Positions 1 to 64,000 of a DNA stretch of 64,000 nt are shown one piece after another (within the stretch, counting starts at the first letter, position 1; each line of letters begins with the position of its first letter). The stretch comes from Micrococcaceae bacterium (GTDB lineage: Bacteria > Actinomycetota > Actinomycetes > Actinomycetales > Micrococcaceae): the NCBI GenBank assembly GCA_047606545.1, contig JASGEI010000014.1:18043-82042 (forward strand), given 5' to 3'. A program made the translations under genes and the position numbers. The notes beneath the pieces were generated by a model. That model had not been told where the DNA came from. It saw only the letters and a program-made list of their open reading frames with translations, and did no database searches.

Positions 1-1522
1 ATTTGCAATTGGTGGATTAATTCATTTCATTCCAAGTCCTAAAAATTGGAGAATTACAAATCAAATTACAGTATATGTTTCTTATGCAGTATTAATTTTC
101 TGCACGTTCTATCTAACTGAAAAAAACATTTTCCCAGGACCTTGGACTATTCCTCCAGTGGCAGCAACTGCACTGGTAATCCATCAGGGGTTAGCAAATC
201 CAAATCGCACTTTTGAAGGCTGGAGACCTTTCCAATATATGGGTGAAATATCATACCCGCTTTATCTGTGGCATTTGCCAGTGTTCTTGCTTTTGCCATT
301 CTATGGCTTTAAATTCATAACTGATGAAGAAAATGGATTGAGCTATATTGGAATGATTTTTGCGGTAGCTATTTCTATAGCACTTGCCCACTTGACTCAT
401 AAATATGTGGAAAAACCACTTCAAAAACGTCGTTTAGCTACTGCAATAAGACCCAGTTTCTCCGTAGCAACTTTACTGTTAGCAAGCACTTTTGTATTAG
501 CAATCTTCCATGCACAATTAGCAATCCAAGATACACGCTACAATGTTGGCACGGCAAGCTGGGCCAAAAATAATGCAAATTGTGAGTCAGGGCAACCTAT
601 GACCACGATTGAAGCAAACTGTCCACCAAAAGTTTTTCAGGCGCCTATAAAACCAGGAACTCCAGCTAGCATTCAAGATCCACTTAAAAAATATGGCTGT
701 GATTATAAAGCAGACGCTAAATCAATCCGTGGAAGCTGTAAATTCTCTGGCACTGACACCCACGACATCTTAATTACTGGAGATTCACATGCACTGCAAT
801 GGGCAGATGCCATTTTAGCTGTAGCGAAAGAGCATAAAGAGAACGTCGATGTCCAAATTACTTATGCGTGCCCATTTATCGATTTAACTAATCTTAATAC
901 TCACTTTTATGACGTAGAGAAACAAACATCTTATGACAACACTTCTGCATGTATAGCTGGGGACAAAGCTTCTATGACTTTCATAAAAACGAAGCGTCCA
1001 AAACAAATAATCATTTCAAATTTTTCCAGCAATGAGTTACTACTACCAAATACAGCTACCTCATCTACCGGCATGGCAGCAACTCCTATGGAACTTCAAA
1101 GAAGTAACCTAATCTATAATCAAAGAGTCCCACAACGTGCAACTAACCTTTTATTGTATGTAAAAAACGTGACTTATATTAAAGACCCCCCGATAAATTC
1201 AAATGCTGTTAGTAATCGGTGTTTAGATTTCAACATTAAACATCCAGAACGCTGTGTTTTTACTCCAAAGAACTTAAACTCTAATGATATCCAAACTACA
1301 ACAGTAGCTGGAACTGTGAATACTCCTGGAATAAGTGTAGTTGATTTTGATAGTTATATCTGCGGCAAGCAATGCCATGGCTCAGTTAATGGAGTACGCA
1401 CTTATTATGACAGTAATCATTTGAATATTGATTTTGTAGATACTTTCCAAAATCAAATTAAGAGTCAGCTTTTGATTGCGCTTAGACAACAGCCAAGTCC
1501 ATTACAAGCTAAAGCTCCATAA
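1..1522 (+). CDS. Acyltransferase-3 family O-acyltransferase with C-terminal SGNH/GDSL-like domain (OafA/YrhL-like); 5' end cut by window edge
   Basis: The frame of ORF 158..1522 stays open back to nt 2 (FAIGGLIHF...). The membrane part has ISYPLYLWHLPV and the tail has ITGDSHALQW (GDS block). Paralog of 31417..33615, with the same motifs in the same order. Confidence 0.7.
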   Translation, partial: FAIGGLIHFIPSPKNWRITNQITVYVSYAVLIFCTFYLTEKNIFPGPWTIPPVAATALVIHQGLANPNRTFEGWRPFQYMGEISYPLYLWHLPVFLLLPFYGFKFITDEENGLSYIGMIFAVAISIALAHLTHKYVEKPLQKRRLATAIRPSFSVATLLLASTFVLAIFHAQLAIQDTRYNVGTASWAKNNANCESGQPMTTIEANCPPKVFQAPIKPGTPASIQDPLKKYGCDYKADAKSIRGSCKFSGTDTHDILITGDSHALQWADAILAVAKEHKENVDVQITYACPFIDLTNLNTHFYDVEKQTSYDNTSACIAGDKASMTFIKTKRPKQIIISNFSSNELLLPNTATSSTGMAATPMELQRSNLIYNQRVPQRATNLLLYVKNVTYIKDPPINSNAVSNRCLDFNIKHPERCVFTPKNLNSNDIQTTTVAGTVNTPGISVVDFDSYICGKQCHGSVNGVRTYYDSNHLNIDFVDTFQNQIKSQLLIALRQQPSPLQAKAP

Positions 1523-1675
1523 ATTAAATAACATTATAATCTTGTTTAAAAGTAAAAATATTTATGGGATTCTTCCATAATTTATTAAACTATAAATAAA
1601 ACTGGTATAGTCTTATAGTAAAGTGTTCGTGTCGTTTAGCTAACGAGCAGTATTAATGATTGGGGTTATTTAATA

Positions 1676-3418
1676 ATGAGTTCAGAAAACAAAGGTTTTA
1701 GTCGTCGCACATTCCTTGGCGCAATGGGCATTGGAGCTGTTGGAGCTATCAGCTTTGGAACACTTCCTGCATATGCTGCTGACGGCTCTTGGGACACAGA
1801 GAATTCTACAGAGTCTACTACCAGCGACACTGATTTAACACTATATGGTTTTGGTGCAAACACAAAGTCTCAGATTCCTGCTGAGGATACAAGTAAATCG
1901 GTGTTGAAGCCTAATAAAATTACTTTTGATACTGATGCTAAACCACTTAAAACTGTGGCTACTAACGGCTCTCAAGTTATTGGCATTGACACTGATGGCA
2001 AACTAATCCAGTGGGGTTATAGCGACTACGCTAAGAAAGAGTATGATACTCCCGTAGAAATTACTGGTGGCGATGCACAGGATACTAAGTTTACTTCTGT
2101 AGCTGTTGGAGCACTTGCTGCAGTAGCCTTAGATGAAGATGGCAATCTATACGGCTGGGGCGATGCTAAAACAAACGGAACAGGTAGCAAACAAGCCAAC
2201 CCTACTAAAATCGCTATCAAAGATGCCGAAGATACTAAATTCAAGACAATTGCATCCGGTTCAAGTGTAGCTTTTGCAATTGATGAAGATGGCAATCTAT
2301 ACGGCTGGGGCGATGCTAAAACAAACGGAACAGGTAAGACTCAAACTGCACCTACTAAAATTGACACTTCTGCAAAATTCTCTGTAGTTGCAGCTGGACT
2401 AAATCACGTTATTGCCGCTGACACTGAAGGTAGCCTATATGGTTGGGGTGCTGGCAAGTATAACGGAACTGGTAAAGACAGTACTACCCCAGTTGCTGTT
2501 ACTAGTGGTTCAGATGGAGTTAAGATTACCCAAGTAGCTGCTGGTTCCACACACAGTGTAATCCTTGCTGATGATCAGTCGCTATATGCTTGGGGTGATG
2601 CTAATACTAATGGCACTAACGCAGCGCAAACGCAACCAACCCCAATTGTTTTAACTACTAAATTCAAAGCAATTACAGCTGGTAATGCACATACTCTAGC
2701 AATTGCAGAATCTGACGATTTATACGTATGGGGTCTTAATGGTCGCGGTCAGCTTGGTATGGGTGATGATAAACAAGATGATGTCAAAGAGCCTACGCTT
2801 AACCCTGTACTTTCAGGGACAGCTATCACAACTCTGATGCCAAATGCGCCAACTACTAACGTTAGCTTCGTTATTGAAGGCACAGATACACAAATTACTG
2901 ATTCTAACTTAGTATCTACAGATACTAGTGACACTACAGATGATACTAGTAGTAGTGATACTACAGATACTAGTAGTGATACTACAGAAGATACTACTAC
3001 TAGCGATAGCAGTGATGATACAACTACCAGTGATGATACTGAAGCAAGTGCATCTAGCGATAGCGTCGTAGATATCGCTAAGTCATATGTAGGTTTAAAG
3101 AACTATGGCTGGGGCGATACTCCAAGTCTGTGGAATTGTACTGGTTTCACTCACTATGTATACACAAAAGCTGGCATCGCACTTCCTTGGGGCTGGCCTG
3201 CAGATCAAGCAGAATGGGCTCTTGCAAATGGTGCTGAGAAAGTTAGTACTCCTGCTGCTGGCGACCTAGTGGTACAGGAAGACGGTGGTTCTGGACAAGC
3301 ACATGTTGGTATCTATGCTGAAGATGGTAATATGTATGCAGCAATTAATACAGAACTAGGTACAGGCATTCAACCAGTTTCTTGGGGTTCAGGTTCGGTA
3401 TACTACCGCTTCAAGTAA
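1676..3418 (+). CDS. Secreted RCC1-repeat (beta-propeller) protein fused to a C-terminal NlpC/P60 cell-wall hydrolase domain
   Basis: Tat-type signal SRRTFLGAMGIGAVGA...AYA. About 7 repeats of roughly 50 aa with LYGWG(D/A)xxxNGTG. D/T/S-rich linker. The C-terminus has NCTGFTHYVY...HVGIY, typical of NlpC/P60 Cys/His catalytic residues. Confidence 0.75.
   Translation: MSSENKGFSRRTFLGAMGIGAVGAISFGTLPAYAADGSWDTENSTESTTSDTDLTLYGFGANTKSQIPAEDTSKSVLKPNKITFDTDAKPLKTVATNGSQVIGIDTDGKLIQWGYSDYAKKEYDTPVEITGGDAQDTKFTSVAVGALAAVALDEDGNLYGWGDAKTNGTGSKQANPTKIAIKDAEDTKFKTIASGSSVAFAIDEDGNLYGWGDAKTNGTGKTQTAPTKIDTSAKFSVVAAGLNHVIAADTEGSLYGWGAGKYNGTGKDSTTPVAVTSGSDGVKITQVAAGSTHSVILADDQSLYAWGDANTNGTNAAQTQPTPIVLTTKFKAITAGNAHTLAIAESDDLYVWGLNGRGQLGMGDDKQDDVKEPTLNPVLSGTAITTLMPNAPTTNVSFVIEGTDTQITDSNLVSTDTSDTTDDTSSSDTTDTSSDTTEDTTTSDSSDDTTTSDDTEASASSDSVVDIAKSYVGLKNYGWGDTPSLWNCTGFTHYVYTKAGIALPWGWPADQAEWALANGAEKVSTPAAGDLVVQEDGGSGQAHVGIYAEDGNMYAAINTELGTGIQPVSWGSGSVYYRFK
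2132..2336 (+). repeat. Intragenic duplication: identical 55-bp segment at 2132-2186 and 2282-2336 (150-bp period, one RCC1 blade)
   Basis: gatgaagatggcaatctatacggctggggcgatgctaaaacaaacggaacaggta occurs twice without a mismatch. Confidence 0.9.
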
Positions 3419-3434
3419 AATAAATTTCTTTAAA

Positions 3435-3471
3435 TTAGGAACTTGCAATTTTGTGAGTTCCTAATTTTTTT
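3435..3471 (+). terminator. Rho-independent terminator after the RCC1/NlpC-P60 gene, possibly bidirectional with map
   Basis: Stem ttaggaact / agttcctaa (3435-3443 / 3456-3464) followed by T7. Confidence 0.7.
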
Positions 3472-3635
3472 GCACTTTTAAAAGAAGCTACCGTATCGTT
3501 GAGTAATCTAATTACGCTTAAGTATGATTAAAATACTCAAATACGCTACCTACATAAGATTCAGCAACTAGTTTTTGATAAATATTAGCTTGGCTTATTA
3601 AAATAATAGAATTATTCTTTTCTAACTTTAAATAA

Positions 3636-4445
3636 CTAAACAATAGGCACTGGAGTAACTCCAAATGGTTTTAGCTTCTCAGCACCACCGTCAGGAGCTG
3701 ATAATACCCAAATTCCATTGGCGTGTTTTGCAATGCTGTGTTCCCAGTGTGCTGCTCGTTTATTATCAGAAGTTACAATAGTCCAATCATCTTCTAATAC
3801 ATCTGTTTCAATATCACCATGAACAAACATCGGTTCAATTGCAATGCAAGTCCCAGCTTTAATCTTTGGTCCTCTAGACCTGCTTCGATAATTTAAAACA
3901 TCTGGCATCATATGCATCTGGGAGCCTATACCATGTCCAACAAAATCCTCAAGGATACCGTAACGTTCATTTACGAAATCATCAATTGCAGCACCAATTT
4001 CACCAATTCTACTTGCAGTAGCAAATTTAGCAATACCAACCCAGAGAGCTTCTTCAGTCACTTCTGATAGCTTACGATCTTCCCTGGATACATCTCCAAC
4101 TAAGACTGTACGCGCCGAATCAGAATGCCAACCATCTACAATGCAACCAGCGTCAATGGAAACTAAATCACCATCATTGATTATTCTATTACCTGGAATA
4201 CCATGTACAACTTCTTCGTTAACTGATACACATGCTGTTGCAGGAAAACCGTAGTAACCTTTAAAATTTGGTTTTGCATCAGCTTCTGCAATTATCCGTG
4301 CCACTTCAGCTTCTACATCTTTCGTACTGGCACCTGGCACTGCTGCTTTTACTGCAGCATCTAAAGCTGCCGCAGTAATTAAACCAGCTTCGCGCATTTT
4401 CAAGATTTGTGCGTTAGTTTTTAACTCAATACCTGAGTTACGCAT
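3636..4445 (-). CDS. map: Type I methionine aminopeptidase
   Basis: Full-length match to the MetAP pattern (VHGIP, D..SIDAG, HGIG, EPM). Sits after adk, as in the spc operon tail. Confidence 0.93.
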   Translation of the reverse strand: MRNSGIELKTNAQILKMREAGLITAAALDAAVKAAVPGASTKDVEAEVARIIAEADAKPNFKGYYGFPATACVSVNEEVVHGIPGNRIINDGDLVSIDAGCIVDGWHSDSARTVLVGDVSREDRKLSEVTEEALWVGIAKFATASRIGEIGAAIDDFVNERYGILEDFVGHGIGSQMHMMPDVLNYRSRSRGPKIKAGTCIAIEPMFVHGDIETDVLEDDWTIVTSDNKRAAHWEHSIAKHANGIWVLSAPDGGAEKLKPFGVTPVPIV

Positions 4446-5021
4446 CTAATTATTCAGCTCTACAATTGCAGCATTGATATTATCTGTAATTTTGTCAATG
4501 TTACCTACACCATTAACAGTCTTAACTAAACCACGTTTCTGGTATACGTCAATTAGTGGTGCAGTTTCTTTAGTATAAACTTGCTGACGGTGACGAATTA
4601 CCTCTTCGTTATCATCAGAACGACCAGAGTCTTTTGCACGGTTTAACATACGCTCAACTAGCTCATCTTCATCAGCAGTTAATTCAATAACACCATCTAA
4701 CTCTTGACCATTTGCTGCCAAAATCTTATCTAGTTCTTCAACTTGGGCTAGTGTACGCGGATAACCATCAAGTAAGAAACCATTTTCAACATCATCTTCA
4801 GCTAGCCGATCACGAACCATATTATTCGTTACTGAATCAGGAACATAATTACCAGCATCAATATATTGTTTAGCTTCCACTCCTAGTGGAGTTTCATCTT
4901 TAATATTTTGGCGGAAAATATCGCCTGTTGAGATAGTAACGATACCTTGCTTTTCAGCAATACGAGCCGCTTGTGTACCTTTACCCGAGCCTGGAGGGCC
5001 TACAATCAATAGTCTAGTCAC
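4446..5021 (-). CDS. adk: Adenylate kinase
   Basis: P-loop [15 protein letters not shown] place the start at GTG 5021 (VTRLLIVG). It overlaps the secY stop (gtgactag) and has a gaagga RBS 8 nt upstream. The ORF-track start at 5060 adds a non-homologous 13-aa extension. Confidence 0.9.
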
Positions 5022-6330
5022 GTAATAGTCCTTCATAATTATGTTGTTGTAATTTAGCATTAAGTTGTTTCACAGTATCAAGCCCTACACCCACGATAAT
5101 CAACAGTGAAGCACCACCGAATGGGAATGATTGATTGGCACCAAAGAGAGCTAAAGCAACCATTGGAATCAGGGAGATAATGCCAATATAAATAGCACCT
5201 GGGGTAGTAATACGATTAATCACATAATGTAAGTATTCTGCAGTAGAGTTACCAGCACGCACTCCTGGGATAAAGCCACCATACTTCTTCATATTATCAG
5301 CTACTTCATCTGGGTTGAAAGTAATGCCAACATAGAAGAATGCGAAGAATACTACTAGGATGAAGTAAATTAGCATATAAACTGGGTCATCACCTGAAAC
5401 TAAATGTTTTTGAATCCAGTTAACCCAAGCAGGGGGATTAGAACCATCTGAAGGTGCAAAATATTGAGCAACCATTGTCGGCACCATCAAAATCGAAGAT
5501 GCAAAGATAATTGGAATTACTCCGGCCATATTTACTTTAATTGGAATATAAGTATTACTGCTACCCTCTACTGTACGAGTCCCAACCATACGCTTTGCAT
5601 ACTGTACTGGAACTCGGCGCTGAGACTGCTCTACGAATACTACCAGAGCTACAATTAATAATCCAACGGCGATGATAAGCGAAAATACGCCCCAACCATG
5701 CGAGACACGGATAGCACCTAATGAAGTAGGGAATGATGCTGCCACTGATGTAAAAATCAGAATTGACATACCATTGCCGATACCCTTTTCGGTAATCATC
5801 TCACCAAGCCACATAATCAGCGAAGTGCCAGCGGTTAAGGTAATTACCATTAATAGAATTGCTCCAAAACTTTGATCTGGAATTAAAGGTAATGAACATC
5901 CTTGAAGTAAATTACCACTACGAGCCAGAGTAATAATTGTGGTGCCATTCAGTATAGCCAACACAATAGTTAAGTATCTCGTGTATTGAGTTAATTTGGC
6001 ATTACCAGTTTGACCTTCTTGATACAAAGCCTCAAAGTGTGGAATCACCACACGTAACAACTGGACGATAATACTTGCAGTAATATACGGCATAATACCC
6101 AAAGCAAAAATCGAGAGCTGCAAAAGTGCTCCGCCCGAGAACATGTTAATCATGTCTTGGATACCACCTGAGTTAGAACTTTGCTTTAGACATTGCTGCA
6201 CATTAGTGTAGTTAACTCCTGGAGCTGGGATAAACGAGCCTAACCTGAATAATGTAATGACACCCAAAGTAAACAAAATCCTGTTCCTTAATTCTGGGGT
6301 GCGGAAAGCCCTATTCAGTGTTTCAAGCAT
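5014..6330 (-). CDS. secY: Preprotein translocase subunit SecY
   Basis: 438 aa, 10-TM pattern, conserved position between rplO and adk. Confidence 0.95.
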
Positions 6331-6363
6331 TAATCCTCCGTTGCCTGTTTGTAACAGATACTA

Positions 6364-6397
6364 AGAAATCGTGGTGTAAAACTACACCACGATTTCT
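6364..6397 (-). other. Perfect 15-bp stem / 4-nt loop hairpin in the rplO-secY spacer
   Basis: agaaatcgtggtgta aaac tacaccacgatttct. No U-run follows on the transcribed strand. Confidence 0.6.
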
Positions 6398-6424
6398 AAT
6401 GTTACGCTAAATTTGCTTTAGTTA

Positions 6425-6886
6425 CTACTCAAGTTCAGTAGCTTTTCCACCTGCAGCTTCGATCTTCTTAGCTGCACTTGCAGAAAATGCATCTGCTTCT
6501 ACCTCAATAGCAACATCAATTGAGCCGTCGCCAAGAACTTTAACAAGAGAGTTCTTACGTACTGCGCCAGCTTCAACTAAATCATCAACTGTAACTTTTC
6601 CACCTTGAGGGAAAAGCTCAGCAAGAGTACCAACGTTTACAGCTTGGAATTCCAAACGTGCTGGGTTCTTGAAACCCTTTAGTTTTGGAAGACGCATCTG
6701 AAGTGGCACCTGACCACCTTCGAAACCTTGGCGTACCTGGTAACGAGCCTTAGTACCTTTAGTACCGCGACCAGCAGTTTTACCCTTAGAAGCCTCACCA
6801 CGACCAACGCGAGTCTTAGCTTTTTTGGCACCAGGAGCTGGCTTCAAATGATGAATTTTAAGAGTTTGTTCGTTGTTTTCAGTCAT
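6425..6886 (-). CDS. rplO: 50S ribosomal protein L15
   Basis: Sequence and operon position. Confidence 0.96.
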
Positions 6887-7068
6887 TATTCGCCTTCCTC
6901 AACTTTAACTAGGTGAGATACTTTGCGAATCATACCCAAAGTTACTGGGTCATCTTCACGAGTTACAGTATGACCAATACGTTTCAGACCTAGTGAACGT
7001 AGAGTATCACGCTGATTTTGCTTACCACCGATTTCAGATTTAACCTGAGTAATCTTAATTTCAGCCAT
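6886..7068 (-). CDS. rpmD: 50S ribosomal protein L30
   Basis: 60-aa [11 protein letters not shown]... The start at 7068 overlaps the rpsE stop (atggctga). The longer 104-aa ORF upstream part is non-homologous. Confidence 0.93.
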
Positions 7069-7765
7069 TAGCTTTCTCACCCTCTTCCATAGCACGAAGA
7101 AGTGGAGCAGGGGCAACTTCCTCGATAGGAAGATTACGACGTGCTGCAACTTCTTTTGCACCTTCAAGTTGCTTAAGAGCTGCGATAGTAGCTCGGACAA
7201 TATTAATCTGGTTTGAAGAACCTAGAGACTTAGAAAGTACATCATGGATGCCTGCACATTCAAGTACCGCACGTACTGGACCACCGGCGATTACACCAGT
7301 ACCAGGAGAAGCAGGACGAATCATAACTACACCAGCAGCTTTTTCACCTTGCACACGGTGTGGAATAGTACCCTGCACACGAGGCACAGTGAAGAAATTC
7401 TTCTTAGCTTCTTCTACACCTTTAGAGATTGCTGCAGGAACTTCTTTTGCTTTACCATAGCCAACGCCGACCTTACCGTCACCGTCACCAACAACTACCA
7501 AAGCAGTGAAGCTGAACCGACGTCCACCTTTACTTACCTTAGCTACACGGTTAATAGAAACAACTTTTTCAATGTATTGTTTCTCATCACGTGCATTGCG
7601 GTTGCCACGTCCACGACCTGAACCACGGCGGTTATTACGCTGTGACTTCTTTTCAGTAGTTTCAGTTTTATTCGCTGTAGTTTCTGCAGTAGCTTCTTTT
7701 GTGCTGTTTTCTACAGACTTATCAGCCACAGTTTTCTCCATTTCGTTTGTAGTCTTCTCACTCAT
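7061..7765 (-). CDS. rpsE: 30S ribosomal protein S5 with about 60-aa N-terminal low-complexity extension
   Basis: S5 core from [10 protein letters not shown] onward. The start is coupled to the rplR stop by an ATGA overlap. Confidence 0.95.
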
Positions 7766-8133
7766 AGTGATAGACCTCCTTCACGAGCACCATCAGCAAC
7801 AGCTGCTACACGACCATGGTAACGATAACCACTACGATCGAATACTACAGCATCAATGCCAGCATCTTTAGCTCGTTCAGCAATTAGTTCGCCAACTTTT
7901 TTAGCTTGCTCAGTCTTAGTATCTTTACTGCCACGCAAGTCCTTTTCCATTGTTGAAACTGAGAATAAAGTCTTACCTTCAGAATCATCAACTAGCTGTG
8001 CAAAGATGTGACGAGAAGAGCGGTTAATTACTAGACGTGGGCGCTGTGCAGTACCTGTAACCTTCTTACGCACACGTAGGTGACGACGGCCACGGATAGC
8101 TTGTTTAGATTTACCTTTAATCTTAATTGCCAT
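7762..8133 (-). CDS. rplR: 50S ribosomal protein L18
   Basis: Sequence and operon position. Confidence 0.96.
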
Positions 8134-8138
8134 TAGTC

Positions 8139-8675
8139 TTAAGCACCTGCCTTTCCGACTTTACGACGGATATTCTCGCCAGCATAACGGATACCCTTAC
8201 CCTTGTATGGATCTGGTTTACGTAGTTTGCGAATATTCGCAGCAACTTCGCCGACCTTTTGCTTATCAATACCAGAAACAATGATTTTGTTCGGGCCGTC
8301 AATTGCAAGTTCGATACCATCAGTTGCTTTTACTGTAACTGGGTGTGATAGACCAAGTGAAAGCTCTAGGTCAGAGCCTTTAGCCTGAACACGATAACCA
8401 GTACCTACGATTTCAAGTTCTTTTTTATACCCTTCACTAACACCGGTAATTTGGTTAGCAATTAAGGTACGAGTAAGACCGTGCAATGCACGTGAATTAC
8501 GTTCATCATTTGGACGTTCTACTGTTAAAGTACCATCTTCCAGAGAAACTGTGATTGGTGCAGGAACTTCGTGAGTTAGTTCTCCCTTTGAACCTTTAAC
8601 TTTAACTGTTGAGCCATCAACTGTAATTTCCACTCCGCTAGGAACAGAAATAGGTGAATTACCAATACGAGACAT
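8139..8675 (-). CDS. rplF: 50S ribosomal protein L6
   Basis: [12 protein letters not shown]... and operon position. Confidence 0.97.
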
Positions 8676-8696
8676 GGTTGTTATTTTCCTTTCCTG

Positions 8697-9095
8697 TTAC
8701 CAAACGTAAGCGAGAACTTCTCCGCCTACACCTTTTTTAGCTGCTTCACGGTCAGTTAATAGACCAGAAGAAGTGGATAGAATTGCAATACCTAGACCAC
8801 CCAGTACTTTAGGTAGGCTAGTAGACTTTGCATATACACGAAGACCAGGCTTAGAGATACGACGTAAACCTGCAATAGCACGTTCACGGTTATCTCCATA
8901 CTTAAGAGTCAAAGTCAAAGTACTTCCTACTTCTGCCTTTTCCTCTTTCCAATCAACAATGTAACCTTGAGTTTTTAGAATATCTGCAATGCGAGTCTTC
9001 AATTTACTTGAAGGCATTGACACTGTCTCATGATGAGCAGAGTTTGCGTTACGCAGACGCGTTAACATATCTGCTACTGGATCAGTCATTGACAT
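8697..9095 (-). CDS. rpsH: 30S ribosomal protein S8
   Basis: [13 protein letters not shown] motif and operon position. Confidence 0.97.
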
Positions 9096-9167
9096 TTAAA
9101 GCTTACGCCTTTCTATTATGGTTTCTGCACCTGGTACACCAGATGCAGACCTGTAATAATCGTTTAA

Positions 9168-9812
9168 TTATTTCTCTTTGAATGGGAATTTGAACTGCTT
9201 TAGCAGTGCAAGTCCTTCTTCGTTATTTGTCGCAGTAGTCACCAAAGTGATATCCATACCGCGTGGACGGTCAATCTTATCTTGGTCAATTTCCAAGAAC
9301 ACACCTTGCTCAGTTAGACCAAATGTGTAGTTACCGTTACCGTCAAATTGCTTTGGGCTTAGCCCTCGGAAGTCACGGATACGTGGTAGTGCAAGAGTCA
9401 CTAGACGGTCAAAGAACTCCCACATACGGTCTCCACGTAATGTTACGTGAGCACCAATTGGCATACCTTCACGCAATTTGAATTGTGCAATTGACTTACG
9501 TGCTTTTGTAACCTGTGGTTTCTGGCCAGTAATGGCAGTTAGGTCACGCACAGCGTGGTCAATTTGTTTTGAATCTTTTGCTGCAGCTCCCACACCCATG
9601 TTCACCACAATCTTAGTAAGTAATGGAACTTGGTGTACGTTTTTGAAGTCAAATTCTTCCTGCAATGCTGGAATAACTTCTTCACGATACTTCTGCTTAA
9701 AACGTGGCAAGTCTTTTGCTTCCTGCTTTGTTTCTTCTACAGAATCTTGGGAAACCTCTTCAGCATTTGTAACATCTTCAGTCACTGTTGCCTCCTGGTT
9801 ATCTTTTGTCAT
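9168..9812 (-). CDS. rplE: 50S ribosomal protein L5 with about 33-aa acidic N-terminal extension
   Basis: L5 core from [11 protein letters not shown] onward. The start is coupled to the rplX stop (TAATG overlap at 9812). Confidence 0.95.
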
Positions 9813-10138
9813 TAGTCAATATCCTTGCCAGTACTCTTAGCTACGCGAACACGAACAGTTTTACCCTCATCGTTTTTTTCTTCGCGGAAACCAACACGCG
9901 TTGGTTTGTTACTTTCAGGATCTACTAACATTACGTTTGAAATGTGGATTGGTGCTTCAGTTTCTTCAATGCCGCCGGCATTAGTCTGAGAAGCACGGTT
10001 ATGCTTAGTAACCACGTTTACGCCTTCTACAAGCACGCGATCTTTTTCAGTAATGACTTTTAGTACTTTACCTGTAGTACCTTTATCTTTACCTGCAATA
10101 ACCTGTACCACATCGTCTTTGCGGATTTTAGCTGCCAT
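9812..10138 (-). CDS. rplX: 50S ribosomal protein L24
   Basis: Sequence and operon position. Confidence 0.96.
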
Positions 10139-10141
10139 TTA

Positions 10142-10513
10142 TTAGAGCACCTCCGGAGCCAGAGAAACAATCTTCATGAAACGCTTATCACGTAGTTCAC
10201 GACCGACTGGGCCGAAAATACGAGTACCACGAGGGTCTCCACCATCATTCTTAAGAATAACAGCAGCGTTTTCATCAAACTTGATGTATGAGCCGTCTTG
10301 ACGGCGGCGTTCTTTCTTTGTACGCACGATAACAGCTTTAACTACATCACCACGTTTTACGTTACCACCAGGGATAGCGTCTTTAACTGTAGCTACAATA
10401 GTATCGCCGATGCCTGCATAGCGTCGACCAGAGCCTCCAAGAACTCGGATAGCTAAAATTTCTTTAGCACCTGAGTTGTCAGCAACCTTTAGCCGCGATT
10501 CTTGCTGAATCAC
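10142..10513 (-). CDS. rplN: 50S ribosomal protein L14
   Basis: [17 protein letters not shown]... Confidence 0.98.
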
Positions 10514-10568
10514 TTCTTACTCCTGTCTTTATCTTTGTATTGATGAACCAAAGATAAACTTTAAGTAT

Positions 10569-10850
10569 TTACTTCGCCTTTTCTAGGATTTCAACCAAAC
10601 GCCAGTTTTTAGTAGCTGACATTGGACGAGTTTCCATGATAAGCACCCGGTCACCGATACCAGCGATGCTCTCTTCGTCATGAGCTTTTACTTTTTTAGT
10701 ACGCTTCATAACTTTGCCATATAAAGAGTGCTTTACACGATCTTCTACCTCGACTACAACGGTTTTATCCATTTTGTCAGAAACTACGTAACCTTGACGT
10801 GTTTTACGGTAGCCGCGTGTTGTTTCTTTAGTTTCTTCTTTTACGCTCAC
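10569..10850 (-). CDS. rpsQ: 30S ribosomal protein S17
   Basis: GTG start overlapping the rpmC stop (GTGA). S17 core YGKV...AHDE. Confidence 0.96.
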
Positions 10851-11119
10851 TTCTCATCCTTTGCATCTACTGTAGTTTCTTCAGTTTCAGTCTCTGCTTC
10901 AGCAACTTCATCAGTTTCTGAAGAATCAGCACCTATACCTAGTTCACGTTCACGCAAAATTGTGTAAATACGAGCAATCTCTTTCTTTACAGTCTTTAGA
11001 CGTGCGCTATTTTCCAACTGACCAGTAGCTGACTGGAAACGTAGGTTGAAAAGTTCTTCTTTGTGCTTAGCTAGTTCTGTAGTAAGCTCTTTTGAATCTT
11101 GAGAACGTAGATCAGCCAT
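10847..11119 (-). CDS. rpmC: 50S ribosomal protein L29 with acidic C-terminal tail
   Basis: [13 protein letters not shown]... The ATG at 11119 lies 1 nt after the rplP stop. The ORF-track start at 11137 would overlap rplP. Confidence 0.93.
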
Positions 11120-11120
11120 T

Positions 11121-11537
11121 TTATGCACCACCTTCACGGCGAATAATGCGTGCCTTCAGTGGTAGCTTGTGAATTGCTAGACGCAATGCTTCACGAGCTA
11201 CTTCTTCTGACACACCTGAAAGTTCGAAAAGAACACGACCTGGCTTAACATTAGCTACCCACCACTCAGGAGAACCTTTACCAGAACCCATACGAGTTTC
11301 TGCAGGTTTCTTAGTTAATGGACGGTCTGGATAAATATTAATCCAGACCTTACCACCACGCTTGATGTGACGAGTCATCGCAATACGAGCTGCCTCAATC
11401 TGGCGGTTAGTAACATAAGCAGGACTTAATGCCTGGATTCCATATTCACCGAAAGATACGTTAGTGCCACCTTTAGCTGCACCAGAACGCTTTGGGTGAT
11501 GTTGCTTACGGAATTTAACTTTACGAGGGATCAACAT
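11121..11537 (-). CDS. rplP: 50S ribosomal protein L16
   Basis: [13 protein letters not shown]... Confidence 0.98.
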
Positions 11538-11540
11538 AGT

Positions 11541-12335
11541 TTATGCCTGCGCTTCCGTAGTAGTCTTCTTGGTATCCGTATTTTGGTTTGCAGCATTATT
11601 ACGAGGAGCACGACGAGAACGATCGTTACGACGACGTCCATCACGTCCACCGCGACCACGCTTAGGAGCTTTAGCTTGCTGTGCAGCTAACTCTTTATCA
11701 GTTAGGTCACCCTTGTAAATCCATACCTTAACACCAATACGACCGAAAGTAGTATGTGCTTCATGAGTACCGTAATCGATGTTCGCACGAAGAGTGTGCA
11801 ATGGCACACGACCTTCACGGTAGAACTCGTTACGAGCCATTTCAGCGCCGCCTAGACGGCCTGAACATGCAACACGAATACCCTTTGCTCCGCCACGCTG
11901 AGCGCTTTGGATTGCCTTCTTCATCGCACGACGGAATGATACACGGCTGGCAAGCTGCTCTGCAATACCTTGAGCAACCAACTGAGCATCAATCTCTGGG
12001 TTCTTAACTTCAAGAATGTTTAGCTGTACTTGCTTGCCAGTTAATTTTTCTAGTTGACCACGTAGGCGATCTGCTTCAGCACCACGGCGTCCGATAACAA
12101 TACCTGGACGAGCAGTGTGGATATCGATGCGTACGCGATCACGAGTACGTTCAATCTGAACCTTTGAGATACCCGCACGTTCAAGACGCTTTTCAATCAT
12201 TTCGCGAATCTGAACATCTTCTTTTACGAAGTCACTGTATCGTTGTCCAGGTTTGTTACTGTCAGCGAACCAGCGAGATACGTGGTCAGTAGTGATCCCG
12301 AGTCGGAATCCGTTAGGATTAACTTTTTGTCCCAC
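11541..12335 (-). CDS. rpsC: 30S ribosomal protein S3 with basic C-terminal tail
   Basis: [13 protein letters not shown]... Confidence 0.98.
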
Positions 12336-12700
12336 TAGCGGGCCTCCTCTTTCTCCTGCTGACCAACCACAATAGTGATGTGGCTAGTGCGTTTTAAGAT
12401 GCGGTACGCACGGCCTTGAGCGCGTGGACGCATACGTTTCATTGTTGGGCCTTCGTTAACAAAAGCTTCAGTTACAAAGAAATCATCTTCGTTAAAAGCT
12501 TCGCTGTCACGATCAGCCAGATTACGTGCATTTGCTAATGCAGATTGCACAATTTTGAAGACCTGGTCTGAAGCACCCTGTGGGGCAAACTTCAAAATAG
12601 CCAACGCTTCATTCGCTTGCTTACCACGAATAAGGTTGACGACGCGACGGGCCTTCATTGGCGTTACACGAACAAAACGTGCTGTTGCCTTGGCTTCCAT
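12335..12700 (-). CDS. rplV: 50S ribosomal protein L22
   Basis: Sequence and operon position. Confidence 0.96.
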
Positions 12701-12739
12701 TGCTTTCCTTCTCTCGTCTTACTAAGACCGAAGTTCGCC

Positions 12740-13018
12740 TTAACGGCGTCCCTTACGGTCGTCTTTTTCGTGGCCTCTGAATGTACGTGTTGGAGCAAAC
12801 TCACCTAGTTTATGTCCCACCATTGATTCAGTGATGAAAACTGGGATGTGCTTGCGGCCATCATGTACTGCAATTGTATGACCGATCATATCTGGAACGA
12901 TCATAGAACGGCGTGACCATGTCTTGATTACATTTTTAGCTTTTTTGTCGTTTTCAGCCTGTACCTTTAGGTAAAGATGCTGATCAACAAAAGGGCCTTT
13001 CTTTAAACTACGAGGCAT
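12740..13018 (-). CDS. rpsS: 30S ribosomal protein S19
   Basis: [12 protein letters not shown]... Confidence 0.98.
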
Positions 13019-13034
13019 AATTCCTTATCTCCTA

Positions 13035-13871
13035 TCAGCGTTTCTTACCAGTACGGCGACGACGGACAATGTACTTGTTGCTTTCCTTGTTAGGGTTACG
13101 AGTACGCCCCTCACGCTTACCGTTAGGGTTAACTGGGTGACGACCACCAGAAGTCTTAGCTTCACCACCACCGTGTGGGTGATCAATTGGGTTCATCACA
13201 ACACCACGTACAGTCGGACGGATGCCTTTCCAGCGGTTACGACCCGCTTTACCCCAGTTAATGTTGATTTGTTCTGCGTTACCTACTGTACCTACAGTAG
13301 CGCGGCAACGGATATCAACATTACGTACTTCACCTGAAGGAAGACGCAACTGACCGTAAGGGCCATCTTTCGCTACCAACTGGATACTTGCACCTGCAGA
13401 ACGACCTAGCTTAGCTCCGCCACCTGGACGAAGTTCCACAGCGTGAATGAAAGTACCAACAGGAATATTACGCAAAGGTAAGTTATTACCTGGTTTAATA
13501 TCTGCCTCAGGTCCTGCTTCCACTGTGTCGCCTTGCTTTAGCTTTTCAGGCGCAATGATATAACGCTTTTCACCATCAGAGTAGTGTAGTAGCGCAATAC
13601 GTGCAGTACGGTTTGGATCATATTCGATGTGCGCAACTTTAGCTAGCACACCATCTTTGTCATGACGACGGAAGTCAATTACACGGTACTGACGCTTGTG
13701 TCCACCACCGTGGTGACGAGCAGTAATATGCCCAGTGTTGTTACGTCCACCCTTTTTCGGGAGGGGACGAAGCAACGACTTCTCTGGTGTCGTCCGTGTA
13801 ATTTCAGTAAAGTCAGCAACAGAAGAGCCACGACGGCCTGGTGTTGTTGGCTTATATAAACGGATTCCCAT
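13035..13871 (-). CDS. rplB: 50S ribosomal protein L2
   Basis: [21 protein letters not shown] motif. Confidence 0.98.
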
Positions 13872-13895
13872 AATTTCCTATTCTCCTCAATAACT

Positions 13896-14192
13896 CTAGT
13901 TTGCACCAGAGAAAATATCGATAGAGCCTTCCTTAAGTGTTACAACTGCACGCTTAGTATCTTTACGCTTACCGTAACCAAAACGAGTACGGCTAGTCTT
14001 ACCGCTGCGATTCATTGTATTTACTGAAGCAACCTTTACATTGAAGATAGCTTCAAGTGCAACTTTGATTTCTGATTTTGTAGCACGAGTGTCAACTTCA
14101 AAAGTGTACTGACCTTCGTCAATTAGACTATACGTCTTCTCAGAAACCACAGGAGCGATGATTACATCGTGGTGTGTTTTGTGTTCACTCAC
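13896..14192 (-). CDS. rplW: 50S ribosomal protein L23
   Basis: Sequence and operon position. Confidence 0.96.
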
Positions 14193-14194
14193 CT

Positions 14195-15010
14195 TTAGTC
14201 CTCCTTCTCAGCTTCTTCATCATCTTTAGATGCAGATTCCTCTTCTGCTTCCTCAGTTTCTTCAGCTTTTTCTTCAACTGCTGATTCTTCTGAATCTGAT
14301 TCTTCCTTTTCAGGTTTCTCAGTTTCAGTTTCTTCAGTCAGTTTTTTAGAGTCTGTGTCTTTTGCTTCTGTTTTTTTATCTTCATTAACTTCAGATTTCT
14401 TATCTTCAGAAGCTGTTTCTTTACCTTGTGTTTGTTCTACAAAAGCATCCAATGCTTTTTCAGTGAAAATAACATCATCAGCAACAAGGACATCGTATGC
14501 ATTTAACTGATCAGCGAAAAGTACATGAACCTTAGCTACGTTACGCAAACTTGCCATTGAAACTTCATCTTCACGATCAAGAACTACTAGAGCACGAGTT
14601 CCTTTGATATCTTTAGCAATAGTTTTAAGTGCATCCTTTGTAGATGGTTTTTCACTAGTAACTACAGAACCAATAACCTGTACATAACCATTGCGAGCAC
14701 GATCTGAAAGTGCGCCACGAAGTGCGGCAGCAATCATTTTCTTAGGTGTGCGTTGTGCGTAATTACGAGGCTTTGGACCATGCACGATACCGCCACCCTT
14801 CATGTGTGGCGCACGGATAGAACCCTGACGTGCGTTACCAGTACCTTTTTGCCTGAATGGCTTACGACCTGCACCCGAACGCTCACCACGGTCTTTAACC
14901 TTGTGAGTACCCTGACGAGCAGCAGCTAACTGAGCTACTACTACCTGGTGAATCAAAGGAACAGATACTTTTGCATCAAAAATTTCTGCGGGTAAATTTG
15001 AATTTGCCAT
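14195..15010 (-). CDS. rplD: 50S ribosomal protein L4 with about 75-aa E/K/T/S-rich C-terminal tail
   Basis: L4 core ([16 protein letters not shown]). The ORF runs uninterrupted through an acidic tail to the stop, 2 nt before the rplW start. Confidence 0.96.
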
Positions 15011-15013
15011 TTA

Positions 15014-15670
15014 CTATGCCCCCTTCACAGCAGTGCGAACTAGTACTACTGCACCACGAGGTCCAGGAATCGCACCTTTAATCAATAGAAGGTTTTTGTC
15101 GGAATCTACTGCATGAACAGTTAGATTTTGAGTAGTATGACGTACATTACCCATACGACCTGACATCTTTTGACCGCGGAATACACGACCTGGAGTGGCA
15201 GAAGCACCGATTGAACCTGGCTTACGATGGTTCTTATGTGCACCGTGAGATGCACCTACACCGTGGAAACCGTGGCGCTTCATAGTACCGGCAAAACCTT
15301 TACCTTTTGTTTTTCCTACTACGTCTACTTTTTGCCCAGCTTCAAACTGTTCAACAGTAAGTTCTTGACCTGCTTCATAGCTTTCTGAATCAGCAGTACG
15401 TAATTCAACAAGGTGACGGCGTGGAGTAACTCCAGCTTTCTCAAAGTGACCAGTCATTGGCTTGTTAACTTTACGTGGATCAATCTGACCGTAGGCGATT
15501 TGCACGGCATTATAGCCGTCGTTTTCTTCTGCGCGAACCTGAGTTACAACATTGGCTTCGGCTTCAACTACAGTTACTGGAATGATCTTATTATCATCAT
15601 CCCAAACCTGAGTCATGCCCAGCTTTTTGCCCAGGAGACCTTTTACCTCGCGCTGTGTTTGATTAGACAT
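15014..15670 (-). CDS. rplC: 50S ribosomal protein L3
   Basis: [13 protein letters not shown]..., [10 protein letters not shown]. Confidence 0.98.
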
Positions 15671-15691
15671 ATTTTAGCTTTTTGTCCTTAC

Positions 15692-16000
15692 TTACAGCTT
15701 AATCTCGATATTGACATCTGCTGGCAAGTCAAGACGCATTAGCGAGTCAACTGCCTTTGGAGTAGGGTCAACAATATCGATTAGACGTTTGTGAGTACGC
15801 ATTTCAAAGTGCTCACGACTGTCTTTATACTTATGTGGGGAACGAATGACACAATAAACGTTTTTCTCAGTAGGCAGCGGAACAGGACCAACAATTGATG
15901 CTCCTGCTCGTGTCACTGTGTCAACGATTTTGCGTGCCGAGCTATCAATGACATCGTGGTCATATGATTTTAGCCTAATGCGGATCTTTTGTCCTGCCAT
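15692..16000 (-). CDS. rpsJ: 30S ribosomal protein S10
   Basis: [15 protein letters not shown]... Confidence 0.98.
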
Positions 16001-16178
16001 TATAGGTGCTCTCTCTTTCTTTACGCAGTGTCCTAGCTAAGGGTTCTTAACTAGGTATTTACTGACAAGTGCCCGAAACCCGAGGTCGGGTGTGTCGGCG
16101 CTACTTCTTTTTAAACCGCAAGCTCTACACTAGTGCCTGCGGTCTCTCAGCCCTTCTAGGGCTAAATTTAAGCTTACA
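16001..16178 (-). promoter_or_regulatory. GC-enriched, hairpin-dense 5' leader of the S10 operon (candidate r-protein autoregulatory leader)
   Basis: On the minus strand: agccct-aga-agggct, accgcagg...cttgcggt, acccga-cc-tcgggt. Composition is clearly more GC-rich than the flanking intergenic DNA. Confidence 0.4.
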
Positions 16179-16262
16179 ATGCGTAGTGAATACGCACAAA
16201 GTCAATACTACCTGATTTTATATAAGCAATGCAAATTAAATTTTCGGCATTTTATGCAACTA

Positions 16263-16345
16263 ACACATTTTCTTAGTAATCGACTATTTCCACTCCATAT
16301 ATGCAAAGAAAATTACCTTTTAGTAAGAAAATGCGATAGAGAAGC
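16263..16345. repeat. Degenerate copy of an ~80-nt palindromic intergenic element (partner at 35845-35918)
   Basis: acacattttcttagtaatcgactatttccactcc...gaaaattaccttttagtaagaaaatgcgata aligns at about 80% with the 35845 copy in the same orientation. Confidence 0.65.
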
Positions 16346-16352
16346 TGACATA

Positions 16353-16392
16353 CAAAAAGACCCTCACGCTTGTTTCCAAGCTAGAGGGTCTT
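16353..16392 (-). terminator. Rho-independent terminator of tuf
   Basis: Minus strand: agaccctc ... gagggtct followed by ttttt. Confidence 0.75.
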
Positions 16393-16410
16393 TAAGAAAG
16401 TAAAAGTTTA

Positions 16411-17601
16411 TTACTTGATAATCTTAGTCACACGACCAGAACCAACAGTACGTCCACCTTCACGAATCGCGAAGCCTAGACCTTCTTCCATAGCGATTGG
16501 CTGGATAAGCTCAACAGCCATCTCAGTGTTATCGCCAGGCATTACCATTTCAGTTCCTTCTGGAAGTGTAATTACACCAGTTACGTCAGTTGTACGGAAG
16601 TAGAACTGAGGGCGGTAGTTAGTGTAGAACGGATTGTGACGCCCACCTTCATCCTTAGAAAGGATGTACACGTTACCTTCGAATTCAGTGTGTGGAGTGA
16701 TTGAACCTGGTTTAACAACAACCTGGCCACGCTCAACATCTTCACGCTTTAGACCACGAAGAAGTAGACCACAGTTCTCGCCTGCCCATGCTTCATCAAG
16801 TTGCTTGTGGAACATCTCAATACCAGTAACAGTAGTCTTCTGGATTGGACGGATACCAACGATTTCAACCTCAGAGTTAATTGGAAGAGTACCACGTTCA
16901 GCACGACCTGTTACTACAGTACCGCGACCTGTAATTGTAAATACATCCTCAATTGGCATCAAGAATGGCTTGTCTTTGTCACGCTGTGGTTCTGGAATAT
17001 ACTCATCAACAGCTTCCATTAGCTCTTCAACAGCCTTAACCCACTTTTCGTCACCTTCAAGTGCCTTAAGCGCAGATACCTGGATAACTGGAGCTTCATC
17101 TCCATCGAATTCTTGCTCAGAAAGAAGTTCACGAACTTCCATTTCTACTAATTCAAGTAGTTCTTCATCGTCAACCATGTCAGCTTTGTTAAGAGCTACA
17201 AGAAGTGTTGGTACACCAACCTGACGAGCTAGAAGAACGTGTTCACGAGTCTGAGCCATTGGACCATCAGTAGCAGCAACTACAAGAATCGCACCGTCCA
17301 TCTGAGCTGCACCAGTAATCATGTTCTTGATGTAGTCAGCGTGACCTGGAGCGTCTACGTGTGCGTAGTGGCGCTTTTCAGTCTCATACTCAATGTGAGA
17401 GATGTTAATTGTAATACCACGCTGCTTTTCTTCAGGTGCCTTATCAATTTCATCAAACTTAAATGGTTCGTTTAGATCAGGGTACTTGTCAGCTAGCACC
17501 TTAGAGATTGCTGCTGTCAATGTAGTTTTACCGTGGTCAACGTGACCAATAGTACCAATGTTTAAGTGCGGCTTGGTACGTTCGAACTTTGCCTTAGCCA
17601 C
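16411..17601 (-). CDS. tuf: Elongation factor Tu
   Basis: [19 protein letters not shown] motifs; 396 aa. Confidence 0.99.
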
Positions 17602-17701
17602 TAGGGCCTCCTATTTCATGTTGTCTTAATAGTTAATTACCTTAACTATATTACGTCATTTACGTTGTTTACAAAAATGGAATTTGCTTCCAGTGTAGGT
17701 T

Positions 17702-19804
17702 TTATTCTCCTTGTGCCTTCTGAACAATTTCTTCAGACACGTTTTTTGGGACTTCCGCATATGTATCGAAAACCATAGAGAATACTGCACGACCCTGTGT
17801 CTTTGAACGCAGGTCGCCAATGTAACCAAACATCTCAGAAAGAGGGACATTGGCACGAATTACCTTCACACCGGTTGCATCTTCCATGGATGAAATTTGA
17901 CCACGGCGAGAGTTTAGGTCACCAATTACGTCACCCATGTACTCTTCTGGAGTACGAACCTCTACTGCCATGATAGGTTCAAGGAGTGCAGGATCTGCTT
18001 TACGCATCGCTTCCTTCATACCCTGAACACCAGCGATTTTGAAGGCCATCTCAGAAGAGTCAACATCGTGATACTGACCATCCTTCAATACTGCCTTAAT
18101 ACCAACCACTGGGTAACCAGCAAGAACACCATACTTCATAGCATCTTGAATACCCTGGTCTACGCTTGGAATATATTCACGAGGGATACGTCCACCCGTT
18201 ACTTTATTCTCAAATTCATATAAGTCATCGCCTTCAACTTCCATTGGTTCAATAGAGAATTGAATCTTAGCGAACTGACCAGAACCACCAGACTGCTTCT
18301 TGTGAGTGTAATCGTGCTTATCAACTTTGCGACGAATAGTTTCACGGTAAGCTACCTGTGGTTTACCTACATTTGCCTCTACCTTAAACTCACGACGCAT
18401 ACGGTCAACGAATACATCTAAGTGAAGTTCACCCATACCACCAATCACAGTCTGACCAGTTTCTTCGTCAAGGCTTACGCGGAAGGTAGGATCTTCTGCT
18501 ACTAGCTTTTGAATTGCTGTTGAAAGCTTCTCTTGGTCACCTTTAGTCTTTGGTTCAATTGCCACATCAATCACAGGTTCTGGGAATGACATAGATTCAA
18601 GAACAATCTGATTATTTGGGTCACAAAGTGTGTCCCCTGTAGTAGTATCTTTAAGACCAATCACAGCATAAATGTGACCAGCTTGTAACTCATCAACCGG
18701 GTTCTCTTTGTTAGAGTGCATCTGGAATACCTTGCCGATACGCTCTTTCTTTTGCTTAGTCGCATTATATACCTGAGAACCTGAAGAGGCTTTACCAGAG
18801 TACACACGCACGTAAGTCAAGGTACCAAAGAATGGGTGAGATGCTACCTTGAAAGCAAGAGCTGCGAAAGGTTCGTTAACTTCTGGCTTACGAGTAAGCT
18901 CTTCTTCCTCATCTTTCACACTATGACCAGTAATTGCTGGTACATCTAGTGGAGAAGGCAGGTAACGAACAACTGCATCAAGCATAGGTTGGATACCTTT
19001 GTTCTTGAATGCGGAACCACAGAATATTGGGTAAACTTCTGAAGCGATAGTTAGTTTACGAACGCCATCTTTAATCTCTTCTTCAGTAAGATCTTCGCCT
19101 TCAAGATACTTTTCCATCAGTTCGTCATCAGATTCCGCAACTGTCTCAATAAGTTCGTTACGGTATTCCTCTGCTTTATCCTGAAGGTCTTCTGGAATAT
19201 CCTCGATTTCGTACTTAGCACCCATTTCAGTCTCACCACGCCAAGTCAGTGCCTTCATGGTGATTAAATCTACTACACCTTCAAAGTCATTTTCTGCACC
19301 AATTGGCAACTGCATTACCAATGGCTTTGCATGAAGACGGTCAACGATAGTCTGCACAGTGAAGTAGAAATCTGCACCAAGCTTATCCATCTTGTTTACG
19401 AAACAGATGCGAGGCACATCGTACTTGTCAGCTTGACGCCAAACAGTTTCAGACTGAGGTTCTACACCTTCTTTACCGTCGAACACTGCAACAGCACCAT
19501 CAAGTACACGTAGTGAACGTTCTACCTCTACAGTGAAGTCAACGTGTCCCGGTGTATCTATGATGTTAATCTGGTAGTCATCCCAGTAACAAGTAGTTGC
19601 AGCAGAAGTAATTGTGATACCACGTTCCTGCTCCTGCTCCATCCAGTCCATTGTTGAAGCACCATCATGTGTTTCACCAATTTTATGGTTGATACCAGTG
19701 TAATATAGAATACGCTCTGTTGCGGTAGTTTTACCAGCATCAATGTGAGCCATGATGCCGATATTGCGGACCTTTTTAAGATCAGAAAGTACGTCTAGCG
19801 CCAC
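17702..19804 (-). CDS. fusA: Elongation factor G
   Basis: [17 protein letters not shown]; 700 aa; located between rpsG and tuf. Confidence 0.99.
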
Positions 19805-19839
19805 TTTTCCTAGCCTTTCAAATTTTAGCTAATTATTGA

Positions 19840-20310
19840 TTACCAACGGTAATGTGCAAACGCACGGTTTGCTTCTGCCATTTTATGTGTGTCTTCGCGC
19901 TTCTTAACTGCAGCACCAAGACCGTTCGAAGCATCAAGAATTTCATTCTGTAGACGCTCAGTCATAGTCTTTTCACGACGATTCTTTGCAAAACCTACTA
20001 GCCAACGAAGAGCTAGCGCAGTCTGACGTGCAGGCTTTACATCGATAGGTACCTGGTAAGTTGCACCACCAACACGGCGTGACTTAACCTCGATTGCAGG
20101 CTTTACGTTATCGATAGCCTTTTTCAAAGTTGTAACTGGATCAGCATCAGCTTTTTTGCGAGTACCTTCTAAGGCACCATATACGATGCTTTCCGCTGTT
20201 GATTTTTTACCGCCTAGAAGAACCTTGTTTACTAGCTGCGTAACTAATTGAGATCCGTAAACCGGATCAGTCACTAAAGGGCGCTTAGGCGCTGGACCTT
20301 TACGTGGCAT
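19840..20310 (-). CDS. rpsG: 30S ribosomal protein S7
   Basis: [12 protein letters not shown]... Confidence 0.98.
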
Positions 20311-20681
20311 TATTTCTCCTTCTTAGCACCGTAACGACTACGTGCTTGTTTACGATCTTTAACACCCTGTGTATCTAGGGCTCCACGGACAATCTTGTAA
20401 CGTACACCTGGAAGGTCTTTCACACGACCACCGCGCACAAGCACGATAGAGTGTTCTTGTAGGTTATGACCAACCCCAGGAATGTAAGCTGTAACCTCTA
20501 CACCACCGTTTAGGCGTACACGAGCTACCTTACGAAGCGCAGAGTTTGGCTTTTTTGGAGTAGTAGTATATACACGAGTACATACACCACGGCGCATAGG
20601 GTTGCCCCGCAATGCTGGGGCCTTTGTCTTTGAGACTTTTGGTGAGCGGCCTTTGCGGACCAGCTGCTGAATAGTAGGCAC
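20310..20681 (-). CDS. rpsL: 30S ribosomal protein S12
   Basis: [12 protein letters not shown]... Confidence 0.98.
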
Positions 20682-20794
20682 TACTTATTCTCCATTTTGT
20701 CGAAATTATACTTACAGATTACAGTGCACAGCATTTAAGTATGCAAAATGCACTGGCAATAATTGCACTCACACTAGCTTACAGCTTTTAGTTA

Positions 20795-20838
20795 AAAATG
20801 ACAATTCGGCGTACCGATTTTTTTTCGATACGCCGAAT
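20795..20838 (-). terminator. Terminator hairpin after the peptide permease gene
   Basis: attcggcgta / tacgccgaat 10-bp stem around a T-rich loop. ttttt lies shortly downstream on the minus strand. Confidence 0.55.
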
Positions 20839-20854
20839 ATTGAGTGCTTGAAGC

Positions 20855-22315
20855 CTAGCGAATACCTGCCATTTTCTTCTTAATGAATGGCACAAGACCC
20901 GCAATGATAGCACTAACCACGATAGATGTAAGACCTACACCTATGAAGTAAGGAACTTCATTAGTTGGGTTGTAGTAGCCAGCAATGGTACCTGACAATG
21001 CAGTACCCATTGATGAAGCAAGCATATATAACGCAACCATCATAGTAACGAAACGTTTAGGTGATAAACGAGTAGCTACTGATAAACCGATTGGCGAAAT
21101 ACAAAGCTCAGCAACACAGAATAGTAACAGGATAAATAGCACTAATAGTAACGGCACTTTATTTTGACCACTGTTAGCAACAGGCAGGAATAATAAGTAA
21201 GCCACACCAATCAAGAAGTTAGCGAAAGCAAACTTCACTGGAGTTGATGGGTTCTTATCTCCTAGTTTCGTCCAAACACCTGCAAATACTAGAGCTAGTA
21301 ACATTACGTAAATTGCAGAAACTGAGTTCATCCAAGCAGCAGGGAATTCCCAACCAAAAATTTTACGATTCAAACGTTCATCAGTAAATAATGGCAAGAA
21401 TGTGAAGATCTGCTGGTACAAAGCCCAGAATGCGACCTGAGAAACTAACAATGGAATGAACGCTACAACACGGCTCTTTTCTTCAGCAGTAGTCTTATCC
21501 GTACGTAGCAACATTGAAATAATCGAAATTGCTGCAATTGCAGAGAAAACTGCAATGAATGTCGAAACATTTTCACCAGCAAAAGCTGCACGCGTTGGTG
21601 ATGAAAAAGTAAACCAACCAAGCAGTGCGATAACCACGATAGCTACTGCAGCTATTGTCTTTGCACGGCTTGCTTCCTCTGGCGTCAATGGGTCACTTGG
21701 CTTGCGAGTTCCTTCAGCAAATACTTTACGACCTACTGTGTACTGCGCTAGACCAAGAGCCATACCAACTGCTGCTGCACCAAACGCATAGTGGAAACCT
21801 ACACCTTGAAGTGCGCCGGTTACCAAAGGCCCAAGGAAAGCACCTACGTTAATACCAAAGTAATATAGCGAGAATCCCGCATCACTTCGTGGATCGTTTT
21901 TATCGTAAAGGGTACCTACCATTGAAGTAGAGCTGGCTTTAACACCACCACCACCGAAAGCAATCAGTAGCAGACCAATAACAAGACCGAAAATTCCATG
22001 TAACAAGGCCATAGATAAGTGGCCAAACACTACAATAATAGCACTATAGAATAGTGTCTTTTCACGGCCTAACAAGCGGTCAGAAATCCAACCAAATAGG
22101 ATGGTACTTAAGAACACCATACCACCGTATGCACCAGCAAGTGACGTTGCAGTGCCTTTATCAAGCCCTAAACCACCTTGGCTGGCCGTGTATGTTACAT
22201 AGAATACAAGAATTGCTTGTACACCATAGAAGGAGAAGCGCTCCCACATTTCCACACCAAAAAGAGTAGCCAATGACTTAGGATGCCCAAAGAATGAAGT
22301 ATCATCCTTAGCCAA
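20855..22315 (-). CDS. POT/PTR2-family di-/tripeptide:proton symporter (MFS)
   Basis: N-terminal FGHPKSLATLFGVEMWERFSFYGVQAILVFY signature and about 14 TM segments. TTG start with a gagg RBS upstream. Confidence 0.8.
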   Translation of the reverse strand: MAKDDTSFFGHPKSLATLFGVEMWERFSFYGVQAILVFYVTYTASQGGLGLDKGTATSLAGAYGGMVFLSTILFGWISDRLLGREKTLFYSAIIVVFGHLSMALLHGIFGLVIGLLLIAFGGGGVKASSTSMVGTLYDKNDPRSDAGFSLYYFGINVGAFLGPLVTGALQGVGFHYAFGAAAVGMALGLAQYTVGRKVFAEGTRKPSDPLTPEEASRAKTIAAVAIVVIALLGWFTFSSPTRAAFAGENVSTFIAVFSAIAAISIISMLLRTDKTTAEEKSRVVAFIPLLVSQVAFWALYQQIFTFLPLFTDERLNRKIFGWEFPAAWMNSVSAIYVMLLALVFAGVWTKLGDKNPSTPVKFAFANFLIGVAYLLFLPVANSGQNKVPLLLVLFILLLFCVAELCISPIGLSVATRLSPKRFVTMMVALYMLASSMGTALSGTIAGYYNPTNEVPYFIGVGLTSIVVSAIIAGLVPFIKKKMAGIR

Positions 22316-22500
22316 ATTAGCTTTTTCCTCTATAACATTTTCTGTAGCGATAATCTTACCTTTCTCGAGTAAAAAATCTCTTCGCTTATAGTGAGATTGT
22401 TTATTAGCATACTACTGTTTCTCAGCTAATGCACATTTTTTATGAAATTTAACGTTCAGCAGACAAATTAACTAGTTCCCTCAAAATTTTCTATAGAATA

Positions 22501-22533
22501 TGAAAAATCCCGGTAGAAAATTTCATACCGGGA
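22501..22533 (-). terminator. Rho-independent terminator of rpoC
   Basis: cccggta / taccggg stem followed by attttt on the minus strand. Confidence 0.7.
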
Positions 22534-22553
22534 CTCTTCAAAGTTTAAGAAGA

Positions 22554-25500
22554 TTAACGGAAATCTGATCCAAAATCGTAATCTTCCAATGGAATTGCAG
22601 CACCAGCTGCTTCACCGAAAGCATTTTGGTCGAAATCTGTGAAAGATGTTTCCACATAAGATTCTTCCAAAGCTTCTTCCGTAGGCTCCACCACTAAATG
22701 CTGGTATTGTGACAAACCAGTACCTGCAGGGATTAGCTTACCGATGATTACGTTTTCTTTTAGACCAAGCAATGGGTCACTCTTACGTTCCATAGCTGCC
22801 TGAGTAAGAACTCGAGTAGTCTCCTGGAATGATGCAGCAGACAACCATGACTCAGTAGCCAAAGAAGCTTTAGTAATACCCATAAGCTCTGGACGACCTG
22901 AAGCAGGTTGCTTTTTAGTAGCAAGTGCATTACGGTTTTCTTCATCCAAACGAGCACGTTCAGTTAACTCACCAGGTAGAAGGTCCGTATCACCAGAGTC
23001 AATCACAGTTACACGACGAAGCATCTGACGCACGATAACCTCAACGTGTTTATCGTGGATACCTACACCCTGAGAACGGTATACATGCTGCACTTCATCC
23101 ACCAAGTGTTTTTGTGCCGCACGAGGACCAAGAATACGTAAGATCTGCTTAGGATCTACTGCACCTTGAGTAAGTTGCTGTCCAGCTTCTACATGGTCAC
23201 CTTCTTCAACCAATAGACGAGAACGACGAAGCACTGTGTAAGTAACTTCATCGTAGCCATCATCAGGGATCAAAGTAACCTTGAGTGAACGTTCACCTTC
23301 TTCAATCTTAACGCGACCGTCATACTCTGCAATTGGCGCTTCACCCTTAGGAGTGCGAGCTTCGAAAAGCTCTTGGATACGAGGTAGACCCTGAGTAATA
23401 TCCTCACCTGCAGAAGAAACGGCACCGCCAGTGTGGAAAGTACGCATTGTTAGCTGAGTACCTGGCTCACCAATTGATTGAGCGGCGATAATACCTACTG
23501 CTTCACCAATATCGACCAACTTACCAGAAGCCAGCGAACGACCGTAACAACGAGCACAAGTACCAATACGAGACTCACAAGTAAGCACTGAACGAATTTT
23601 AACCTCTTCAATACCAGCCTTGTACAGTTCATCAATTAGCACATCACCAACATCATCACCAGCATGTGCAAGAATCTTGCTACCCTTCTTGACATCTTGT
23701 GCCAAAGTACGAGAGTAAACAGTGTTCTCAACATCTTCATACATTGTAGTGCTACCATCTTCGGCTTTCACAGCAATTGGTAATACTAGACCTGCAGTAG
23801 TACCACAATCTTCCTCACGAACAATTACATCCTGAGAAACGTCTACTAGGCGACGAGTCAAATAACCAGAGTTTGCAGTACGCAATGCAGTATCAGCAAG
23901 CCCCTTACGTGCACCGTGGGTTGCTATGAAGTACTCAAGTACGTGTAGACCTTCACGATATGAAGATTTAATAGGACGAGGAATAATCTCACCCTTTGGA
24001 TTGGCTACCAGACCACGCATACCGGCAATCTGACGAACCTGCATCCAGTTACCACGAGCACCTGAAGTTACCATTCGGTTAATTGTATTGAGCTCTTCAA
24101 GATCAGCTTGCATAACTTCAGCAACCTTGTCAGTAGCTTCAGACCAAATTCCCACTAGTTCTTGACGACGCTCTTCATCAGAAATCAAACCACGATCGTA
24201 TTGCTTCTGAACTTTTTGAGCCTTCGCCTCATAGCCTTCAAGAATTTCTTCTTTTTCCGGTGGCGCTGCCACATCAGAGATTGCAATAGTAACACCAGAA
24301 CGACTAGCCCAATAGAAACCAGAATCCTTCATGTTATCTAGAGTCTGAGCTACTACAATCTTCTGGTAACGCTCTGCTAAATCGTTAACAATACGAGATA
24401 GTGTACCTTTATCAGCTACATCTTCAACCCAAGGATAATCTTCAGGTAAAGTCTCATTAAACAATACCTGCCCTAAAGAAGTTTCTAGCAATACCGGATC
24501 GCCTTCTTCGTAGCCTTTTGGTGCTTCCCAACCTTCGTAAGGCACAAAATCATTAAGACGAATCTTAGCCTTTGCATTCATATGTAGTTTACCAAGGTCA
24601 TGAGCCATGATTGCTTCAGCTACTGAACTAAAGATAGAACCTTCACCAACAGCACCTGAACGCTTTGTAGTTAAGTGGTAAACACCGATAATCATATCCT
24701 GAGAAGGAACTGCTGCTGGACGACCATCTGATGGTTTCAAAATGTTATTTGAAGATAGCATCAATAGACGTGCTTCAGCTTGAGCTTCTGTAGATAGTGG
24801 TAAGTGCACTGCCATCTGGTCACCATCAAAATCAGCATTGAATGCTGAACAAACTAATGGGTGTAGCTGGATTGCTTTACCTTCAACCAGCTGTGGCTCA
24901 AATGCCTGAATACCAAGACGGTGCAATGTAGGTGCACGGTTAAGCAATACTGGATGTTCAGTAATAACTTCTTCCAAAACATCCCATACTGCTGGACGGT
25001 AACGTTCTACCATCCGCTTTGCAGATTTGATATTTTGTGCGTGGTTTAGGTCAACTAAACGCTTCATTACGAATGGCTTGAAAAGTTCAAGTGCCATCTG
25101 TTTTGGTAGACCACATTCGTGAAGTTTTAGTTTTGGACCAACCACAATTACTGAACGACCGGAGTAGTCTACACGCTTACCAAGCAAGTTTTGACGGAAA
25201 CGTCCTTGCTTACCTTTAAGCATGTCAGAAATTGACTTCAAAGCACGGTTACCTGGACCAGTTACTGGGCGACCACGACGACCGTTATCGAATAGGTTAT
25301 CAACAGCTTCCTGAAGCATGCGCTTTTCGTTATTAACGATGATTTCTGGGGCACCCAAATCCATCAAACGCTTTAGACGATTGTTACGATTGATAACACG
25401 ACGGTATAAGTCGTTAAGGTCAGAAGTTGCAAAGCGACCACCATCAAGCTGTACCATAGGACGTAATTCTGGTGGGATTACTGGTACTACTTCTAGCACC

Positions 25501-26435
25501 ATAGCTTCTGGCTTGTTTGTAGTCTGCAAGAAAGCACTAATTACTTTTAGACGCTTAAGTGCACGAGTCTTACGCTGACCTTTACCAGTTTGAATCTGAT
25601 CACGAAGTGATTCAGCTTCCGCCGCTAGATCAAAGTTACGTAAACGAGTTTGGATAGCTTCTGCGCCCATTGAACCTTCAAAATATAATCCGAAACGGTC
25701 CTGTAGGTCACGGAATAGTTGCTCATCACCAATTAGGTCATTAACCTTTAGGCTTTGGAACTTTTCCCAAACAGCATCAAGACGAGCAATATCATTATCA
25801 GCACGGCGACGAATTGCAGCCATATCTTTATCAGCAGCATCACGAAGCTTGCGCTTTGCATCAGCTTTTTTGCCTTCTTTTTCTGCTTCAGCTAAGTCGA
25901 CCTCTAGATCTTTTTGGCGAGCAACTAAATCAGCATCCCGTTGCTTTTCTTTTTCTTCGCGTTCTAGAGTAATCTCAGCTTGTAAGTTAGGTAACTCAGC
26001 ATGACGGTTTTCTTCATCAACGCTAGTAATCATGTACGCAGCAAAGTAAATTACCTTCTCCAAATCTTTTGGAGCTAGATCAAGCAAGTAACCTAGACGA
26101 GAAGGTACACCTTTGAAGTACCAAATGTGAGTAACTGGTGCGGCAAGTTCCAGGTGTCCCATACGTTCACGACGTACTTTAGAACGAGTAACCTCTACAC
26201 CACAACGCTCACAAACGATACCCTTGAAGCGTACCCGCTTGTACTTACCACAGCTACATTCCCAGTCCTTAGATGGACCAAAGATTTTTTCGCAGAAAAG
26301 ACCATCTTTCTCTGGTTTTAACGTACGGTAGTTAATTGTTTCTGGTTTCTTAACTTCACCATGAGACCAATTACGGATCTCATCAGTAGTAGCAAGGCCG
26401 ATTCGCATTACATCGAATACAGTTTCGTTGGCCAT
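22554..26435 (-). CDS. rpoC: DNA-directed RNA polymerase subunit beta'
   Basis: 1293 aa, [12 protein letters not shown] catalytic motif, zinc-binding CxC...CxxC near the N-terminus. Confidence 0.99.
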
Positions 26436-26464
26436 GTCTTCCTTTCCTAAATCCTTCTTTGAAG

Positions 26465-29400
26465 TTAAACTTCTTCGATTGAGTTTGGTTCTTGATGAGA
26501 TAGGTTAATACCTAGTTCTTCAGCCGCTTGGAATACTTCATCATCATCTTTCATTTCGATGACATTTCCGTCAGCTGAAAGCACCTCTACGTTTAAGCAC
26601 AGAGACTGCATCTCTTTAATCAATACCTTGAATGATTCTGGTACACCTGGCTCAGGAATATTTTCACCCTTTACAATTGCCTCGTATACCTTGACACGTC
26701 CATTAATATCATCAGACTTGATAGTCAAAAGCTCCTGCAATGTGTATGCAGCACCATAAGCTTCAAGTGCCCATACCTCCATCTCACCAAAGCGCTGACC
26801 ACCGAACTGTGCCTTACCACCCAGTGGCTGCTGAGTAATCATTGAGTAAGGACCAGTAGAACGTGCGTGAATCTTGTCATCCACCAAGTGGTGAAGTTTC
26901 AAGATGTACATATAACCAACTGAAATTGGATCTGGGAATGGTTCACCAGAACGACCGTCGAACAAACGAGCTTTACCGTCATTATTAACTAGACGCACAC
27001 CATCTTCGTTTGGATTGGTGTTTGCTAGTAAACCAGTAATTTCTTGTTCTTCAGCACCATCAAATACTGGAGTTGCCACGTTAGTCGGACCAGATTGCAT
27101 TGGAATTGTTGAATCTTTAGCCCATTCTGGGTTGCCTTCAACATTCCAACCATTCTTAGCAATCCAACCAAGGTGTACTTCCAGCACCTGTCCCAAGTTC
27201 ATACGACCTGGTACACCAAGTGGGTTAAGTACGATGTCAACTGGAGTACCATCTTCAAGGAATGGCATATCTTCCACTGGAAGGATCTTAGATACTACAC
27301 CCTTGTTACCATGACGGCCAGCAAGCTTATCACCATCAGTAATCTTACGCTTTTGCGCAACATATACACGTACAAGCTGATTTACGCCAGGAGCTAATTC
27401 ATCGTCTTCTTCACGATCAAATACTCGGATACCGATTACGGTACCTGATTCACCGTGTGGCACCTTCAAAGAAGTATCGCGTACTTCTTTAGAATTATCA
27501 CCAAAGATTGCACGAAGTAGACGCTCTTCTGGAGTTAGCTCAGTCTCACCCTTTGGTGTTACTTTACCAACTAGAATATCACCAGCTTCAACTTCCGCAC
27601 CGATGTGAATAATACCGCGTTCATCAAGTCGGCTTAAGCCTTCTTCGGAAACATTTGGAATATCACGAGTGATTTCTTCTGCACCTAGTTTGGTGTCACG
27701 AACATCGATTTCGTGTTCTTCGATGTGGATTGAAGTAAGGGTATCTTCTGCTACTACACGCTGCGATAGGATAATCGCATCCTCGAAGTTTTGACCTTCC
27801 CAAGACATGAATGCCACCAGCAAGTTCTTACCAAGTGCTAGTTCGCCCTTTTGAGTTGCAGGTCCATCAGCAATTGCATCGCCAACTTCTACACGTTGAC
27901 CTTCCCCGACAAGTAACTTCTGATTATAAGCAGTACCCTGGTTTGAGCGATCGAACTTAGCAATGCGGTAGTTACTATCAGTGCCGTCATCGTTACTAAC
28001 CACAACTAAATCTGCAGAAACTTCTGAAACTACACCGGCTTTAGTAGCAAGTACTACATCACCAGCATCCTTTGCTGCGTACTTTTCCATACCAGTACCA
28101 ACAAGTGGTGATTCTGATTCAAGAAGTGGTACAGACTGACGTTGCATGTTAGCACCCATCAACGCACGGTGTGCGTCATCATGCTCAAGGAATGGAATCA
28201 AGGCAGTACCAACAGAAACCATCTGGCGTGAAGAAACATCCATATATTCAACTTCTTCTGCCTCAACCAAAATTGGCTCACCGGCACCACCCTTTTCACG
28301 AACAAGTACCATTTTTTCGATGAAGTTACCATCTTCGTCGACAGGAGCTTTTGCCTGAGCAATCTGGTATTCGTCTTCTTCAGTAGCGCTCAAGTAATCA
28401 ATTTGTTCAGTAACTTTACCATCCACACACTTACGATATGGAGTTTCAATGAAACCGAAAGAATTAATCCGAGCAAATGCGGCTAAGTTACCAATTAGAC
28501 CAATATTTGGCCCTTCGGGAGTTTCAATAGGGCACATACGACCATAGTGAGATGGGTGAACGTCACGTACTTCATAACCTGCGCGATCACGAGAAAGACC
28601 ACCTGGTCCAAGAGCTGATAGACGACGCTTATGCCCCAAACCAGCAAGTGGGTTATTTTGGTCTAAGAACTGTGATAGCTGTGAAGTTCCAAAGAACTCT
28701 TTAATAGCTGCAACTACTGGACGAATGTTAATCAGAGACTGTGGTGTAATTGAATCTGCATCTTGTGTAGTCATACGTTCTCGCACTACACGTTCCATAC
28801 GAGAAAGACCAGTACGAATCTGGTTTTCAATTAATTCGCCTACAGTGCGAATACGACGATTTCCGAAGTGATCAATATCATCAACATCCACTCGTAGTTC
28901 AACTGTCTTACGACCCTTTTTAATTTCAAGGGTCTTTTCACCTTCATGCAAAGTAGCAATGTATTTAATCATTGCCACAATGTCTTCTTCGGTAAGACTA
29001 TTTTGGCTGATATCAGCATCCAGGCCAAGCTTACGGTTCATCTTGTAACGACCAACTTTAGCTAGGTCATAGCGCTTACCATTAAAGTAAAGATTTTGCA
29101 GAAGAGTTTCCGCAGCTTCTTTTGCAGGTGGTTCACCTGGGCGAAGTTTACGGTAAATATCAATTAATGCTTCTTCTTGATCTTTAGTTTGATCTTTTTC
29201 TAAAGTCGTACGAATACTTGCAAAGTGACCAAGTTCTTTAACAATTTTAGCTTCTGACCAGCCAAGCGCCTTTAACAAAACAGTCACTGGCTGCTTACGT
29301 TTGCGATCTAGGCGAACTGCAACCATATCGCGCTTATCAACTTCAAATTCTAGCCAAGCACCACGAGAAGGAATAATTTTTGCAGTAAAAATATCTTTAT

Positions 29401-29947
29401 CAGATGTTTTATCTGCAACTTTCTCGAAATAAGCACCCGGTGAACGAACTAACTGAGAAACTACTACGCGCTCAGTACCGTTAATGATGAAAACACCCTT
29501 TTCAGTCATTAATGGGAAATCTCCCATAAATACTGTCTGGCTCTTAATTTCACCTGTTTCGTGGTGCATGTATTCAGCAGTTACATAAAGTGGCGCGGAA
29601 TATGTAGCATCACGATCACGGCATTCTTCTGCAGTGTATTTAGGTTCTTCGAATGATGGATTACTGAAAGACAATGACATTGAGTCATTGTAGTCATCGA
29701 TTGGAGAAATCTCAGTAAAAATTTCTTCCAGACCACTTATTTCTGGAACATCGCTATCTTTAGCTTTGACGCGTTCTTTCCAGCGTTCATTACCAATTAG
29801 GCGGTCAAAACTATCTGTTTGTACGCCAAGTAGGTTAGGAACATCAAGTGGTTCAGGAGTTTTAGCAAATGAAAGACGCTGAGCCTTATTTGAGGCAGCG
29901 CCTTGAGATGTGTTGGTGTTCTTGGAGACCACAAACAATCCTTCCAC
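26465..29947 (-). CDS. rpoB: DNA-directed RNA polymerase subunit beta
   Basis: 1160 aa. TTG start giving (M)EGLFVV..., parallel to the actinobacterial MLEGCILA N-terminus. Confidence 0.98.
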
Positions 29948-30104
29948 AGTGTGTGATTACAAAAGGGACAAAAGATCTGCAGTTGGGTCGACCACTATAT
30001 GAAGACGCCAAAAAGGCAGTTAAAGTAATACTACAGCATTCCTTAAAATATATCTAGTGTAGATTTTTAAGTAAATATCATTAAAGTTACAGGCCAACAT
30101 AACC

Positions 30105-30147
30105 CCAAAAGAAAAACCCCTTACTTCCTAATGGAAGTAAGGGGTTT
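30105..30147 (-). terminator. Rho-independent terminator or attenuator after rplL
   Basis: aaaccccttacttcc taat ggaagtaaggggttt (15-bp stem), then ttcttttgg on the minus strand. Confidence 0.8.
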
Positions 30148-30175
30148 AGCTAAAAATTAGTTCAAAGCAAAATCA

Positions 30176-30559
30176 TTACTTAAGAGTAACTGTTGCGCCT
30201 GCACCTTCAAGAGATTCTTTAGCTTTTTCAGCGTCTTCTTTAGAAGCACCTTCAAGAACAGCCTTAGGAGCGCTGTCTACAACGTCCTTAGCTTCCTTTA
30301 GGCCTAGGCTAGTAAGGGCACGTACTTCCTTAATAACAGCAATCTTCTTCTCACCTGCAGATTCGATGATTACATCGAACTCAGTCTGCTCTTCAGCAGC
30401 TTCTTCTCCGCCAGCAGCTGGACCAGCAACTGCAACTGCAGCTGGAGCAGCAGCTTCAACGTCAAATGTTTCTTCGAACTCTTTAACGAAATCAGATAGT
30501 TCGATAAGAGTCATTTCTTTGAATGCATCTAGCAATTCTTCAGTACTTAGTTTCGCCAT
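30176..30559 (-). CDS. rplL: 50S ribosomal protein L7/L12
   Basis: Ala-rich hinge and conserved C-terminal domain KEAKDVVD. Confidence 0.98.
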
Positions 30560-30657
30560 GTGTGGCGCTCCTTCTTGTCTTTATGGCCTATTAGCCAGTT
30601 CTTAATCTTACGGTCTTATATTGTGGTTAAAAGTTTTTAACTAGTAGCTTGTGCCAC

Positions 30658-31176
30658 TTAGCCTTCTTCCTCAACTTTGGCACGCAATGCATCAACAGTA
30701 CGAACTGTTTTAAGAATTGGAGCCTGGAATAGCGCAGCAGCTTTAGCAGTAGAAGCCTTCATATCACCAGCAAGCTTAGCAAGAAGTACTTCACGAGACT
30801 CAAGGTCAGCAAGTTTCTTCACACCAGCTTCATCAAGAACGGAACCTTCGTAGTATCCACCCTTGATAACTAGTTGTTTATTTTCTTTAGCAAAAGTCTT
30901 TAAGCTCTTAGCAACCTCAACTACGTCACCTTTAACATAAGCGATAGCAGTAGGGCCTTTAAGCTCATCAAATCCTTCAACTTCAGCTTCTTTAGCAGCA
31001 ATAGCAGTAAGCTTATTCTTAACCACAGAGTATTTTGCATTCTCACCCATTGAACGACGCAACTGCATCATTTGGTCAACAGTGAGACCACGGTATTCAG
31101 TCAACAACGCGCCATTTGAATTGCGAAGTTCATCAGCAATTTCTTTTACAGCAGCTTGCTTTTCTGGTGTTGCCAT
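30658..31176 (-). CDS. rplJ: 50S ribosomal protein L10
   Basis: Sequence and position upstream of rplL. Confidence 0.96.
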   Translation of the reverse strand: MATPEKQAAVKEIADELRNSNGALLTEYRGLTVDQMMQLRRSMGENAKYSVVKNKLTAIAAKEAEVEGFDELKGPTAIAYVKGDVVEVAKSLKTFAKENKQLVIKGGYYEGSVLDEAGVKKLADLESREVLLAKLAGDMKASTAKAAALFQAPILKTVRTVDALRAKVEEEG

Positions 31177-31400
31177 GGTGCTCCTTTCTCTGTATCAGGT
31201 CGGTAAGCATTAAAAAACGTCCATTGCGTAGGAGCAAAGGACGTACAAAAGCGTGCACAGCACAGCTTACATCGAGTCTTCACACCTACGTTGGCCGTTC
31301 CTTAGGAACTTTATAGTTAGCAACTCTTTAACTCTCCAGTCAAAAAGCACACGCCAACCACCGACGGTCTTCGGTAATTCAAACTATAACATACTGCATA
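31177..31400 (-). promoter_or_regulatory. rplJ 5' leader (L10-leader-like) with terminator-like attenuator hairpin
   Basis: Minus strand: acgtcc-tttgctcctacgcaa-tggacgt followed by ttttt (plus coordinates 31212-31246), about 35 nt before the rplJ ATG. More GC-rich stems lie upstream. Confidence 0.45.
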
Positions 31401-31416
31401 CTATAACCCAAACTAT

Positions 31417-33615
31417 TTATTGAGTTGCATTATTTTTATTCCACGAACGTTTAATTTCATTAGCCAAAGGCACTTTAATTGTATTAACAAAATTATTGCT
31501 TAGATGATGCCCGTCATAATAAATAGGCAATCCGTTTACTGCACCGTGGCATTGGATACCACAGATAAAATCATCCATATTTACTATACTTACCCCTGAA
31601 ATTGTCTGATTCTTCACTATGTCAAACTGCTTATCATCGATATCAGCGTCGCTAGGAGTATAAGTACAGTTTTCGAGATTATATTTATTTATTTCAAGAC
31701 AATCACGCCCAGTGTAGTCTCTATTGTAAGGAGTATCTTTAATATAAGTTATAGTTTTACTATATTTTTTTACTTCTTTAATTCTACTTGGAACTCGCTT
31801 TTCTAGAATACTATCTGTTTTAGTTTTAAGTTCAGCAATTGTCTTGTTAGATAAGGTGAAACTACCTTTATTTTTATCACTTGATATTGTTGGATTTTTA
31901 ATATCATCTAAATATTCAGAATGTGCAAAATTGGAAACTACAACATGAGTGGGCTTGTAAGTCTTTAAATATTTCATTATTTGTTTATTAGCTTCATTAC
32001 AACGGCTAGTATAGTCTGAAAATAAATCGTCTTCTTCAGAATAAAATAGCCGTTGTCCACTAATATCGATAAAAGGGCAGGAAGAAGCTTGATATGCATC
32101 AACGTTCATTTTTTGTTGTTTTGCAAGTTGAATTACCCCGGGAGACCATTGCATGCTGTGCGAATCCCCGACTAATAAAATATCACGTTTCTTATTCTTA
32201 GGATTATAGTTACAGTGTACTTTTCGGCCCCATTTCTCTTCAGAAACCTTGCACTTACTATCAAGCTTAAAAGCATTATCAATATATGAAACATTCGGTT
32301 TTAATGGCGGGTCAAATACTTTGGAATTACAATTAGTTTCTATTGAAACCATGGTCTTACCTTGATAGCAAGTGCCTGAAACAGCCTCTTGAAAAGCAAC
32401 ATTTTCACCACTCAAACGGTATTTAATAGCATAACTTTGACTGAAATTTAAAAACAAAATAACAATACAGCTTGCCACGAAAACTATTCCAGAAAACTCA
32501 GCAGTGGCTACCACAGACCTATATCTTTGTACTGGTTTTTCAATATAATAATGCGTGAAATGCGCTAGTAGTATCGTCACAAAAATTGCAAAAAACATGC
32601 CGCAAATACTTAGGTTTTTAGGGTGTCCCATATCTGAAAATATTGAGACACCAAAATAAGGAAGTAATAACAATACTGGCAAATGCCACAAGTAAATAGG
32701 GTAAGAAATATCCCCAATGTATTGGAATAGAATAAATCTTTCAAATTTCCTATTTGTTTTAGGTGTACCAAGATAAATTATTATTAAAGTAGCTATTACT
32801 GGAGTTAGAGTACCAATACCAGGGAATATTACATTTTCACTGTAGAAAATCCCGCATAAAATTAATAATAAGTACGAAAAATATACTAAAAGAGTAGTAA
32901 CAATATTCCATTTAACTACTCGCGGCAAGAAGCTAATTAAGCCACCAGCAGCAAACTCCCACAGCCTAGCAAAAGTATTGAAGTAATTTGGAGTTCCCTG
33001 TGCCCATGATTCAGCAGAATAATACGGGATTGCAATTAATAACGCATACCCTAGGCTAAGGACTATAACTATAGTTAAAATGACTGGAATTACTTTATCT
33101 AATTGATAATTTTTAAAAATTAAAGGAATTAAAAACAAAATTATCGGTATCAGAATATAAAATTGTTCTTCTACACCCAATGACCAAAAATGCTGATATA
33201 ACTCAATAGCTTTATCTGGGACAAAGTAATTTGTCTTTTCATTCATAAGGTGAATATTTTCGACATAGAACCAACTAGCTAGAAAACTCTTATGTAATCC
33301 CTTAACCAAATGAACTGGCACCACAGTCAATGCAATGGCAAAGGTAGTAATCAGCACTATAAAAGCAGCAGGCAATAAACGCCAGGCTCGTTTTAAATAA
33401 AATTTTCCAAGTTTAAATGTTCCTCGATTTATGTCTCTGACAATATGTCCAATAATCAAATATCCTGAGATGACAAAAAAGATGTCAACCCCTAAGAAAC
33501 CTCCTGCAAGTAAACCTAAATGATTAAGGAATACGAAAAGGATTGCAATAAAACGTAAAAATTGGATATCAACGCGAAAAGTAACCTCTCGACGGAAGTT
33601 AGCGCGCAACATCAA
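31417..33615 (-). CDS. Acyltransferase-3 family O-acyltransferase with C-terminal SGNH/GDSL-like domain (OafA/YrhL-like)
   Basis: 732 aa, about 10 TM segments, ISYPIYLWHLPV, then LLVGDSHSMQW and ...YYDGHHLS blocks. Very AT-rich. Confidence 0.8.
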   Translation of the reverse strand: MMLRANFRREVTFRVDIQFLRFIAILFVFLNHLGLLAGGFLGVDIFFVISGYLIIGHIVRDINRGTFKLGKFYLKRAWRLLPAAFIVLITTFAIALTVVPVHLVKGLHKSFLASWFYVENIHLMNEKTNYFVPDKAIELYQHFWSLGVEEQFYILIPIILFLIPLIFKNYQLDKVIPVILTIVIVLSLGYALLIAIPYYSAESWAQGTPNYFNTFARLWEFAAGGLISFLPRVVKWNIVTTLLVYFSYLLLILCGIFYSENVIFPGIGTLTPVIATLIIIYLGTPKTNRKFERFILFQYIGDISYPIYLWHLPVLLLLPYFGVSIFSDMGHPKNLSICGMFFAIFVTILLAHFTHYYIEKPVQRYRSVVATAEFSGIVFVASCIVILFLNFSQSYAIKYRLSGENVAFQEAVSGTCYQGKTMVSIETNCNSKVFDPPLKPNVSYIDNAFKLDSKCKVSEEKWGRKVHCNYNPKNKKRDILLVGDSHSMQWSPGVIQLAKQQKMNVDAYQASSCPFIDISGQRLFYSEEDDLFSDYTSRCNEANKQIMKYLKTYKPTHVVVSNFAHSEYLDDIKNPTISSDKNKGSFTLSNKTIAELKTKTDSILEKRVPSRIKEVKKYSKTITYIKDTPYNRDYTGRDCLEINKYNLENCTYTPSDADIDDKQFDIVKNQTISGVSIVNMDDFICGIQCHGAVNGLPIYYDGHHLSNNFVNTIKVPLANEIKRSWNKNNATQ

Positions 33616-33721
33616 TAACCTACTTTTTAAAATTAGAAAATTTTATTAAGAATATTTAATATACTAGCATTTACACAATAGTAGAGCTTAATAAACATTA
33701 GTTTTAAGTACAATTCATTAT

Positions 33722-34687
33722 ATGCACGACAATATTGATTTACTCTTAGCACGACAAAATTCTAAAGGAAAAATCATCGCAATTGATGACGAATATAACT
33801 ACTTAAAATCTAAACTCAACATAAAGACTTTTAACGACAGTAAACTAACTAACTCAGATAGTGAGATAGTTGAAACATTATCTAATGCATCCACGGTATT
33901 GCTGCGCATGCCAAAATCTATTGATAGATTAGCCGAATATGCTGAATTAATTGCTCAAAATTGTAATCCTGAAGTTACGTTACATGCTTGTGGCAAAGAT
34001 AAATACATGAACAGGAACTTTAATAAAGTTTTGGAAAACCACTTTGATATTGTAACGGCTTCATTAGGCTGGAAAAAATGCCGTGTTATCAGTGCCACAA
34101 AAGTTAAAGATCAAGTAATTTCAACTTTTCCAAAAATTATCTTAAATAAAGAATTAGATTTACAAGTCGTATCACATGGTGGAGTCTTTGCTGGAACTAA
34201 ATATGATATTGGCACTCGTACTTTCATTGATACTCTTAAGGACATCATTTTTACTGGATTAGGAGCTGATTTAGGCAGTGGCAATGGCCTAGTCAGTGCT
34301 TTCTTACTTAAGAATAATCCTCAATTAAAAATCGAAGCTAGTGACGATTCCTACTTTGCATACTTATCGACAAAAGAAACCTTAAAATTAAATGGATTAA
34401 CAGCAAAAGTAAGCTACGAGCACTCACTTAGTAATATACCTAACAATTACTACGATTATATTTTCTTAAATCCACCTTTTCATGCAGGAACTAAAGTAAT
34501 ACCCACTGTTGGTATTGAGTTAATAACTAATGCTAAACAAAAATTAAAAACCGGTGGAACTCTTTACTGTGTCTATAATTCCATGTTGAATCGTTACTAT
34601 TTACCAGAGTTCAAAAAATTTAATGGCAAAGTTACACACTTAACGCAAAATCGTAAATTTATTGTAAAATCCGTGACTAAAAGTTAG
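33722..34687 (+). CDS. Class I SAM-dependent methyltransferase, RsmC/RlmG-like (MTS domain)
   Basis: DLGSGNGLVS (motif I) and FLNPPFH (NPPF/Y motif IV) in the C-terminal half. Confidence 0.6.
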   Translation: MHDNIDLLLARQNSKGKIIAIDDEYNYLKSKLNIKTFNDSKLTNSDSEIVETLSNASTVLLRMPKSIDRLAEYAELIAQNCNPEVTLHACGKDKYMNRNFNKVLENHFDIVTASLGWKKCRVISATKVKDQVISTFPKIILNKELDLQVVSHGGVFAGTKYDIGTRTFIDTLKDIIFTGLGADLGSGNGLVSAFLLKNNPQLKIEASDDSYFAYLSTKETLKLNGLTAKVSYEHSLSNIPNNYYDYIFLNPPFHAGTKVIPTVGIELITNAKQKLKTGGTLYCVYNSMLNRYYLPEFKKFNGKVTHLTQNRKFIVKSVTKS

Positions 34688-35754
34688 AAACTCTTATAAG
34701 CTTCCATAGATTTTGCGTAAAGATTATCTTGATTAAATTCTATTTTTACACGTTCCACGGCAGCTTGCCCCATTTTAATTCGCAGCTTTGAGTCCTTAAT
34801 TAATAGCCGTAATTTCTCAATAGTCTCATCTATATCTTTACACACAAAGCCCGTTACTTTATCTTCCACTACGTCACGGTTACCAGTAATATCTGTAACT
34901 ACTGCAGGAAGACCTACTCCTTGAGCCTCAATTACTGCAACTGGTAGGCCTTCCCATAGTGAAGTAGAGAGATAAATATCCATATTCGGAATTTTCCCAA
35001 CAATTTCATCACCAGTTTGCCAACCAGTAAACTCAATAGCATTACCGCTAATCCAACCATCAGAAGTGTCTCGTTCACCAACCCAATAAAACTTTGCCTC
35101 TTCTTTAAGTAACTCAGCAATTTTCTGCCATTTCCATGGTGCTTTTGCATAAGTAACTCGGGCCACGATACCAATTACCGGTTTTTCTACTGATTTTTGA
35201 TAATCTTTTGCTGGCAATTTGTGCACATCAACGACATTATGTAAAACTGTAACTTTTTTAGCTTTCAGTTTAGTTTTAGCTAATTCAGCTTCAGATTCTG
35301 AAACACAAATGACTCCGTCGCATTTACGTGCTAATACTGTCTCAATTATCTGGAAAACCTTACGTGCTTTTTCACTTTTATCTTGCATTAAAAATGACCA
35401 ACCATGTGGTGTATAGAAAACTTTATATTTTGAATTTCTTCGTAAGGAAAGACGACCCACAAAACCAGCAAAAGTTGAATGGATATGCACAACTTCTGGC
35501 TTTGTGTTTTTAATAGTTTCTCGCAAAAACTTTGCAAAACCAGGCATATGTTTTGGTGAAGAGGCTTTATTTTCAAAACGGAAAAGCTCTACATCAATAA
35601 GCTCACTATTAATCTTTGCTTCACTTAATGTATCTGGGCGCACTGAGTAGCACACTGCGACCTGCACGCCATGCTTAGCTTGTTCATTAGCTAAAGTCTT
35701 AACTGCTGAATAAACACCTCCAGCAAAAGATTCCACAACATGAAGAATACGCAC
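34684..35754 (-). CDS. Family 4 (GT-B) glycosyltransferase
   Basis: MRILHVVESFAGG N-terminus and EGLPVAVIEAQGVGLPAVVTD C-terminal motif. GTG start with an aaggtggg RBS. Confidence 0.8.
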   Translation of the reverse strand: MRILHVVESFAGGVYSAVKTLANEQAKHGVQVAVCYSVRPDTLSEAKINSELIDVELFRFENKASSPKHMPGFAKFLRETIKNTKPEVVHIHSTFAGFVGRLSLRRNSKYKVFYTPHGWSFLMQDKSEKARKVFQIIETVLARKCDGVICVSESEAELAKTKLKAKKVTVLHNVVDVHKLPAKDYQKSVEKPVIGIVARVTYAKAPWKWQKIAELLKEEAKFYWVGERDTSDGWISGNAIEFTGWQTGDEIVGKIPNMDIYLSTSLWEGLPVAVIEAQGVGLPAVVTDITGNRDVVEDKVTGFVCKDIDETIEKLRLLIKDSKLRIKMGQAAVERVKIEFNQDNLYAKSMEAYKSF

Positions 35755-35844
35755 TAGTTACATCCCACCTTGAACCCTAAATTTATAAAATTAACTATCC
35801 TAATTGTACGGCAGTTGCTCTTTTCTTTCATGCTCAGCCACAAT

Positions 35845-35918
35845 TCACATTTTCTTACTAAAACAGTATTTCCACTTCTTATAAGCAACGAAAATACCGT
35901 TTTAGTAAGAAAATGTGA
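35845..35918. repeat. Long palindromic intergenic element (26 of 27 bp stem, ~19-nt loop)
   Basis: tcacattttcttactaaaacagtattt ... aaataccgttttagtaagaaaatgtga. It produces the mirror-image spurious ORFs 35754..35942 and 35770..35967. Confidence 0.85.
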
Positions 35919-35945
35919 TGGGGAAAGAATAAAACTACTCAAGGT

Positions 35946-35978
35946 AGCAAAATGGCACCCACCGTAGTGAGTGCCATC
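35946..35978 (-). terminator. Candidate terminator of rplA
   Basis: atggcac / gtgccat stem followed by ttttgc on the minus strand. Confidence 0.5.
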
Positions 35979-35995
35979 TTTGTATGAAGTTTAAT

Positions 35996-36679
35996 TTAAA
36001 GAGCAACTTCCAAAGGAATACCAGGACCAAATGTCGAAGAAACAGATGCTTTCTGGATGTAACGTCCCTTTGCAGAAGAAGGCTTTAGACGCTTAATTTC
36101 TTCAAGTGCAGTCTCATAGTTTTCAGCTAATTTTTCTTTGTCAAAAGAAGTACGACCAATTACGAAATGTAAGTTAGCGTGCTTATCTACGCGGAAAGTT
36201 ACCTTACCACCCTTAATTTCACTAACTGCTTTAACTACATCTGGAGTAACTGTGCCAGTCTTTGGGTTTGGCATTAGGTTACGAGGACCAAGTACCTTAC
36301 CTAGACGACCAACTTTACCCATCATGTCTGGAGTTGCTACTGCAGCATCGAAATCAGTGAAGCCTTCAGAAACCTTTGCAATCAGTTCATCAGAACCAAC
36401 GAAGTCTGCACCAGCAGCTTCCGCATCTTCTGCTTTTGCACCAGTAGCGAAGACGAGAACCCTTGACGTCTTACCTGTACCGTGAGGCAGAATTACTGTA
36501 CCGCGAACCATTTGGTCTGCTTTACGAGGATCAACACTAAGTTTTAGTGCAACCTCAACTGATTGGTCTTTGCCTTCTGTTGCTTCATCGATAATTTCGA
36601 TTGCATCATTTACTGAATAAAGTTTTCCTTGTTCAACTTTTTCAGCATAAGCCTTATAAGCTTTACTACGCTTTGCCAT
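35996..36679 (-). CDS. rplA: 50S ribosomal protein L1
   Basis: Sequence and position after rplK. Confidence 0.97.
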
Positions 36680-36751
36680 TTTCTGCTCCTTTTAATGCAG
36701 TGTGGTTTATTGAGACAAGCGTTGCCTCATCCCACGGTTTATAAAAATTTA

Positions 36752-37189
36752 TTAGTCTAGATCAGTAGTAATGCCCATTTGACGAGCAGTACCAGCAATA
36801 ATCTTGCTTGCAGCTTTAATATCGTTTGCGTTAAGATCTGGCATCTTAATTTCAGCAATTTCCTCAAGCTTCTTAGTGCTTAGGTGTGCGACCTTATCAG
36901 TGTGAGGTACACCAGAGCCCTTTTGAATCTTTGCAGCTTTCTTGATCAACTCAGCAGCTGGAGGAGTTTTAGTGATGAAAGTGAAAGAGCGATCTTCGTA
37001 TACAGTAATTTCTACTGGAACGATATTGCCACGCTGTGCTTCTGTAGCAGCGTTATATGCTTTACAGAATTCTTGAATGTTAACACCGTGCTGACCAAGT
37101 GCAGGACCGATTGGAGGTGCTGGGTTAGCAGCGCCTGCCTGAATCTGCAGCTTGATTAGACCGGCAACTTTTTTCTGTTGTTTTGCCAA
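36752..37189 (-). CDS. rplK: 50S ribosomal protein L11
   Basis: [16 protein letters not shown] motif. Confidence 0.98.
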
Positions 37190-37238
37190 CTTAGGGTCCT
37201 TTCGTTAGTGTGACACTTTAATTGCCACAAAAAACTTA

Positions 37239-37964
37239 TTATATCTTTGTTACTTGGTTGAAACCAAGTTCAACTGGAGTTTCACGTTCGAAGATTGAAA
37301 CCAAAACTACTAGTTTTTGAGATTCAGCTTTAATCTCTGAAATTGTCGCTGGAAGATTTTCAAATGGACCTTCCTTAACAATCACAGATTCACCAACCTC
37401 GAAATCAATTTCTACGCTAGTAGCTACGATTGGATCTTCATCTTCGTCTGTCTTAACTTCTGTAGCCTCTTCATCTTGCTCTTCTTCGAATACAGGAGCA
37501 AGCATTGAATAAACTTCATCAAGGCTAAGTGGGAATGGGTCATGAGCGTTACCCACAAAACCAGTAACACCTGGAGTGTGGCTTACCACGTTCCATGACT
37601 CATCAGTCATATCCATACGTACTAGTACATAACCTGGAATACGCACACGAGTAACCTTCTTAGGTTCACCGTTTTTAATCTCAGTTACTTCTTCCATTGG
37701 TACTTCAATCTGAAAAATATAATCCTCAGCATTGAAGTTTTGAATACGCTGTTCTAAGTTAATCTTTACGCGTTTTTCATAACCTGCATATGAGTGTAGT
37801 ACATACCAATCACCTGCTTGACGACGAAGCTTAGCTTTAAACTCCTCAGCAGGATCAACTTTATCTTCTTTTTCTTCAGATACTGATTCTACTGCAGTAG
37901 TATCTTCAGCTTCAGTTGCTTCCACAACCTGTTCTTCAGTTTCAGTAACTTTTTGTTCAGACAC
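37239..37964 (-). CDS. nusG: Transcription termination/antitermination factor NusG with acidic N-terminal extension
   Basis: [17 protein letters not shown] domain and C-terminal KOW. Position secE-nusG-rplK. Confidence 0.95.
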
Positions 37965-38002
37965 GAATTTCCTGCTTCCTAAAAATCGAATAAGGATTTA
38001 AG

Positions 38003-38239
38003 CTAATTGCTTGCAGCGAATAGCCAAATAACTAACTGACCAAATAGTAAATCCAAAAGTGATACAAATACCATCATGGCTACTACAAAGGCTAGAACTA
38101 CTCCGGTGTAGCGTAGTAGTTGCTTTGGTGTCGGTGCAGTTACTTGCTTTAATTCACTAATAACTTGCGATATGAAAAGGGCTATACGTGAAAAGAAACT
38201 ATCTTTTTTTCCAGAAACTGCTTGCTTCTGCTCACTCAT
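38003..38239 (-). CDS. secE: Preprotein translocase subunit SecE
   Basis: 78 aa, one C-terminal TM, lies between tRNA-Trp and nusG. Confidence 0.85.
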   Translation of the reverse strand: MSEQKQAVSGKKDSFFSRIALFISQVISELKQVTAPTPKQLLRYTGVVLAFVVAMMVFVSLLDLLFGQLVIWLFAASN

Positions 38240-38264
38240 AGCACTCCTTCCATAGAGAGTTTCG

Positions 38265-38337
38265 CAGGGCGGACAGGACTCGAACCTGCAACCTGCGGTT
38301 TTGGAGACCGCTGCTCTACCAATTGAGCCACCGCCCT
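38265..38337 (-). tRNA. trnW: tRNA-Trp (anticodon CCA)
   Basis: Minus strand AGGGCGGTGGCTCAATTGGTAGAGCAGCGGTCTCCAAAACCGCAGGTTGCAGGTTCGAGTCCTGTCCGCCCTG. 7-bp acceptor stem, anticodon loop CTCCAAA, GTTCGAGTC T-loop, no encoded CCA. Confidence 0.93.
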
Positions 38338-38357
38338 ATGCGTTTAATTGCATACAA

Positions 38358-38381
38358 TAAAAACCATACATTACTGTATGG
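38358..38381 (-). terminator. Terminator-like hairpin just upstream of tRNA-Trp
   Basis: Minus strand: ccataca gtaa tgtatgg followed by ttttta. No annotated gene lies upstream of it on this strand. Confidence 0.35.
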
Positions 38382-38850
38382 CTTCTTCTGTCAACTCTAC
38401 AGCATCAATCATGACTTGTCTAATATTATTTTAAAATTTGCATATATTGAAATAACGATACATATTGGGATATAAGCTGAAATAACTGCGAATACAAAAA
38501 GCCCTGGACCAAAGATCCCAAGAGATAGCCTCAAATATGCAATTATAAGACAATGCAGTCAAACAGTTTTACTTTAACTTCGTATAAAGTTACCAATTTT
38601 CAGGCTTAGTATATTTTTCGGCAATTATGTCTGGTAATTGCTTAAAATCGAACCATTCAGCTTTTCCATTTCAGGAACATATTGAACTAATTTATCTTTA
38701 TTTAACAAAGCACCAAGTTTCTTGGTCTCAATCTAGGAAAAGACGGGGCATTTTTAATGCTTTTACTAAAATAAGGTAAAGCGTACCAATCCTCAATAAA
38801 AAATGTATGTCAATATTCCAACTTCCGCAATATCATGGGATACTTTCACT

Positions 38851-40026
38851 ATGGATAGAATCTCAAAAAACATAGGACAACTTTCTGAATCAGTAACCCT
38901 TGCAGTGGATGCAAAGGCAAAAGAACTCAAGGCGGCAGGTCGCCCAGTTATAAGTTTTGGTGCCGGAGAACCTGATTTTCCGACTCCAGATTATATTGTG
39001 GAAGCAGCCATAGCCGCTGCTAAAGATCCAAAAAATCATCGCTACTCACCTGCTTCTGGACTACCAGAACTACGCGAAGCTATTGTTAAAAAGACAAAGC
39101 GTGACTCAGGCTACGAAGTTGATGTAGCTAATGTAGTGGTTACTAATGGTGGTAAACAAGCAGTATTTGAGTCATTCTTGGCAATATTTAACCCAGAAGA
39201 CGAGGTAATTTTACCTACACCTTACTGGACTACTTACCCAGAAGTTATCAAACTAGCTGGCGCTAAAGCAATAACACCAGTTGCTGGTGCTGACCAAGAC
39301 TATAAACTAACTGTAAAACAGCTTGAGGAAGTTTACACTGACAAGACTAAAGCATTAATTTTCGTATCCCCTTCAAACCCAACTGGCGCAGTTTACACTG
39401 AAGAAGAAGTGAAGGCTATTGGTAAATGGGCTGTAGAAAAAGACATCTGGGTTATCACTGATGAAATTTATGAGCACCTAGTTTACGGCGATAACAAATT
39501 CACTTCAATTGCCACCGCTACTCCAGATTTGGAAAAAGTAATTATCCTTAATGGTGTAGCAAAGACTTATGCAATGACTGGCTGGCGAGTGGGTTGGATG
39601 ATTGCCCCCAAAGATGTTGCAAAAGCAGTAACTAACTTACAATCACATGCAACTTCTAATGTTGCAAATGTCTCACAGCGTGCAGCTCTTGCGGCAATTG
39701 AAGGACCACTTGATGCAGTTAAAGAGATGCGCATTGCTTTTGATCGTCGTCGTAAATATATGTACGAAACTCTTCGTGAAGTTCCTGGTCTAGTTTTACC
39801 AGAACCGCAAGGGGCTTTCTACGCATATATTGATGTTTCGAAGTACGCCACTGACACTACAGCTCTTGCTGAGGAAATTTTAGAAAAGGAAGAAGTAGCA
39901 GTGGTACCAGGTGAAGCCTTCGGCACCAGTGGCTACATTCGTCTATCTTATGCACTTGGTGATGATGACCTTAAAGAAGGTTTATCAAGATTAGTTTCAT
40001 TTTTTAAGAAACAAAACTCTGCATAG
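38851..40026 (+). CDS. aspC: Pyridoxal-phosphate-dependent aspartate aminotransferase (class I)
   Basis: [30 protein letters not shown](V)G (PLP Lys). [14 protein letters not shown] matches the usual N-terminus; an alternative in-frame ATG lies at 38803. Confidence 0.88.
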
Positions 40027-40081
40027 GAGTACACTGTAATAGATAAAATTTTTAGAGCTAATAAATAACGAGGAGAACTTT

Positions 40082-41110
40082 ATGAAGTTCGGTATTCTTA
40101 CCAGTGGTGGCGACTGTCCAGGACTTAACTCAGTAATTAGGGCCGTAGTGCTTAAAGGAACTCGCTACTATGGTGCTGAATTCGTTGGTTTCAAAGATGG
40201 TTGGCGTGGTCTAATCGAAAATGATTACATGGAACTAACCCCACACGAAGTTCGTGGTCTTAACAAGCAAGGTGGTACTATCCTTGGCACTTCACGTGTT
40301 AGTGCTTTTGCAGACCATGGTGGCCCAGAAGTGATTGAAAAAGTAGTTAACGATTTAGGCCTTGATGGCATAATTGCGATTGGTGGTGATGGCACTATGG
40401 CTTGTGCTAACCGTATCGCAGAAGAAACTAGTGTTAACATCTTAGGTGTACCTAAAACTATCGATAATGACATCTCTGCTACTGACTATACTTTCGGCTT
40501 TGATACTGCGGTAAGTATTGCCACTGAGGCTATGGATCGAATCCGCACCACCGGTGATTCACATAATCGCTGTATGGTAGTGGAAGTTATGGGACGTAAT
40601 GCTGGATGGATAGCCCTATACTCTGGTCTAGCAGCCGGTGCTCATGCAATTTTGATTCCAGAACACAAAGTTACTATGGATGAAATAGTTGAATGGGTAG
40701 ATTCTGTGAAAAACCGTGGTCGTGCACCATTAGTAGTAGTTGCAGAAGGTTTCATGTTAAAAGATCAAGGTGAAGCATTCTCAAACAAAGGTCTTGACGG
40801 TTTTAATCGACCACGTCTAGGTGGCATAGCAGAAGTTTTGGCACCGATGATTGAAAAACAAAGTGGTATGGAAACTCGTTCGACTGTCCTTGGACACATT
40901 CAGCGCGGTGGTTCACCTACTGCATTTGACCGAGTACTGGCAATACGATTAGGCACAGGTGCTATTGACGCAGCAGCAGCTGGCCAGTGGAACAATATCG
41001 TAGTACTTCGTGGTCGTTACATTCAGCAAGCTAACTTCAAACAGGTTATTGGGGTGCTAAACCCAGTACCAGAAAAGATGTACCAAGAAGCTACTGTGCT
41101 ATTCGGCTAA
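40082..41110 (+). CDS. pfkA: 6-phosphofructokinase
   Basis: TSGGDCPGLN, IGGDGT, PKTIDND motifs; 342 aa. Confidence 0.92.
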   Translation: MKFGILTSGGDCPGLNSVIRAVVLKGTRYYGAEFVGFKDGWRGLIENDYMELTPHEVRGLNKQGGTILGTSRVSAFADHGGPEVIEKVVNDLGLDGIIAIGGDGTMACANRIAEETSVNILGVPKTIDNDISATDYTFGFDTAVSIATEAMDRIRTTGDSHNRCMVVEVMGRNAGWIALYSGLAAGAHAILIPEHKVTMDEIVEWVDSVKNRGRAPLVVVAEGFMLKDQGEAFSNKGLDGFNRPRLGGIAEVLAPMIEKQSGMETRSTVLGHIQRGGSPTAFDRVLAIRLGTGAIDAAAAGQWNNIVVLRGRYIQQANFKQVIGVLNPVPEKMYQEATVLFG

Positions 41111-44100
41111 GGGTACAACACTTTTCGAATTCGTTTATCTGATACCGAATAAGCTGTCTTTATCTCAGGAGTAAAGAGACTTATTCGGTATTCTTCTATC
41201 ATCCAACGCACTTTAACTAGATATGCCGGAGCTGGTTGATCTTTTTGCACAATATTATTACCAGCTAACTCAAAACCAGCTTTTTTAACTTGTGCGTGGT
41301 ACTCAGTTTCCAACGCTTTTACCTTAAGCATATTTAAGTGATCTCTATTAGCGTTATCTTCCATTTTTTGAATTCGTTTTACAGTTGCTTGCAAGTAACG
41401 CAAAATATCAACTAATACAGTTTCTCTAATAAAGTTTTGATACACCAAAGATTCTAGCTGATTCTTGATATCAGTAATAGAGTTCATCAATGCCAATGAG
41501 CTAGTACGCTTTAACTGTTTTTCACAATCTCGTTTTGCGGTAAGTATTGCAGCTACTTGTTTTACGACTTCAAAAGTCTCATCTATAGCTTGCTCTTTAA
41601 CTTTGCACGCTACTTCATAAAACTCTACTTGGGTATTAATTTTATTAAAGTCACTCACAATGTTCTGTACCGCGGTATATTTACAATCTCCTAAAAGTGC
41701 CTTCATGGATGGATAGACGGTATTTGTAAAAAGTAACTTCTCGTTAGCTGTTAAATGATTTTGAATGAAGCCATCAAACTCTGGTAACTCTAGCAATAAC
41801 AACCTAGTTATTCCGCGTTTATTGTGCCACTTTGCCGTAACTTCCGTATCACTAATTGTTAAAGCAACTGTTTTACCTTCATCAACCAAAGCTGGATAAC
41901 CTTTTATTTTATGCCCAGCGAGTTCACGTTCAATAGGTACACTTAAGTTTTGCTTAGGCATAGAAGTTACTTTTTTATTTGTAACTTGCTGAATTGCTTG
42001 TTTACCATTGGTATCCCCAGCTATAAGCGTCTTAGCTACTGCTTGTCTAGCCTTATTACGTAACTTATTTTTTAAAGCTACCAAATCATAACTAGCAGCA
42101 ATACGTTTACCATCTGCCTCAACTGCAATAAAATTCATCTTTAAATGTTTTGGTACTTTTTCCCAATCCCAAGCAGTTTCAGGAATTGGTGTCCCTCGCA
42201 TATCACGTAATACACTGCTAAGTTCTGAGGTTAAAGATTTGTTTATATCTTCATCAAGCGCAACAAGCGCTCTATTTGCAGTATCATTTGCTGGCACATA
42301 GTTTTTACGAATAGCTTTTGGTAATGATTTAATCAAAGCTGTAATTAGTTCAAGTCTAAATCCTGGTACCACCCAATCAAAACCAACGTCTTGCACCTGA
42401 TTAAGCACTGCAATCGGAATTAAAACTGAAGGTCCTTCTTCGTAAGAATAATCTAATCGGAAAGTAAAAGGGGCTTGTTCCCATTCCACTGGATACTCAT
42501 CATCATCGAATTCTTCAGCTTCTTCACTACGAACTAAGTCTTCGCTAAAGTAAAGGAGCTTCTTGTTCTTATAGGATGCGCGTTTATACCATTTATTAAA
42601 GTGGACTGTCGAAATAATATGAGTGGGTAACTGTGAATCATAAAAATCATAGATCTCTTGATCATCTACACGCATATCATAACGCCGCATTCGTTCTTGC
42701 TGAGCTTCAACTTCAGCAAGTAACTGCTTATTATGCTTATAAAATGGAAAATGTGTACGCCATTCGCCTTGTACCAAGGCATGCCAGATAAATAACTCTC
42801 TAGAAAATTCTGGATCAATTTTTCCATACTGAACAAGACGATCTGAAACTACCGGCAAGCCATAAACAGTCACTTTTTTGCGCGCCATGACACTGCCACG
42901 ATCTTTAAACCAAGCAGGTTCACTATAGCTAGTTTTAGCTAACGATCCAGCAAGATCTGCTACCCATTGCGAATCAATAACAGCATTTACTCTAGCCCAC
43001 ATCTTAGAGGTTTCGACAAGTTCAGCAGTGACAATCCAAGATTTATCTACTTTTTGCTTTTTATTTGGAGTTCGTTGTTCTTTTCGATTAAATAAAGCGC
43101 TTCCTGGGAATATTGAAAAACGTACTCCACGAGCTCCACGATATTCACGTTCAACCTCATCCCAATAGCCAATCTGTGAAAGTAAAGCTGACAAAATACT
43201 CTTATGTACTGCTTCTTCATTGCGTGCAGGATTCACTCCAGCATTAAACTTTGGTGCTTTAATACCAATCCCAGCGATAGCTTGTCGCAATTGCCGATAC
43301 ATATCTTGCCATTCGCGAATGCGTAGATAGTTTAAAAATTCTTTACGACAAAGCTTACGAAACTGTGACGAAGAAAGTTTATTTTGCTGTTCTTGTGTGT
43401 ACTGCCATAACTTTAAATAACTGATAAAATCTGAACTTGAATCCGTAAAACGCTTATGGAATTCTTGTGCTTTATCAGCATCATCATGTGGGCGTTCTCT
43501 TGGGTCTTGAATACTAAGCCCGGCTACGATAATTAAAACTTCTTGAACACAGGCTCGATATTTAGCTTCAATAAGCATTCGAGCAAAGCGTGGATCAACT
43601 GGCACTTTCGAAATATCTCTACCAATTCTGGTTAGTCGTACTTTGCCTACACGTTTTCGAGTTCCTTTAACTCGATTAATAGCACCAATTTCCGTCAAAA
43701 CTTGTAATCCATCGCCTACGCTAGACATTGCTGGGCGCTCCACAAATGGGAAATTTAGAATGCTTTGTTCGTTGTGTGCAAAACCAAGAATAAGCATCTG
43801 TAAGATTACTGCAGAAAGGTTAGTCCTGCGAATTTCCGGATCAGTGAACTCTGATCTAGATTGGAAATCAGATTCTGAATACAATCTAATAGCGATACCA
43901 TCAGATACACGCCCACAACGCCCACTGCGTTGATTAGCACTGGCTTGCGAAATATCTTCAATTGGCAGCCGCTGGACTTTCGTTCTATTAGAATAACGAG
44001 AAACTCGCGCTAACCCTGAATCAACTACATATTTAATACCTGGCACAGTTAGCGAAGTTTCTGCCACATTAGTAGCTAAAACAATCCGTGGATTTTTACC

Positions 44101-44931
44101 TGGAGTAAAGATTTGATGTTGTTCTGCTAATGAAAGTCTTGCAAAAAGTGGTAATACTTCAGTATTAGCAAGTCGTGGGATTTTTTGTGTCAATCCACGT
44201 AAAGCAGTAGCTGCTTCTTTGATTTCACGTTCCCCAGGCAAAAATACTAAGATATCACCTGCAGTTTCTTTACGTAACTCAAGCACAGCATCACAAATAC
44301 CATCATTTAATTCACGCTCTTCAAATTGAACTTCTGCAAAAGGATCTGGACGTAGTGGACGATAACGAACTTCTACAGGATAGGTACGTCCAGAAACCGT
44401 CATAATTGGAGCATCGTCAAAATGTTCACTAAAACGTTCTGGATCAATAGTGGCAGAAGTAATAATTACTTTTAAGTTCGGACGCTTTGGTAATAATCGT
44501 TTCAAATACCCTAAAATGAAATCAATATTTAACGAGCGTTCATGGGCTTCATCAATTATAAGAGTATCGTAAGCTCGTAATAATTTATCGTGATGTATTT
44601 CATTTAATAAGATGCCATCAGTCATCACTTTTATACAAGTTTTTGGGTTACTTTTGTCGTTAAACCGCACCTGATATCCGACTTCAGCACCAATTTCAAC
44701 ATTTAATTCTGTAGCAATTCGCTCTGCCACAGTTCGCGCTGCCAGTCGCCTTGGCTGGGTATGCCCAATCATTTTTCGACCAAGTTCTAAACACATCTTA
44801 GGTAACTGTGTAGTTTTACCAGAACCAGTTTCACCAGCAATAATCACTATCTGGTTTTCAGATATAGCCTTTTTAATTTCGGCACGATACTGAGCTACCG
44901 GCAAATCTGGGTAGGTAATTTTTAAAGGCAT
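41107..44931 (-). CDS. hrpA: ATP-dependent RNA helicase HrpA (DEAH box)
   Basis: GETGSGKTTQ, IIDEAHERS, TNVAETSLT, QRSGRCGR; 1274 aa with the long HrpA C-terminal region. Confidence 0.93.
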   Translation of the reverse strand: MPLKITYPDLPVAQYRAEIKKAISENQIVIIAGETGSGKTTQLPKMCLELGRKMIGHTQPRRLAARTVAERIATELNVEIGAEVGYQVRFNDKSNPKTCIKVMTDGILLNEIHHDKLLRAYDTLIIDEAHERSLNIDFILGYLKRLLPKRPNLKVIITSATIDPERFSEHFDDAPIMTVSGRTYPVEVRYRPLRPDPFAEVQFEERELNDGICDAVLELRKETAGDILVFLPGEREIKEAATALRGLTQKIPRLANTEVLPLFARLSLAEQHQIFTPGKNPRIVLATNVAETSLTVPGIKYVVDSGLARVSRYSNRTKVQRLPIEDISQASANQRSGRCGRVSDGIAIRLYSESDFQSRSEFTDPEIRRTNLSAVILQMLILGFAHNEQSILNFPFVERPAMSSVGDGLQVLTEIGAINRVKGTRKRVGKVRLTRIGRDISKVPVDPRFARMLIEAKYRACVQEVLIIVAGLSIQDPRERPHDDADKAQEFHKRFTDSSSDFISYLKLWQYTQEQQNKLSSSQFRKLCRKEFLNYLRIREWQDMYRQLRQAIAGIGIKAPKFNAGVNPARNEEAVHKSILSALLSQIGYWDEVEREYRGARGVRFSIFPGSALFNRKEQRTPNKKQKVDKSWIVTAELVETSKMWARVNAVIDSQWVADLAGSLAKTSYSEPAWFKDRGSVMARKKVTVYGLPVVSDRLVQYGKIDPEFSRELFIWHALVQGEWRTHFPFYKHNKQLLAEVEAQQERMRRYDMRVDDQEIYDFYDSQLPTHIISTVHFNKWYKRASYKNKKLLYFSEDLVRSEEAEEFDDDEYPVEWEQAPFTFRLDYSYEEGPSVLIPIAVLNQVQDVGFDWVVPGFRLELITALIKSLPKAIRKNYVPANDTANRALVALDEDINKSLTSELSSVLRDMRGTPIPETAWDWEKVPKHLKMNFIAVEADGKRIAASYDLVALKNKLRNKARQAVAKTLIAGDTNGKQAIQQVTNKKVTSMPKQNLSVPIERELAGHKIKGYPALVDEGKTVALTISDTEVTAKWHNKRGITRLLLLELPEFDGFIQNHLTANEKLLFTNTVYPSMKALLGDCKYTAVQNIVSDFNKINTQVEFYEVACKVKEQAIDETFEVVKQVAAILTAKRDCEKQLKRTSSLALMNSITDIKNQLESLVYQNFIRETVLVDILRYLQATVKRIQKMEDNANRDHLNMLKVKALETEYHAQVKKAGFELAGNNIVQKDQPAPAYLVKVRWMIEEYRISLFTPEIKTAYSVSDKRIRKVLYP

Positions 44932-44978
44932 GTTCCCATACTAACTAAAAACTTTACATAGCGAGTAAAATTGAAAGC

Positions 44979-46172
44979 ATGAGACTTGCCACTGCGGATT
45001 TAAAAAATTATTATTCGGCAATTCCCGAAAGATTAAAACAAGGGTACAAACGTGGATATAATCGTATTCACGGTTCAATACCTAGAATATTTTTAATCAC
45101 TTTTGCTGGAATGTCATCTTACTGGTTCTGTGAAAATGTACTTGGACATAAGAACCCCGTCTATTGTGTAACAGTGTGTGTGATTGCTCTTGGTTTCCGT
45201 AAAGGAACCAAACTTTCAGTAGTAATTGATATCGTGGTAGGTTCCACTGTTGGAATTACCATAGCAGAGTTGCTAATTATGGGATTCGGCTCTGGATTTT
45301 GGCAAGCTTCACTTTTCCTATTCCTTAGTTTGTTACTAAGTCGTTTTATGAATGACAGCGTCATCTTCAATAACCAAGTAGCGATACAAGGACTATTCGT
45401 AATTTTGTACCCAATAAATATCAATGGACCTTTTTCACGTCCTATTGATGCGCTAGTTGGCGGAACGGTAGCGATTATTCTAACCATGTTCCTCTCCACG
45501 AATCCACGTAAAGCAGCTGCAGATAAAATGGCAAGCATCATCCAAGAAATTCTGATTTCCTTAATGGCTACGCAAAAGAGTCTGCGCGAAAATAACGAAT
45601 TGCTAGCTCGCAAGACGTTATATCGAGCACGTGAAACTCAAGGTACTACTGATGCGATGTTTGATAGTCTTACTACTTCGTATGAGACTGTTAAACTATC
45701 CCCACACTATCGCTCTTACCTACCGACATTACAACGAATTGAATACATCGCAAATGTATTAGATTTAGCAATGCGTAACTGCCGAATTTTAACTCGCTTA
45801 AGTGTTAGAGCTATCCATGAAGAAAACTCTGATGAAGATATCGAAGAGTTTAAACAATTAGCTAAATTCCTTGATCCAGTAATTCACAGCTTACAGCTGA
45901 TTGAAGAGGGGATCAGCACTCTTGAAAAGGGCAAAACTATCCAAGCAAAACTTGAAGAAGCTCGCATGTTCCTAACTTATGGAGCTTCTCGGCTAAGCCA
46001 CGATGGGGATATTAAATTAATTCATCCAGAATCATATGGACTACTACTAATTATTCGTGAACTTTATTTCGATATTTTACGAGCAACTGGTCTAGACGTT
46101 AAGACTGCATATAAGTTACTACCTGATATCGATCTTCCAAATAACATGGGTAAACGCTATGAAGAAAACTGA
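44979..46172 (+). CDS. FUSC / aromatic-acid-exporter-like integral membrane protein
   Basis: N-terminal 5-6 TM block followed by a long helical cytoplasmic domain. Family assignment is by overall pattern only. Confidence 0.5.
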   Translation: MRLATADLKNYYSAIPERLKQGYKRGYNRIHGSIPRIFLITFAGMSSYWFCENVLGHKNPVYCVTVCVIALGFRKGTKLSVVIDIVVGSTVGITIAELLIMGFGSGFWQASLFLFLSLLLSRFMNDSVIFNNQVAIQGLFVILYPININGPFSRPIDALVGGTVAIILTMFLSTNPRKAAADKMASIIQEILISLMATQKSLRENNELLARKTLYRARETQGTTDAMFDSLTTSYETVKLSPHYRSYLPTLQRIEYIANVLDLAMRNCRILTRLSVRAIHEENSDEDIEEFKQLAKFLDPVIHSLQLIEEGISTLEKGKTIQAKLEEARMFLTYGASRLSHDGDIKLIHPESYGLLLIIRELYFDILRATGLDVKTAYKLLPDIDLPNNMGKRYEEN

Positions 46173-47514
46173 TCCAGGATATGTATGCGCTGAATGTGGT
46201 GCTAAATTTGCTAAGTGGATGGGGCGTTGCAGCCAATGTCAACAATGGGGTACCTTACAAGAAGTAAACACTGTTGCCGCACCTAAAACCAAAGCAACTA
46301 ATGTCGGTAATACAGCCAATAAAATTACCGAAATTGATACTAGTACCTCGACAGCGGTACCTAGCAACGTAACCGAATTCGACCGAGTACTCGGCGGCGG
46401 ATTAATCCCTGGATCAGTCACATTAGTTGCTGGCGAACCAGGAATTGGAAAATCCACACTAATTTTAGAAGCCGCAGCAAAAATGGCTAAAGCCGAAAAT
46501 ACAGCTCTTTATGTCAGTGCGGAAGAATCCGAATCTCAAGTAACACTGCGTGCAAAACGTATTGGAGCTTTAAGTGAAAACCTCTATCTAATTTCTGAGA
46601 CAGATTTAGGTACTATCCTTGGCTATATCGAAAAACAAGAACCCGATATCCTAATTGTCGACTCTATTCAAACTATCGCTAGCACTGAAATTGATGGAGT
46701 AGCTGGTGGCACTTCCCAAGTTAAAGAAGTAGCTGGCGCGATTATCAACGCAGCAAAAAAACAAAATATCACCACATTGATTGTGGGTCATGTAACTAAA
46801 GATGGGACTATTGCCGGTCCTAGAACTTTAGAACACCTCGTTGATGTAGTCTGTCAATTTGAGGGAGATCGGCACACTACATTACGCATGATTCGCGCCA
46901 TCAAAAACCGTTATGGTCCTACCGATGAAATCGGATGCTTTGATTTAACTGAAGATGGTATCCATGAAATTCAAGATGCTAGCGAACTCTTTGTTTCTGG
47001 CAACCATGATAATGTTCCTGGCACCTGCATCACCGTCACATTAGAAGGGCAACGTCCACTATTAGCAGAAGTTCAAGCTTTACTAGCCCGCACTAATCAA
47101 TCTCAACCCAGGCGGGCAATCAGTGGTCTAGATTCAGCTCGTTGCGCCATGCTTCTTGCAGTATTGCAACGTAGAGCTGGCTTTCCACTTACAAACTTTG
47201 ATACTTTCCTAGCTACCGTTGGTGGTGTTAAGCTCAGTGAACCAGCAGTGGATTTAGCTGCTGCAGTAGCACTTACCTCTGCTTATACTGATAAACCAGT
47301 GCCTGAAGGGACAATTGTATTTGGCGAGGTTGGTCTAGCAGGTGAAGTCAGGGCCGTACCCGGTATTGCAAAACGAGTTCAGGAAGCAATTAGACTAGGC
47401 TTTAAACATGCAATAGTGCCATATTCAAACCAAAAGAAAATGCCACTACCTAGTGGCTTTAAAGTTACTCAAGTTAAGACACTACTTGAAGCATTAAGTT
47501 CCTATGTAAAATAA
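46159..47514 (+). CDS. radA: DNA repair protein RadA
   Basis: N-terminal CAECGAKF...CSQC zinc finger, GEPGIGKST Walker A, KNRYG, Lon-like C-terminus. Confidence 0.96.
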   Translation: MKKTDPGYVCAECGAKFAKWMGRCSQCQQWGTLQEVNTVAAPKTKATNVGNTANKITEIDTSTSTAVPSNVTEFDRVLGGGLIPGSVTLVAGEPGIGKSTLILEAAAKMAKAENTALYVSAEESESQVTLRAKRIGALSENLYLISETDLGTILGYIEKQEPDILIVDSIQTIASTEIDGVAGGTSQVKEVAGAIINAAKKQNITTLIVGHVTKDGTIAGPRTLEHLVDVVCQFEGDRHTTLRMIRAIKNRYGPTDEIGCFDLTEDGIHEIQDASELFVSGNHDNVPGTCITVTLEGQRPLLAEVQALLARTNQSQPRRAISGLDSARCAMLLAVLQRRAGFPLTNFDTFLATVGGVKLSEPAVDLAAAVALTSAYTDKPVPEGTIVFGEVGLAGEVRAVPGIAKRVQEAIRLGFKHAIVPYSNQKKMPLPSGFKVTQVKTLLEALSSYVK

Positions 47515-47599
47515 CAAGGTTTTATGCCTAATTCTTTCAGCATTCTTTAAGTCGAAGCAGGTAGAATTGGTTTTGACGCGTAAAAAAAGGGGAGAAATA

Positions 47600-48682
47600 A
47601 TGGTAGGTCTAGTTCGCACGAAAGCCTTAAGTCCGATTTTTTCACGCCTAGCACCCGGAACAGAATTACGCGAAGGATTAGAACGTATCTTAAACGGTGG
47701 CACTGGAGCGTTGATTGTATTAGGGTATGATGAAACCGTAGATAGCATTTCATCAGGTGGCTTTAAAATCAATATCTCATATTCCCCAACTAGATTAAGA
47801 GAATTAGCTAAAATGGATGGCGCAATCTTATGCGACTCACAATCTACTAAAATTATTAAAGCAGCCGTGCAACTAATGCCAGATGCAAGCATCAAAACTA
47901 ACGAGTCTGGAACTAGACACCGTACTGCACAACGTGTTTCACGTCAAACCGGTTTCCCAGTAGTTTCAGTTAGTAAGTCAATGAACACTATTGGTATTTA
48001 CATTAAAGGAAAGCGTCTCGTCTTAGAGCCTTCTGATATTGTGCTAGCTCGTGGCACTCAGGCACTTGCGACTCTGGAACGTTACCGCACTCGCCTCGAT
48101 CAGGTTACTGATTCACTTTCTGCATTGGAAATTGAAGATATGGTGACTGTTCGTGATGTAACTACCACTTTACAACGTCAAGAAATGGTGCGTAGAATCT
48201 CACAAGAGATTCAAAGCGATGTACTTGAACTTGGTACTGACGGTAGATTATTAGCACTACAGCACGACGAATTAACTGCAGGCCTTGAAAATAATACAGA
48301 ATTAGTAATCAAAGATTATGTACAAAATCTTGATAATCCCGAAGATCTACCTCGTATCTTAAAAGAGTTAGCTGCTATCGAAGATACCCAGTTAATCACT
48401 GATCTAACTAGGATTTCACAAATGCTAGGATTAGGCAATGACACTGAGACTCTTGACTCGCCGGTACACCCTTACGGTTATCGTATTCTTTCTGGCATGA
48501 AGGCAGTGCCTGGGCTAATTGCTGAACGCTTAATTTCACACTTCGGTAGTTTGCAGAACTTGATGGCTGCTAGTCTAGATGATTTGATGGCTGTTGAGGG
48601 CGTAGGAGAACAACGCGCTAGGAACGTACATGAAGGTCTACACAAAATTACTGACTCTAGCTTACTAGAGCGCTTTATCTAA
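47600..48682 (+). CDS. disA: DNA integrity scanning protein DisA (diadenylate cyclase)
   Basis: DGAIL and GTRHRTA DAC motifs, C-terminal HhH (GVGEQRA). ATG 47600 follows a ggggag RBS; the ORF-track start at 47567 is less likely. Confidence 0.93.
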   Translation: MVGLVRTKALSPIFSRLAPGTELREGLERILNGGTGALIVLGYDETVDSISSGGFKINISYSPTRLRELAKMDGAILCDSQSTKIIKAAVQLMPDASIKTNESGTRHRTAQRVSRQTGFPVVSVSKSMNTIGIYIKGKRLVLEPSDIVLARGTQALATLERYRTRLDQVTDSLSALEIEDMVTVRDVTTTLQRQEMVRRISQEIQSDVLELGTDGRLLALQHDELTAGLENNTELVIKDYVQNLDNPEDLPRILKELAAIEDTQLITDLTRISQMLGLGNDTETLDSPVHPYGYRILSGMKAVPGLIAERLISHFGSLQNLMAASLDDLMAVEGVGEQRARNVHEGLHKITDSSLLERFI

Positions 48683-48840
48683 TAAATAACTTCTTTTATA
48701 ATTAGCATTAGTTTTATGCATAAGCATGATTATTAACTCTAAAACTACTAAAAATGCTAAATTAAATACTTCCAAAGATTTAGAACTCATGGAATAACAA
48801 CGATTCCAAAGGGGTATAGTAGTTACTTAATCAAAAATTC

Positions 48841-49665
48841 CTACTTCACCTTCTTGCAATTCTTGGAGAAATAACCATCAGCTATACTATTACCATTATC
48901 TAAATCCCAAGTATAGGGTTTTGTTTCAGATACTTTACCTTTTAAGGTTGTTTTCTTGCCATTACTACTAGTGCATTTGAAAGTGTATTCAACACCTAAC
49001 TTATTCTCTTTATACCATTCGTTGTCTGTAGGCAATTGCTTATTTGTAATAGTTCCATACATATTTTTCCAAGCATCTGTACCAGTTCGCTTATTATTTT
49101 TTGGAAAAGACATAACAAGAGTTTCTGCCGATTTAGAATAGTCTCCATTAAAATAAACAGCATATCTAACTTTGCCTCCAATTAACTCTGCTAATTGTAC
49201 ATCTATATCTTCCGGCTTTACTTTTTTAGTAAACTGATAATTTTCTTGTGTTAAAGGAGCAGCTTTAGGGTCACGCCATTTTTTAACATCTTTAGCCCAT
49301 TGCTCCCAACCACCTTTATTAGAGTAATCAGCATGCCAAGTTTTAACATATTCAGCGGAGTAATTATCTCTACCTTCTCTATACTTTATTAACCCTTTAG
49401 CTCCTGGGTCTCCACCTTCTTCTGATTCAGGATTAGGCTCATTGGGAACTGTCTTAACTGGAGCAGACGTTTCAGTATCAGCAACTACTGTGGTAGTGGG
49501 ATTAGCAGAAGCACTAGGAGTTTTATCTCCAGTAAAATCATCTATTTTAGCGTGCTTAAAGTCAGGCTTCATAAAACTATAAATTGCAATACCTAGAATA
49601 ACCAACACACTAGCAATAATAGCTAGAGTTTTCTTAAAACTTGAATGTTCTTTATTTTCACGCAT
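48841..49665 (-). CDS. Membrane-anchored extracytoplasmic protein, unknown function (gene 6 of the zinc-ribbon operon)
   Basis: N-terminal signal-anchor TLAIIASVLVILGIAIYSF, then a P/T/E-rich linker and a roughly 190-aa domain with no recognised motif. Confidence 0.6.
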   Translation of the reverse strand: MRENKEHSSFKKTLAIIASVLVILGIAIYSFMKPDFKHAKIDDFTGDKTPSASANPTTTVVADTETSAPVKTVPNEPNPESEEGGDPGAKGLIKYREGRDNYSAEYVKTWHADYSNKGGWEQWAKDVKKWRDPKAAPLTQENYQFTKKVKPEDIDVQLAELIGGKVRYAVYFNGDYSKSAETLVMSFPKNNKRTGTDAWKNMYGTITNKQLPTDNEWYKENKLGVEYTFKCTSSNGKKTTLKGKVSETKPYTWDLDNGNSIADGYFSKNCKKVK

Positions 49666-49705
49666 AAATCAAGCAGCTATCTTTCATTACAGAAAACCTA
49701 CACGA

Positions 49706-50836
49706 CTACTTAGTTATTTTTATAGTTTTAGCTATTTCTACAAATTGTTTATATAAATCACTATTTACTTGATTAGCAGCAGTTTGTTTTGCGGAATCTT
49801 CACTCTTTAGAGAGCTAGAACCATTACTTGTAGCTTCAAAAGTCATTTTTCCAATACTTGTACGCACAAATCCCGCACTATTAGTAAAATCACTAGTACA
49901 GTATTCGCCCCCATTACCCATTGCATGATCCGTGATAACCATTTCTGTACCCCAATCATCTTGCCCAAAAGGTTCTTCAAAGTAACGCACTAATGCTCTT
50001 GGCGATAAATCAGGAGTACCAGCAGTATTATTTAACGGACTATTTCTTGGATTTCCAAAATTATCTAAAGTCTGGAAATCTGCAGTACCATAAGGTTTCT
50101 TTGTCCCCATGTCACACTTAGTATCTAAATCAAAAGTGTCATTTACTGCATTTGCATCTGGCTCAAGTTTTAATTCATATTTTGCACTTGCAGCGGAATC
50201 TGGTGAGTTCAAAAAGGCAAGATCATCAGGAGTGTTTACCATTAAGTACGTTCCTTTTGGAACAGTTACAGTATACCCACTAGAAGACGTGTAAGTTCCA
50301 CCACCTTCATATACATTACTAGAACCCGAGACCTTTTTGAGCAAGCCATTCGTAGCTGCGATATCATCTGTCGAACTTTTTTCAGTAGAAGTTGGTGTCG
50401 ATGTTGGTGTCGCCGTAGAACTTGAAGTTGGAGTAGCTGATGTAGTAGGTTCAGAAGATGCCTTATCTTTACTCTTAAAGTAAGATACACCAAAATAACC
50501 ACCAATGCCAATAGCTAAAGCTACAGCTACTGCACCGATACCGTAAGTAACATTTTTGTTTATACTAATACTTTTTTTAGTTTTAACGCTTTCAGAAAAT
50601 TGACTCTCCTCATTTTTAGCAGAGTTCTTATCTACAGTATTTAAAGTTTCATTTTCAGTTTTTTCAGGAAACTTACCTTCAGAATTAACAGAAGAATCTT
50701 TTTCGTCCACTAATGGAATATCTTCCGTCTCAGCTTCTTCATGACTGTTAGAAATATTTTCTACAGGCGTGCCACACTCGCTACAGAACTGTTCATCGTT
50801 CTTAAGTTTATTTCCACATTCACCACAGAATTTCAT
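49706..50836 (-). CDS. Zinc-ribbon / single-pass membrane protein with extracytoplasmic domain (gene 5)
   Basis: CGECGNKLKNDEQFCSECG at residues 4-22, TM VTYGIGAVAVALAIGIGGYFGV, S/T/P linker, about 220-aa C-terminal domain. Confidence 0.7.
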   Translation of the reverse strand: MKFCGECGNKLKNDEQFCSECGTPVENISNSHEEAETEDIPLVDEKDSSVNSEGKFPEKTENETLNTVDKNSAKNEESQFSESVKTKKSISINKNVTYGIGAVAVALAIGIGGYFGVSYFKSKDKASSEPTTSATPTSSSTATPTSTPTSTEKSSTDDIAATNGLLKKVSGSSNVYEGGGTYTSSSGYTVTVPKGTYLMVNTPDDLAFLNSPDSAASAKYELKLEPDANAVNDTFDLDTKCDMGTKKPYGTADFQTLDNFGNPRNSPLNNTAGTPDLSPRALVRYFEEPFGQDDWGTEMVITDHAMGNGGEYCTSDFTNSAGFVRTSIGKMTFEATSNGSSSLKSEDSAKQTAANQVNSDLYKQFVEIAKTIKITK

Positions 50837-50851
50837 AACTTATAACTCCTT

Positions 50852-52864
50852 TTACTTACCTACTGGAACTAACATGTATGGAGCATTATCATCTTTAGAA
50901 AACACCCAAACTTTGTCATTGTTGTTAGCAGGTAATAATGGGTGTTTTTGCCCTAATGATTCCATTTTGTTATTTGCAATATCAAATTTCACGGCTTCCC
51001 CATTGTGCCCAGTACCATAAGCAATACCGTTGTTATCAATGACCTTGAATGTAACACCATCAGTCGGAGAAGTAATCTTATGTCCAGGTGCTTGGTATCC
51101 TTTTTCAGTCTTAATCAGAACATATTTACCATCAGGAGAAGTTATCAAGTCAAGATTTTCATCTGTATTCGAATCCTCGCTGCTTGAACTCTCTGAATCT
51201 AAACTAGCTGTTGCTCTAACACTACTGGATATCTTTACTGGACTATCTATCTTTTCTGGATTCATTTTTTCGTAAGGGACTTCAGCACCAGTTTTAGCAT
51301 CATAAATCTTTTCTGCAGTGGGACTGAAACAGTAATCTCCAAGAATTCCTACACAAAGAGGCAACTGTTTCACGTCTGCATCAACAGAACTTGAATCATC
51401 AAAGTACTTATCGCCCTCTTTCGACCATAGGATTTTATTATTAGTGTTATCCCAAACTCCAGAACTATAGAAGGCGGTTTCTCCATACATAGAACTATAG
51501 AAGGCGGTTTCTCCATACATAGAACTATATGACTCACTGTAAGGACTAGTCATAGCTATAAACGGCGTGTAGTTGCTATTACTAGAAGGGCCGAGTGTAA
51601 TAAAATCATCACTACTACTTGAAGAATTCATTGAGTCAAAAACCTCTTGTGCTTTATCCGGCATCTTTGCTTTTACTTGGGCAATGATTTTATTTTCAAG
51701 AGGTTTAGTAAGCTGATCATCAATTTTCTTTGTCTTAGCTTCTTGAGTAGTTATCTCACCAGTTTCTGGATTAAAAATATTTGTCGAAGTATAGTCTGCT
51801 GAAGCAGTTTTATTCGGCTCAATATTTTCTTTGCCTTCTTGATGTTCAAAAAAACTTAAATACTGATCTTTGGTTTCGCCAGTAGCACTAGTCGCAGTAG
51901 CAGCTTTTTGACTTTCATAGTGGATTTGTAATCCCTTTTTTCCATTCACATCAAAGACGTTATATTCAGGAAAACTTCCTTTATCACTTTCAGGATTTCT
52001 AGTACGATCTGAAATTGGTTTAGCAACCCACTTTGTTTTACCATTAGTGGAGTCAATAGCCGTAATATCGGTAACAGTATCCATATAGTTACTATCATCG
52101 GAAGATGAACTAGTCGAACTACTCTGGGTACCATATTTCTGCTTAATAATAAAAGTAGTATCACCAACAGAAGCAATTTTAACTGTACTCCCTGTATCCT
52201 CAGTACTAGGTTGAATTAAAATACATTTTTTCTTGTTTGTAATATCTTTCAGTGGACCATCTGCAGTTGTATCACTGGGAGTATAGTTAGGATTTTTTTC
52301 AGGATTTGCATAATCATCAACATCACATTTTTTTGCTACTTCATCTGGCCTAGATGCAAATAAATCAGTCGATGCAGCATAAGCTCCGAAGCCACCCGCT
52401 AATAAAGCAACAGCTGCTCCACCAGCAATGAATAGCTTCTTTTTATCTTTTGAAGAACTGTGTTGTAACTTTTCAGAAAGAATTTTTATTTTACTAGTTT
52501 TATTGTTTTCTTTTTTAACAGCTGTGTCAGAATCCTTTGATTTTTTAGCATCAACTTTTTCTACTTTTACAGTCTTTACATTCTCGCCAGTTTTGCCTTC
52601 AGCAATACTTTTTTCTTCAGACGTACTACTATCTACTTTTTCTGGCTTTTTATCGATATCTTTGTCAGAACTTAAATCATTATCATTTACAGGTTTCTTA
52701 GCATTATTTGAGAGAGCAGTTTTACTAACCTTTTTGTTATTATCTTTTGATTTTTTCTGTTTTTTATTTTCCTTGACCGTTGTATTTTCTACTTTAGTTC
52801 CACAATTTGGACAAAACTTAGCTTCTGGTTTTAATTTATTGTTACAGTTCTCGCAGGTACTCAC
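50852..52864 (-). CDS. Zinc-ribbon / single-pass membrane protein with large PQQ/BamB-like beta-propeller-type ectodomain (gene 4)
   Basis: CENCNNKLKPEAKFCPNCG at the N-terminus, about 130-aa K/D/S-rich linker, TM LFIAGGAAVALLAGGFGAYAA. The ectodomain has AIDSTNGKTKW and NNKILWSKE repeat signatures. Confidence 0.7.
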   Translation of the reverse strand: MSTCENCNNKLKPEAKFCPNCGTKVENTTVKENKKQKKSKDNNKKVSKTALSNNAKKPVNDNDLSSDKDIDKKPEKVDSSTSEEKSIAEGKTGENVKTVKVEKVDAKKSKDSDTAVKKENNKTSKIKILSEKLQHSSSKDKKKLFIAGGAAVALLAGGFGAYAASTDLFASRPDEVAKKCDVDDYANPEKNPNYTPSDTTADGPLKDITNKKKCILIQPSTEDTGSTVKIASVGDTTFIIKQKYGTQSSSTSSSSDDSNYMDTVTDITAIDSTNGKTKWVAKPISDRTRNPESDKGSFPEYNVFDVNGKKGLQIHYESQKAATATSATGETKDQYLSFFEHQEGKENIEPNKTASADYTSTNIFNPETGEITTQEAKTKKIDDQLTKPLENKIIAQVKAKMPDKAQEVFDSMNSSSSSDDFITLGPSSNSNYTPFIAMTSPYSESYSSMYGETAFYSSMYGETAFYSSGVWDNTNNKILWSKEGDKYFDDSSSVDADVKQLPLCVGILGDYCFSPTAEKIYDAKTGAEVPYEKMNPEKIDSPVKISSSVRATASLDSESSSSEDSNTDENLDLITSPDGKYVLIKTEKGYQAPGHKITSPTDGVTFKVIDNNGIAYGTGHNGEAVKFDIANNKMESLGQKHPLLPANNNDKVWVFSKDDNAPYMLVPVGK
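51461..51530 (-). repeat. In-frame 30-bp tandem repeat, 2.3 copies, inside the 670-aa gene
   Basis: agaactatagaaggcggtttctccatacat occurs twice exactly, plus a partial third copy. It encodes MYGETAFYSS twice. Confidence 0.9.
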
Positions 52865-52886
52865 AATTAGTATTCCTTATATCAAA

Positions 52887-53294
52887 TTATTTTTTATTAA
52901 AGACTTTTTCGACATCAAGAGCTTTATAGTTTTTAAGCATTTCTTGTAATTTTGGGCTAATTGTACTGCTTGGAATTGCAGCATTTTGTTTCTCAACATA
53001 AGCAGTTATCTCATGTTGAAAAGTACTGGCTTTCGTAGAAAACTCTTTCTTAAATTTTGTAGTAAGTTCAGTCAAGCTTTCTTTATATTTCTGTATATCT
53101 AAAGTTTTAGCTTCGGAAGCGACTGCTTCCACTTTTGGTGTAGTCGTAATTGTTTTAGCTTGTTTATAATCACTAGTTGCGTCGATAACAGTATTATTGT
53201 TATTAGCTATCTCAGCAACCTCTACTTTAGTGCCACATTTTGTACAGAATTTAACTCGGCTTACATCATTGCCACAGTTCATACAAAAATTCAT
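52887..53294 (-). CDS. Small cytoplasmic zinc-ribbon protein (gene 3)
   Basis: CMNCGNDVSRVKFCTKCG at residues 4-21. The remainder is predicted helical and has no TM. Confidence 0.6.
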   Translation of the reverse strand: MNFCMNCGNDVSRVKFCTKCGTKVEVAEIANNNNTVIDATSDYKQAKTITTTPKVEAVASEAKTLDIQKYKESLTELTTKFKKEFSTKASTFQHEITAYVEKQNAAIPSSTISPKLQEMLKNYKALDVEKVFNKK

Positions 53295-53749
53295 TATGAA
53301 TTTTCCTTCACAGAGCCTTTTTCGGAACTATTAGTATCTTTATTAACAGATTTTTCTAATTCCTGATCCATTTCGTGCACATTTGTCTTATCTTTAAGCC
53401 CAAGTTGGTCCTCTAAAAGAAACTGGGTATATTGAGAATTTCTTACTGTAGCTACTTTGCTATCAAGCCAAATTCGAGTACCAAGAAGTTCTAAAACGCT
53501 CAAGTATATTGAAAAGACAAGCCAAAGAAGCACATTTAATGTAGTATTCGTGGCATCATGAGAGCTGCTACTGCTTCCCAAAAGACCAAAGCCACTCGCA
53601 ACAGCATTTAGCAAACTACTAAGATAATAAACAATATATGCACCACCGAGAATCTGTAACGCACAGACTCCTGGGAATACTTTAAAAAACAATTTCGCTA
53701 AGTTTGTTGTGTCATATCGGTCATAATCTGCATTAAATATACTTAACAT
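53294..53749 (-). CDS. Small 2-TM membrane protein, DUF4282-like (gene 2)
   Basis: Two hydrophobic segments and a charged tail. Its stop overlaps the next start. Family resemblance is tentative. Confidence 0.5.
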   Translation of the reverse strand: MLSIFNADYDRYDTTNLAKLFFKVFPGVCALQILGGAYIVYYLSSLLNAVASGFGLLGSSSSSHDATNTTLNVLLWLVFSIYLSVLELLGTRIWLDSKVATVRNSQYTQFLLEDQLGLKDKTNVHEMDQELEKSVNKDTNSSEKGSVKENS

Positions 53750-53757
53750 TATTTTCC

Positions 53758-54198
53758 TTAGTGAGAGAATGCGGCAAAGATACGGCCAAGAATAAGAGCA
53801 AATAGAATGATATCTACCGAAGAAATAATTAAACCTGTTATAGCAAAACCTCTAGGTTTACGGAATAGTCCAATGATAGAAAGAACCCACCCCAGGAAAT
53901 AACAAACCGGCCCTAACAACGGAATCCAACCAAAAAATAAACCAACTAAAGCTAAGATAAAACCGAAGAAGCCTACAGTATTTTTTTGTTTTACTTCAAT
54001 TTGATTTTGAACCACTACGTGAGTTACTCCGTTAGGAGTGTTAGCAACTTGCTGATCATAAAGAGGGCCATTAATATTGCTATTTGTTTTATGATTAACA
54101 TTGGCATTAATAACTTGATTACCAACAGCTGTACCGCAATTTACACAAAACTTTGCACCCAGTTTTAAATTCGCGTTACAATTTATACAATTATCCAT
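53758..54198 (-). CDS. Zinc-ribbon protein with C-terminal DUF4190-like 2-TM domain (gene 1)
   Basis: CINCNANLKLGAKFCVNCG at residues 4-22. C-terminal GFILALVGLFFGWIPLLG...LSIIGL...GLIISS. Confidence 0.65.
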   Translation of the reverse strand: MDNCINCNANLKLGAKFCVNCGTAVGNQVINANVNHKTNSNINGPLYDQQVANTPNGVTHVVVQNQIEVKQKNTVGFFGFILALVGLFFGWIPLLGPVCYFLGWVLSIIGLFRKPRGFAITGLIISSVDIILFALILGRIFAAFSH

Positions 54199-54255
54199 TT
54201 TGAACTTTCGTTGATTTTATTTATTCGTCATTTTTAAATGAAAAGCAGTATATAT

Positions 54256-54286
54256 ACTATACCCCCCCCCTTACCAGGGAAATCAA
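54256..54286 (-). promoter_or_regulatory. Candidate sigma-70-type promoter of the zinc-ribbon operon with a G9 tract in the spacer
   Basis: Minus strand: TTGATT (54286-54281), 19-nt spacer tccctggtaaGGGGGGGGG, TATAGT (54261-54256). The -10 lies 58 nt upstream of the ATG at 54198. Confidence 0.45.
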
Positions 54287-54456
54287 GCGAGGGTCTAGGC
54301 TATCATGATAAGAAATTTAATTTATACTTCAATCTTAGACATACATTATGCGACCACTATAGAAGAGAAACCATACCCCACTCCCCTTGACTTGATTTTT
54401 AGGCTAGTACCTAGCTGCAGTACCACTCATATACTTAATAGAACAGACTTATATAT

Positions 54457-54485
54457 TTGACTATCTTAAAATGCTCTAATAGTAT
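54457..54485 (+). promoter_or_regulatory. Candidate promoter of the divergent 54549 gene
   Basis: TTGACT, 17 nt, TAGTAT, about 64 nt upstream of the ATG. Confidence 0.45.
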
Positions 54486-54548
54486 TCAACTTTGATATGA
54501 TTATCGTATTATTTCTTTGTATTAATTAACTTTATTGTGTGAGGCAAA

Positions 54549-55616
54549 ATGAAAAAAAATATTAGAGTAGTAGCTTTATACCCTAAAGGACTACAAACTG
54601 GTGGCCCTGAAGCCTTTCATCAACTTGTTTCACAATTAAATACAGAAGGGGTTAGCGCATATTTAGCTGCTATCCCAGAAACTGAAAAAGAAACCCCTGT
54701 AAAACAATATGCAATCTATAACTGCCCAGAAATCAAATTTTCAGAAATAGAAGATACTGATATCATAATCTCACCCGAGTCTCGGAATTATATAAACTAC
54801 TTATTGGATATGAAAAATGAACATAAGTTTATTTGGTGGGTCAGTGTTAATTACTCTCCAACTTTCCCAAAATTACAAGTTGTAGATTCAATTCCGGTAT
54901 TATTGCGTTCAAATTTGAATCCTTTAAATCCAAAAGGTAAAGGTAATATATTAAGCATTGGCATGAAAGTTCTGAGGTGGCGTGCTAAAGATCCTAAAAA
55001 GTATCAAAACAAAATAAAAGAACATCCAGAAATAATGCACTTAATACAAACTGAATATTCACGTAATTGGGTTAAGAAGTGTTTCAATACTGAGGGTATC
55101 CCACTTATAGACTACAAGAATATGGTAGGGATAGATTCTAATGCTAATAAAAATAAAATGCAGATTGCTTATAGTGCCACTAAAGACCAGGGATTAGTCG
55201 AAAAACTCTTCCGAACCCTACCTGAATTTAATTTTATTGGCATTAAGGATATGAGTTATAAACAAGTCCAAAACACACTTAAAGAAAGTCAATATTTCTT
55301 AGACTTCGGACCACAACCAGGAAATGATGGTTTACCTCGTGAAGCTGCTCTTAACCAATGCCTAGTTGTTTTAGCAAACCGAGGCGCTGTAGCAGATAAC
55401 GATATTGATTTTCCAATAAATAATATTTGTAAAATTCCTTATGATAAAAATATTATTGCAAATACTACTAAACTGTTTAAAGATATAGCAGCTGATAAAA
55501 GTTATTACGAAAAGCTTTATACCTCACAAGCAACTTATCGAAATAAAGTTCAAAATGAAAAAGAAATTTTTAAAGAGCAAGTTAAATATCTAACTACAGT
55601 TTTCAATCAGCTCTAG
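54549..55616 (+). CDS. Hypothetical protein, possibly a divergent GT-B-fold glycosyltransferase
   Basis: N-terminal RVVALYPKGLQTGGPEAF and a C-terminal G..GLPREAA.. segment loosely resemble GT4 motifs. Very AT-rich. Weak call. Confidence 0.35.
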   Translation: MKKNIRVVALYPKGLQTGGPEAFHQLVSQLNTEGVSAYLAAIPETEKETPVKQYAIYNCPEIKFSEIEDTDIIISPESRNYINYLLDMKNEHKFIWWVSVNYSPTFPKLQVVDSIPVLLRSNLNPLNPKGKGNILSIGMKVLRWRAKDPKKYQNKIKEHPEIMHLIQTEYSRNWVKKCFNTEGIPLIDYKNMVGIDSNANKNKMQIAYSATKDQGLVEKLFRTLPEFNFIGIKDMSYKQVQNTLKESQYFLDFGPQPGNDGLPREAALNQCLVVLANRGAVADNDIDFPINNICKIPYDKNIIANTTKLFKDIAADKSYYEKLYTSQATYRNKVQNEKEIFKEQVKYLTTVFNQL

Positions 55617-55623
55617 TAAAACA

Positions 55624-56268
55624 CTACTGTAAGATAAATTCTGCTGGATCACTCTTAGGAATAGTACCTAACTGCACCACTAATTCATATTCGCCAGGTT
55701 GTGGCATCCCATCTGGCTCTTTACAACCAGCAGCTGAAAGTACTCGCGCCCAGTCCATGATGGCACTATCTGACTTACCGTTACCTATTAAAAGTTCGGT
55801 ATTTGTTGCTCCATCTTGGCAATCTTTAGAAGACCAAATCTGCTGGCCTCCTTTTTTCTTAATAATAAAAGTCTGCTGACTAGTTCCCACATTAAGCATG
55901 CATGACTTTTTACCTTTATTTTCAATATTCATTGTCAGCTTAGGTTCCATACCCGCTGAATAAACATCACGATCTGTTGCCGCAGAAACCTTAATATCAT
56001 CTGAATTACAAGTTGATGCGACTTCACCCGAATCATCATCTGTAGCTTGAGCTTGTTGTGAGTCAGCAGCGGTTAATGTAACTACACTTTGCGCTTGATC
56101 TTGAGCTGCATCTTTTGCTTTACTACGCTCAATAACTTTAATTATGCTCAACAACAATAATGAAACTATACCTACTGTTAATACTGTAACTAAAAACCGA
56201 CGACGTCGGTAAATCTCTGATTTACTGAACTGCTGTCTTGGTTGTTGCTGCATATGTGGAGAAGTCAT
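55624..56268 (-). CDS. Membrane-anchored extracytoplasmic protein with four Cys (DUF4232-like beta-sandwich?)
   Basis: Basic N-terminus, TM FLVTVLTVGIVSLLLLSIIKV, Q/A/D linker, then a C...C...C...C domain with a PGEYELVVQLG end. Confidence 0.5.
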   Translation of the reverse strand: MTSPHMQQQPRQQFSKSEIYRRRRFLVTVLTVGIVSLLLLSIIKVIERSKAKDAAQDQAQSVVTLTAADSQQAQATDDDSGEVASTCNSDDIKVSAATDRDVYSAGMEPKLTMNIENKGKKSCMLNVGTSQQTFIIKKKGGQQIWSSKDCQDGATNTELLIGNGKSDSAIMDWARVLSAAGCKEPDGMPQPGEYELVVQLGTIPKSDPAEFILQ

Positions 56269-56302
56269 AGCTATATTTTAAAGCTACAAACTGTGAATAA
56301 CG

Positions 56303-56350
56303 TAAAAGGCACTCCATAAGATAGGTACTAACCTTTTCGTATGGAGTGCC
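56303..56350 (-). terminator. Rho-independent terminator of clpC
   Basis: ggcactccata / tatggagtgcc 11-bp stem followed by tttt on the minus strand. Confidence 0.6.
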
Positions 56351-56367
56351 AGTTATATAACTATTCT

Positions 56368-58941
56368 TTAAAGCTCTGGCTCTTCGGCAGTAGTTTTTTC
56401 ACCATTGTCTGGGTTTTCAGCAACACCTGAAGTACCAGTTTCACCACTCTTACTACCAGTGAAAGAAAATTCTTTGTTTTCACCTTCTGTAACCACATCA
56501 ACTCGCACCGTTTCACCAGGTACTAACTCTTTGAACAAGATACGTTCAGCAAGTTGATCCTCAATATCACGCTGGATAACTCGACGTAGTGGACGAGCAC
56601 CCATTGATGGATCGTACCCACGTTCAGCCAATAACTCTTTTGCATCGTCAGAGAGTTCAATCTGAATATCCTGTGGAGTTAAACGCTTTTGCAATTTACC
56701 GACAAACATATCCACGATTTCACGGATTTCTTTACGGTTTAGCTGCGGGAATACAATTACTTCATCAACACGGTTAAGCATCTCTGGGCGGAAGTGCTCC
56801 TTCAATGCTGTTTGTACTTTACCTTTCATCAGGTCGTAACCTGTTTCTGGGTTTTCATCTTGTTGAAAACCAGTCTGTACACCACTAGAAGTAACAGCAG
56901 AACCTAGGTTAGTAGTCATAATGATTACAGTATTCCTAAAGTCTACTTCGCGCCCCTTACCATCTGTTAAGTGACCTTCTTCAAGGATTTGGAGCAAAGT
57001 GTTATAGACATCAGGATGGGCTTTTTCAACCTCATCAAATAGGACTACTGAGAATGGTTTACGGTGCACCTTTTCAGTTAATTGTCCGCCCTCTTCATAT
57101 CCAATATACCCAGGAGTAGAGCCAACTAGACGAGATACGGTATGTTTTTCACCGAATTCACTCATATCTAGCTGAATCAGTGCATCTTCGTCATCAAAAA
57201 GGAACTCAGCAAGTGCTTTTGCTAGCTCTGTCTTACCAACCCCAGTAGGACCTGCAAAGATAAATGAGCCATTTGGTCGCTTTGGATCTTTTAACCCAGC
57301 ACGAGTACGCCTAATTGACTGTGACAATGCTTTAACCGCACGTTCTTGCCCAACAACACGCTTGTGAAGTTCATCTTCCATCTTAAGCAGGCGAGTAGAT
57401 TCCTCTTCAGTAAGCTTGAATACTGGTACACCAGTTGATTGTGAAAGAACTTCCGCAATTACTTCTTCATCTACAGTAGAAATCGTATCTAACTCATTAT
57501 TCTTCCAAGCAGAATCCTTCGCATTACGCTCTTCAATCAGTTTCTGTTCTTTGTCACGAAGAGCCGCAGCTTTCTCGAATTCTTGCCCATCGATAGCGGA
57601 TTCTTTTGCCAAACGTACTTCTTCAATCTCACTGTCTAATTCTTTAACCTCGGGAGGTGAACTTAAACGCTGAATACGTAATCTAGCACCAGCTTCGTCA
57701 ATCAAGTCGATAGCCTTATCTGGCAAGAAACGATCATTAACATAACGACTAGAAAGGCTAACTGCAGCATGAATCGCACCATCGGTAATAGTTACTTTAT
57801 GGTGAGCCTCATAACGGTCACGTAGACCTTTCAAAATCTCAATAGCCTGCTCTGGGCTTGGCTCGTCGACTTGAATTGGTTGGAATCTACGCTCTAATGC
57901 ACCATCTTTTTCAACATATTTACGGTATTCTTCCAAAGTAGTGGCACCGATAATCTGGATTTCACCACGGGCCATCATCGGCTTTAGCATCGAAGCTGCA
58001 TCCACTGAACCTTCAGTAGTAGAGCCTGCACCAACTAATGAGTGAATCTCATCAATGAATAAAATAATGTCACCACGAGTCTGGATTTCTTTAAGAACTT
58101 TCTTTAAACGTTCCTCAAAGTCACCACGATACCTAGAACCAGCAATAACTGCACCCAAATCAAGAGTATATAGATGCTTATCTTTCAAAGTATCTGGAAC
58201 CCGACCAGCAGCAATGTCTTGGGCAAGACCCTCAACCACAGCAGTCTTACCAACGCCTGGTTCACCTGTCATCACTGGATTATTTTTGGTACGACGTGAA
58301 AGCACCTGCATCATGCGTTCTACTTCTTTTTCACGACCAATTACTGGATCTAACTTATTCTCACGAGCTGCAGCAGTTAAGTTACGACCAAACTGGTCAA
58401 GCACAGTAGAACCTGATGCAGTACCACGAGCCCTACCACCAATACCAGCGCCAGCCCCAACAGTATCATTGCTTGAGCTTGAATCTGAACTTTGAACTGA
58501 ACCTTGGAAACCGTTACGCAAGTTAATTACCTGATGCCTAACCTCAGAAAGATCAGCACCTAGTTTCACCAGAATCTGTGAAGCCATAACTTCTGGCTCA
58601 CGAATTAACCCAAGCAACAAGTGCTCAGTGCCGATGTGGTTATCACCAAGCTGCAATGCTTCACGCATCGAGCTTTCCAAAACTTTCTTTGCACGAGGTG
58701 TAAATGGAATGTGCTCTTGTGGCACTACATCACTTGGACCAATAGCATCATTAACTTCTTCACGAACTTTTTCTAGTGTGATACCAAGCTCTTTAAGCGC
58801 TTTTGCACCAATTCCTTCACCTTCATGGATTACTCCAAGTAGCATGTGCTCAGTGCCAATGTAATTATGGTTAAGCAAACGTGCTTCTTCCTTAGCCAAC
58901 ACCAAACATCTACGGGCTCTGTCAGTAAATCTTTCGAACAT
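56368..58941 (-). CDS. clpC: ATP-dependent Clp protease ATP-binding subunit ClpC
   Basis: Two Clp_N repeats, two AAA+ modules ([16 protein letters not shown]), UVR-like linker; 857 aa. Confidence 0.97.
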
Positions 58942-59058
58942 TCAATCTTCCCCTTGCACTTTGCATACGAAAATCTCTATGTTTCAAACTGTACTTGGTA
59001 TTACCGACAAAATACATACAAAAGTACAATTGTTCGCTATGGGCGTGGAAAATAAAAA

Positions 59059-60576
59059 TTATTTTTCAGGGCGAATAAATGGGAATAGAATAGTCTCTCG
59101 GATGCCGAAACCAGTAAGTGCCATCAATAATCGGTCAACTCCCATACCCATACCACCAGTTGGTGGCATGCCGTGTTCCATAGCTTTCAAGAAATCCTCA
59201 TCAATTACCATAGCTTCGTCATCACCTTGAGAAGCAAGTTTTGCTTGTTCTTTGAAACGTTCCCGCTGGATTACTGGATCAACTAATTCAGAATAGCCAG
59301 TACCTAGTTCAAAACCACGAACATATAGGTCCCATTTTTCTACGATACCTGGCTTTTCGCGGTGTTCACGTACCAGTGGTGAAGTTTCAACTGGGAAATC
59401 ATAGACAAAAGTAGGACCTTTTAAGTCATTACCAATTGTCTCTTCCCAAATCTCTTCCACTAATTTACCGTGGCCACGAAAAACACCTTTAATGTCTACT
59501 TCAAGCTTTTCTGCCAATTTTTCTAGCTCTGCAACGGTCGTCTCTGGGGTAATTTTTTCGCCAGCATGTTCAGAAAGTGAGTCATATAACGATAACCATT
59601 CCCAGTCGCCACCAAAATCATACTTCGTACCATCGGCAAGGGTAACTTTGGTGTCTCCTGCAACTGCAAGAGCGGCATTTTGCACCATTGTTTGCGTTAA
59701 AGCTGCAATTGATTTGTAATCGCCATAAGCTTCATAAACTTCCAAAGCGGCAAATTCTGGAGAGTGGGTAGAATCTGCGCCTTCATTACGGAAGTTACGA
59801 TTAATCTCATAAACTCGATCAATACCTCCCACAGCAGCTTTCTTTAGATAAAGCTCTGGTGCAATACGCAAAAACAAGTCCGTATCATACGCATTGATGT
59901 GTGTAGTAAATGGTGTAGCTGCAGCACCACCATGAATCGGATGCAACATCGGAGTTTCTATCTCGATAAAATCATCCCTATCGAGAGTATCCCGCAAGCT
60001 CTTTAGTACTTTGGCACGAGTTTTTACCATGTCTCGAGCTTCTTCACGCACAATCAAGTCAACGTAACGCTGACGAACACGAGTTTCCTCATTAAGATCT
60101 TTGTGCAAAGTAGGCAATGGACGAATTGCTTTTGAAGCTAACTGCCATTTATCAGCCATCACTGATAGCTCACCACGTTTAGAGCTAATTACCTCACCAG
60201 TAATTGAGACAATATCACCTAAATCAACATCTGACTTCCAAGCAGCGAGCTCCTCTTTCCCAACTGCTTTTTGACTAAGCATTGCTTGTAGGCGTGTGCC
60301 GTCACCCTCTTGTAAAGTAGCAAAACATAGTCGACCAGTATTACGTACGAAAACTACACGACCAGTGACACTAACTACATCACCAGTAGTGTCTTCGGCT
60401 TCCAGATGATCATACTTCTTGCGTATCTCTTTTAAAGTATGGGTACGAGGCACACTTACTGGGTAGGCCTCTTGACTATTATCTAAATACTTCTGACGTT
60501 TCTCCTTACGGATTTTAATCTGCTCAGGAGTATCGTCTTCAATTTTTACTGGATTTTGTGATGTAGATTTACTCAT
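59059..60576 (-). CDS. lysS: Lysine--tRNA ligase (class II)
   Basis: OB-fold N-domain plus class II motifs (FRNEG, GGxGxGxDRL); 505 aa. Confidence 0.96.
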   Translation of the reverse strand: MSKSTSQNPVKIEDDTPEQIKIRKEKRQKYLDNSQEAYPVSVPRTHTLKEIRKKYDHLEAEDTTGDVVSVTGRVVFVRNTGRLCFATLQEGDGTRLQAMLSQKAVGKEELAAWKSDVDLGDIVSITGEVISSKRGELSVMADKWQLASKAIRPLPTLHKDLNEETRVRQRYVDLIVREEARDMVKTRAKVLKSLRDTLDRDDFIEIETPMLHPIHGGAAATPFTTHINAYDTDLFLRIAPELYLKKAAVGGIDRVYEINRNFRNEGADSTHSPEFAALEVYEAYGDYKSIAALTQTMVQNAALAVAGDTKVTLADGTKYDFGGDWEWLSLYDSLSEHAGEKITPETTVAELEKLAEKLEVDIKGVFRGHGKLVEEIWEETIGNDLKGPTFVYDFPVETSPLVREHREKPGIVEKWDLYVRGFELGTGYSELVDPVIQRERFKEQAKLASQGDDEAMVIDEDFLKAMEHGMPPTGGMGMGVDRLLMALTGFGIRETILFPFIRPEK

Positions 60577-60744
60577 TTGTCTAGTCTAGCAAAAATCACC
60601 TAGTTGGATACGGTATTTAACCGCTAAATTACTCTAATCTCCGACAGTTTCCCCAGCCAATACTTCTACAGGTAATGTGTATTGTGCTTTCAGTGACTTC
60701 TCTGGATATTCTATTAATTTGATAAGCAAAAGATACTGCCAAGC

Positions 60745-60762
60745 ATGTTTCACGTGAAACAT
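60745..60762. promoter_or_regulatory. Perfect 18-bp palindrome (candidate operator) upstream of lysS
   Basis: atgtttcac|gtgaaacat, 170 nt upstream of the lysS start. Confidence 0.3.
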
Positions 60763-60800
60763 CAATTGGTGAAATTGAGAAGTAGCTTAGGTCATAAGTA

Positions 60801-60861
60801 AGGTATACATTTTTATAGTTTCTTTACAAAATTTCGTGTGGAATTAAGAAAAATGTATACC
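60801..60861. repeat. Left 61-bp inverted repeat flanking the DUF559 gene
   Basis: aggtatacatttttatagtttctttacaaaatttcgtgtggaattaagaaaaatgtatacc matches the reverse complement of 61895-61955 at 57 of 61 positions. Its own ends, ggtatacattttt and aaaaatgtatacc, are mutually complementary. Confidence 0.9.
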
Positions 60862-60874
60862 CTAAACTTATTTA

Positions 60875-61834
60875 CTAGCAATTCAAAGCCATCTGCCTTG
60901 TAATAATTGTTTTCGATAATGCTGGCACGTAACTAACTAGTTTTGAAAGTAAATCCAAAGGATTGTGTATAGTTTTCCAATCAAGATGCACTATATTATA
61001 TCCATTAGCGATAACTTTTGCATCGCGATCTCGTTCGTGATCAATTTGTTTCTTAGCATCACCATATTTTCCATAGTATTTTTCATTTCCGTCAAATTCT
61101 ATAATCAAGTTAGCAGCAGGAAAATAAAAATCTGTACGATATTTTGAACCAGAGACATTTACACAATATTGCATTTTAAGAGTAGTTAAACCAATTTTTG
61201 CTAATGCAATTCTGCATAGAGTTTCACCTGGAGATTCAGCTTTAGGAGTGCAATTACTTATAATTTTCTGAATTCGGCTCGTAGCGTTACATGTTTTGAA
61301 GCTACCAAAACGCTCTTGGAGTTGTGTTTTTGTAATTTTGTATTTTCGGCAAGCACTATCAGCAACGCATAACGCTATTTCATAACTGCATTCTCTGGCA
61401 CAATCTAATACTGTATCAATTACGTCAGTATGAACAATAGTAGAGGTGGTAACTGTATTGCATTTTTGTAAGTAATGATGGAATTTTACTAGGTTATTTC
61501 TAGAATTTTTCTTATGTGTGACCCTGAAATGCATTGTATTTTGATAATAAGGAACGCTTAAATTGAGAATATAAGCTGCAGATATATGGCTAATAATCGG
61601 ATCTTTTAACGTGGTGACAACAGCTAAGAGTTTTACCAAGTACTTTTCATAGACATTTAGTTGGGCATAAACATCTTTTGCGATGTATCTTCCCGCATGC
61701 AATTTTGTCATTTTTCCAGCATTTATTTCTTTGTAAAGGCTATTATTAGAAAAATTACTTTCAGGAAAATTCTGTGAGCTGACGATGTGGCTAGCTAAAA
61801 AAGATAATTGTTCTGTAGACATAATAACAATCAT
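60875..61834 (-). CDS. AbiEi-like N-terminal domain / DUF559 (Vsr-like PD-(D/E)XK endonuclease fold) protein
   Basis: The C-terminus RTDFYFPAANLIIEFDGNEKYYG...ERDRDAKVIANGYNIVHL fits the DUF559 pattern. The N-terminal half has IISHISAAYILNL, typical of AbiEi_4-type domains. The start may be M1 (61834) or M5 (61822). Confidence 0.65.
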   Translation of the reverse strand: MIVIMSTEQLSFLASHIVSSQNFPESNFSNNSLYKEINAGKMTKLHAGRYIAKDVYAQLNVYEKYLVKLLAVVTTLKDPIISHISAAYILNLSVPYYQNTMHFRVTHKKNSRNNLVKFHHYLQKCNTVTTSTIVHTDVIDTVLDCARECSYEIALCVADSACRKYKITKTQLQERFGSFKTCNATSRIQKIISNCTPKAESPGETLCRIALAKIGLTTLKMQYCVNVSGSKYRTDFYFPAANLIIEFDGNEKYYGKYGDAKKQIDHERDRDAKVIANGYNIVHLDWKTIHNPLDLLSKLVSYVPALSKTIITRQMALNC

Positions 61835-61894
61835 GCAGCAAGCCAGATAAATTAGCTAATAGAGAATGTTCCTTATGTGGATAACTAACTTCAA

Positions 61895-61955
61895 GGCATA
61901 CATTTTTCTTAATTCTACACAAAATTTCGTAAAGAAACTATAAAAATGTATACCT
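61895..61955. repeat. Right 61-bp inverted repeat flanking the DUF559 gene
   Basis: ggcatacatttttcttaattctacacaaaatttcgtaaagaaactataaaaatgtatacct. Confidence 0.9.
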
Positions 61956-61974
61956 CGGGATTTTAGGGTTTATG

Positions 61975-62859
61975 TTAAAAACCTTTTTGAGGACTACTTA
62001 GCAGAGCCCGCATCTTATTCAATGTTGCTTTAGGTATTTTGTTCGAATAGCTGTGTTCTAGTTGATTTATAGTAGCAAGACCTAAGGCTTTATAACTTGC
62101 CAACATTGGGTCGTTTTTCAAAGTTGTAATGTGCGAAGCTACTCCTTGTACATCGCCAGCAACGATTAACCCATTTAAGCTAGACATGCCAGTAGTAAGC
62201 GCATTGTCTAAACTACTAGTTAACAATGGCGCAAGGAAGGCATTTACATTATCAACACCGACTTTTTCTAAAGTATTTCGTGCTTGGTTAACGACCATAG
62301 CTAAATTGTTAGAAGCATGGGTAAGAGCAGCATGGTATAACGAACGTTTATTCTCTTCAATAATTACTGGTGCTCCACCCATTTCAATAACGAGTGCCTG
62401 CGCAATTGGTAGCACATTATTAGGAGCAGTTATTGCAAACCCACAGCCTACCAACTTACCAATATCTAAACTCGTTCCCGTGAAATTCATCGCTGGATGG
62501 ATAGCCATCCCAATAGCTCCCAGCGCAATAGCTGGCGCAAATACACTAACTCCAAATCGCCCTGAAGTATGTACTAATAACTGTCCTGGTTTCCACAAGC
62601 CTAACTTGGAAATACCAGAAATCATCTCCGGTAATACATCATCAGGAATTGCTAAGAATACTAGGTCAGATTCAGCAATTACTTCTTCAATTTCCATGAC
62701 TGAGACTCCAGGCACCATAACTGCCACCCGCTCGCAACTCTCTTCTGAGCTCGTATACATACCCACAACTTTGTGACCAGCCGCACGTAGAACTGCAGCT
62801 AAAATGACACCGACTTTACCGGCACCAATAAAACCAATCTTTAAACGTGGTGGTGTCAT
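61975..62859 (-). CDS. Rossmann-fold / DUF2520 domain protein (oxidoreductase-like)
   Basis: IGFIGAGKVG dinucleotide-binding motif. Its position next to DUF3180 and folK mirrors my recollection of M. tuberculosis Rv3603c. Confidence 0.65.
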   Translation of the reverse strand: MTPPRLKIGFIGAGKVGVILAAVLRAAGHKVVGMYTSSEESCERVAVMVPGVSVMEIEEVIAESDLVFLAIPDDVLPEMISGISKLGLWKPGQLLVHTSGRFGVSVFAPAIALGAIGMAIHPAMNFTGTSLDIGKLVGCGFAITAPNNVLPIAQALVIEMGGAPVIIEENKRSLYHAALTHASNNLAMVVNQARNTLEKVGVDNVNAFLAPLLTSSLDNALTTGMSSLNGLIVAGDVQGVASHITTLKNDPMLASYKALGLATINQLEHSYSNKIPKATLNKMRALLSSPQKGF

Positions 62860-63347
62860 TTTTCCTCGTCTTTAATCATGCCCCATTTTTGGATAAAACT
62901 ACTTAAAATCCATAATAGTATGTTTATTGCGATAGTTATTAAACATAAAAAGAACGGTGTGTGTACTGGTCGTTCTGACCAGGATGGTAATAAGTAGAAT
63001 AACACCCCTACATGCCATCCCACAAAAATACTTGAAATAACTATGCCAGCTTGAGCAAGCGCAATAGTGCGACTTGCAATATAGGGATTTAATGGCTCTT
63101 TGCGTTTACCAACATGCCATTGGTAAATAGGATAACTTAAGATTGCCAGTACCAAGATAATCAATGAATTTGTTATTAAAGCCCAATTAGAAAAATAGGG
63201 TAATACCAAAGAATGGGTATCACAAAAAATAACAGCTAACCAACCTAACAATGTAGCACCTACAGCTATCTGTATAGACCTTACTGGTGTAAGTGCCGGC
63301 ATACTAGGTTTATTCGCCACGATAGACTTCAATCTCATCAATACCAA
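62856..63347 (-). CDS. DUF3180-family integral membrane protein
   Basis: Four TM segments immediately downstream of folK. Start uncertain: 63347, 63338, or 63302, which would avoid the overlap with folK. Confidence 0.6.
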   Translation of the reverse strand: MVLMRLKSIVANKPSMPALTPVRSIQIAVGATLLGWLAVIFCDTHSLVLPYFSNWALITNSLIILVLAILSYPIYQWHVGKRKEPLNPYIASRTIALAQAGIVISSIFVGWHVGVLFYLLPSWSERPVHTPFFLCLITIAINILLWILSSFIQKWGMIKDEEK

Positions 63348-64000
63348 TAGAATCCAACATAATATCAGCCACGGCTACTCCTTCAACAAACTCGGCTTTT
63401 GAATCCATCAAATACCATGGGTAAAGAACAAATGCTCGCTCATGTGCCCGTGGATGTGGCAACGTTAATTCATCGGTATCCATAGTTACATCGTCGTAAC
63501 GGATAATATCAATATCTAAAGTCCTAGCGCCCCAGCGCACTTCTCGAATCCGACCATGTAAATTTTCAATTTCATGAATAAACTCTAGTAAGTCTTCTGG
63601 CTCTAATGAGGTCTTAAATTCGGCAACCAAGTTTAGATAAGGAGGTTGTTGTGGTCCACCTATAGCCTCAGAGATTACGATTGGAGACACTCTAGCCAAT
63701 TTCATAAATGACGGCTCCGCTAACTCTTTGACCGCATCTTGCAAAGTCTCTTTACTACGTCCCAAATTAGAGCCAAGTGCCAAGATTACCTCATTCGTAA
63801 TCTCTACCGCACCAGTTTTATACTTTTCTTCTAAAGACTCTGGAACTGCGTCCGTACTTGTACTTAATTTGTTATATTCTCTGCGAATTGTAATTGCAAT
63901 ATCTTGGAATTTTGGCTTAATTGGGGCTTCTGGTTTATGAACTGTGACCTCTACAGCTTCTGGTGCAAAACGTTCCAAAATTAATTCAGCAATTTCTTCA
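63310..64000 (-). CDS. folK: Bifunctional dihydroneopterin aldolase / HPPK (FolB-FolK fusion), 5' end outside window
   Basis: The frame stays open to the window edge. ...EEIAELILERFAPEAVEVTVHKPEAPI is a FolB C-terminus. After a linker comes the HPPK domain (ILALGSNLG, RWGARTLDIDII, LPHPRAHERAFVL). Confidence 0.8.
   Translation of the reverse strand, partial: EEIAELILERFAPEAVEVTVHKPEAPIKPKFQDIAITIRREYNKLSTSTDAVPESLEEKYKTGAVEITNEVILALGSNLGRSKETLQDAVKELAEPSFMKLARVSPIVISEAIGGPQQPPYLNLVAEFKTSLEPEDLLEFIHEIENLHGRIREVRWGARTLDIDIIRYDDVTMDTDELTLPHPRAHERAFVLYPWYLMDSKAEFVEGVAVADIMLDSIGIDEIEVYRGE

Follow-up and report, generated by a model that had tools for sequence, protein, structure and literature searches.

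What is a packed block of six genes, four of which open with a predicted zinc ribbon, doing beside disA in an AT-rich Micrococcaceae bacterium? The window analysed here is a stretch of 64,000 nucleotides from this organism (GCA_047606545.1 JASGEI010000014.1:18043-82042), and a first reading made from the letters alone (the sequence-only reading) had put the block forward as an undescribed, envelope-spanning system. We favour a different answer, which we consider on balance probable: the block is a lineage-specific, possibly phase-variable accessory envelope or surface operon of this AT-rich Micrococcaceae bacterium.

Six minus-strand ORFs are indeed packed at 48841-54198, and ORF calling gives spacers of 8, -1, 22, 15 and 40 nt, in agreement with the range of -1 to 40 nt initially reported. 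The relation of the block to its neighbours had also been read properly, as ORF calls and the DisA profile match agree on an arrangement convergent with disA and divergent from a glycosyltransferase (GT)-like gene, the 355-aa ORF that the operon start faces. The genes are the following:

47567-48682, disA, with which the block is convergent: Pfam DAC and DisA-linker, NCBIfam DisA at E=4e-140
48841-49665, minus strand, g6: 274 aa, signal anchor TM 14-32
49706-50836, minus strand, g5: 376 aa, zinc ribbon 4-21, acidic linker, TM helix ~97-120
50852-52864, minus strand, g4: 670 aa, GTG start, zinc ribbon 4-21, TM helix 144-162
52887-53294, minus strand, g3: 135 aa, zinc ribbon with a soluble tail
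53294-53749, minus strand, g2: 151 aa, small membrane protein without zinc ribbon
53758-54198, minus strand, g1: 146 aa, zinc ribbon at residues 4-21, N/Q-rich linker of ~50 aa
54549-55616, plus strand, GT-like ORF: 355 aa, orphan family, within the same strain-specific segment (see below)

The start of g3 and the stop of g2 overlap by 1 nt, Shine-Dalgarno sites are present upstream of g2 (AAGGA), g3, g4 and g5, and a scan for internal terminators in the six-gene block gave none that was convincing. These signals agree with the operon-like packing that had been claimed, from which we infer that the six genes would be co-transcribed.

The gathering cut-off of Pfam PF13240 (Zn_Ribbon_1) is 25 bits, and it is exceeded by g4 (28.3 bits), g5 (27.4 bits) and g3 (25.6 bits), g1 staying 0.2 bit below it (24.8 bits); with Pfam and NCBIfam profiles, no other domain passed the threshold in any of the six products. 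The four N-terminal pairs of CxxC motifs are as announced, and it is their spacing that has to be corrected, from the N10/11 proposed to CX2C-X10-CX2C in g1, g4 and g5 and CX2C-X9-CX2C in g3. RadA is the sole other ORF in the 64 kb with an N-terminal CxxC..CxxC, and among 41 related disA loci (~0.7 Mb) this arrangement occurs only in RadA and in one unrelated 137-aa ORF (L039); the clustering of four zinc-ribbon ORFs is non-random. Over 36 nt, the zinc-ribbon DNAs of g3 and g4 share 83% identity (repeat family D1), which suggests a modular duplication in situ. With respect to topology, hydropathy and positive-inside flanks predict an N-in, single-pass arrangement, and for g4 and g5 hydropathy agrees with the order put forward, in which a TM helix separates the cytoplasmic zinc ribbon from the ectodomain. 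The cytoplasmic Cys residues of g3, g4 and g5 are solely the four zinc ligands, and the Cys counts of the ectodomains are even (4 in g4, 2 in g5 and 2 in g6).

Judged by these features, the four products belong to a widespread Gram-positive class with a predicted N-terminal, cytoplasmic CX2C-X9/10-CX2C ribbon, and their architecture is already known from TcaA, Llmg_0524/0526 and the YARHG proteins. In L. lactis, llmg_0524-0525-0526 encode two proteins that carry CX2CX10CX2C at the N-terminus and have no other recognisable domain, one with 2 TM helices and the other with 1, plus the product of a short motif-less gene (PMC4628341). Experiments demonstrated that the motif binds zinc and revealed a cell-wall integrity phenotype (PMC4628341; Roussel et al. 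2015); the behaviour of the motif was that of a stable structural site for zinc rather than of a sensor (PMC4628341). Counterparts can be found here in g1 (ribbon and 2-3 TM), g2 (small, motif-less) and g4/g5 (ribbon, 1 TM, ectodomain); motif, TM counts and packing at -1 to 40 nt all agree with this type of operon, the likeness being one of layout. On the other hand, the present block holds four zinc-ribbon proteins (g3 being soluble), a signal-anchored protein and orphan ectodomains, differs in gene number and comes from another phylum. S. aureus TcaA, which affects wall teichoic acid retention and glycopeptide sensitivity, likewise combines an intracellular zinc finger at its N-terminus, a single span and a large extracellular part (PMC10328498); membership of its family (NCBIfam NF053815) was rejected, as the scores of 11.7-13 bits compare with a cut-off of 550 and cover only residues 1-36/40, the ectodomains being unrelated. 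The SCO2400 family (NCBIfam NF049861) was discarded as well, with best scores of 27.8 bits for g5 (residues 1-111, i.e., ribbon, linker and TM only) and 17.4 bits for g4 against a cut-off of 55. More broadly, a ribbon inside and a variable domain outside (PF13240/YARHG-type) are common in Gram-positives, but neither YARHG nor any other known extracellular domain occurs here.

YARHG proteins, with a zinc ribbon, a TM helix and an extracellular domain, have been proposed as membrane-tethered transcription factors (PMC3355149), and the shared layout speaks for transmembrane signalling, in which the ectodomains of g4, g5 and g6 would sense a ligand and the ribbons would relay the signal via nucleic acid or a partner, as in a membrane-tethered or anti-sigma-like regulator; the soluble g3 could serve as the cytoplasmic partner. 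We nonetheless hold this explanation unlikely: Pfam and NCBIfam recognise no DNA-binding, sigma/anti-sigma, kinase or protease domain within the block or adjacent to it, a 25-residue ribbon with a long disordered linker makes a poor effector, the L. lactis motif behaved as a structural site (PMC4628341), and sensors are usually conserved, whereas the block is missing from the sister genome.

The remaining parts of the proteins offer few further clues. In g1, hydropathy marks 2-3 hydrophobic segments at 77-137, and the "DUF4190-like" label given to this C-terminal part is not supported, its Pfam score (PF13828; 10.4 bits, E=0.57) being far under the cut-off of 35. In g2, weaker hydrophobic segments at 22-57 precede a strong TM segment at 71-89, and the C-terminal tail is charged; DUF4282 (PF14110) matches weakly over 74/86 profile positions, at E=0.0017 and with 19.3 bits where the cut-off is 27. 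By hydropathy, g3 is without TM helix, as anticipated for one zinc-ribbon product, and the signal-anchored ectodomain protein also anticipated is g6, where a T/P/E-rich stalk leads to an ectodomain of 180 aa. The TM helix of g5 is followed by an S/T/P-rich stalk and an orphan ectodomain of 210 aa (AF2 model, pLDDT 33). Finally, g4 has a 120-aa linker rich in K/D/S and an orphan, beta-rich ectodomain of 490 aa, and its gene contains a repeat (family D3) that encodes SMYGETAFYS twice:

51461-51529, no strand assigned, tandem duplication in g4: 30-bp perfect repeat, 2.3 copies, 100% matches

The motifs AIDSTNGKTKW and IYDAKTGAEV can be picked out in g4 by eye. A "PQQ/BamB-like" signature had been attributed to this protein, and it found no support in profile and repeat searches: the ectodomain matches no Pfam family at E<=10, PQQ, PQQ_2 and PQQ_3 included, and self-comparison for internal blade repeats yields only Ser-rich low-complexity matches. 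The AF2 model (pLDDT 38) consists mainly of beta hairpins and retrieved nothing from Foldseek at E<=0.001 (TM-scores ~0.1); the weak list obtained with this low-confidence model is mostly made up of WD40, BamB and BT4663 propellers.

The six genes form six singleton clusters, and the operon is present in one genome only. An exhaustive HMMER search of 1.84 billion (1.84e9) representatives with the g4 ectodomain matched the query itself alone, and word-indexed searches of a 5.8-billion-cluster index found no relatives of the g5 ectodomain or of g6 (274 aa). The closest genome, L001, has ~88-90% DNA identity and collinear flanks, and the collinearity in blastn breaks at the following segment:

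49268-55614, no strand assigned, strain-specific segment: 6,347 bp, with an unrelated 621 bp in L001 (11661-12281)

It covers g1 to g5, half of g6 and the GT-like gene, and no remnant of it was found in L001 by relaxed blastn, tblastn and blastx. At the same site L001 carries a different small signal-peptide protein, frameshifted, and one gene off lies an R-M cassette. The only part of the operon with a counterpart there is the C-terminal 140 residues of g6, which at 83% protein identity and a dN/dS of ~0.05 are under purifying selection. In L002-L010, which are more distant Micrococcaceae, a 214-aa gene directly follows disA, in keeping with the description of the block as inserted relative to other members of the family. 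The island is real but strain-specific and composed of orphan genes, and a conserved new system is not supported.

Orphan genes may also be evolutionary debris, that is, neutral, drifting or decaying ORFs that are open by chance or of recent origin. Their orphan status, K/N/S/T-rich low complexity, low GC1, very low AF2 confidence (pLDDT 38 and 33), the loss of the block in L001 and the perfect, recent 30-bp duplication in g4 would all suit such an origin. It is distinctly unlikely, however, as a 2-kb open frame at 35% GC would hardly arise by chance, and Shine-Dalgarno sites, start/stop coupling, intact four-Cys motifs, N-in topology, paired ectodomain Cys and the dN/dS of the g6 C-terminus all tell against decay.

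A dedicated and undescribed six-part machine spanning the envelope, co-evolved and working only as a whole, would account for the tight packing, the translational coupling and the non-random cluster of four ribbon N-termini, of which two share 83% DNA identity over 36 nt. We regard it as decidedly improbable. The tested parts (the g4 and g5 ectodomains and g6) are without homologues and hence without conserved co-occurrence, which weakens this strong reading, and the co-localisation expected of the conserved "system" first proposed was not found, L001 keeping only the g6 remnant. Moreover, the block is dispensable in this nearest relative, and Pfam and NCBIfam recognise no ATPase, transporter or enzyme among the six products that could power assembly. 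Highly doubtful, too, is a phase-variable envelope-spanning assembly unique to this low-GC lineage, in which the ribbons, including g3 as an adaptor, would nucleate a complex, the ectodomains would adopt new folds (a divergent beta-propeller in the case of g4), and the whole, with the glycosyltransferase, would constitute an undescribed surface-variation system.

Regarding base composition, the island genes have 32-37% GC and the flanks 40-43%, so that the block is AT-rich as described, without the foreign composition that this had implied. The AT-richness sits in codon positions 1-2 (GC1 of 0.39-0.46 in the island versus ~0.55-0.65 in the core), GC3 being the same in the island (0.21-0.28) as in core genes (0.21-0.36); since GC3 is native, the AT-richness reflects amino-acid composition and not foreign origin. 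A mobile genomic island or prophage was rejected on native GC3 and the lack of mobility domains, border repeats and phage matches. That the genes are cargo of a prophage remnant or mobile element, such as superinfection-exclusion or moron membrane proteins, is very improbable: the ribbon-linker-TM part hits phrog_2546 (best E=7e-8), a family of phage proteins with no assigned function, the locus varies between genomes and an R-M cassette is one gene away in L001, but the PHROG matches are limited to the generic zinc-ribbon/TM part, no integrase, transposase, IS element, tRNA or flanking repeats were found at the island, a comparison of 8 proteins with PADLOC-DB (known anti-phage defence) gave no match at E<=0.1, and tblastn of g1, g5, g6 and the GT-like protein against 50,697 phage records gave nothing.

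The possible phase variation of the accessory surface operon that we favour concerns the region upstream of g1, with these features:

54199-54548, no strand assigned, divergent intergenic region: 350 nt from g1 to the GT-like gene, presumed regulatory
54256-54286, minus strand, promoter-like TTGATT-N19-TATAGT: 64 nt upstream of g1

Nine consecutive G residues (the G9 tract, 54262-54270) lie within the N19 spacer, and no other G/C homopolymer in the 64 kb reaches 7 nt; the iid expectation is 0.07 for runs of at least 9, and 2 runs of at least 6 were observed versus 7.6 expected. The 19-nt spacer is 1-2 nt off the optimum, a match to TTGATT-N19-TATAGT by itself arises in 17 of 100 shuffles, and an alternative promoter-like site can be found at 54332-54305. 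The intergenic region has no Rfam match, and its RNA structure is not unusual (z=0.01). Homopolymer phase variation has been described for surface genes of Actinobacteria (PMC9187656, PMC10334774), such as the G-tract of the B. breve pilus (PMC9187656), and promoter homopolymers vary in N. meningitidis nspA (PMC6389960) and H. pylori sabA (PMC2715451). A long, regionally unique G tract upstream of a surface-protein operon, in its presumed regulatory region, resembles these phase-variable loci, whereas the present case consists of one MAG sequence with a predicted promoter and a single tract length. The position of G9 in the promoter-like spacer suggests a candidate for slipped-strand phase variation; the tract could also be of fixed length, be part of the 5' UTR of the alternative promoter-like site at 54332-54305, or result from a homopolymer assembly error in a MAG.

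In such an accessory surface operon, each zinc ribbon would bind one Zn and act, by analogy with L. lactis, as a stable cytoplasmic folding or protein-protein contact module, and the ribbons may connect the soluble g3 with g1, g4 and g5. Outside the membrane, the rapidly evolving ectodomains of g4, g5 and g6 would be on display and alter surface properties (cell-wall interactions, adhesion or phage/receptor exposure), and slipped-strand mispairing at the G9 spacer tract would turn expression on or off. Of the three functions offered by the sequence-only reading (sensor, scaffold, surface variation), the last fits best; from that reading the packed operon, the ribbon-TM-ectodomain layout and the insertion are kept, and the conserved system, the PQQ and DUF4190 assignments and the foreign composition are not. 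If the reading we prefer is true, the locus is a further example, from the undersampled AT-rich Micrococcaceae, of common and poorly understood ribbon-TM-ectodomain proteins; its value is modest, and no long-standing question is opened. Its own traits are the local expansion to a four-member cluster, the difference at a single chromosomal site between sister genomes and the possible homopolymer switch; these traits favour surface variation over housekeeping as its role.

The island may also remodel the surface together with the adjacent glycosyltransferase. The 355-aa protein has no match in Pfam or NCBIfam, and its relatives are hypothetical proteins from plasmid-borne polysaccharide clusters, at 25-30% identity over 95-97% of the length. 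Its family profile matches PDB 8xsg, a "putative glycosyltransferase" (E=4.2e-6), and this match and the homologues in polysaccharide clusters bear out the earlier description of the neighbouring gene as GT-like.

The six minus-strand ORFs at window positions 48841–54198 (g1 to g6, in transcription order) are orphan genes that form a lineage-specific accessory island; the architecture on which they are built is already known. They lie exactly where the sequence-only reading had placed them, and its observation as a whole stands with minor corrections. The spacers between them are 8, -1, 22, 15 and 40 nt, in order, and AAGGA/AAGGAG Shine-Dalgarno sites precede g2–g5. The sequence comes from a MAG that bears the label "Micrococcaceae bacterium", and GenBank lists all eight proteins of the region (MFT4186216-223, locus tags QM613_03180-03215) under the name "hypothetical protein" or "zinc ribbon domain-containing protein"; when about 15 billion proteins are clustered at 90%, none of the eight shares its cluster with another protein. 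The region is laid out as follows:

g1: 53758–54198, minus strand, 146 aa
g2: 53294–53749, minus strand, 151 aa
g3: 52887–53294, minus strand, 135 aa
g4: 50852–52864, minus strand, 670 aa
g5: 49706–50836, minus strand, 376 aa
g6: 48841–49665, minus strand, 274 aa
Intergenic region: 350 nt, upstream of g1, before the divergent 355-aa ORF
355-aa ORF: 54549–55616, divergent from g1–g6
disA: 47567–48682, downstream of and convergent with the block (NCBIfam DisA, E=4e-140)
214-aa membrane-anchored protein: 55624–56268, beyond the 355-aa ORF
clpC: 56368–58941, beyond the 214-aa gene

A DisA scan with one genome per species returned 56 loci. The closest of them, L001, from a Micrococcaceae MAG that is sister to the window genome (DisA 95%, ClpC 97.5% and DNA 88–90% identical), runs collinear with the window as far as 49267 and resumes at 55615. 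The 6,347 bp in between (49268–55614) cover all of g1–g5 and the N-terminal half of g6, together with the intergenic region and the entire 355-aa gene; in their place L001 has an unrelated segment of 621 bp, in which no remnant of g1–g5 was found even at E<=10, and its g6 is reduced to a truncated, anchorless ORF of 115 aa. In L002–L010 and in more distant Micrococcales, a homologue of the 214-aa gene directly follows disA in convergent orientation; since the two genes adjoin elsewhere, the block is an insertion between disA and the 214-aa gene/clpC, which bears out the insertion proposed from the sequence alone. For g6, at least, its origin goes back to the ancestor shared by the window genome and L001, two sister genomes that differ in the block.

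In L001 the 621 bp (11661–12281) hold a coding sequence, interrupted by one frameshift, for a small protein that has a signal peptide and, at its C-terminus, a hydrophobic segment followed by an RRKK tail. This points to another surface-protein cassette, perhaps decayed, at the island site. One gene further on, between clpC and lysS, L001 carries a 3.4-kb insertion (15715–19162; absent from the window, site 59047/59053) with an AlwI-type restriction-modification cassette, consisting of the restriction endonuclease and two D12-class adenine methyltransferase fragments. This neighbourhood gathers accessory cassettes. As for the 214-aa protein (55624–56268), it contains four Cys, is membrane-anchored and shows a weak BsuPI-like match (16.7 bits, cut-off 22.9); it is a conserved, uncharacterised disA neighbour: where a homologue was detected in loci of Micrococcales and related actinobacteria, it nearly always lies directly downstream of disA and converges with it (L002–L014 and others agree, L021 and L040 differ).

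Four of the six island products begin with a zinc ribbon. PF13240 (Zn_Ribbon_1) is matched at the extreme N-terminus of g1, g3, g4 and g5 with 24.8, 25.6, 28.3 and 27.4 bits, respectively, g1 lying just below and the other three above the Pfam cut-off of 25 bits, and membership of this family is confirmed; the motif is CX2C-X10-CX2C in g1, g4 and g5, and CX2C-X9-CX2C in g3. No other Pfam family was found in the block at threshold, and none of the products matched the TcaA, SCO2400, DUF4190 or PQQ families at threshold. The sole NCBIfam matches are those of the N-terminal parts to SCO2400 (27.8 bits, cut-off 55) and TcaA (12–13 bits, cut-off 550), both below threshold; the "DUF4190-like" character formerly attributed to g1 shrinks to E=0.57 and 10.4 bits (cut-off 35), and the extracytoplasmic part (ectodomain) of g4, formerly described as PQQ/BamB-like, has no Pfam family at E<=10. 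A weak DUF4282 match was found in g2 (19.3 bits, cut-off 27). By hydropathy, g4 and g5 have one TM helix each (144–162 and about 97–120), with more Lys/Arg on its N-terminal side, g6 has a signal anchor (14–32), g1 has 2–3 hydrophobic segments, g2 has one strong and two weaker ones, and no TM helix was detected in g3. The cytoplasmic-side Cys residues of g3–g5 are the four zinc ligands and no others; the ectodomains contain four (g4), two (g5) and two (g6), which we take to fit folded, disulfide-bonded exported domains, as in actinobacterial secreted proteins.

ORFs with an N-terminal CxxC..CxxC are otherwise so rare that four of them in 4.5 kb make a real cluster: the remainder of the 64 kb holds RadA only, and in 41 related disA loci (about 0.7 Mb) the RadA genes are joined only by an unrelated 137-aa ORF of L039. 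The zinc-ribbon coding segments of g4 (52788–52823), g3 (53221–53256) and g1 (54122–54157) resemble each other at the DNA level, with 83% identity over 36 nt between g3 and g4 (repeat family D1) and 67% between g1 and g4, hinting that the 5' module may have spread through local duplication. Within g4, a perfect 30-bp tandem duplication of 2.3 copies (51461–51529), doubling SMYGETAFYS in frame, reflects a very recent event or else an artefact of assembly.

Upstream of g1, the minus strand reads TTGATT-TCCCTGGTAA-GGGGGGGGG-TATAGT (54286–54256), a promoter-like TTGATT/TATAGT pair 19 nt apart, with a G9 tract in the spacer; the site ends 57 nt, and the tract 63 nt, before the g1 ATG. Nowhere else in the 64 kb does a G/C homopolymer reach 7 nt, and among runs of any base this tract (C9 on the plus strand, 54262–54270) is the longest; in a MAG, though, such a length can be an assembly error. 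Under an iid model, 0.07 runs of 9 or more are expected, and G/C runs of at least 6 nt are depleted in the window (2 observed vs 7.6 expected). Were one or two G lost, the spacer would shrink to 18 or 17 nt. The hexamer pattern alone is present in 17 of 100 shuffles, and an alternative promoter-like site lies further upstream (54332–54305). We infer that the tract is a candidate slipped-strand switch (phase variation) of the operon. Homopolymer slippage governs surface genes in Actinobacteria, as in B. breve (pili, PMC9187656) and M. tuberculosis (PMC10334774), and acts within promoters elsewhere, such as those of nspA (PMC6389960) and sabA (PMC2715451). That the 350-nt intergenic region harbours an RNA element was rejected (no Rfam match, folding z-score of 0.01), and a CRISPR-DR25 match inside disA was set down to chance (23 bits, cut-off 36, E=0.5).

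The divergent 355-aa protein has no Pfam or NCBIfam match, and is 25–30% identical over 95–97% of its length to plasmid-borne hypothetical proteins. The homologue on E. faecalis pN60443F-1 lies within the cps capsule cluster, with glycosyltransferases on one side and a Wzy-like protein, a sugar dehydrogenase and a flippase on the other; that of Azospirillum adjoins a glycosyltransferase, glf, a GT61 protein and gmd, and that of C. felsineum follows a macrolide-family glycosyltransferase. A profile of five sequences of the family matches PDB 8xsg, a "putative glycosyltransferase" (E=4.2e-6). This match and the polysaccharide contexts make the earlier "GT-like" label reasonable, and the strain-specific segment joins envelope proteins with a probable surface-glycan enzyme.

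Proteins laid out as a cytoplasmic zinc ribbon, one membrane span and an extracellular domain are widespread among Gram-positives (PMC3355149). Among studied cases the llmg_0524-0525-0526 operon of L. lactis comes closest, encoding a 2-TM and a 1-TM protein, each with an N-terminal CX2CX10CX2C, and a short gene between them; this motif has been shown to bind zinc and to behave as a stable structural site, and mutants display a cell-wall (lysozyme) phenotype (PMC4628341). The same topology recurs in S. aureus TcaA, which alters wall teichoic acid retention (PMC10328498). We consider it somewhat better than an even bet that the g1–g6 products would serve variable decoration or remodelling of the cell surface, the zinc ribbons of g1, g3, g4 and g5 acting as structural or interaction modules and expression of the operon being possibly phase-variable. 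That the same six genes would instead form a signalling module is unlikely.

Full-length g4 recovered only itself, low-complexity words swamping the search, and an exhaustive phmmer search with its ectodomain (residues 180–670) against all 1.84 billion representatives again recovered only itself; word-indexed searches of 5.8 billion clusters gave no relative for the g5 ectodomain and self only for g6. An exact look-up of g4 in the contig index was without match, as were PDB sequence searches and tblastn searches of phage and plasmid collections with g2, g3, g5 and g6; g1 gave one weak archaeal match there (Halosolutus, E=0.01). JGI metagenome scans detected no g6 relative, no contigs related to the source lineage, and one distant locus for the 214-aa protein. 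Single-sequence AlphaFold2 models were unusable (ectodomain pLDDT of 38 for g4, mostly beta hairpins, and 33 for g5), and Foldseek found no PDB match at E<=0.001 for the low-confidence g4 model (TM-scores about 0.1). Its weak list, not counted as evidence, consists mostly of beta-propellers, including BamB (4imm), and together with the ectodomain motifs AIDSTNGKTKW, IFNPETGEIT and IYDAKTGAEV is at most a faint hint of a propeller; internal repeats sought in g4 as evidence of blades were not detected.

Neutral orphans are improbable. The C-terminus of g6, the sole stretch with a comparator, has dN=0.074 and dS of about 1.4 against L001, and the resulting dN/dS of about 0.05, noisy with 84 synonymous sites, clearly indicates purifying selection. 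That g1–g6 make up a dedicated machine is likewise improbable. The sequence-only interpretation holds in part: the envelope proteins with their cytoplasmic zinc ribbons are encoded in an operon-like cluster, and that cluster is an insertion, but it is not a conserved new system, the genes being orphans and the architecture known. Phage or mobile cargo is very improbable, as no integrase, transposase, tRNA or bordering repeat was found at the block; prophage and mobile-island readings were rejected, the sole PHROGs match being phrog_2546 (function unassigned), which spans zinc ribbon, linker and TM helix, and a defence system was rejected on an empty PADLOC search.

The block is AT-rich (32–37% GC vs 40–43% in the flanks), and horizontal transfer was rejected as the cause because GC3 is native (0.21–0.28 in the island, 0.21–0.36 in core genes). 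The GC deficit sits in GC1 (0.39–0.46 vs about 0.55–0.65) and tracks amino acid composition, the K/N/S/T content being 31–40% in g2–g6, 22% in g1 and about 20% in core genes. Other weakly conserved window genes are equally AT-rich, among them those for an AT3-SGNH acyltransferase (31417–33615), a methyltransferase (33722–34687) and an orphan (60875–61834). Thus, AT-richness marks weak amino-acid constraint under genome AT pressure, and a recent foreign origin of the block was rejected.

Micrococcaceae are normally a high-GC family, and the source lineage is strongly AT-shifted: the whole window has 40% GC, with GC3 of about 0.21–0.36 even in rpoB/rpoC and ribosomal protein genes. Genomes of related species were found for this lineage in L001 and L002 only. 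The orphan at 60875–61834, a 319-aa ORF of 33% GC without Pfam match that adjoins lysS, may be a further lineage-specific one. The AT3-SGNH acyltransferase (732 aa) and the small-domain methyltransferase form, with a GT4 glycosyltransferase, an envelope-modifying cluster at 31417–35754.

Follow-up and report, generated by a model that had tools for sequence, protein, structure and literature searches.

Promoters whose output is switched by a homopolymer in the spacer are textbook knowledge for Neisseria and Bordetella. In the fim2 and fim3 promoters of Bordetella pertussis, which carry a C-stretch, and in the poly-G promoters of tpr and tp0126 of Treponema pallidum, the homopolymer lies just upstream of the -10 element and sets the spacing to an upstream element, by which transcription of paralogous surface-protein genes is controlled. 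The opc gene reportedly has a poly-C promoter, in work ascribed to Sarkari et al. in 1994. [quoted passage not shown]

In Actinomycetota such switches are only beginning to be described, i.e. in Gardnerella, in Cutibacterium (Propionibacterium) acnes and for homopolymers of M. tuberculosis. Gardnerella genomes contain a median of ~20 G/C tracts with a mean length of 10, ~70% of which lie in putative promoter regions, including upstream of surface proteins and of an ascorbate-type PTS gene (bioRxiv 10.1101/2023.01.13.523976). [quoted passage not shown] The tract that we describe here is probably a random expression switch of the kind known from pathogens, because it is one of ~19 such runs in a small AT-rich genome.

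The G9 tract and the zinc-ribbon operon

The window, i.e. the whole 64-kb stretch of DNA analysed, lies in contig C14 of a source genome (G000) of 1.47 Mb in 22 contigs, with 38.5% GC and 95% completeness; two further species of the same genus (G001 and G002, 1.5-1.6 Mb) were used for comparison. At 2 kb from the tract is the gene for ClpC, a protein that shares 98% identity with ClpC of an entry named 'MAG: Micrococcaceae bacterium' and ~72% with Arthrobacter ClpC; these identities point to the source being an uncultured, genome-reduced and unusually AT-rich member of the Micrococcaceae. The reduced size and base composition of the genome are only suggestive of host association of the lineage.

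A C9 run on the + strand at 54262-54270 is read as G9 on the minus strand, where the order is TTGATT (54286-54281), tccctggtaa, GGGGGGGGG and TATAGT (54261-54256), the -35 and -10 labels used for these hexamers being consensus motif calls and not mapped elements (Table 1). The 10 nt and the G9 run together form a 19-nt spacer (54280-54262), the tract is 64-72 nt upstream of the ATG at 54198, which starts the first gene of the operon, and TATAGT is about 57-58 nt from the same ATG; in position, spacer length and distance to the operon our measurements agree with the first-pass annotation. That annotation had also noticed no other long G/C homopolymer in the window, and indeed there is no other run of at least 7, the runner-up being C6 at 1186-1191. 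With an iid expectation of 0.056 for a run of at least 9 in a 64-kb window of such composition, the G9 tract is real and far beyond chance. A generic promoter scan of the tract region returned 6 sites versus 4.3 in shuffled sequences, i.e. no excess; its spacer rule is 16-18 nt and the TTGATT-19-TATAGT site is thus unlisted. No Rfam family was found in the tract region.

Table 1. Features at and around the G9 tract, in window coordinates
Feature	Position	Strand	Remarks
Six-gene operon, small membrane proteins	48841..54198	-	Co-directional ORFs with gaps of 1-40 nt; unit under the predicted promoter
Predicted 5' UTR, ~51 nt	54199..54249	-	Start placed by inference at ~54249, 7 nt after the -10
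Predicted -10 hexamer TATAGT	54256..54261	-	Directly 3' of the tract; the Gn-TAnnnT junction recurs in the class
G9 homopolymer	54262..54270	-	3' part of the putative promoter spacer, abutting the -10; one of 19 genome runs of 9-12
Predicted -35 hexamer TTGATT	54281..54286	-	10 nt 5' of the tract; total spacer 19 nt
Promoter-like site TTGACT-17-TAGTAT	54457..54485	+	Predicted to serve the divergent 355-aa gene; without homopolymer

Four of the six operon proteins have an N-terminal zinc ribbon (matches to Pfam Zn_Ribbon_1/DZR), including a match to the zinc-ribbon family over residues 4-24 of the 146-aa product of the first ORF, for which an exact-protein look-up returned no other public copy. 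Most of the operon, the tract and the neighbouring 355-aa gene fall within a segment (49267-55623) that is absent from sister species L001, the alignment to which picks up again inside the last operon gene. In G001 there was no match to 53294-55616, and in G002 only the 355-aa gene was matched, at another locus beside a GT4 gene. Since the island is species-specific, no orthologue of the G9 tract was found in the genomes searched (sister species L001, G001 and G002). Metagenome contigs likewise gave no match, either in a gapped pattern scan for the tract locus or when scanned with a poly-G promoter that is present in multiple copies in the source genome.

It had been proposed that the tract region also feeds the divergent gene, which encodes 355 aa (54549-55616, + strand). 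This gene has a promoter-like site of its own, which precedes its ATG by 64 nt and is separated from the tract by ~190 nt, and the tract is therefore not placed in its promoter; what the tract and this gene share is the intergenic region. The 355-aa protein, otherwise an orphan, has an 82% identical orthologue in G002 (locus L142, C33), where the divergent neighbour is a GT4-like glycosyltransferase gene and not a zinc-ribbon operon, and the window island is therefore composite.

A class of poly-G tracts in three species

The distribution of G/C runs in the source genome is bimodal: there are 214 runs of 5 nt, 20 of 6 nt and 3 of 7 nt, runs of 8 nt are lacking, and a further 19 runs have 9-12 nt (mean 10.1). 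The iid expectation is 98 runs of length 6, 19 of length 7, 3.7 of length 8 and 0.87 of length 9 or more, such that runs of 6-8 are at least 5-fold depleted and those of at least 9 are enriched >20-fold. Such an over-representation of long repeats (19 tracts of 9-12 versus 0.87 expected) is as would be looked for in a contingency set. Intergenic DNA holds 17-18 of these 19 runs, even though ~89% of the genome is coding. The sister species G001 and G002 have 11 and 31 runs of at least 8, respectively, and the 15 larger Micrococcaceae genomes that were searched have 0-3 G9TA sites each.

When 60 tracts from the three species were oriented with G on top, 35 were found to be followed immediately by TAnnnT. 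After single-linkage clustering of similar flanks, the Gn-TAnnnT junction is present in 17 of the 39 independent clusters, compared with an intergenic background of 3.6% (binomial P = 6e-15). In 24 of 33 such promoters the tract is preceded, at a distance of 7-9 nt (most often 8 nt), by a TTGnnn hexamer, e.g. TTGACT, TTGATT, TTGTTT or TTGTAA. In the source genome the tracts are 37-68 nt before a start codon, with G always on the sense strand of the downstream gene. The layout of the class (TTGnnn, N7-10, G9-16, TAnnnT) reads as that of a housekeeping-sigma promoter with its spacer partly filled with G.

By motif, the order TTGnnn-Gn-TAnnnT seen at the window tract recurs at 30 other tracts in the three species. 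The window site itself, TTGATT-N10-G9-TATAGT, has a homopolymer of at least 8 nt between its -35 and -10 motifs; its TTGATT is shared with four G002 poly-G promoters (L097, L098, L100 and L114), where the hexamer is 8-9 nt before the tract. Within the class it differs in that its gap to the -35 is N10, compared with a mode of N8, and in that its length, G9, is the lowest of the range seen in the source genome (9-12). The earlier view that the tract abuts the -10 within a promoter spacer thus gains strong backing, at the level of motifs and of a putative promoter, from a genus-wide class with the same layout.

The same junction bears on the possibility that the real promoter lies elsewhere, e.g. 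at TTGAAG-16-TATCAT (54332-54305), in which case the tract would be in the 5' leader and would act on mRNA stability, on translation or on nothing. TTGAAG-16-TATCAT is a 9/12 consensus match, albeit one no better than those in shuffled sequences, and one tract of the source genome (C19:71454) is in a leader-like position, i.e. the class is not uniform. If the tract were merely transcribed, however, neither the Gn-TAnnnT junction nor the fixed TTG offset would be explained, and the operon leader is without structure (no significant fold, z-score 0.66). We regard a leader location as quite improbable.

The tract at C19:71454-71462, a G9 run, follows closely on a TATAGT and is separated by only 6 nt from the ATG of a Tat-signal protein of 167 aa, i.e. 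it is at a leader or Shine-Dalgarno-like position rather than in a spacer. If its length changed, the initiation of translation or the length of the leader would be affected, as a second mode in the same genome. A T/G-rich element of ~40 nt (TTTTTGGGTGGGTTGTTTTTTGTGTTTGTTG) precedes three G runs in the source genome, at C10:72-111, C19:89942-89981 and C17:50762-50801, which are followed by G10, G9 and G7, respectively; the G7 copy is 140 nt upstream of nrdR.

Downstream of the tracts in the source genome are ten Tat-signal (SRRxVxKGALW) RCC1-repeat propeller genes and two operons led by a PTS EIIA gene (PF00359), as well as the zinc-ribbon operon of the window. These Tat-RCC1, PTS EIIA and Zn-ribbon genes have the surface, secreted or uptake functions, and the membership of multigene families, that are looked for in a contingency set. 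Four of the seven RCC1-like ORFs from a repeat-motif count have no upstream poly-G, and in all four the 5' part is truncated by the end of a contig. In all three genomes many poly-G promoters lie <500 nt from contig ends (7 of 19 in the source genome). With tracts near contig ends and RCC1-like ORFs cut there, the true numbers of poly-G promoters and RCC1 paralogues are therefore probably higher than those assembled.

The proximity of several tracts to contig ends (<500 nt), together with the metagenomic assembly of the source genome, might suggest that the homopolymer is a sequencing or assembly artefact, arising from poly-G read-through in two-colour chemistry or from a mis-join. The window tract, however, is internal to an 88-kb contig, between unique sequence and intact genes, the architecture recurs at motif-defined positions in three independently assembled genomes, and collapsed paralogue families explain the tracts at contig ends. 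An artefact is scarcely credible and is excluded in practice.

Exact look-ups of both PTS EIIA proteins of the source genome (C18:67371-67817 and C20:62675-63094) gave no match. Their nearest named homologues are in Firmicutes (Enterococcus, 54% identity), which suggests that the PTS operons are horizontally acquired sugar-uptake operons that were later fitted with the lineage's own poly-G promoter. The nearest database homologues of the two proteins, only 54-63% identical, follow PRD regulators and have no poly-G, and were set aside as relatives of the promoter. An intergenic element of ~65-85 nt (L148:439-523; G000 C18:67138-67222) separates the upstream gene from a PTS poly-G promoter; its matches at no fewer than 6 places in G002, on both strands, suggest that the genus has a family of palindromic REP-like repeats.

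One genome of another family in the same order (G023) has 54 G runs of at least 8, but it is GC-rich and its tracts do not adjoin -10 motifs; we consider it a different phenomenon. This is a complete genome of 1.83 Mb with ~61% GC in the sampled regions (loci L122-L141), and a repeat ending in CATGATCCTCCT-G11 is present there in at least 5 copies, four of which continue with TAATTCG and none of which has the -10-adjacent layout.

Tract length, repair and the state of the predicted promoter

Paralogous promoters with 95-100% identical downstream flanks (85-200 nt) differ in tract length in six of eight pairs, with lengths taken from short-read MAG consensus sequences that may be off by 1. In the source genome, a G10 tract at C10:112 contrasts with G9 at C19:89982; among the promoters of G002, members of the TAGTATGGG family have G9, G10 and G11, with flanks 99-100% identical, and those of the TAGGAT family G9, G10, G11 and G11. 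Differences of 1 G also separate orthologues in which both flanks are alignable, i.e. G12 at C20:63163 versus G11 at L095 of G002, and G12 at C18:208342 versus G13 at L117 of G002. The long runs have remained free of interruptions in all three species, even with 15-25% divergence in the adjoining non-coding DNA.

The source genome encodes NucS (142.8 bits) and a search of it for MutS domain V found none. NucS-type repair is unable to correct short indels (PMC8228993), and for this reason slippage products in runs of G9-G12 should persist.

These observations have to be weighed against the main rival reading, which is that at the window locus the G run does not switch but is a fixed part of the promoter, be it a structural spacer, an extended -10-like G block or the leftover of a module spread by recombination, with neutral drift in length. 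The short length of the window tract relative to the 9-12 of the genome is in keeping with such an element, as is the frequent breaking of homology between paralogous promoters at the tract, which is expected of module exchange by recombination. However, runs of 9-16 G have been kept uninterrupted in three species despite the divergence of their flanks while runs of 6-8 are depleted, a contrast that points to selection acting on long, mutable tracts; moreover, a G9 run cannot be length-stable where indels go unrepaired. The length differences between near-identical paralogues argue against a fixed element for the class, though not for the window tract, and in porA changes of 1 nt in the spacer alter expression.

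Spacer statistics give the fixed-element reading some further ground, in that total spacers in the class are most often 19-20 nt long and not 17-18 nt. The total spacers of the poly-G promoters range from 13 to 23, with 16 of 30 at the mode of 19-20, and longer tracts are not offset by shorter gaps to the -35 (Spearman -0.09, P=0.65), an offset that would have indicated a selected total spacer. On balance we judge a fixed, non-switching element to be unlikely.

Whether the present 19-nt spacer is a low or OFF state, as was initially proposed, is a separate question. Among ordinary TTGA[CT]N-Nx-TAnnnT pairs without poly-G in oriented upstream regions of the source genome, x = 17 is commonest (18) and x = 19 rarest (4), against a background of ~9, which gives the proposal modest support; the 17-nt peak is itself modest and appears only when the search is restricted to oriented upstream regions, there being no such peak in the genome-wide and all-intergenic spacer histograms. 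Against it, 19-20 nt is the modal length in the poly-G class, and 19 nt may therefore equally be a working length. This mode could mean that, in the consensus population, a low state prevails among the poly-G promoters, or else that the optimum for G-rich spacers is at a greater length. That G9 is sub-maximal at the window tract might well be so, with the balance leaning slightly the other way.

Notwithstanding the fixed-element alternative, we consider it likely, from the motifs and their recurrence, that the G9 run is the 3' part of the spacer of the zinc-ribbon operon promoter, that this promoter belongs to a genus-wide contingency set, and that slippage changes transcription of the operon. 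We infer, that is, that the motifs are the real promoter, that the window tract itself varies and that its length sets expression. According to this proposal, a promoter of the housekeeping-sigma type with G9 in its -35/-10 spacer would drive the six-gene operon of zinc-ribbon membrane proteins. The long G run would slip during replication and, with NucS-only mismatch repair leaving indels in place, variants of +1 or -1 G would arise at high frequency. Each change in length would shift both the distance and the rotational phase between the -35 and -10 boxes, by which transcription of the operon would be raised or lowered. The outcome would be a heritable yet reversible dimmer, or on/off switch, in a subpopulation, with the present 19-nt spacer tentatively a sub-maximal state.

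In comparisons of poly-G promoters, the tract is often the exact point at which homology begins or ends. At L095 (C14:497-507), the PTS promoter of G002 is a mosaic of two PTS promoters of the source genome, in which the upstream half, the RBS and the coding start match C20:63163 and the -10 and early leader match C18:67294. The tracts may thus also be recombination joints. A more far-reaching version of the switch proposal, which we hold to be doubtful, is that the whole variable exoproteome (the Tat-RCC1 proteins and the Zn-ribbon operon) and two sugar-uptake operons are run from one portable module, TTGnnn-N8-Gn-TAnnnT, in which the G tract would be both a slippage switch and a recombination joint swapping promoter halves between loci.

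Relation to described promoter switches

The G9 promoter at the zinc-ribbon operon is probably a further case of an already known mechanism, as represented by porA and by the Gardnerella poly-G tracts; the set of ~20 stereotyped poly-G promoters to which it belongs suggests, from its motifs, that this Micrococcaceae lineage built such a set independently. Given that Actinobacteria are without indel-correcting mismatch repair, poly-G tracts may offer small actinobacterial genomes a cheap and general means of making their populations heterogeneous. To annotators, the tracts flag RCC1 propellers, Zn-ribbon membrane proteins and PTS operons as likely host- or partner-interface genes.

With porA and opc the locus shares a G/C homopolymer of ~9-13 nt in the -35/-10 spacer, here a predicted one, of a sigma-70-type promoter of an envelope-protein gene. 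In those genes length changes by slippage give graded expression, as they would at the locus here under the switch proposal. It differs from porA in phylum and in the gene concerned, and in that its tract abuts the -10, while that of porA is embedded in the spacer; in addition, the total spacer here is 19 nt and the organism is one in which MutS was not found (i.e. without MutSL). The homopolymers of Bordetella set the spacing to an activator (BvgA) site, whereas no activator is known for the poly-G class described here.

The resemblance to C. acnes lies in the rearrangement-site tracts, with homology breakpoints coinciding with tracts here also. C. acnes, however, is GC-rich, and its tracts are shorter (e.g. 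C5 versus C7), vary by clade and are without the recurrent TTGnnn-N8-Gn-TAnnnT module.

Gardnerella is similar in several respects. Its genome, like that of our source organism, is a small, low-GC, host-type genome of the Actinomycetota, for which the corresponding figures here are 19 tracts with a mean length of 10.1, of which 17-18 are intergenic; here too, tracts precede secreted or membrane proteins and PTS EIIA operons. The lineages and gene families are nevertheless different, being Bifidobacteriaceae with Rib/FIVAR/LPXTG proteins in the case of Gardnerella and Micrococcaceae with Tat-RCC1 propellers and Zn-ribbon proteins in the present one, and the length variants that are documented between colony types in Gardnerella have their counterpart here in comparative evidence between paralogues and between species.

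Follow-up and report, generated by a model that had tools for sequence, protein, structure and literature searches.

A predicted AbiEi/DUF559-type nuclease gene bracketed by a pair of hairpin-forming palindromes in a Micrococcaceae bacterium

Why should a single nuclease gene, standing alone between housekeeping genes, be enclosed by two copies of the same long palindrome? We met this arrangement in a 64,000-nucleotide stretch of a Micrococcaceae bacterium genome, hereafter called the window, between lysS and a gene for a DUF2520 protein. The original prediction held that the repeats and the gene could form a selfish or mobile cassette using a PD-(D/E)xK nuclease instead of a classical transposase, or an invertible segment. 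To explore this issue, we re-examined the locus, compared it with a sister species and then looked for the same arrangement around homologous genes.

The repeats and the gene they enclose

The two repeats, at window positions 60801-60861 and 61895-61955, are reverse complements at 57 of 61 positions, as the original prediction stated, and a repeat search extends the arms to 60801-60874 and 61882-61955 (74 nt at 89%). The 13-mer GGTATACATTTTT occurs four times in the window with at most one mismatch, and all four occurrences form the two ends of the two repeats; shuffled sequences give a mean of 0.22, and 0 of 100 shuffles reach four. Each copy is itself a palindrome that folds as a long hairpin, at -13 to -27 kcal/mol with z-scores of -4.9 to -8.6. 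The upstream copy (61895-61955) lies 19 nt after the stop of the DUF2520 gene, has its outer GTATAC core at 61948-61953 and scores 92.2 bits with a covariance model of the repeat, while the downstream copy (60801-60861) begins 13 nt after the stop codon of the enclosed ORF, has its outer GTATAC core at 60803-60808 and scores 92.4 bits. No Rfam family was matched within window positions 58000-64000.

One ORF lies between the repeats, at 60875-61834 on the minus strand, encoding 319 aa from the first ATG; the likely true start is the second ATG at 61822, giving 315 aa. GC content is 0.30-0.35 across the unit against about 0.41-0.45 in the flanking genes. The original assignment of the protein to a DUF559/AbiEi-like nuclease fold was correct, although the DUF559 call is weak for this sequence alone (Pfam E=0.023, 15 bits against a 20.6-bit cut-off). 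It is secured by the family profile, the predicted structure and the conserved residues. A word-based search of 5.8 billion proteins found only the protein itself, but an exhaustive HMMER search identified a family with 3185 representatives at E<=1e-3, the best relative being 36% identical. Residues D235, E246, D248 and K252 are invariant in 30 sequences and retained here; among 30 full-length homologues, DUF559 is matched in 23, MTES_1575 in 19 and AbiEi_4 in 11, and the family profile hits the DUF559 structure 3hrl at E=5e-6. PADLOC matches AbiEi at E=3.2e-7, and the AF2 model (pLDDT 92) matches AbiEi 6y8q (E 2.8e-5), the homing endonuclease I-Bth0305I (3r3p; TM 0.72 on the target, rmsd 2.9 A) and Vsr (1vsr). 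The N-terminal ~200 residues correspond to an AbiEi-like winged-helix (wHTH) domain by profile and by predicted fold, fused to a Vsr/DUF559-type PD-(D/E)xK nuclease. Pfam, NCBIfam and PADLOC show only AbiEi and DUF559-type matches and no known transposase family.

Just inside the upstream palindrome, at 61876-61884 on the minus strand, lies the DnaA-box-like 9-mer TTATCCACA (reading TGTGGATAA on the plus strand), 41 nt before the first ATG and 53 nt before the second. It is the only occurrence in the window.

An empty site and solo repeats in a sister species

We next asked whether the unit is present in relatives. In a sister-species MAG (JASGDC01), which shares 96% identity in the DUF2520 protein and about 88-90% in nucleotides, the flanks are contiguous and the whole 1,145-bp unit is absent. 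This unit corresponds to window positions 60803-61947, measured from one outer GTATAC core to the other and including one copy of the core. A single GTATAC core remains in the sister contig (L003), where the outer repeat ends would meet: the L003 sequence cccgagGTATACtttacttat at 10902-10922 corresponds to the window junctions cccgagGTATACattttt and aaaaatGTATACcttacttat. The edges of the difference coincide with the outer ends of the repeats. The two copies differ at 4 of 61 positions (6.6%), against 10-12% between the species, which is consistent with gain after the split; however, only one empty site was found, the orthologous loci of the other cassettes described below (murJ|femAB, purU|icd, hydrolase|ppa) lying outside the sequence compared, and without an outgroup a clean deletion in the sister lineage cannot be excluded.

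The surroundings have changed in other ways. Window 60808-60729 matches L003 10908-10987, and window 60729-59053 matches L003 15443-17119, so that the flank at 60577-60800, which is not part of the cassette, holds 3' remnants of a PTS EIIBCA gene (60729-60800) and of a LacI-family gene, plus the lysS upstream region (60577-60729), left by a 4.45-kb deletion relative to the sister species. The original prediction that the cassette sits where panC, panD and coaX would be was only partly right: panC follows the DUF2520 gene only in a more distant MAG, whereas the sister species has a sucrose PTS operon there.

The sister genome also has two stand-alone copies of the same repeat, on contigs L001 (6811-6870) and L002 (5324-5383). 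They are 85-89% identical to the window copies, both lie between convergent genes and they carry 13-bp perfect terminal inverted repeats. An exact-end scan of the sister genome found these two copies, and the covariance model found no more in the 122 kb searched, its weak hit on a related contig (L004) proving to be a different palindrome family. In metagenome and viral scans, 25 hits to the end pattern are all unrelated sequences, and a tblastn search against plasmids gave no match.

Palindrome pairs around divergent homologues

We then examined homologues at only 24-36% identity in two related MAGs, one metagenome contig, Kocuria oceani, Kocuria flava and Cellulomonas. They sit at different housekeeping loci, although the K. 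oceani and K. flava copies share one (tatD|rsmA). Seven of eight loci (L030, L031, L032, L033, K. oceani L036, K. flava L037 and Cellulomonas L040) are bracketed, or bracketed as far as the contig reaches, by their own pair of 60-74-nt palindromes; only L034 has no detectable repeats, and the L040 contig breaks in a poly-G run at the palindrome. The two hairpins at each locus belong to the same family (74-96% identical in their better orientation) but differ between loci, and this holds across genomes of 40-75% GC. The pair is direct in three of the homologous cassettes. Start-to-start spacing of the pairs is 1032-1093 nt in the window and the three related-MAG loci with direct pairs, and 1229-1357 nt in Kocuria. 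The L033-type palindrome has two further solo copies in the same genome, at L004 5044-5113 and 13493-13556. Long hairpins are rare otherwise: L003 has none in 21 kb, and the window has two others in 64 kb. The Kocuria palindromes give only sub-threshold miRNA-hairpin matches in Rfam. The gene is more AT-rich than its host.

The stem structure is maintained in Kocuria. In L037, 8 of 9 differences between the two copies form 4 compensated mirrored pairs; in L036, 6 of 11 form 3 pairs, and the rest lie in or beside the loop. Intriguingly, the flanks of L036 and L037 align in minus orientation while the gene aligns in plus orientation, so the cassette lies in opposite orientation in the two species at the same locus. 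The orientation difference proposed in the original prediction was found, but only among homologues; three K. flava-type assemblies share one orientation, and the inversion breakpoints could not be pinned to the palindromes, since the non-coding interior does not align between the species.

All nine homologous loci carry a TCCACA core about 50 nt before the start codon, usually as a full DnaA-box-like TTATCCACA or TTGTCCACA. A sigma-70 promoter reading of this motif was rejected, as there is no consistent -10 element at 16-18 nt and a promoter scan found nothing at that position.

A probably mobile single-gene cassette

Taken together, these results suggest, with moderate confidence, that the segment is a discrete, recombining and probably mobile single-gene cassette of a type that recurs across the gene family, comprising the nuclease gene, its own upstream control region and two copies of a cognate hairpin-forming palindrome. 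That the nuclease acts on the palindromes is inferred, with no biochemical or population evidence that it touches them. In this view, the protein would bind its own palindromes as a symmetric dimer and cut at their feet, which in this element is the palindromic GTATAC core found at all four stem ends (the inner core of the upstream copy reads GCATAC). Joining the two outer cores would excise the unit and leave one core, the state seen in the sister species, while the reverse reaction, or break repair templated on an occupied allele, would insert it. Recombination between the copies would invert the gene, flip a hairpin loop, which would explain direct versus inverted pairs, or delete the gene and leave a solo palindrome. 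The upstream hairpin also sits where a terminator for the interrupted upstream operon would be, which would make insertion harmless, and the conserved box may either tie expression to DnaA and replication status or be the operator of the protein's own wHTH. However, no near-identical copies exist within a genome, paralogues being only 24-36% identical, so there is no sign of recent transposition bursts, and the shared locus in K. oceani and K. flava speaks for long vertical residence. The 6-bp shared core lies inside the repeat, so no classical target-site duplication can be defined.

The strongest alternative, though we consider it unlikely, is that the palindromes are dispersed, REP-like terminator or insulator hairpins with no functional link to the nuclease, and that an ordinary accessory gene, for example a defence or regulatory gene, happens to be insulated on both sides, with presence and absence arising from ordinary recombination. 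Solo copies do lie at the 3' ends of genes, the upstream copy always follows the stop codon of the upstream gene within about 5-35 nt, other long palindromes in the window sit right after the tuf and rplA operons with no such gene nearby, and long hairpins after genes occur elsewhere in these MAGs, for example after panC in L004. Hairpins of this kind therefore also exist independently, perhaps as terminators, and the possibility raised in the original prediction, that the repeat is a common stand-alone element unrelated to DUF559 genes, is only partly borne out. This view does not explain why the two hairpins at each locus are of one family that differs between loci, why this recurs for one gene family or why the edges of the empty site coincide with the outer repeat ends; in addition, no canonical terminator features (T-tract) were found at the window hairpins. 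It is also unlikely, and more so, that the gene is a free-standing homing endonuclease gene copied in by repair of a break in the unoccupied allele, with the palindromes as accessories that, for example, disrupt the recognition site or terminate transcription. The similarity of the predicted nuclease domain to I-Bth0305I and the intergenic insertion between conserved housekeeping genes, with presence and absence among relatives, fit this reading, but homing does not by itself create or need paired palindromes or solo copies, and the full GTATAC core is preserved at both junctions rather than being split.

Less likely still is a composite element in which two copies of a MITE-like palindrome, mobilised in trans by an unidentified transposase, captured a passenger nuclease gene. 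The solo copies with terminal inverted repeats, the TA dinucleotides abutting three of the four copies and the absence of the whole unit from the sister species are in its favour. On the other hand, the recurrence of the architecture around divergent homologues with unrelated palindromes would require repeated independent capture of the same gene family, and no transposase lies nearby in any locus. An IS630/mariner-like TA target-site duplication was rejected because the empty site keeps GTATAC, not a TA target, and the right flank of the unit is CG. An integron attC reading was rejected on context, as there is no integrase and no array, only single cassettes between housekeeping genes. Chance or assembly artefact is effectively refuted: although the sequences come from MAGs, the shuffles and the appearance of the same architecture in independent assemblies, including isolate genomes of Kocuria, speak against it.

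The organisation is closest to REP/RAYT (REPIN) systems (Bertels & Rainey 2011, PMC3116915; PMC3337134; see also Nunvar 2010), in which a single-copy enzyme gene is flanked by two copies of its cognate extragenic palindrome, the palindrome is dispersed as solo intergenic copies, often at gene 3' ends, each paralogue has its own palindrome family and residence is long and largely vertical. Here, however, the enzyme is a wHTH plus PD-(D/E)xK (Vsr/DUF559) nuclease by prediction and not an HUH Y1 transposase, the palindromes are 60-74 nt rather than 20-40 nt and lack GTAG/CGTC heads, the pair can be direct or inverted, a DnaA-box-like motif is part of the unit and known copy numbers are very low (2-4, with 2-3 solo copies seen, though not from tolerant scans of whole genomes), far below typical REP families. 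Vsr-like (EDxHD) homing endonucleases such as I-Bth0305I (PMC3239194) share the nuclease fold and are selfish genes present or absent at a conserved site, but they are intron-encoded within phage genes, whereas this gene is free-standing in bacterial intergenic DNA, encodes an AbiEi-like N-terminal domain and is flanked by palindrome pairs. AbiEi, the antitoxin of the type IV AbiE toxin-antitoxin system, is probably a wHTH repressor that binds inverted repeats in its own promoter; here the repeats bracket the gene rather than lying only in the promoter, the C-terminus is a nuclease and no AbiEii nucleotidyltransferase partner is present in any locus. Like IS200/IS605-type and other hairpin-ended insertion sequences and MITE-bracketed composite elements, the cassette is a compact unit of about 1.1 kb with structured ends, short sequence-specific junctions and non-autonomous solo derivatives, but it has no HUH, DDE, serine or tyrosine transposase, no TnpB and no multi-copy identical elements, the window holding one family gene. 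As in invertible, phase-variable segments, inverted repeats flank the unit; however, no invertase gene was found in the window neighbourhood or the related loci, and inversion would not switch a promoter relative to a fixed gene, because the promoter region lies inside the segment. Our literature searches found no description of this architecture.

A broader possibility, which we put forward only tentatively, is that the widespread actinobacterial AbiEi-N/DUF559 proteins (over 3,000 clusters at 50% identity) are the enzymes of a new class of palindrome-based genetic element, each recognising and cutting its own 60-74-nt cruciform or hairpin palindrome and thereby moving, inverting or copying both its own cassette and solo palindromes, with expression or activity tied to DnaA through the conserved box. 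Such a role would give a concrete function to a large family now labelled only 'DUF559' or 'AbiEi family antitoxin domain-containing', would offer compact sequence- or structure-specific nuclease and site pairs, and would add a second, unrelated enzyme class to the REP/RAYT idea of long-lived, host-tolerated palindrome systems. It would also explain where long intergenic palindromes in Micrococcales come from, and the conserved DnaA-box-like motif suggests a link between a selfish cassette and the replication initiator.

Paired palindromic repeats and the enclosed gene

Window positions 60801-60861 and 61895-61955 are reverse complements at 57 of 61 positions, and the gapless extension reaches 74 nt at 89% (60801-74 / 61882-955), which confirms the inverted repeat described in the original prediction. 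Each copy is itself an imperfect palindrome with perfect 13-bp ends, GGTATACATTTTT...AAAAATGTATACC. With one mismatch allowed, this 13-mer occurs four times in the 64-kb window, all at these ends, while shuffled sequences give a mean of 0.22 and none of 100 shuffles reach four. Each copy folds into a long hairpin with z-scores of -4.9 to -8.6. The repeats enclose one ORF, 60875-61834 on the minus strand. GC is 0.30-0.35 across the unit and about 0.41-0.45 in the neighbouring lysS and DUF2520 genes. A low-GC stretch (0.29-0.35) at window 52400-55600 includes a 355-aa ORF (54549-55616, + strand) with no Pfam match, next to a 214-aa ORF (55624-56268, minus strand) with no significant Pfam match, and is possibly another acquired island.

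On its own, the protein sequence only grazes Pfam DUF559 (E=0.023, below the cut-off), while its N-terminal part matches the PADLOC AbiEi models (E=3e-7). A word-based search of 5.8 billion proteins found only the protein itself; however, an exhaustive HMMER search found 3,185 representative clusters, aligned full-length at about 300 aa, with the best at 36% identity. In an alignment of 30 members, D235, E246, D248, K252 and R270 are invariant and present here. Of these 30, 23 hit DUF559, 19 hit the Vsr-type MTES_1575 REase model and 11 hit AbiEi_4. The family profile hits the DUF559 structure 3hrl (E=5e-6) and, weakly, AbiEi. An AlphaFold model (pLDDT 92, pTM 0.89) matches AbiEi 6y8q (E=2.8e-5), the catalytic domain of the I-Bth0305I homing endonuclease (TM 0.72 on the target) and E. 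coli Vsr. In public sources the relatives are named 'DUF559 domain-containing protein' or 'AbiEi family antitoxin domain-containing protein', in Kocuria, Arthrobacter, Cellulomonas and Janibacter. The DUF559 Vsr-like fold assigned in the original prediction is therefore right. No AbiEii partner is present.

Occupancy of the locus and solo copies of the repeat

We next compared the locus with that of a sister species. The neighbouring DUF2520 gene product has a 96%-identical orthologue in MAG JASGDC01, a Micrococcaceae bacterium, whose locus (designated L003) aligns to the window at 88-90% nucleotide identity. In L003 the DUF2520 stop is followed by ...cccgagGTATACtttacttattgtc..., which runs straight into the 3' end of a convergent PTS gene. 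In the same orientation the window reads ...cccgagGTATAC, followed by the unit (attttt...palindrome...gene...palindrome...aaaaatGTATAC) and then by cttacttatgac... The whole palindrome-gene-palindrome unit, 1,145 bp, is therefore absent from the sister species, and a single GTATAC core remains exactly where the two outer stem feet would meet. The joined ends would form the 10-bp palindrome AGGTATACCT, while L003 has AGGTATACTT. The two repeat copies differ by 6.6%, less than the 10-12% between the species. This fits insertion after the split, but four differences are too few to be firm and, without an outgroup, a clean loss in the sister lineage cannot be excluded.

The locus is a variable spot. 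L003 carries an intact 4.5-kb sucrose-type PTS/GH32/LacI operon between the DUF2520 gene and lysS (L003 10931-15538), of which the window retains only the last about 57 nt and 96 nt of the PTS (EIIBCA) and LacI-family genes (60577-60800), so the window lineage deleted it (junction at 60729). A more distant MAG, JASGFC01, has panC at this place. The gene order proposed in the original prediction, in which the cassette would occupy the position of panC, panD and coaX, is thus only partly applicable. Between lysS and clpC the sister MAG carries, in addition, a restriction-modification island (L003 17147-20288, corresponding to window 58941-59059) with two D12-class methyltransferase ORFs, an unknown ORF and an AlwI-family endonuclease. 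In the window lysS and clpC are adjacent, making this a second indel hotspot next to the first.

The repeat also exists on its own. A scan of one genome per species for the exact end pattern found two copies, both in the sister MAG (6811-6870 in the contig stretch L001 and 5324-5383 in L002). They are 85-89% identical to the window copies, and each lies between convergent genes with no family gene nearby. Metagenome and viral scans returned 25 palindromes that share only the ends and are unrelated inside, and a covariance model found no further copies in the 122 kb of sequence searched. The repeat family is therefore lineage-restricted and low in copy number as far as could be seen.

Palindromes and a conserved motif around homologous genes

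The main new result is that this architecture recurs across the gene family. To explore this, we analysed the contexts of nine homologues. In JASGFC01, the homologue between murJ and femAB (locus L030) is flanked by hairpin repeats of about 60 nt at 2880-2939 and 3954-4013; the one between a purU-like gene and icd (L032) by 68-nt repeats that are 96% identical, the downstream copy overlapping the last codons; and the one between an MFS gene and rnd (L033) by inverted 61-nt hairpins (75%). In JASGDC01, the homologue between a hydrolase gene and ppa (L031) has 73-nt repeats, 77% identical. In Kocuria oceani (L036) and K. flava (L037), the gene lies between tatD and rsmA and is flanked by near-perfect palindromes: 70 nt and 84% identical to each other in K. 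oceani, with extended inverted arms of 104 nt, and 74 nt and 88% identical to each other in K. flava, with extended inverted arms of 136 nt. In Cellulomonas sp. (L040), where the gene follows a kinase gene, a 74-nt palindrome lies upstream and the same sequence restarts at the stop codon, where the contig breaks; this contig ends in a run of over 100 G (3437-3541) directly after the start of the downstream palindrome, probably a sequencing or assembly artefact triggered by the palindrome. A 1.7-kb metagenome contig with unresolved neighbours (L035) has a hairpin over the stop codon but is too short upstream. However, no flanking repeats were detectable around the JASGFC01 homologue between an aminotransferase gene and mnmA (L034).

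The palindromes are unrelated in sequence between loci but paired within each locus. Pairs are direct in L030-L032 and inverted in the window and L033, while in Kocuria the copies are such good palindromes that both orientations fit about equally. Start-to-start spacing is 1032-1093 nt in the low-GC genomes where the pair is direct. Other long hairpins are rare in the same sequences: L003 has none in 21 kb, and the flanks of L030, L031, L032 and L034 have none. In JASGFC01, a 21-kb stretch (L004) has three long solo palindromes, of which two (5044-5113 and 13493-13556) belong to the family that brackets the L033 cassette and one, after panC (11661-11726), belongs to another family. So there are two cases of a gene flanked by its own palindrome type together with dispersed solo copies. 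Outside the Kocuria palindromes lie arrays of 20-51-nt tandem repeats (L036 2258-2328 and 3577-3762; L037 2040-2103 and 3563-3811), each reiterating the outer-arm motif (GGGGACTCGGCG / CCGAGTCCCC). The arrays on the two sides are in mutually inverted orientation and resemble iterated binding sites or footprints.

The palindromic structure is maintained. Between the two K. flava copies, 8 of 9 differences form four fully compensated mirrored pairs and the ninth lies in the loop; in K. oceani, 6 of 11 form three compensated pairs and the rest lie in or beside the loop. This means either selection for a hairpin, cruciform or symmetric binding site, or a copying mechanism that regenerates symmetry. 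Intriguingly, although K. oceani and K. flava carry the cassette at the same locus, the flanks align in opposite orientation (159-2247 to 5903-3812, and 3728-5683 to 2101-163) while the gene aligns in the same orientation (2699-3375 to 2732-3414). The cassette is therefore inverted relative to its neighbours, either by inversion between the palindromes, to which the breakpoints could not be finely assigned, or by independent insertion. Three K. flava-type assemblies agree with each other.

A cis motif is also conserved. The classical DnaA-box 9-mer TTATCCACA occurs once in the 64-kb window, just inside the upstream palindrome in gene sense (61876-61884). The identical 9-mer sits at the same place in L031, L032, L033 and L035 and nowhere else in those loci, and it is absent from L001-L004 and L030. 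In L035 (8-41), a contig of 52% GC, the box is preceded by an inverted near-copy (TGTGGATTA) 16 nt upstream, giving a convergent pair of DnaA-box-like sites. Cellulomonas has TTGTCCACA, which appears to be the high-GC actinobacterial form of the DnaA box, while L030, L034 and Kocuria keep the TCCACA core. The distance to the annotated start codon is 50-53 nt in five loci (L032, L033, L035, L036 and L037) and 49 nt in L040; in the window and L034 it becomes 53 and 50 nt if the second in-frame ATG is used, whereas L030 (39 nt) and L031 (91 nt) deviate. No sigma-70-type -10 element follows at a fixed distance. We read the motif as a protein-binding site, which could be either a DnaA box or the operator of the cassette's own wHTH.

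A possible mechanism and its alternatives

Taken together, the segment is a discrete cassette made of a palindrome, a control region with the conserved box, the nuclease gene and a second palindrome. It differs in occupancy between sister species and, in homologues, in orientation, and it leaves or accompanies solo palindromes. The same design is conserved across Micrococcales from 40% to 75% GC. The closest organisational parallel is REP/RAYT, where an enzyme gene is flanked by its cognate dispersed palindromes (PMC3116915, PMC3337134); however, the enzyme here is unrelated, the palindromes are longer and the copy numbers seen are low. Our preferred mechanism, which is inference, is that the nuclease binds its palindromes and cuts at the stem feet, here the GTATAC core. 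Joining of the outer cores would give excision and the reverse reaction insertion, while recombination between copies would give inversion, loop flipping or solo relics.

The fold link to I-Bth0305I (PMC3239194) keeps a homing-type mechanism possible. The main rival reading is that the hairpins are merely terminator-like REP elements. The window does hold a second, unrelated family of 74-80-nt palindromic repeats (CACATTTTCTTACTAAAA...TTTTAGTAAGAAAATGTG), two solo copies of which (16260-16339 and 35845-35918) lie in the intergenic regions just downstream of a 396-aa ORF (probably tuf) and a 227-aa ORF (probably rplA); these may be terminator-like, or the cognate sites of a family gene outside the window. 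However, the terminator reading does not explain the same-family pairing across the loci or the edges of the indel.

Full-text searches found no description of palindrome-bracketed DUF559/AbiEi genes, the nearest mention being a table that lists 'DUF559 domain-containing protein' among annotations enriched at predicted programmed inversions (PMC9881135), and Rfam has no matching family. We consider the cassette to be a selfish or REP-like palindrome system that differs from those already known in its enzyme, with a substantial chance that it is a new class once the biochemistry is done. It is important to note that the paralogues are only 24-36% identical, that no identical copies exist and that the Kocuria cassettes share a locus, all of which speaks against an active transposon. 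One small Micrococcaceae MAG of roughly 42% GC, JASGFC01, carries at least four highly divergent paralogues of the family (L030, L032, L033 and L034), each alone between housekeeping genes, suggesting long-term coexistence of several cassette lineages in one genome. With its divergent paralogues, its lack of identical copies and the locus shared in Kocuria, the system therefore looks old and mostly vertically inherited, with occasional gain and loss, as RAYT systems are.
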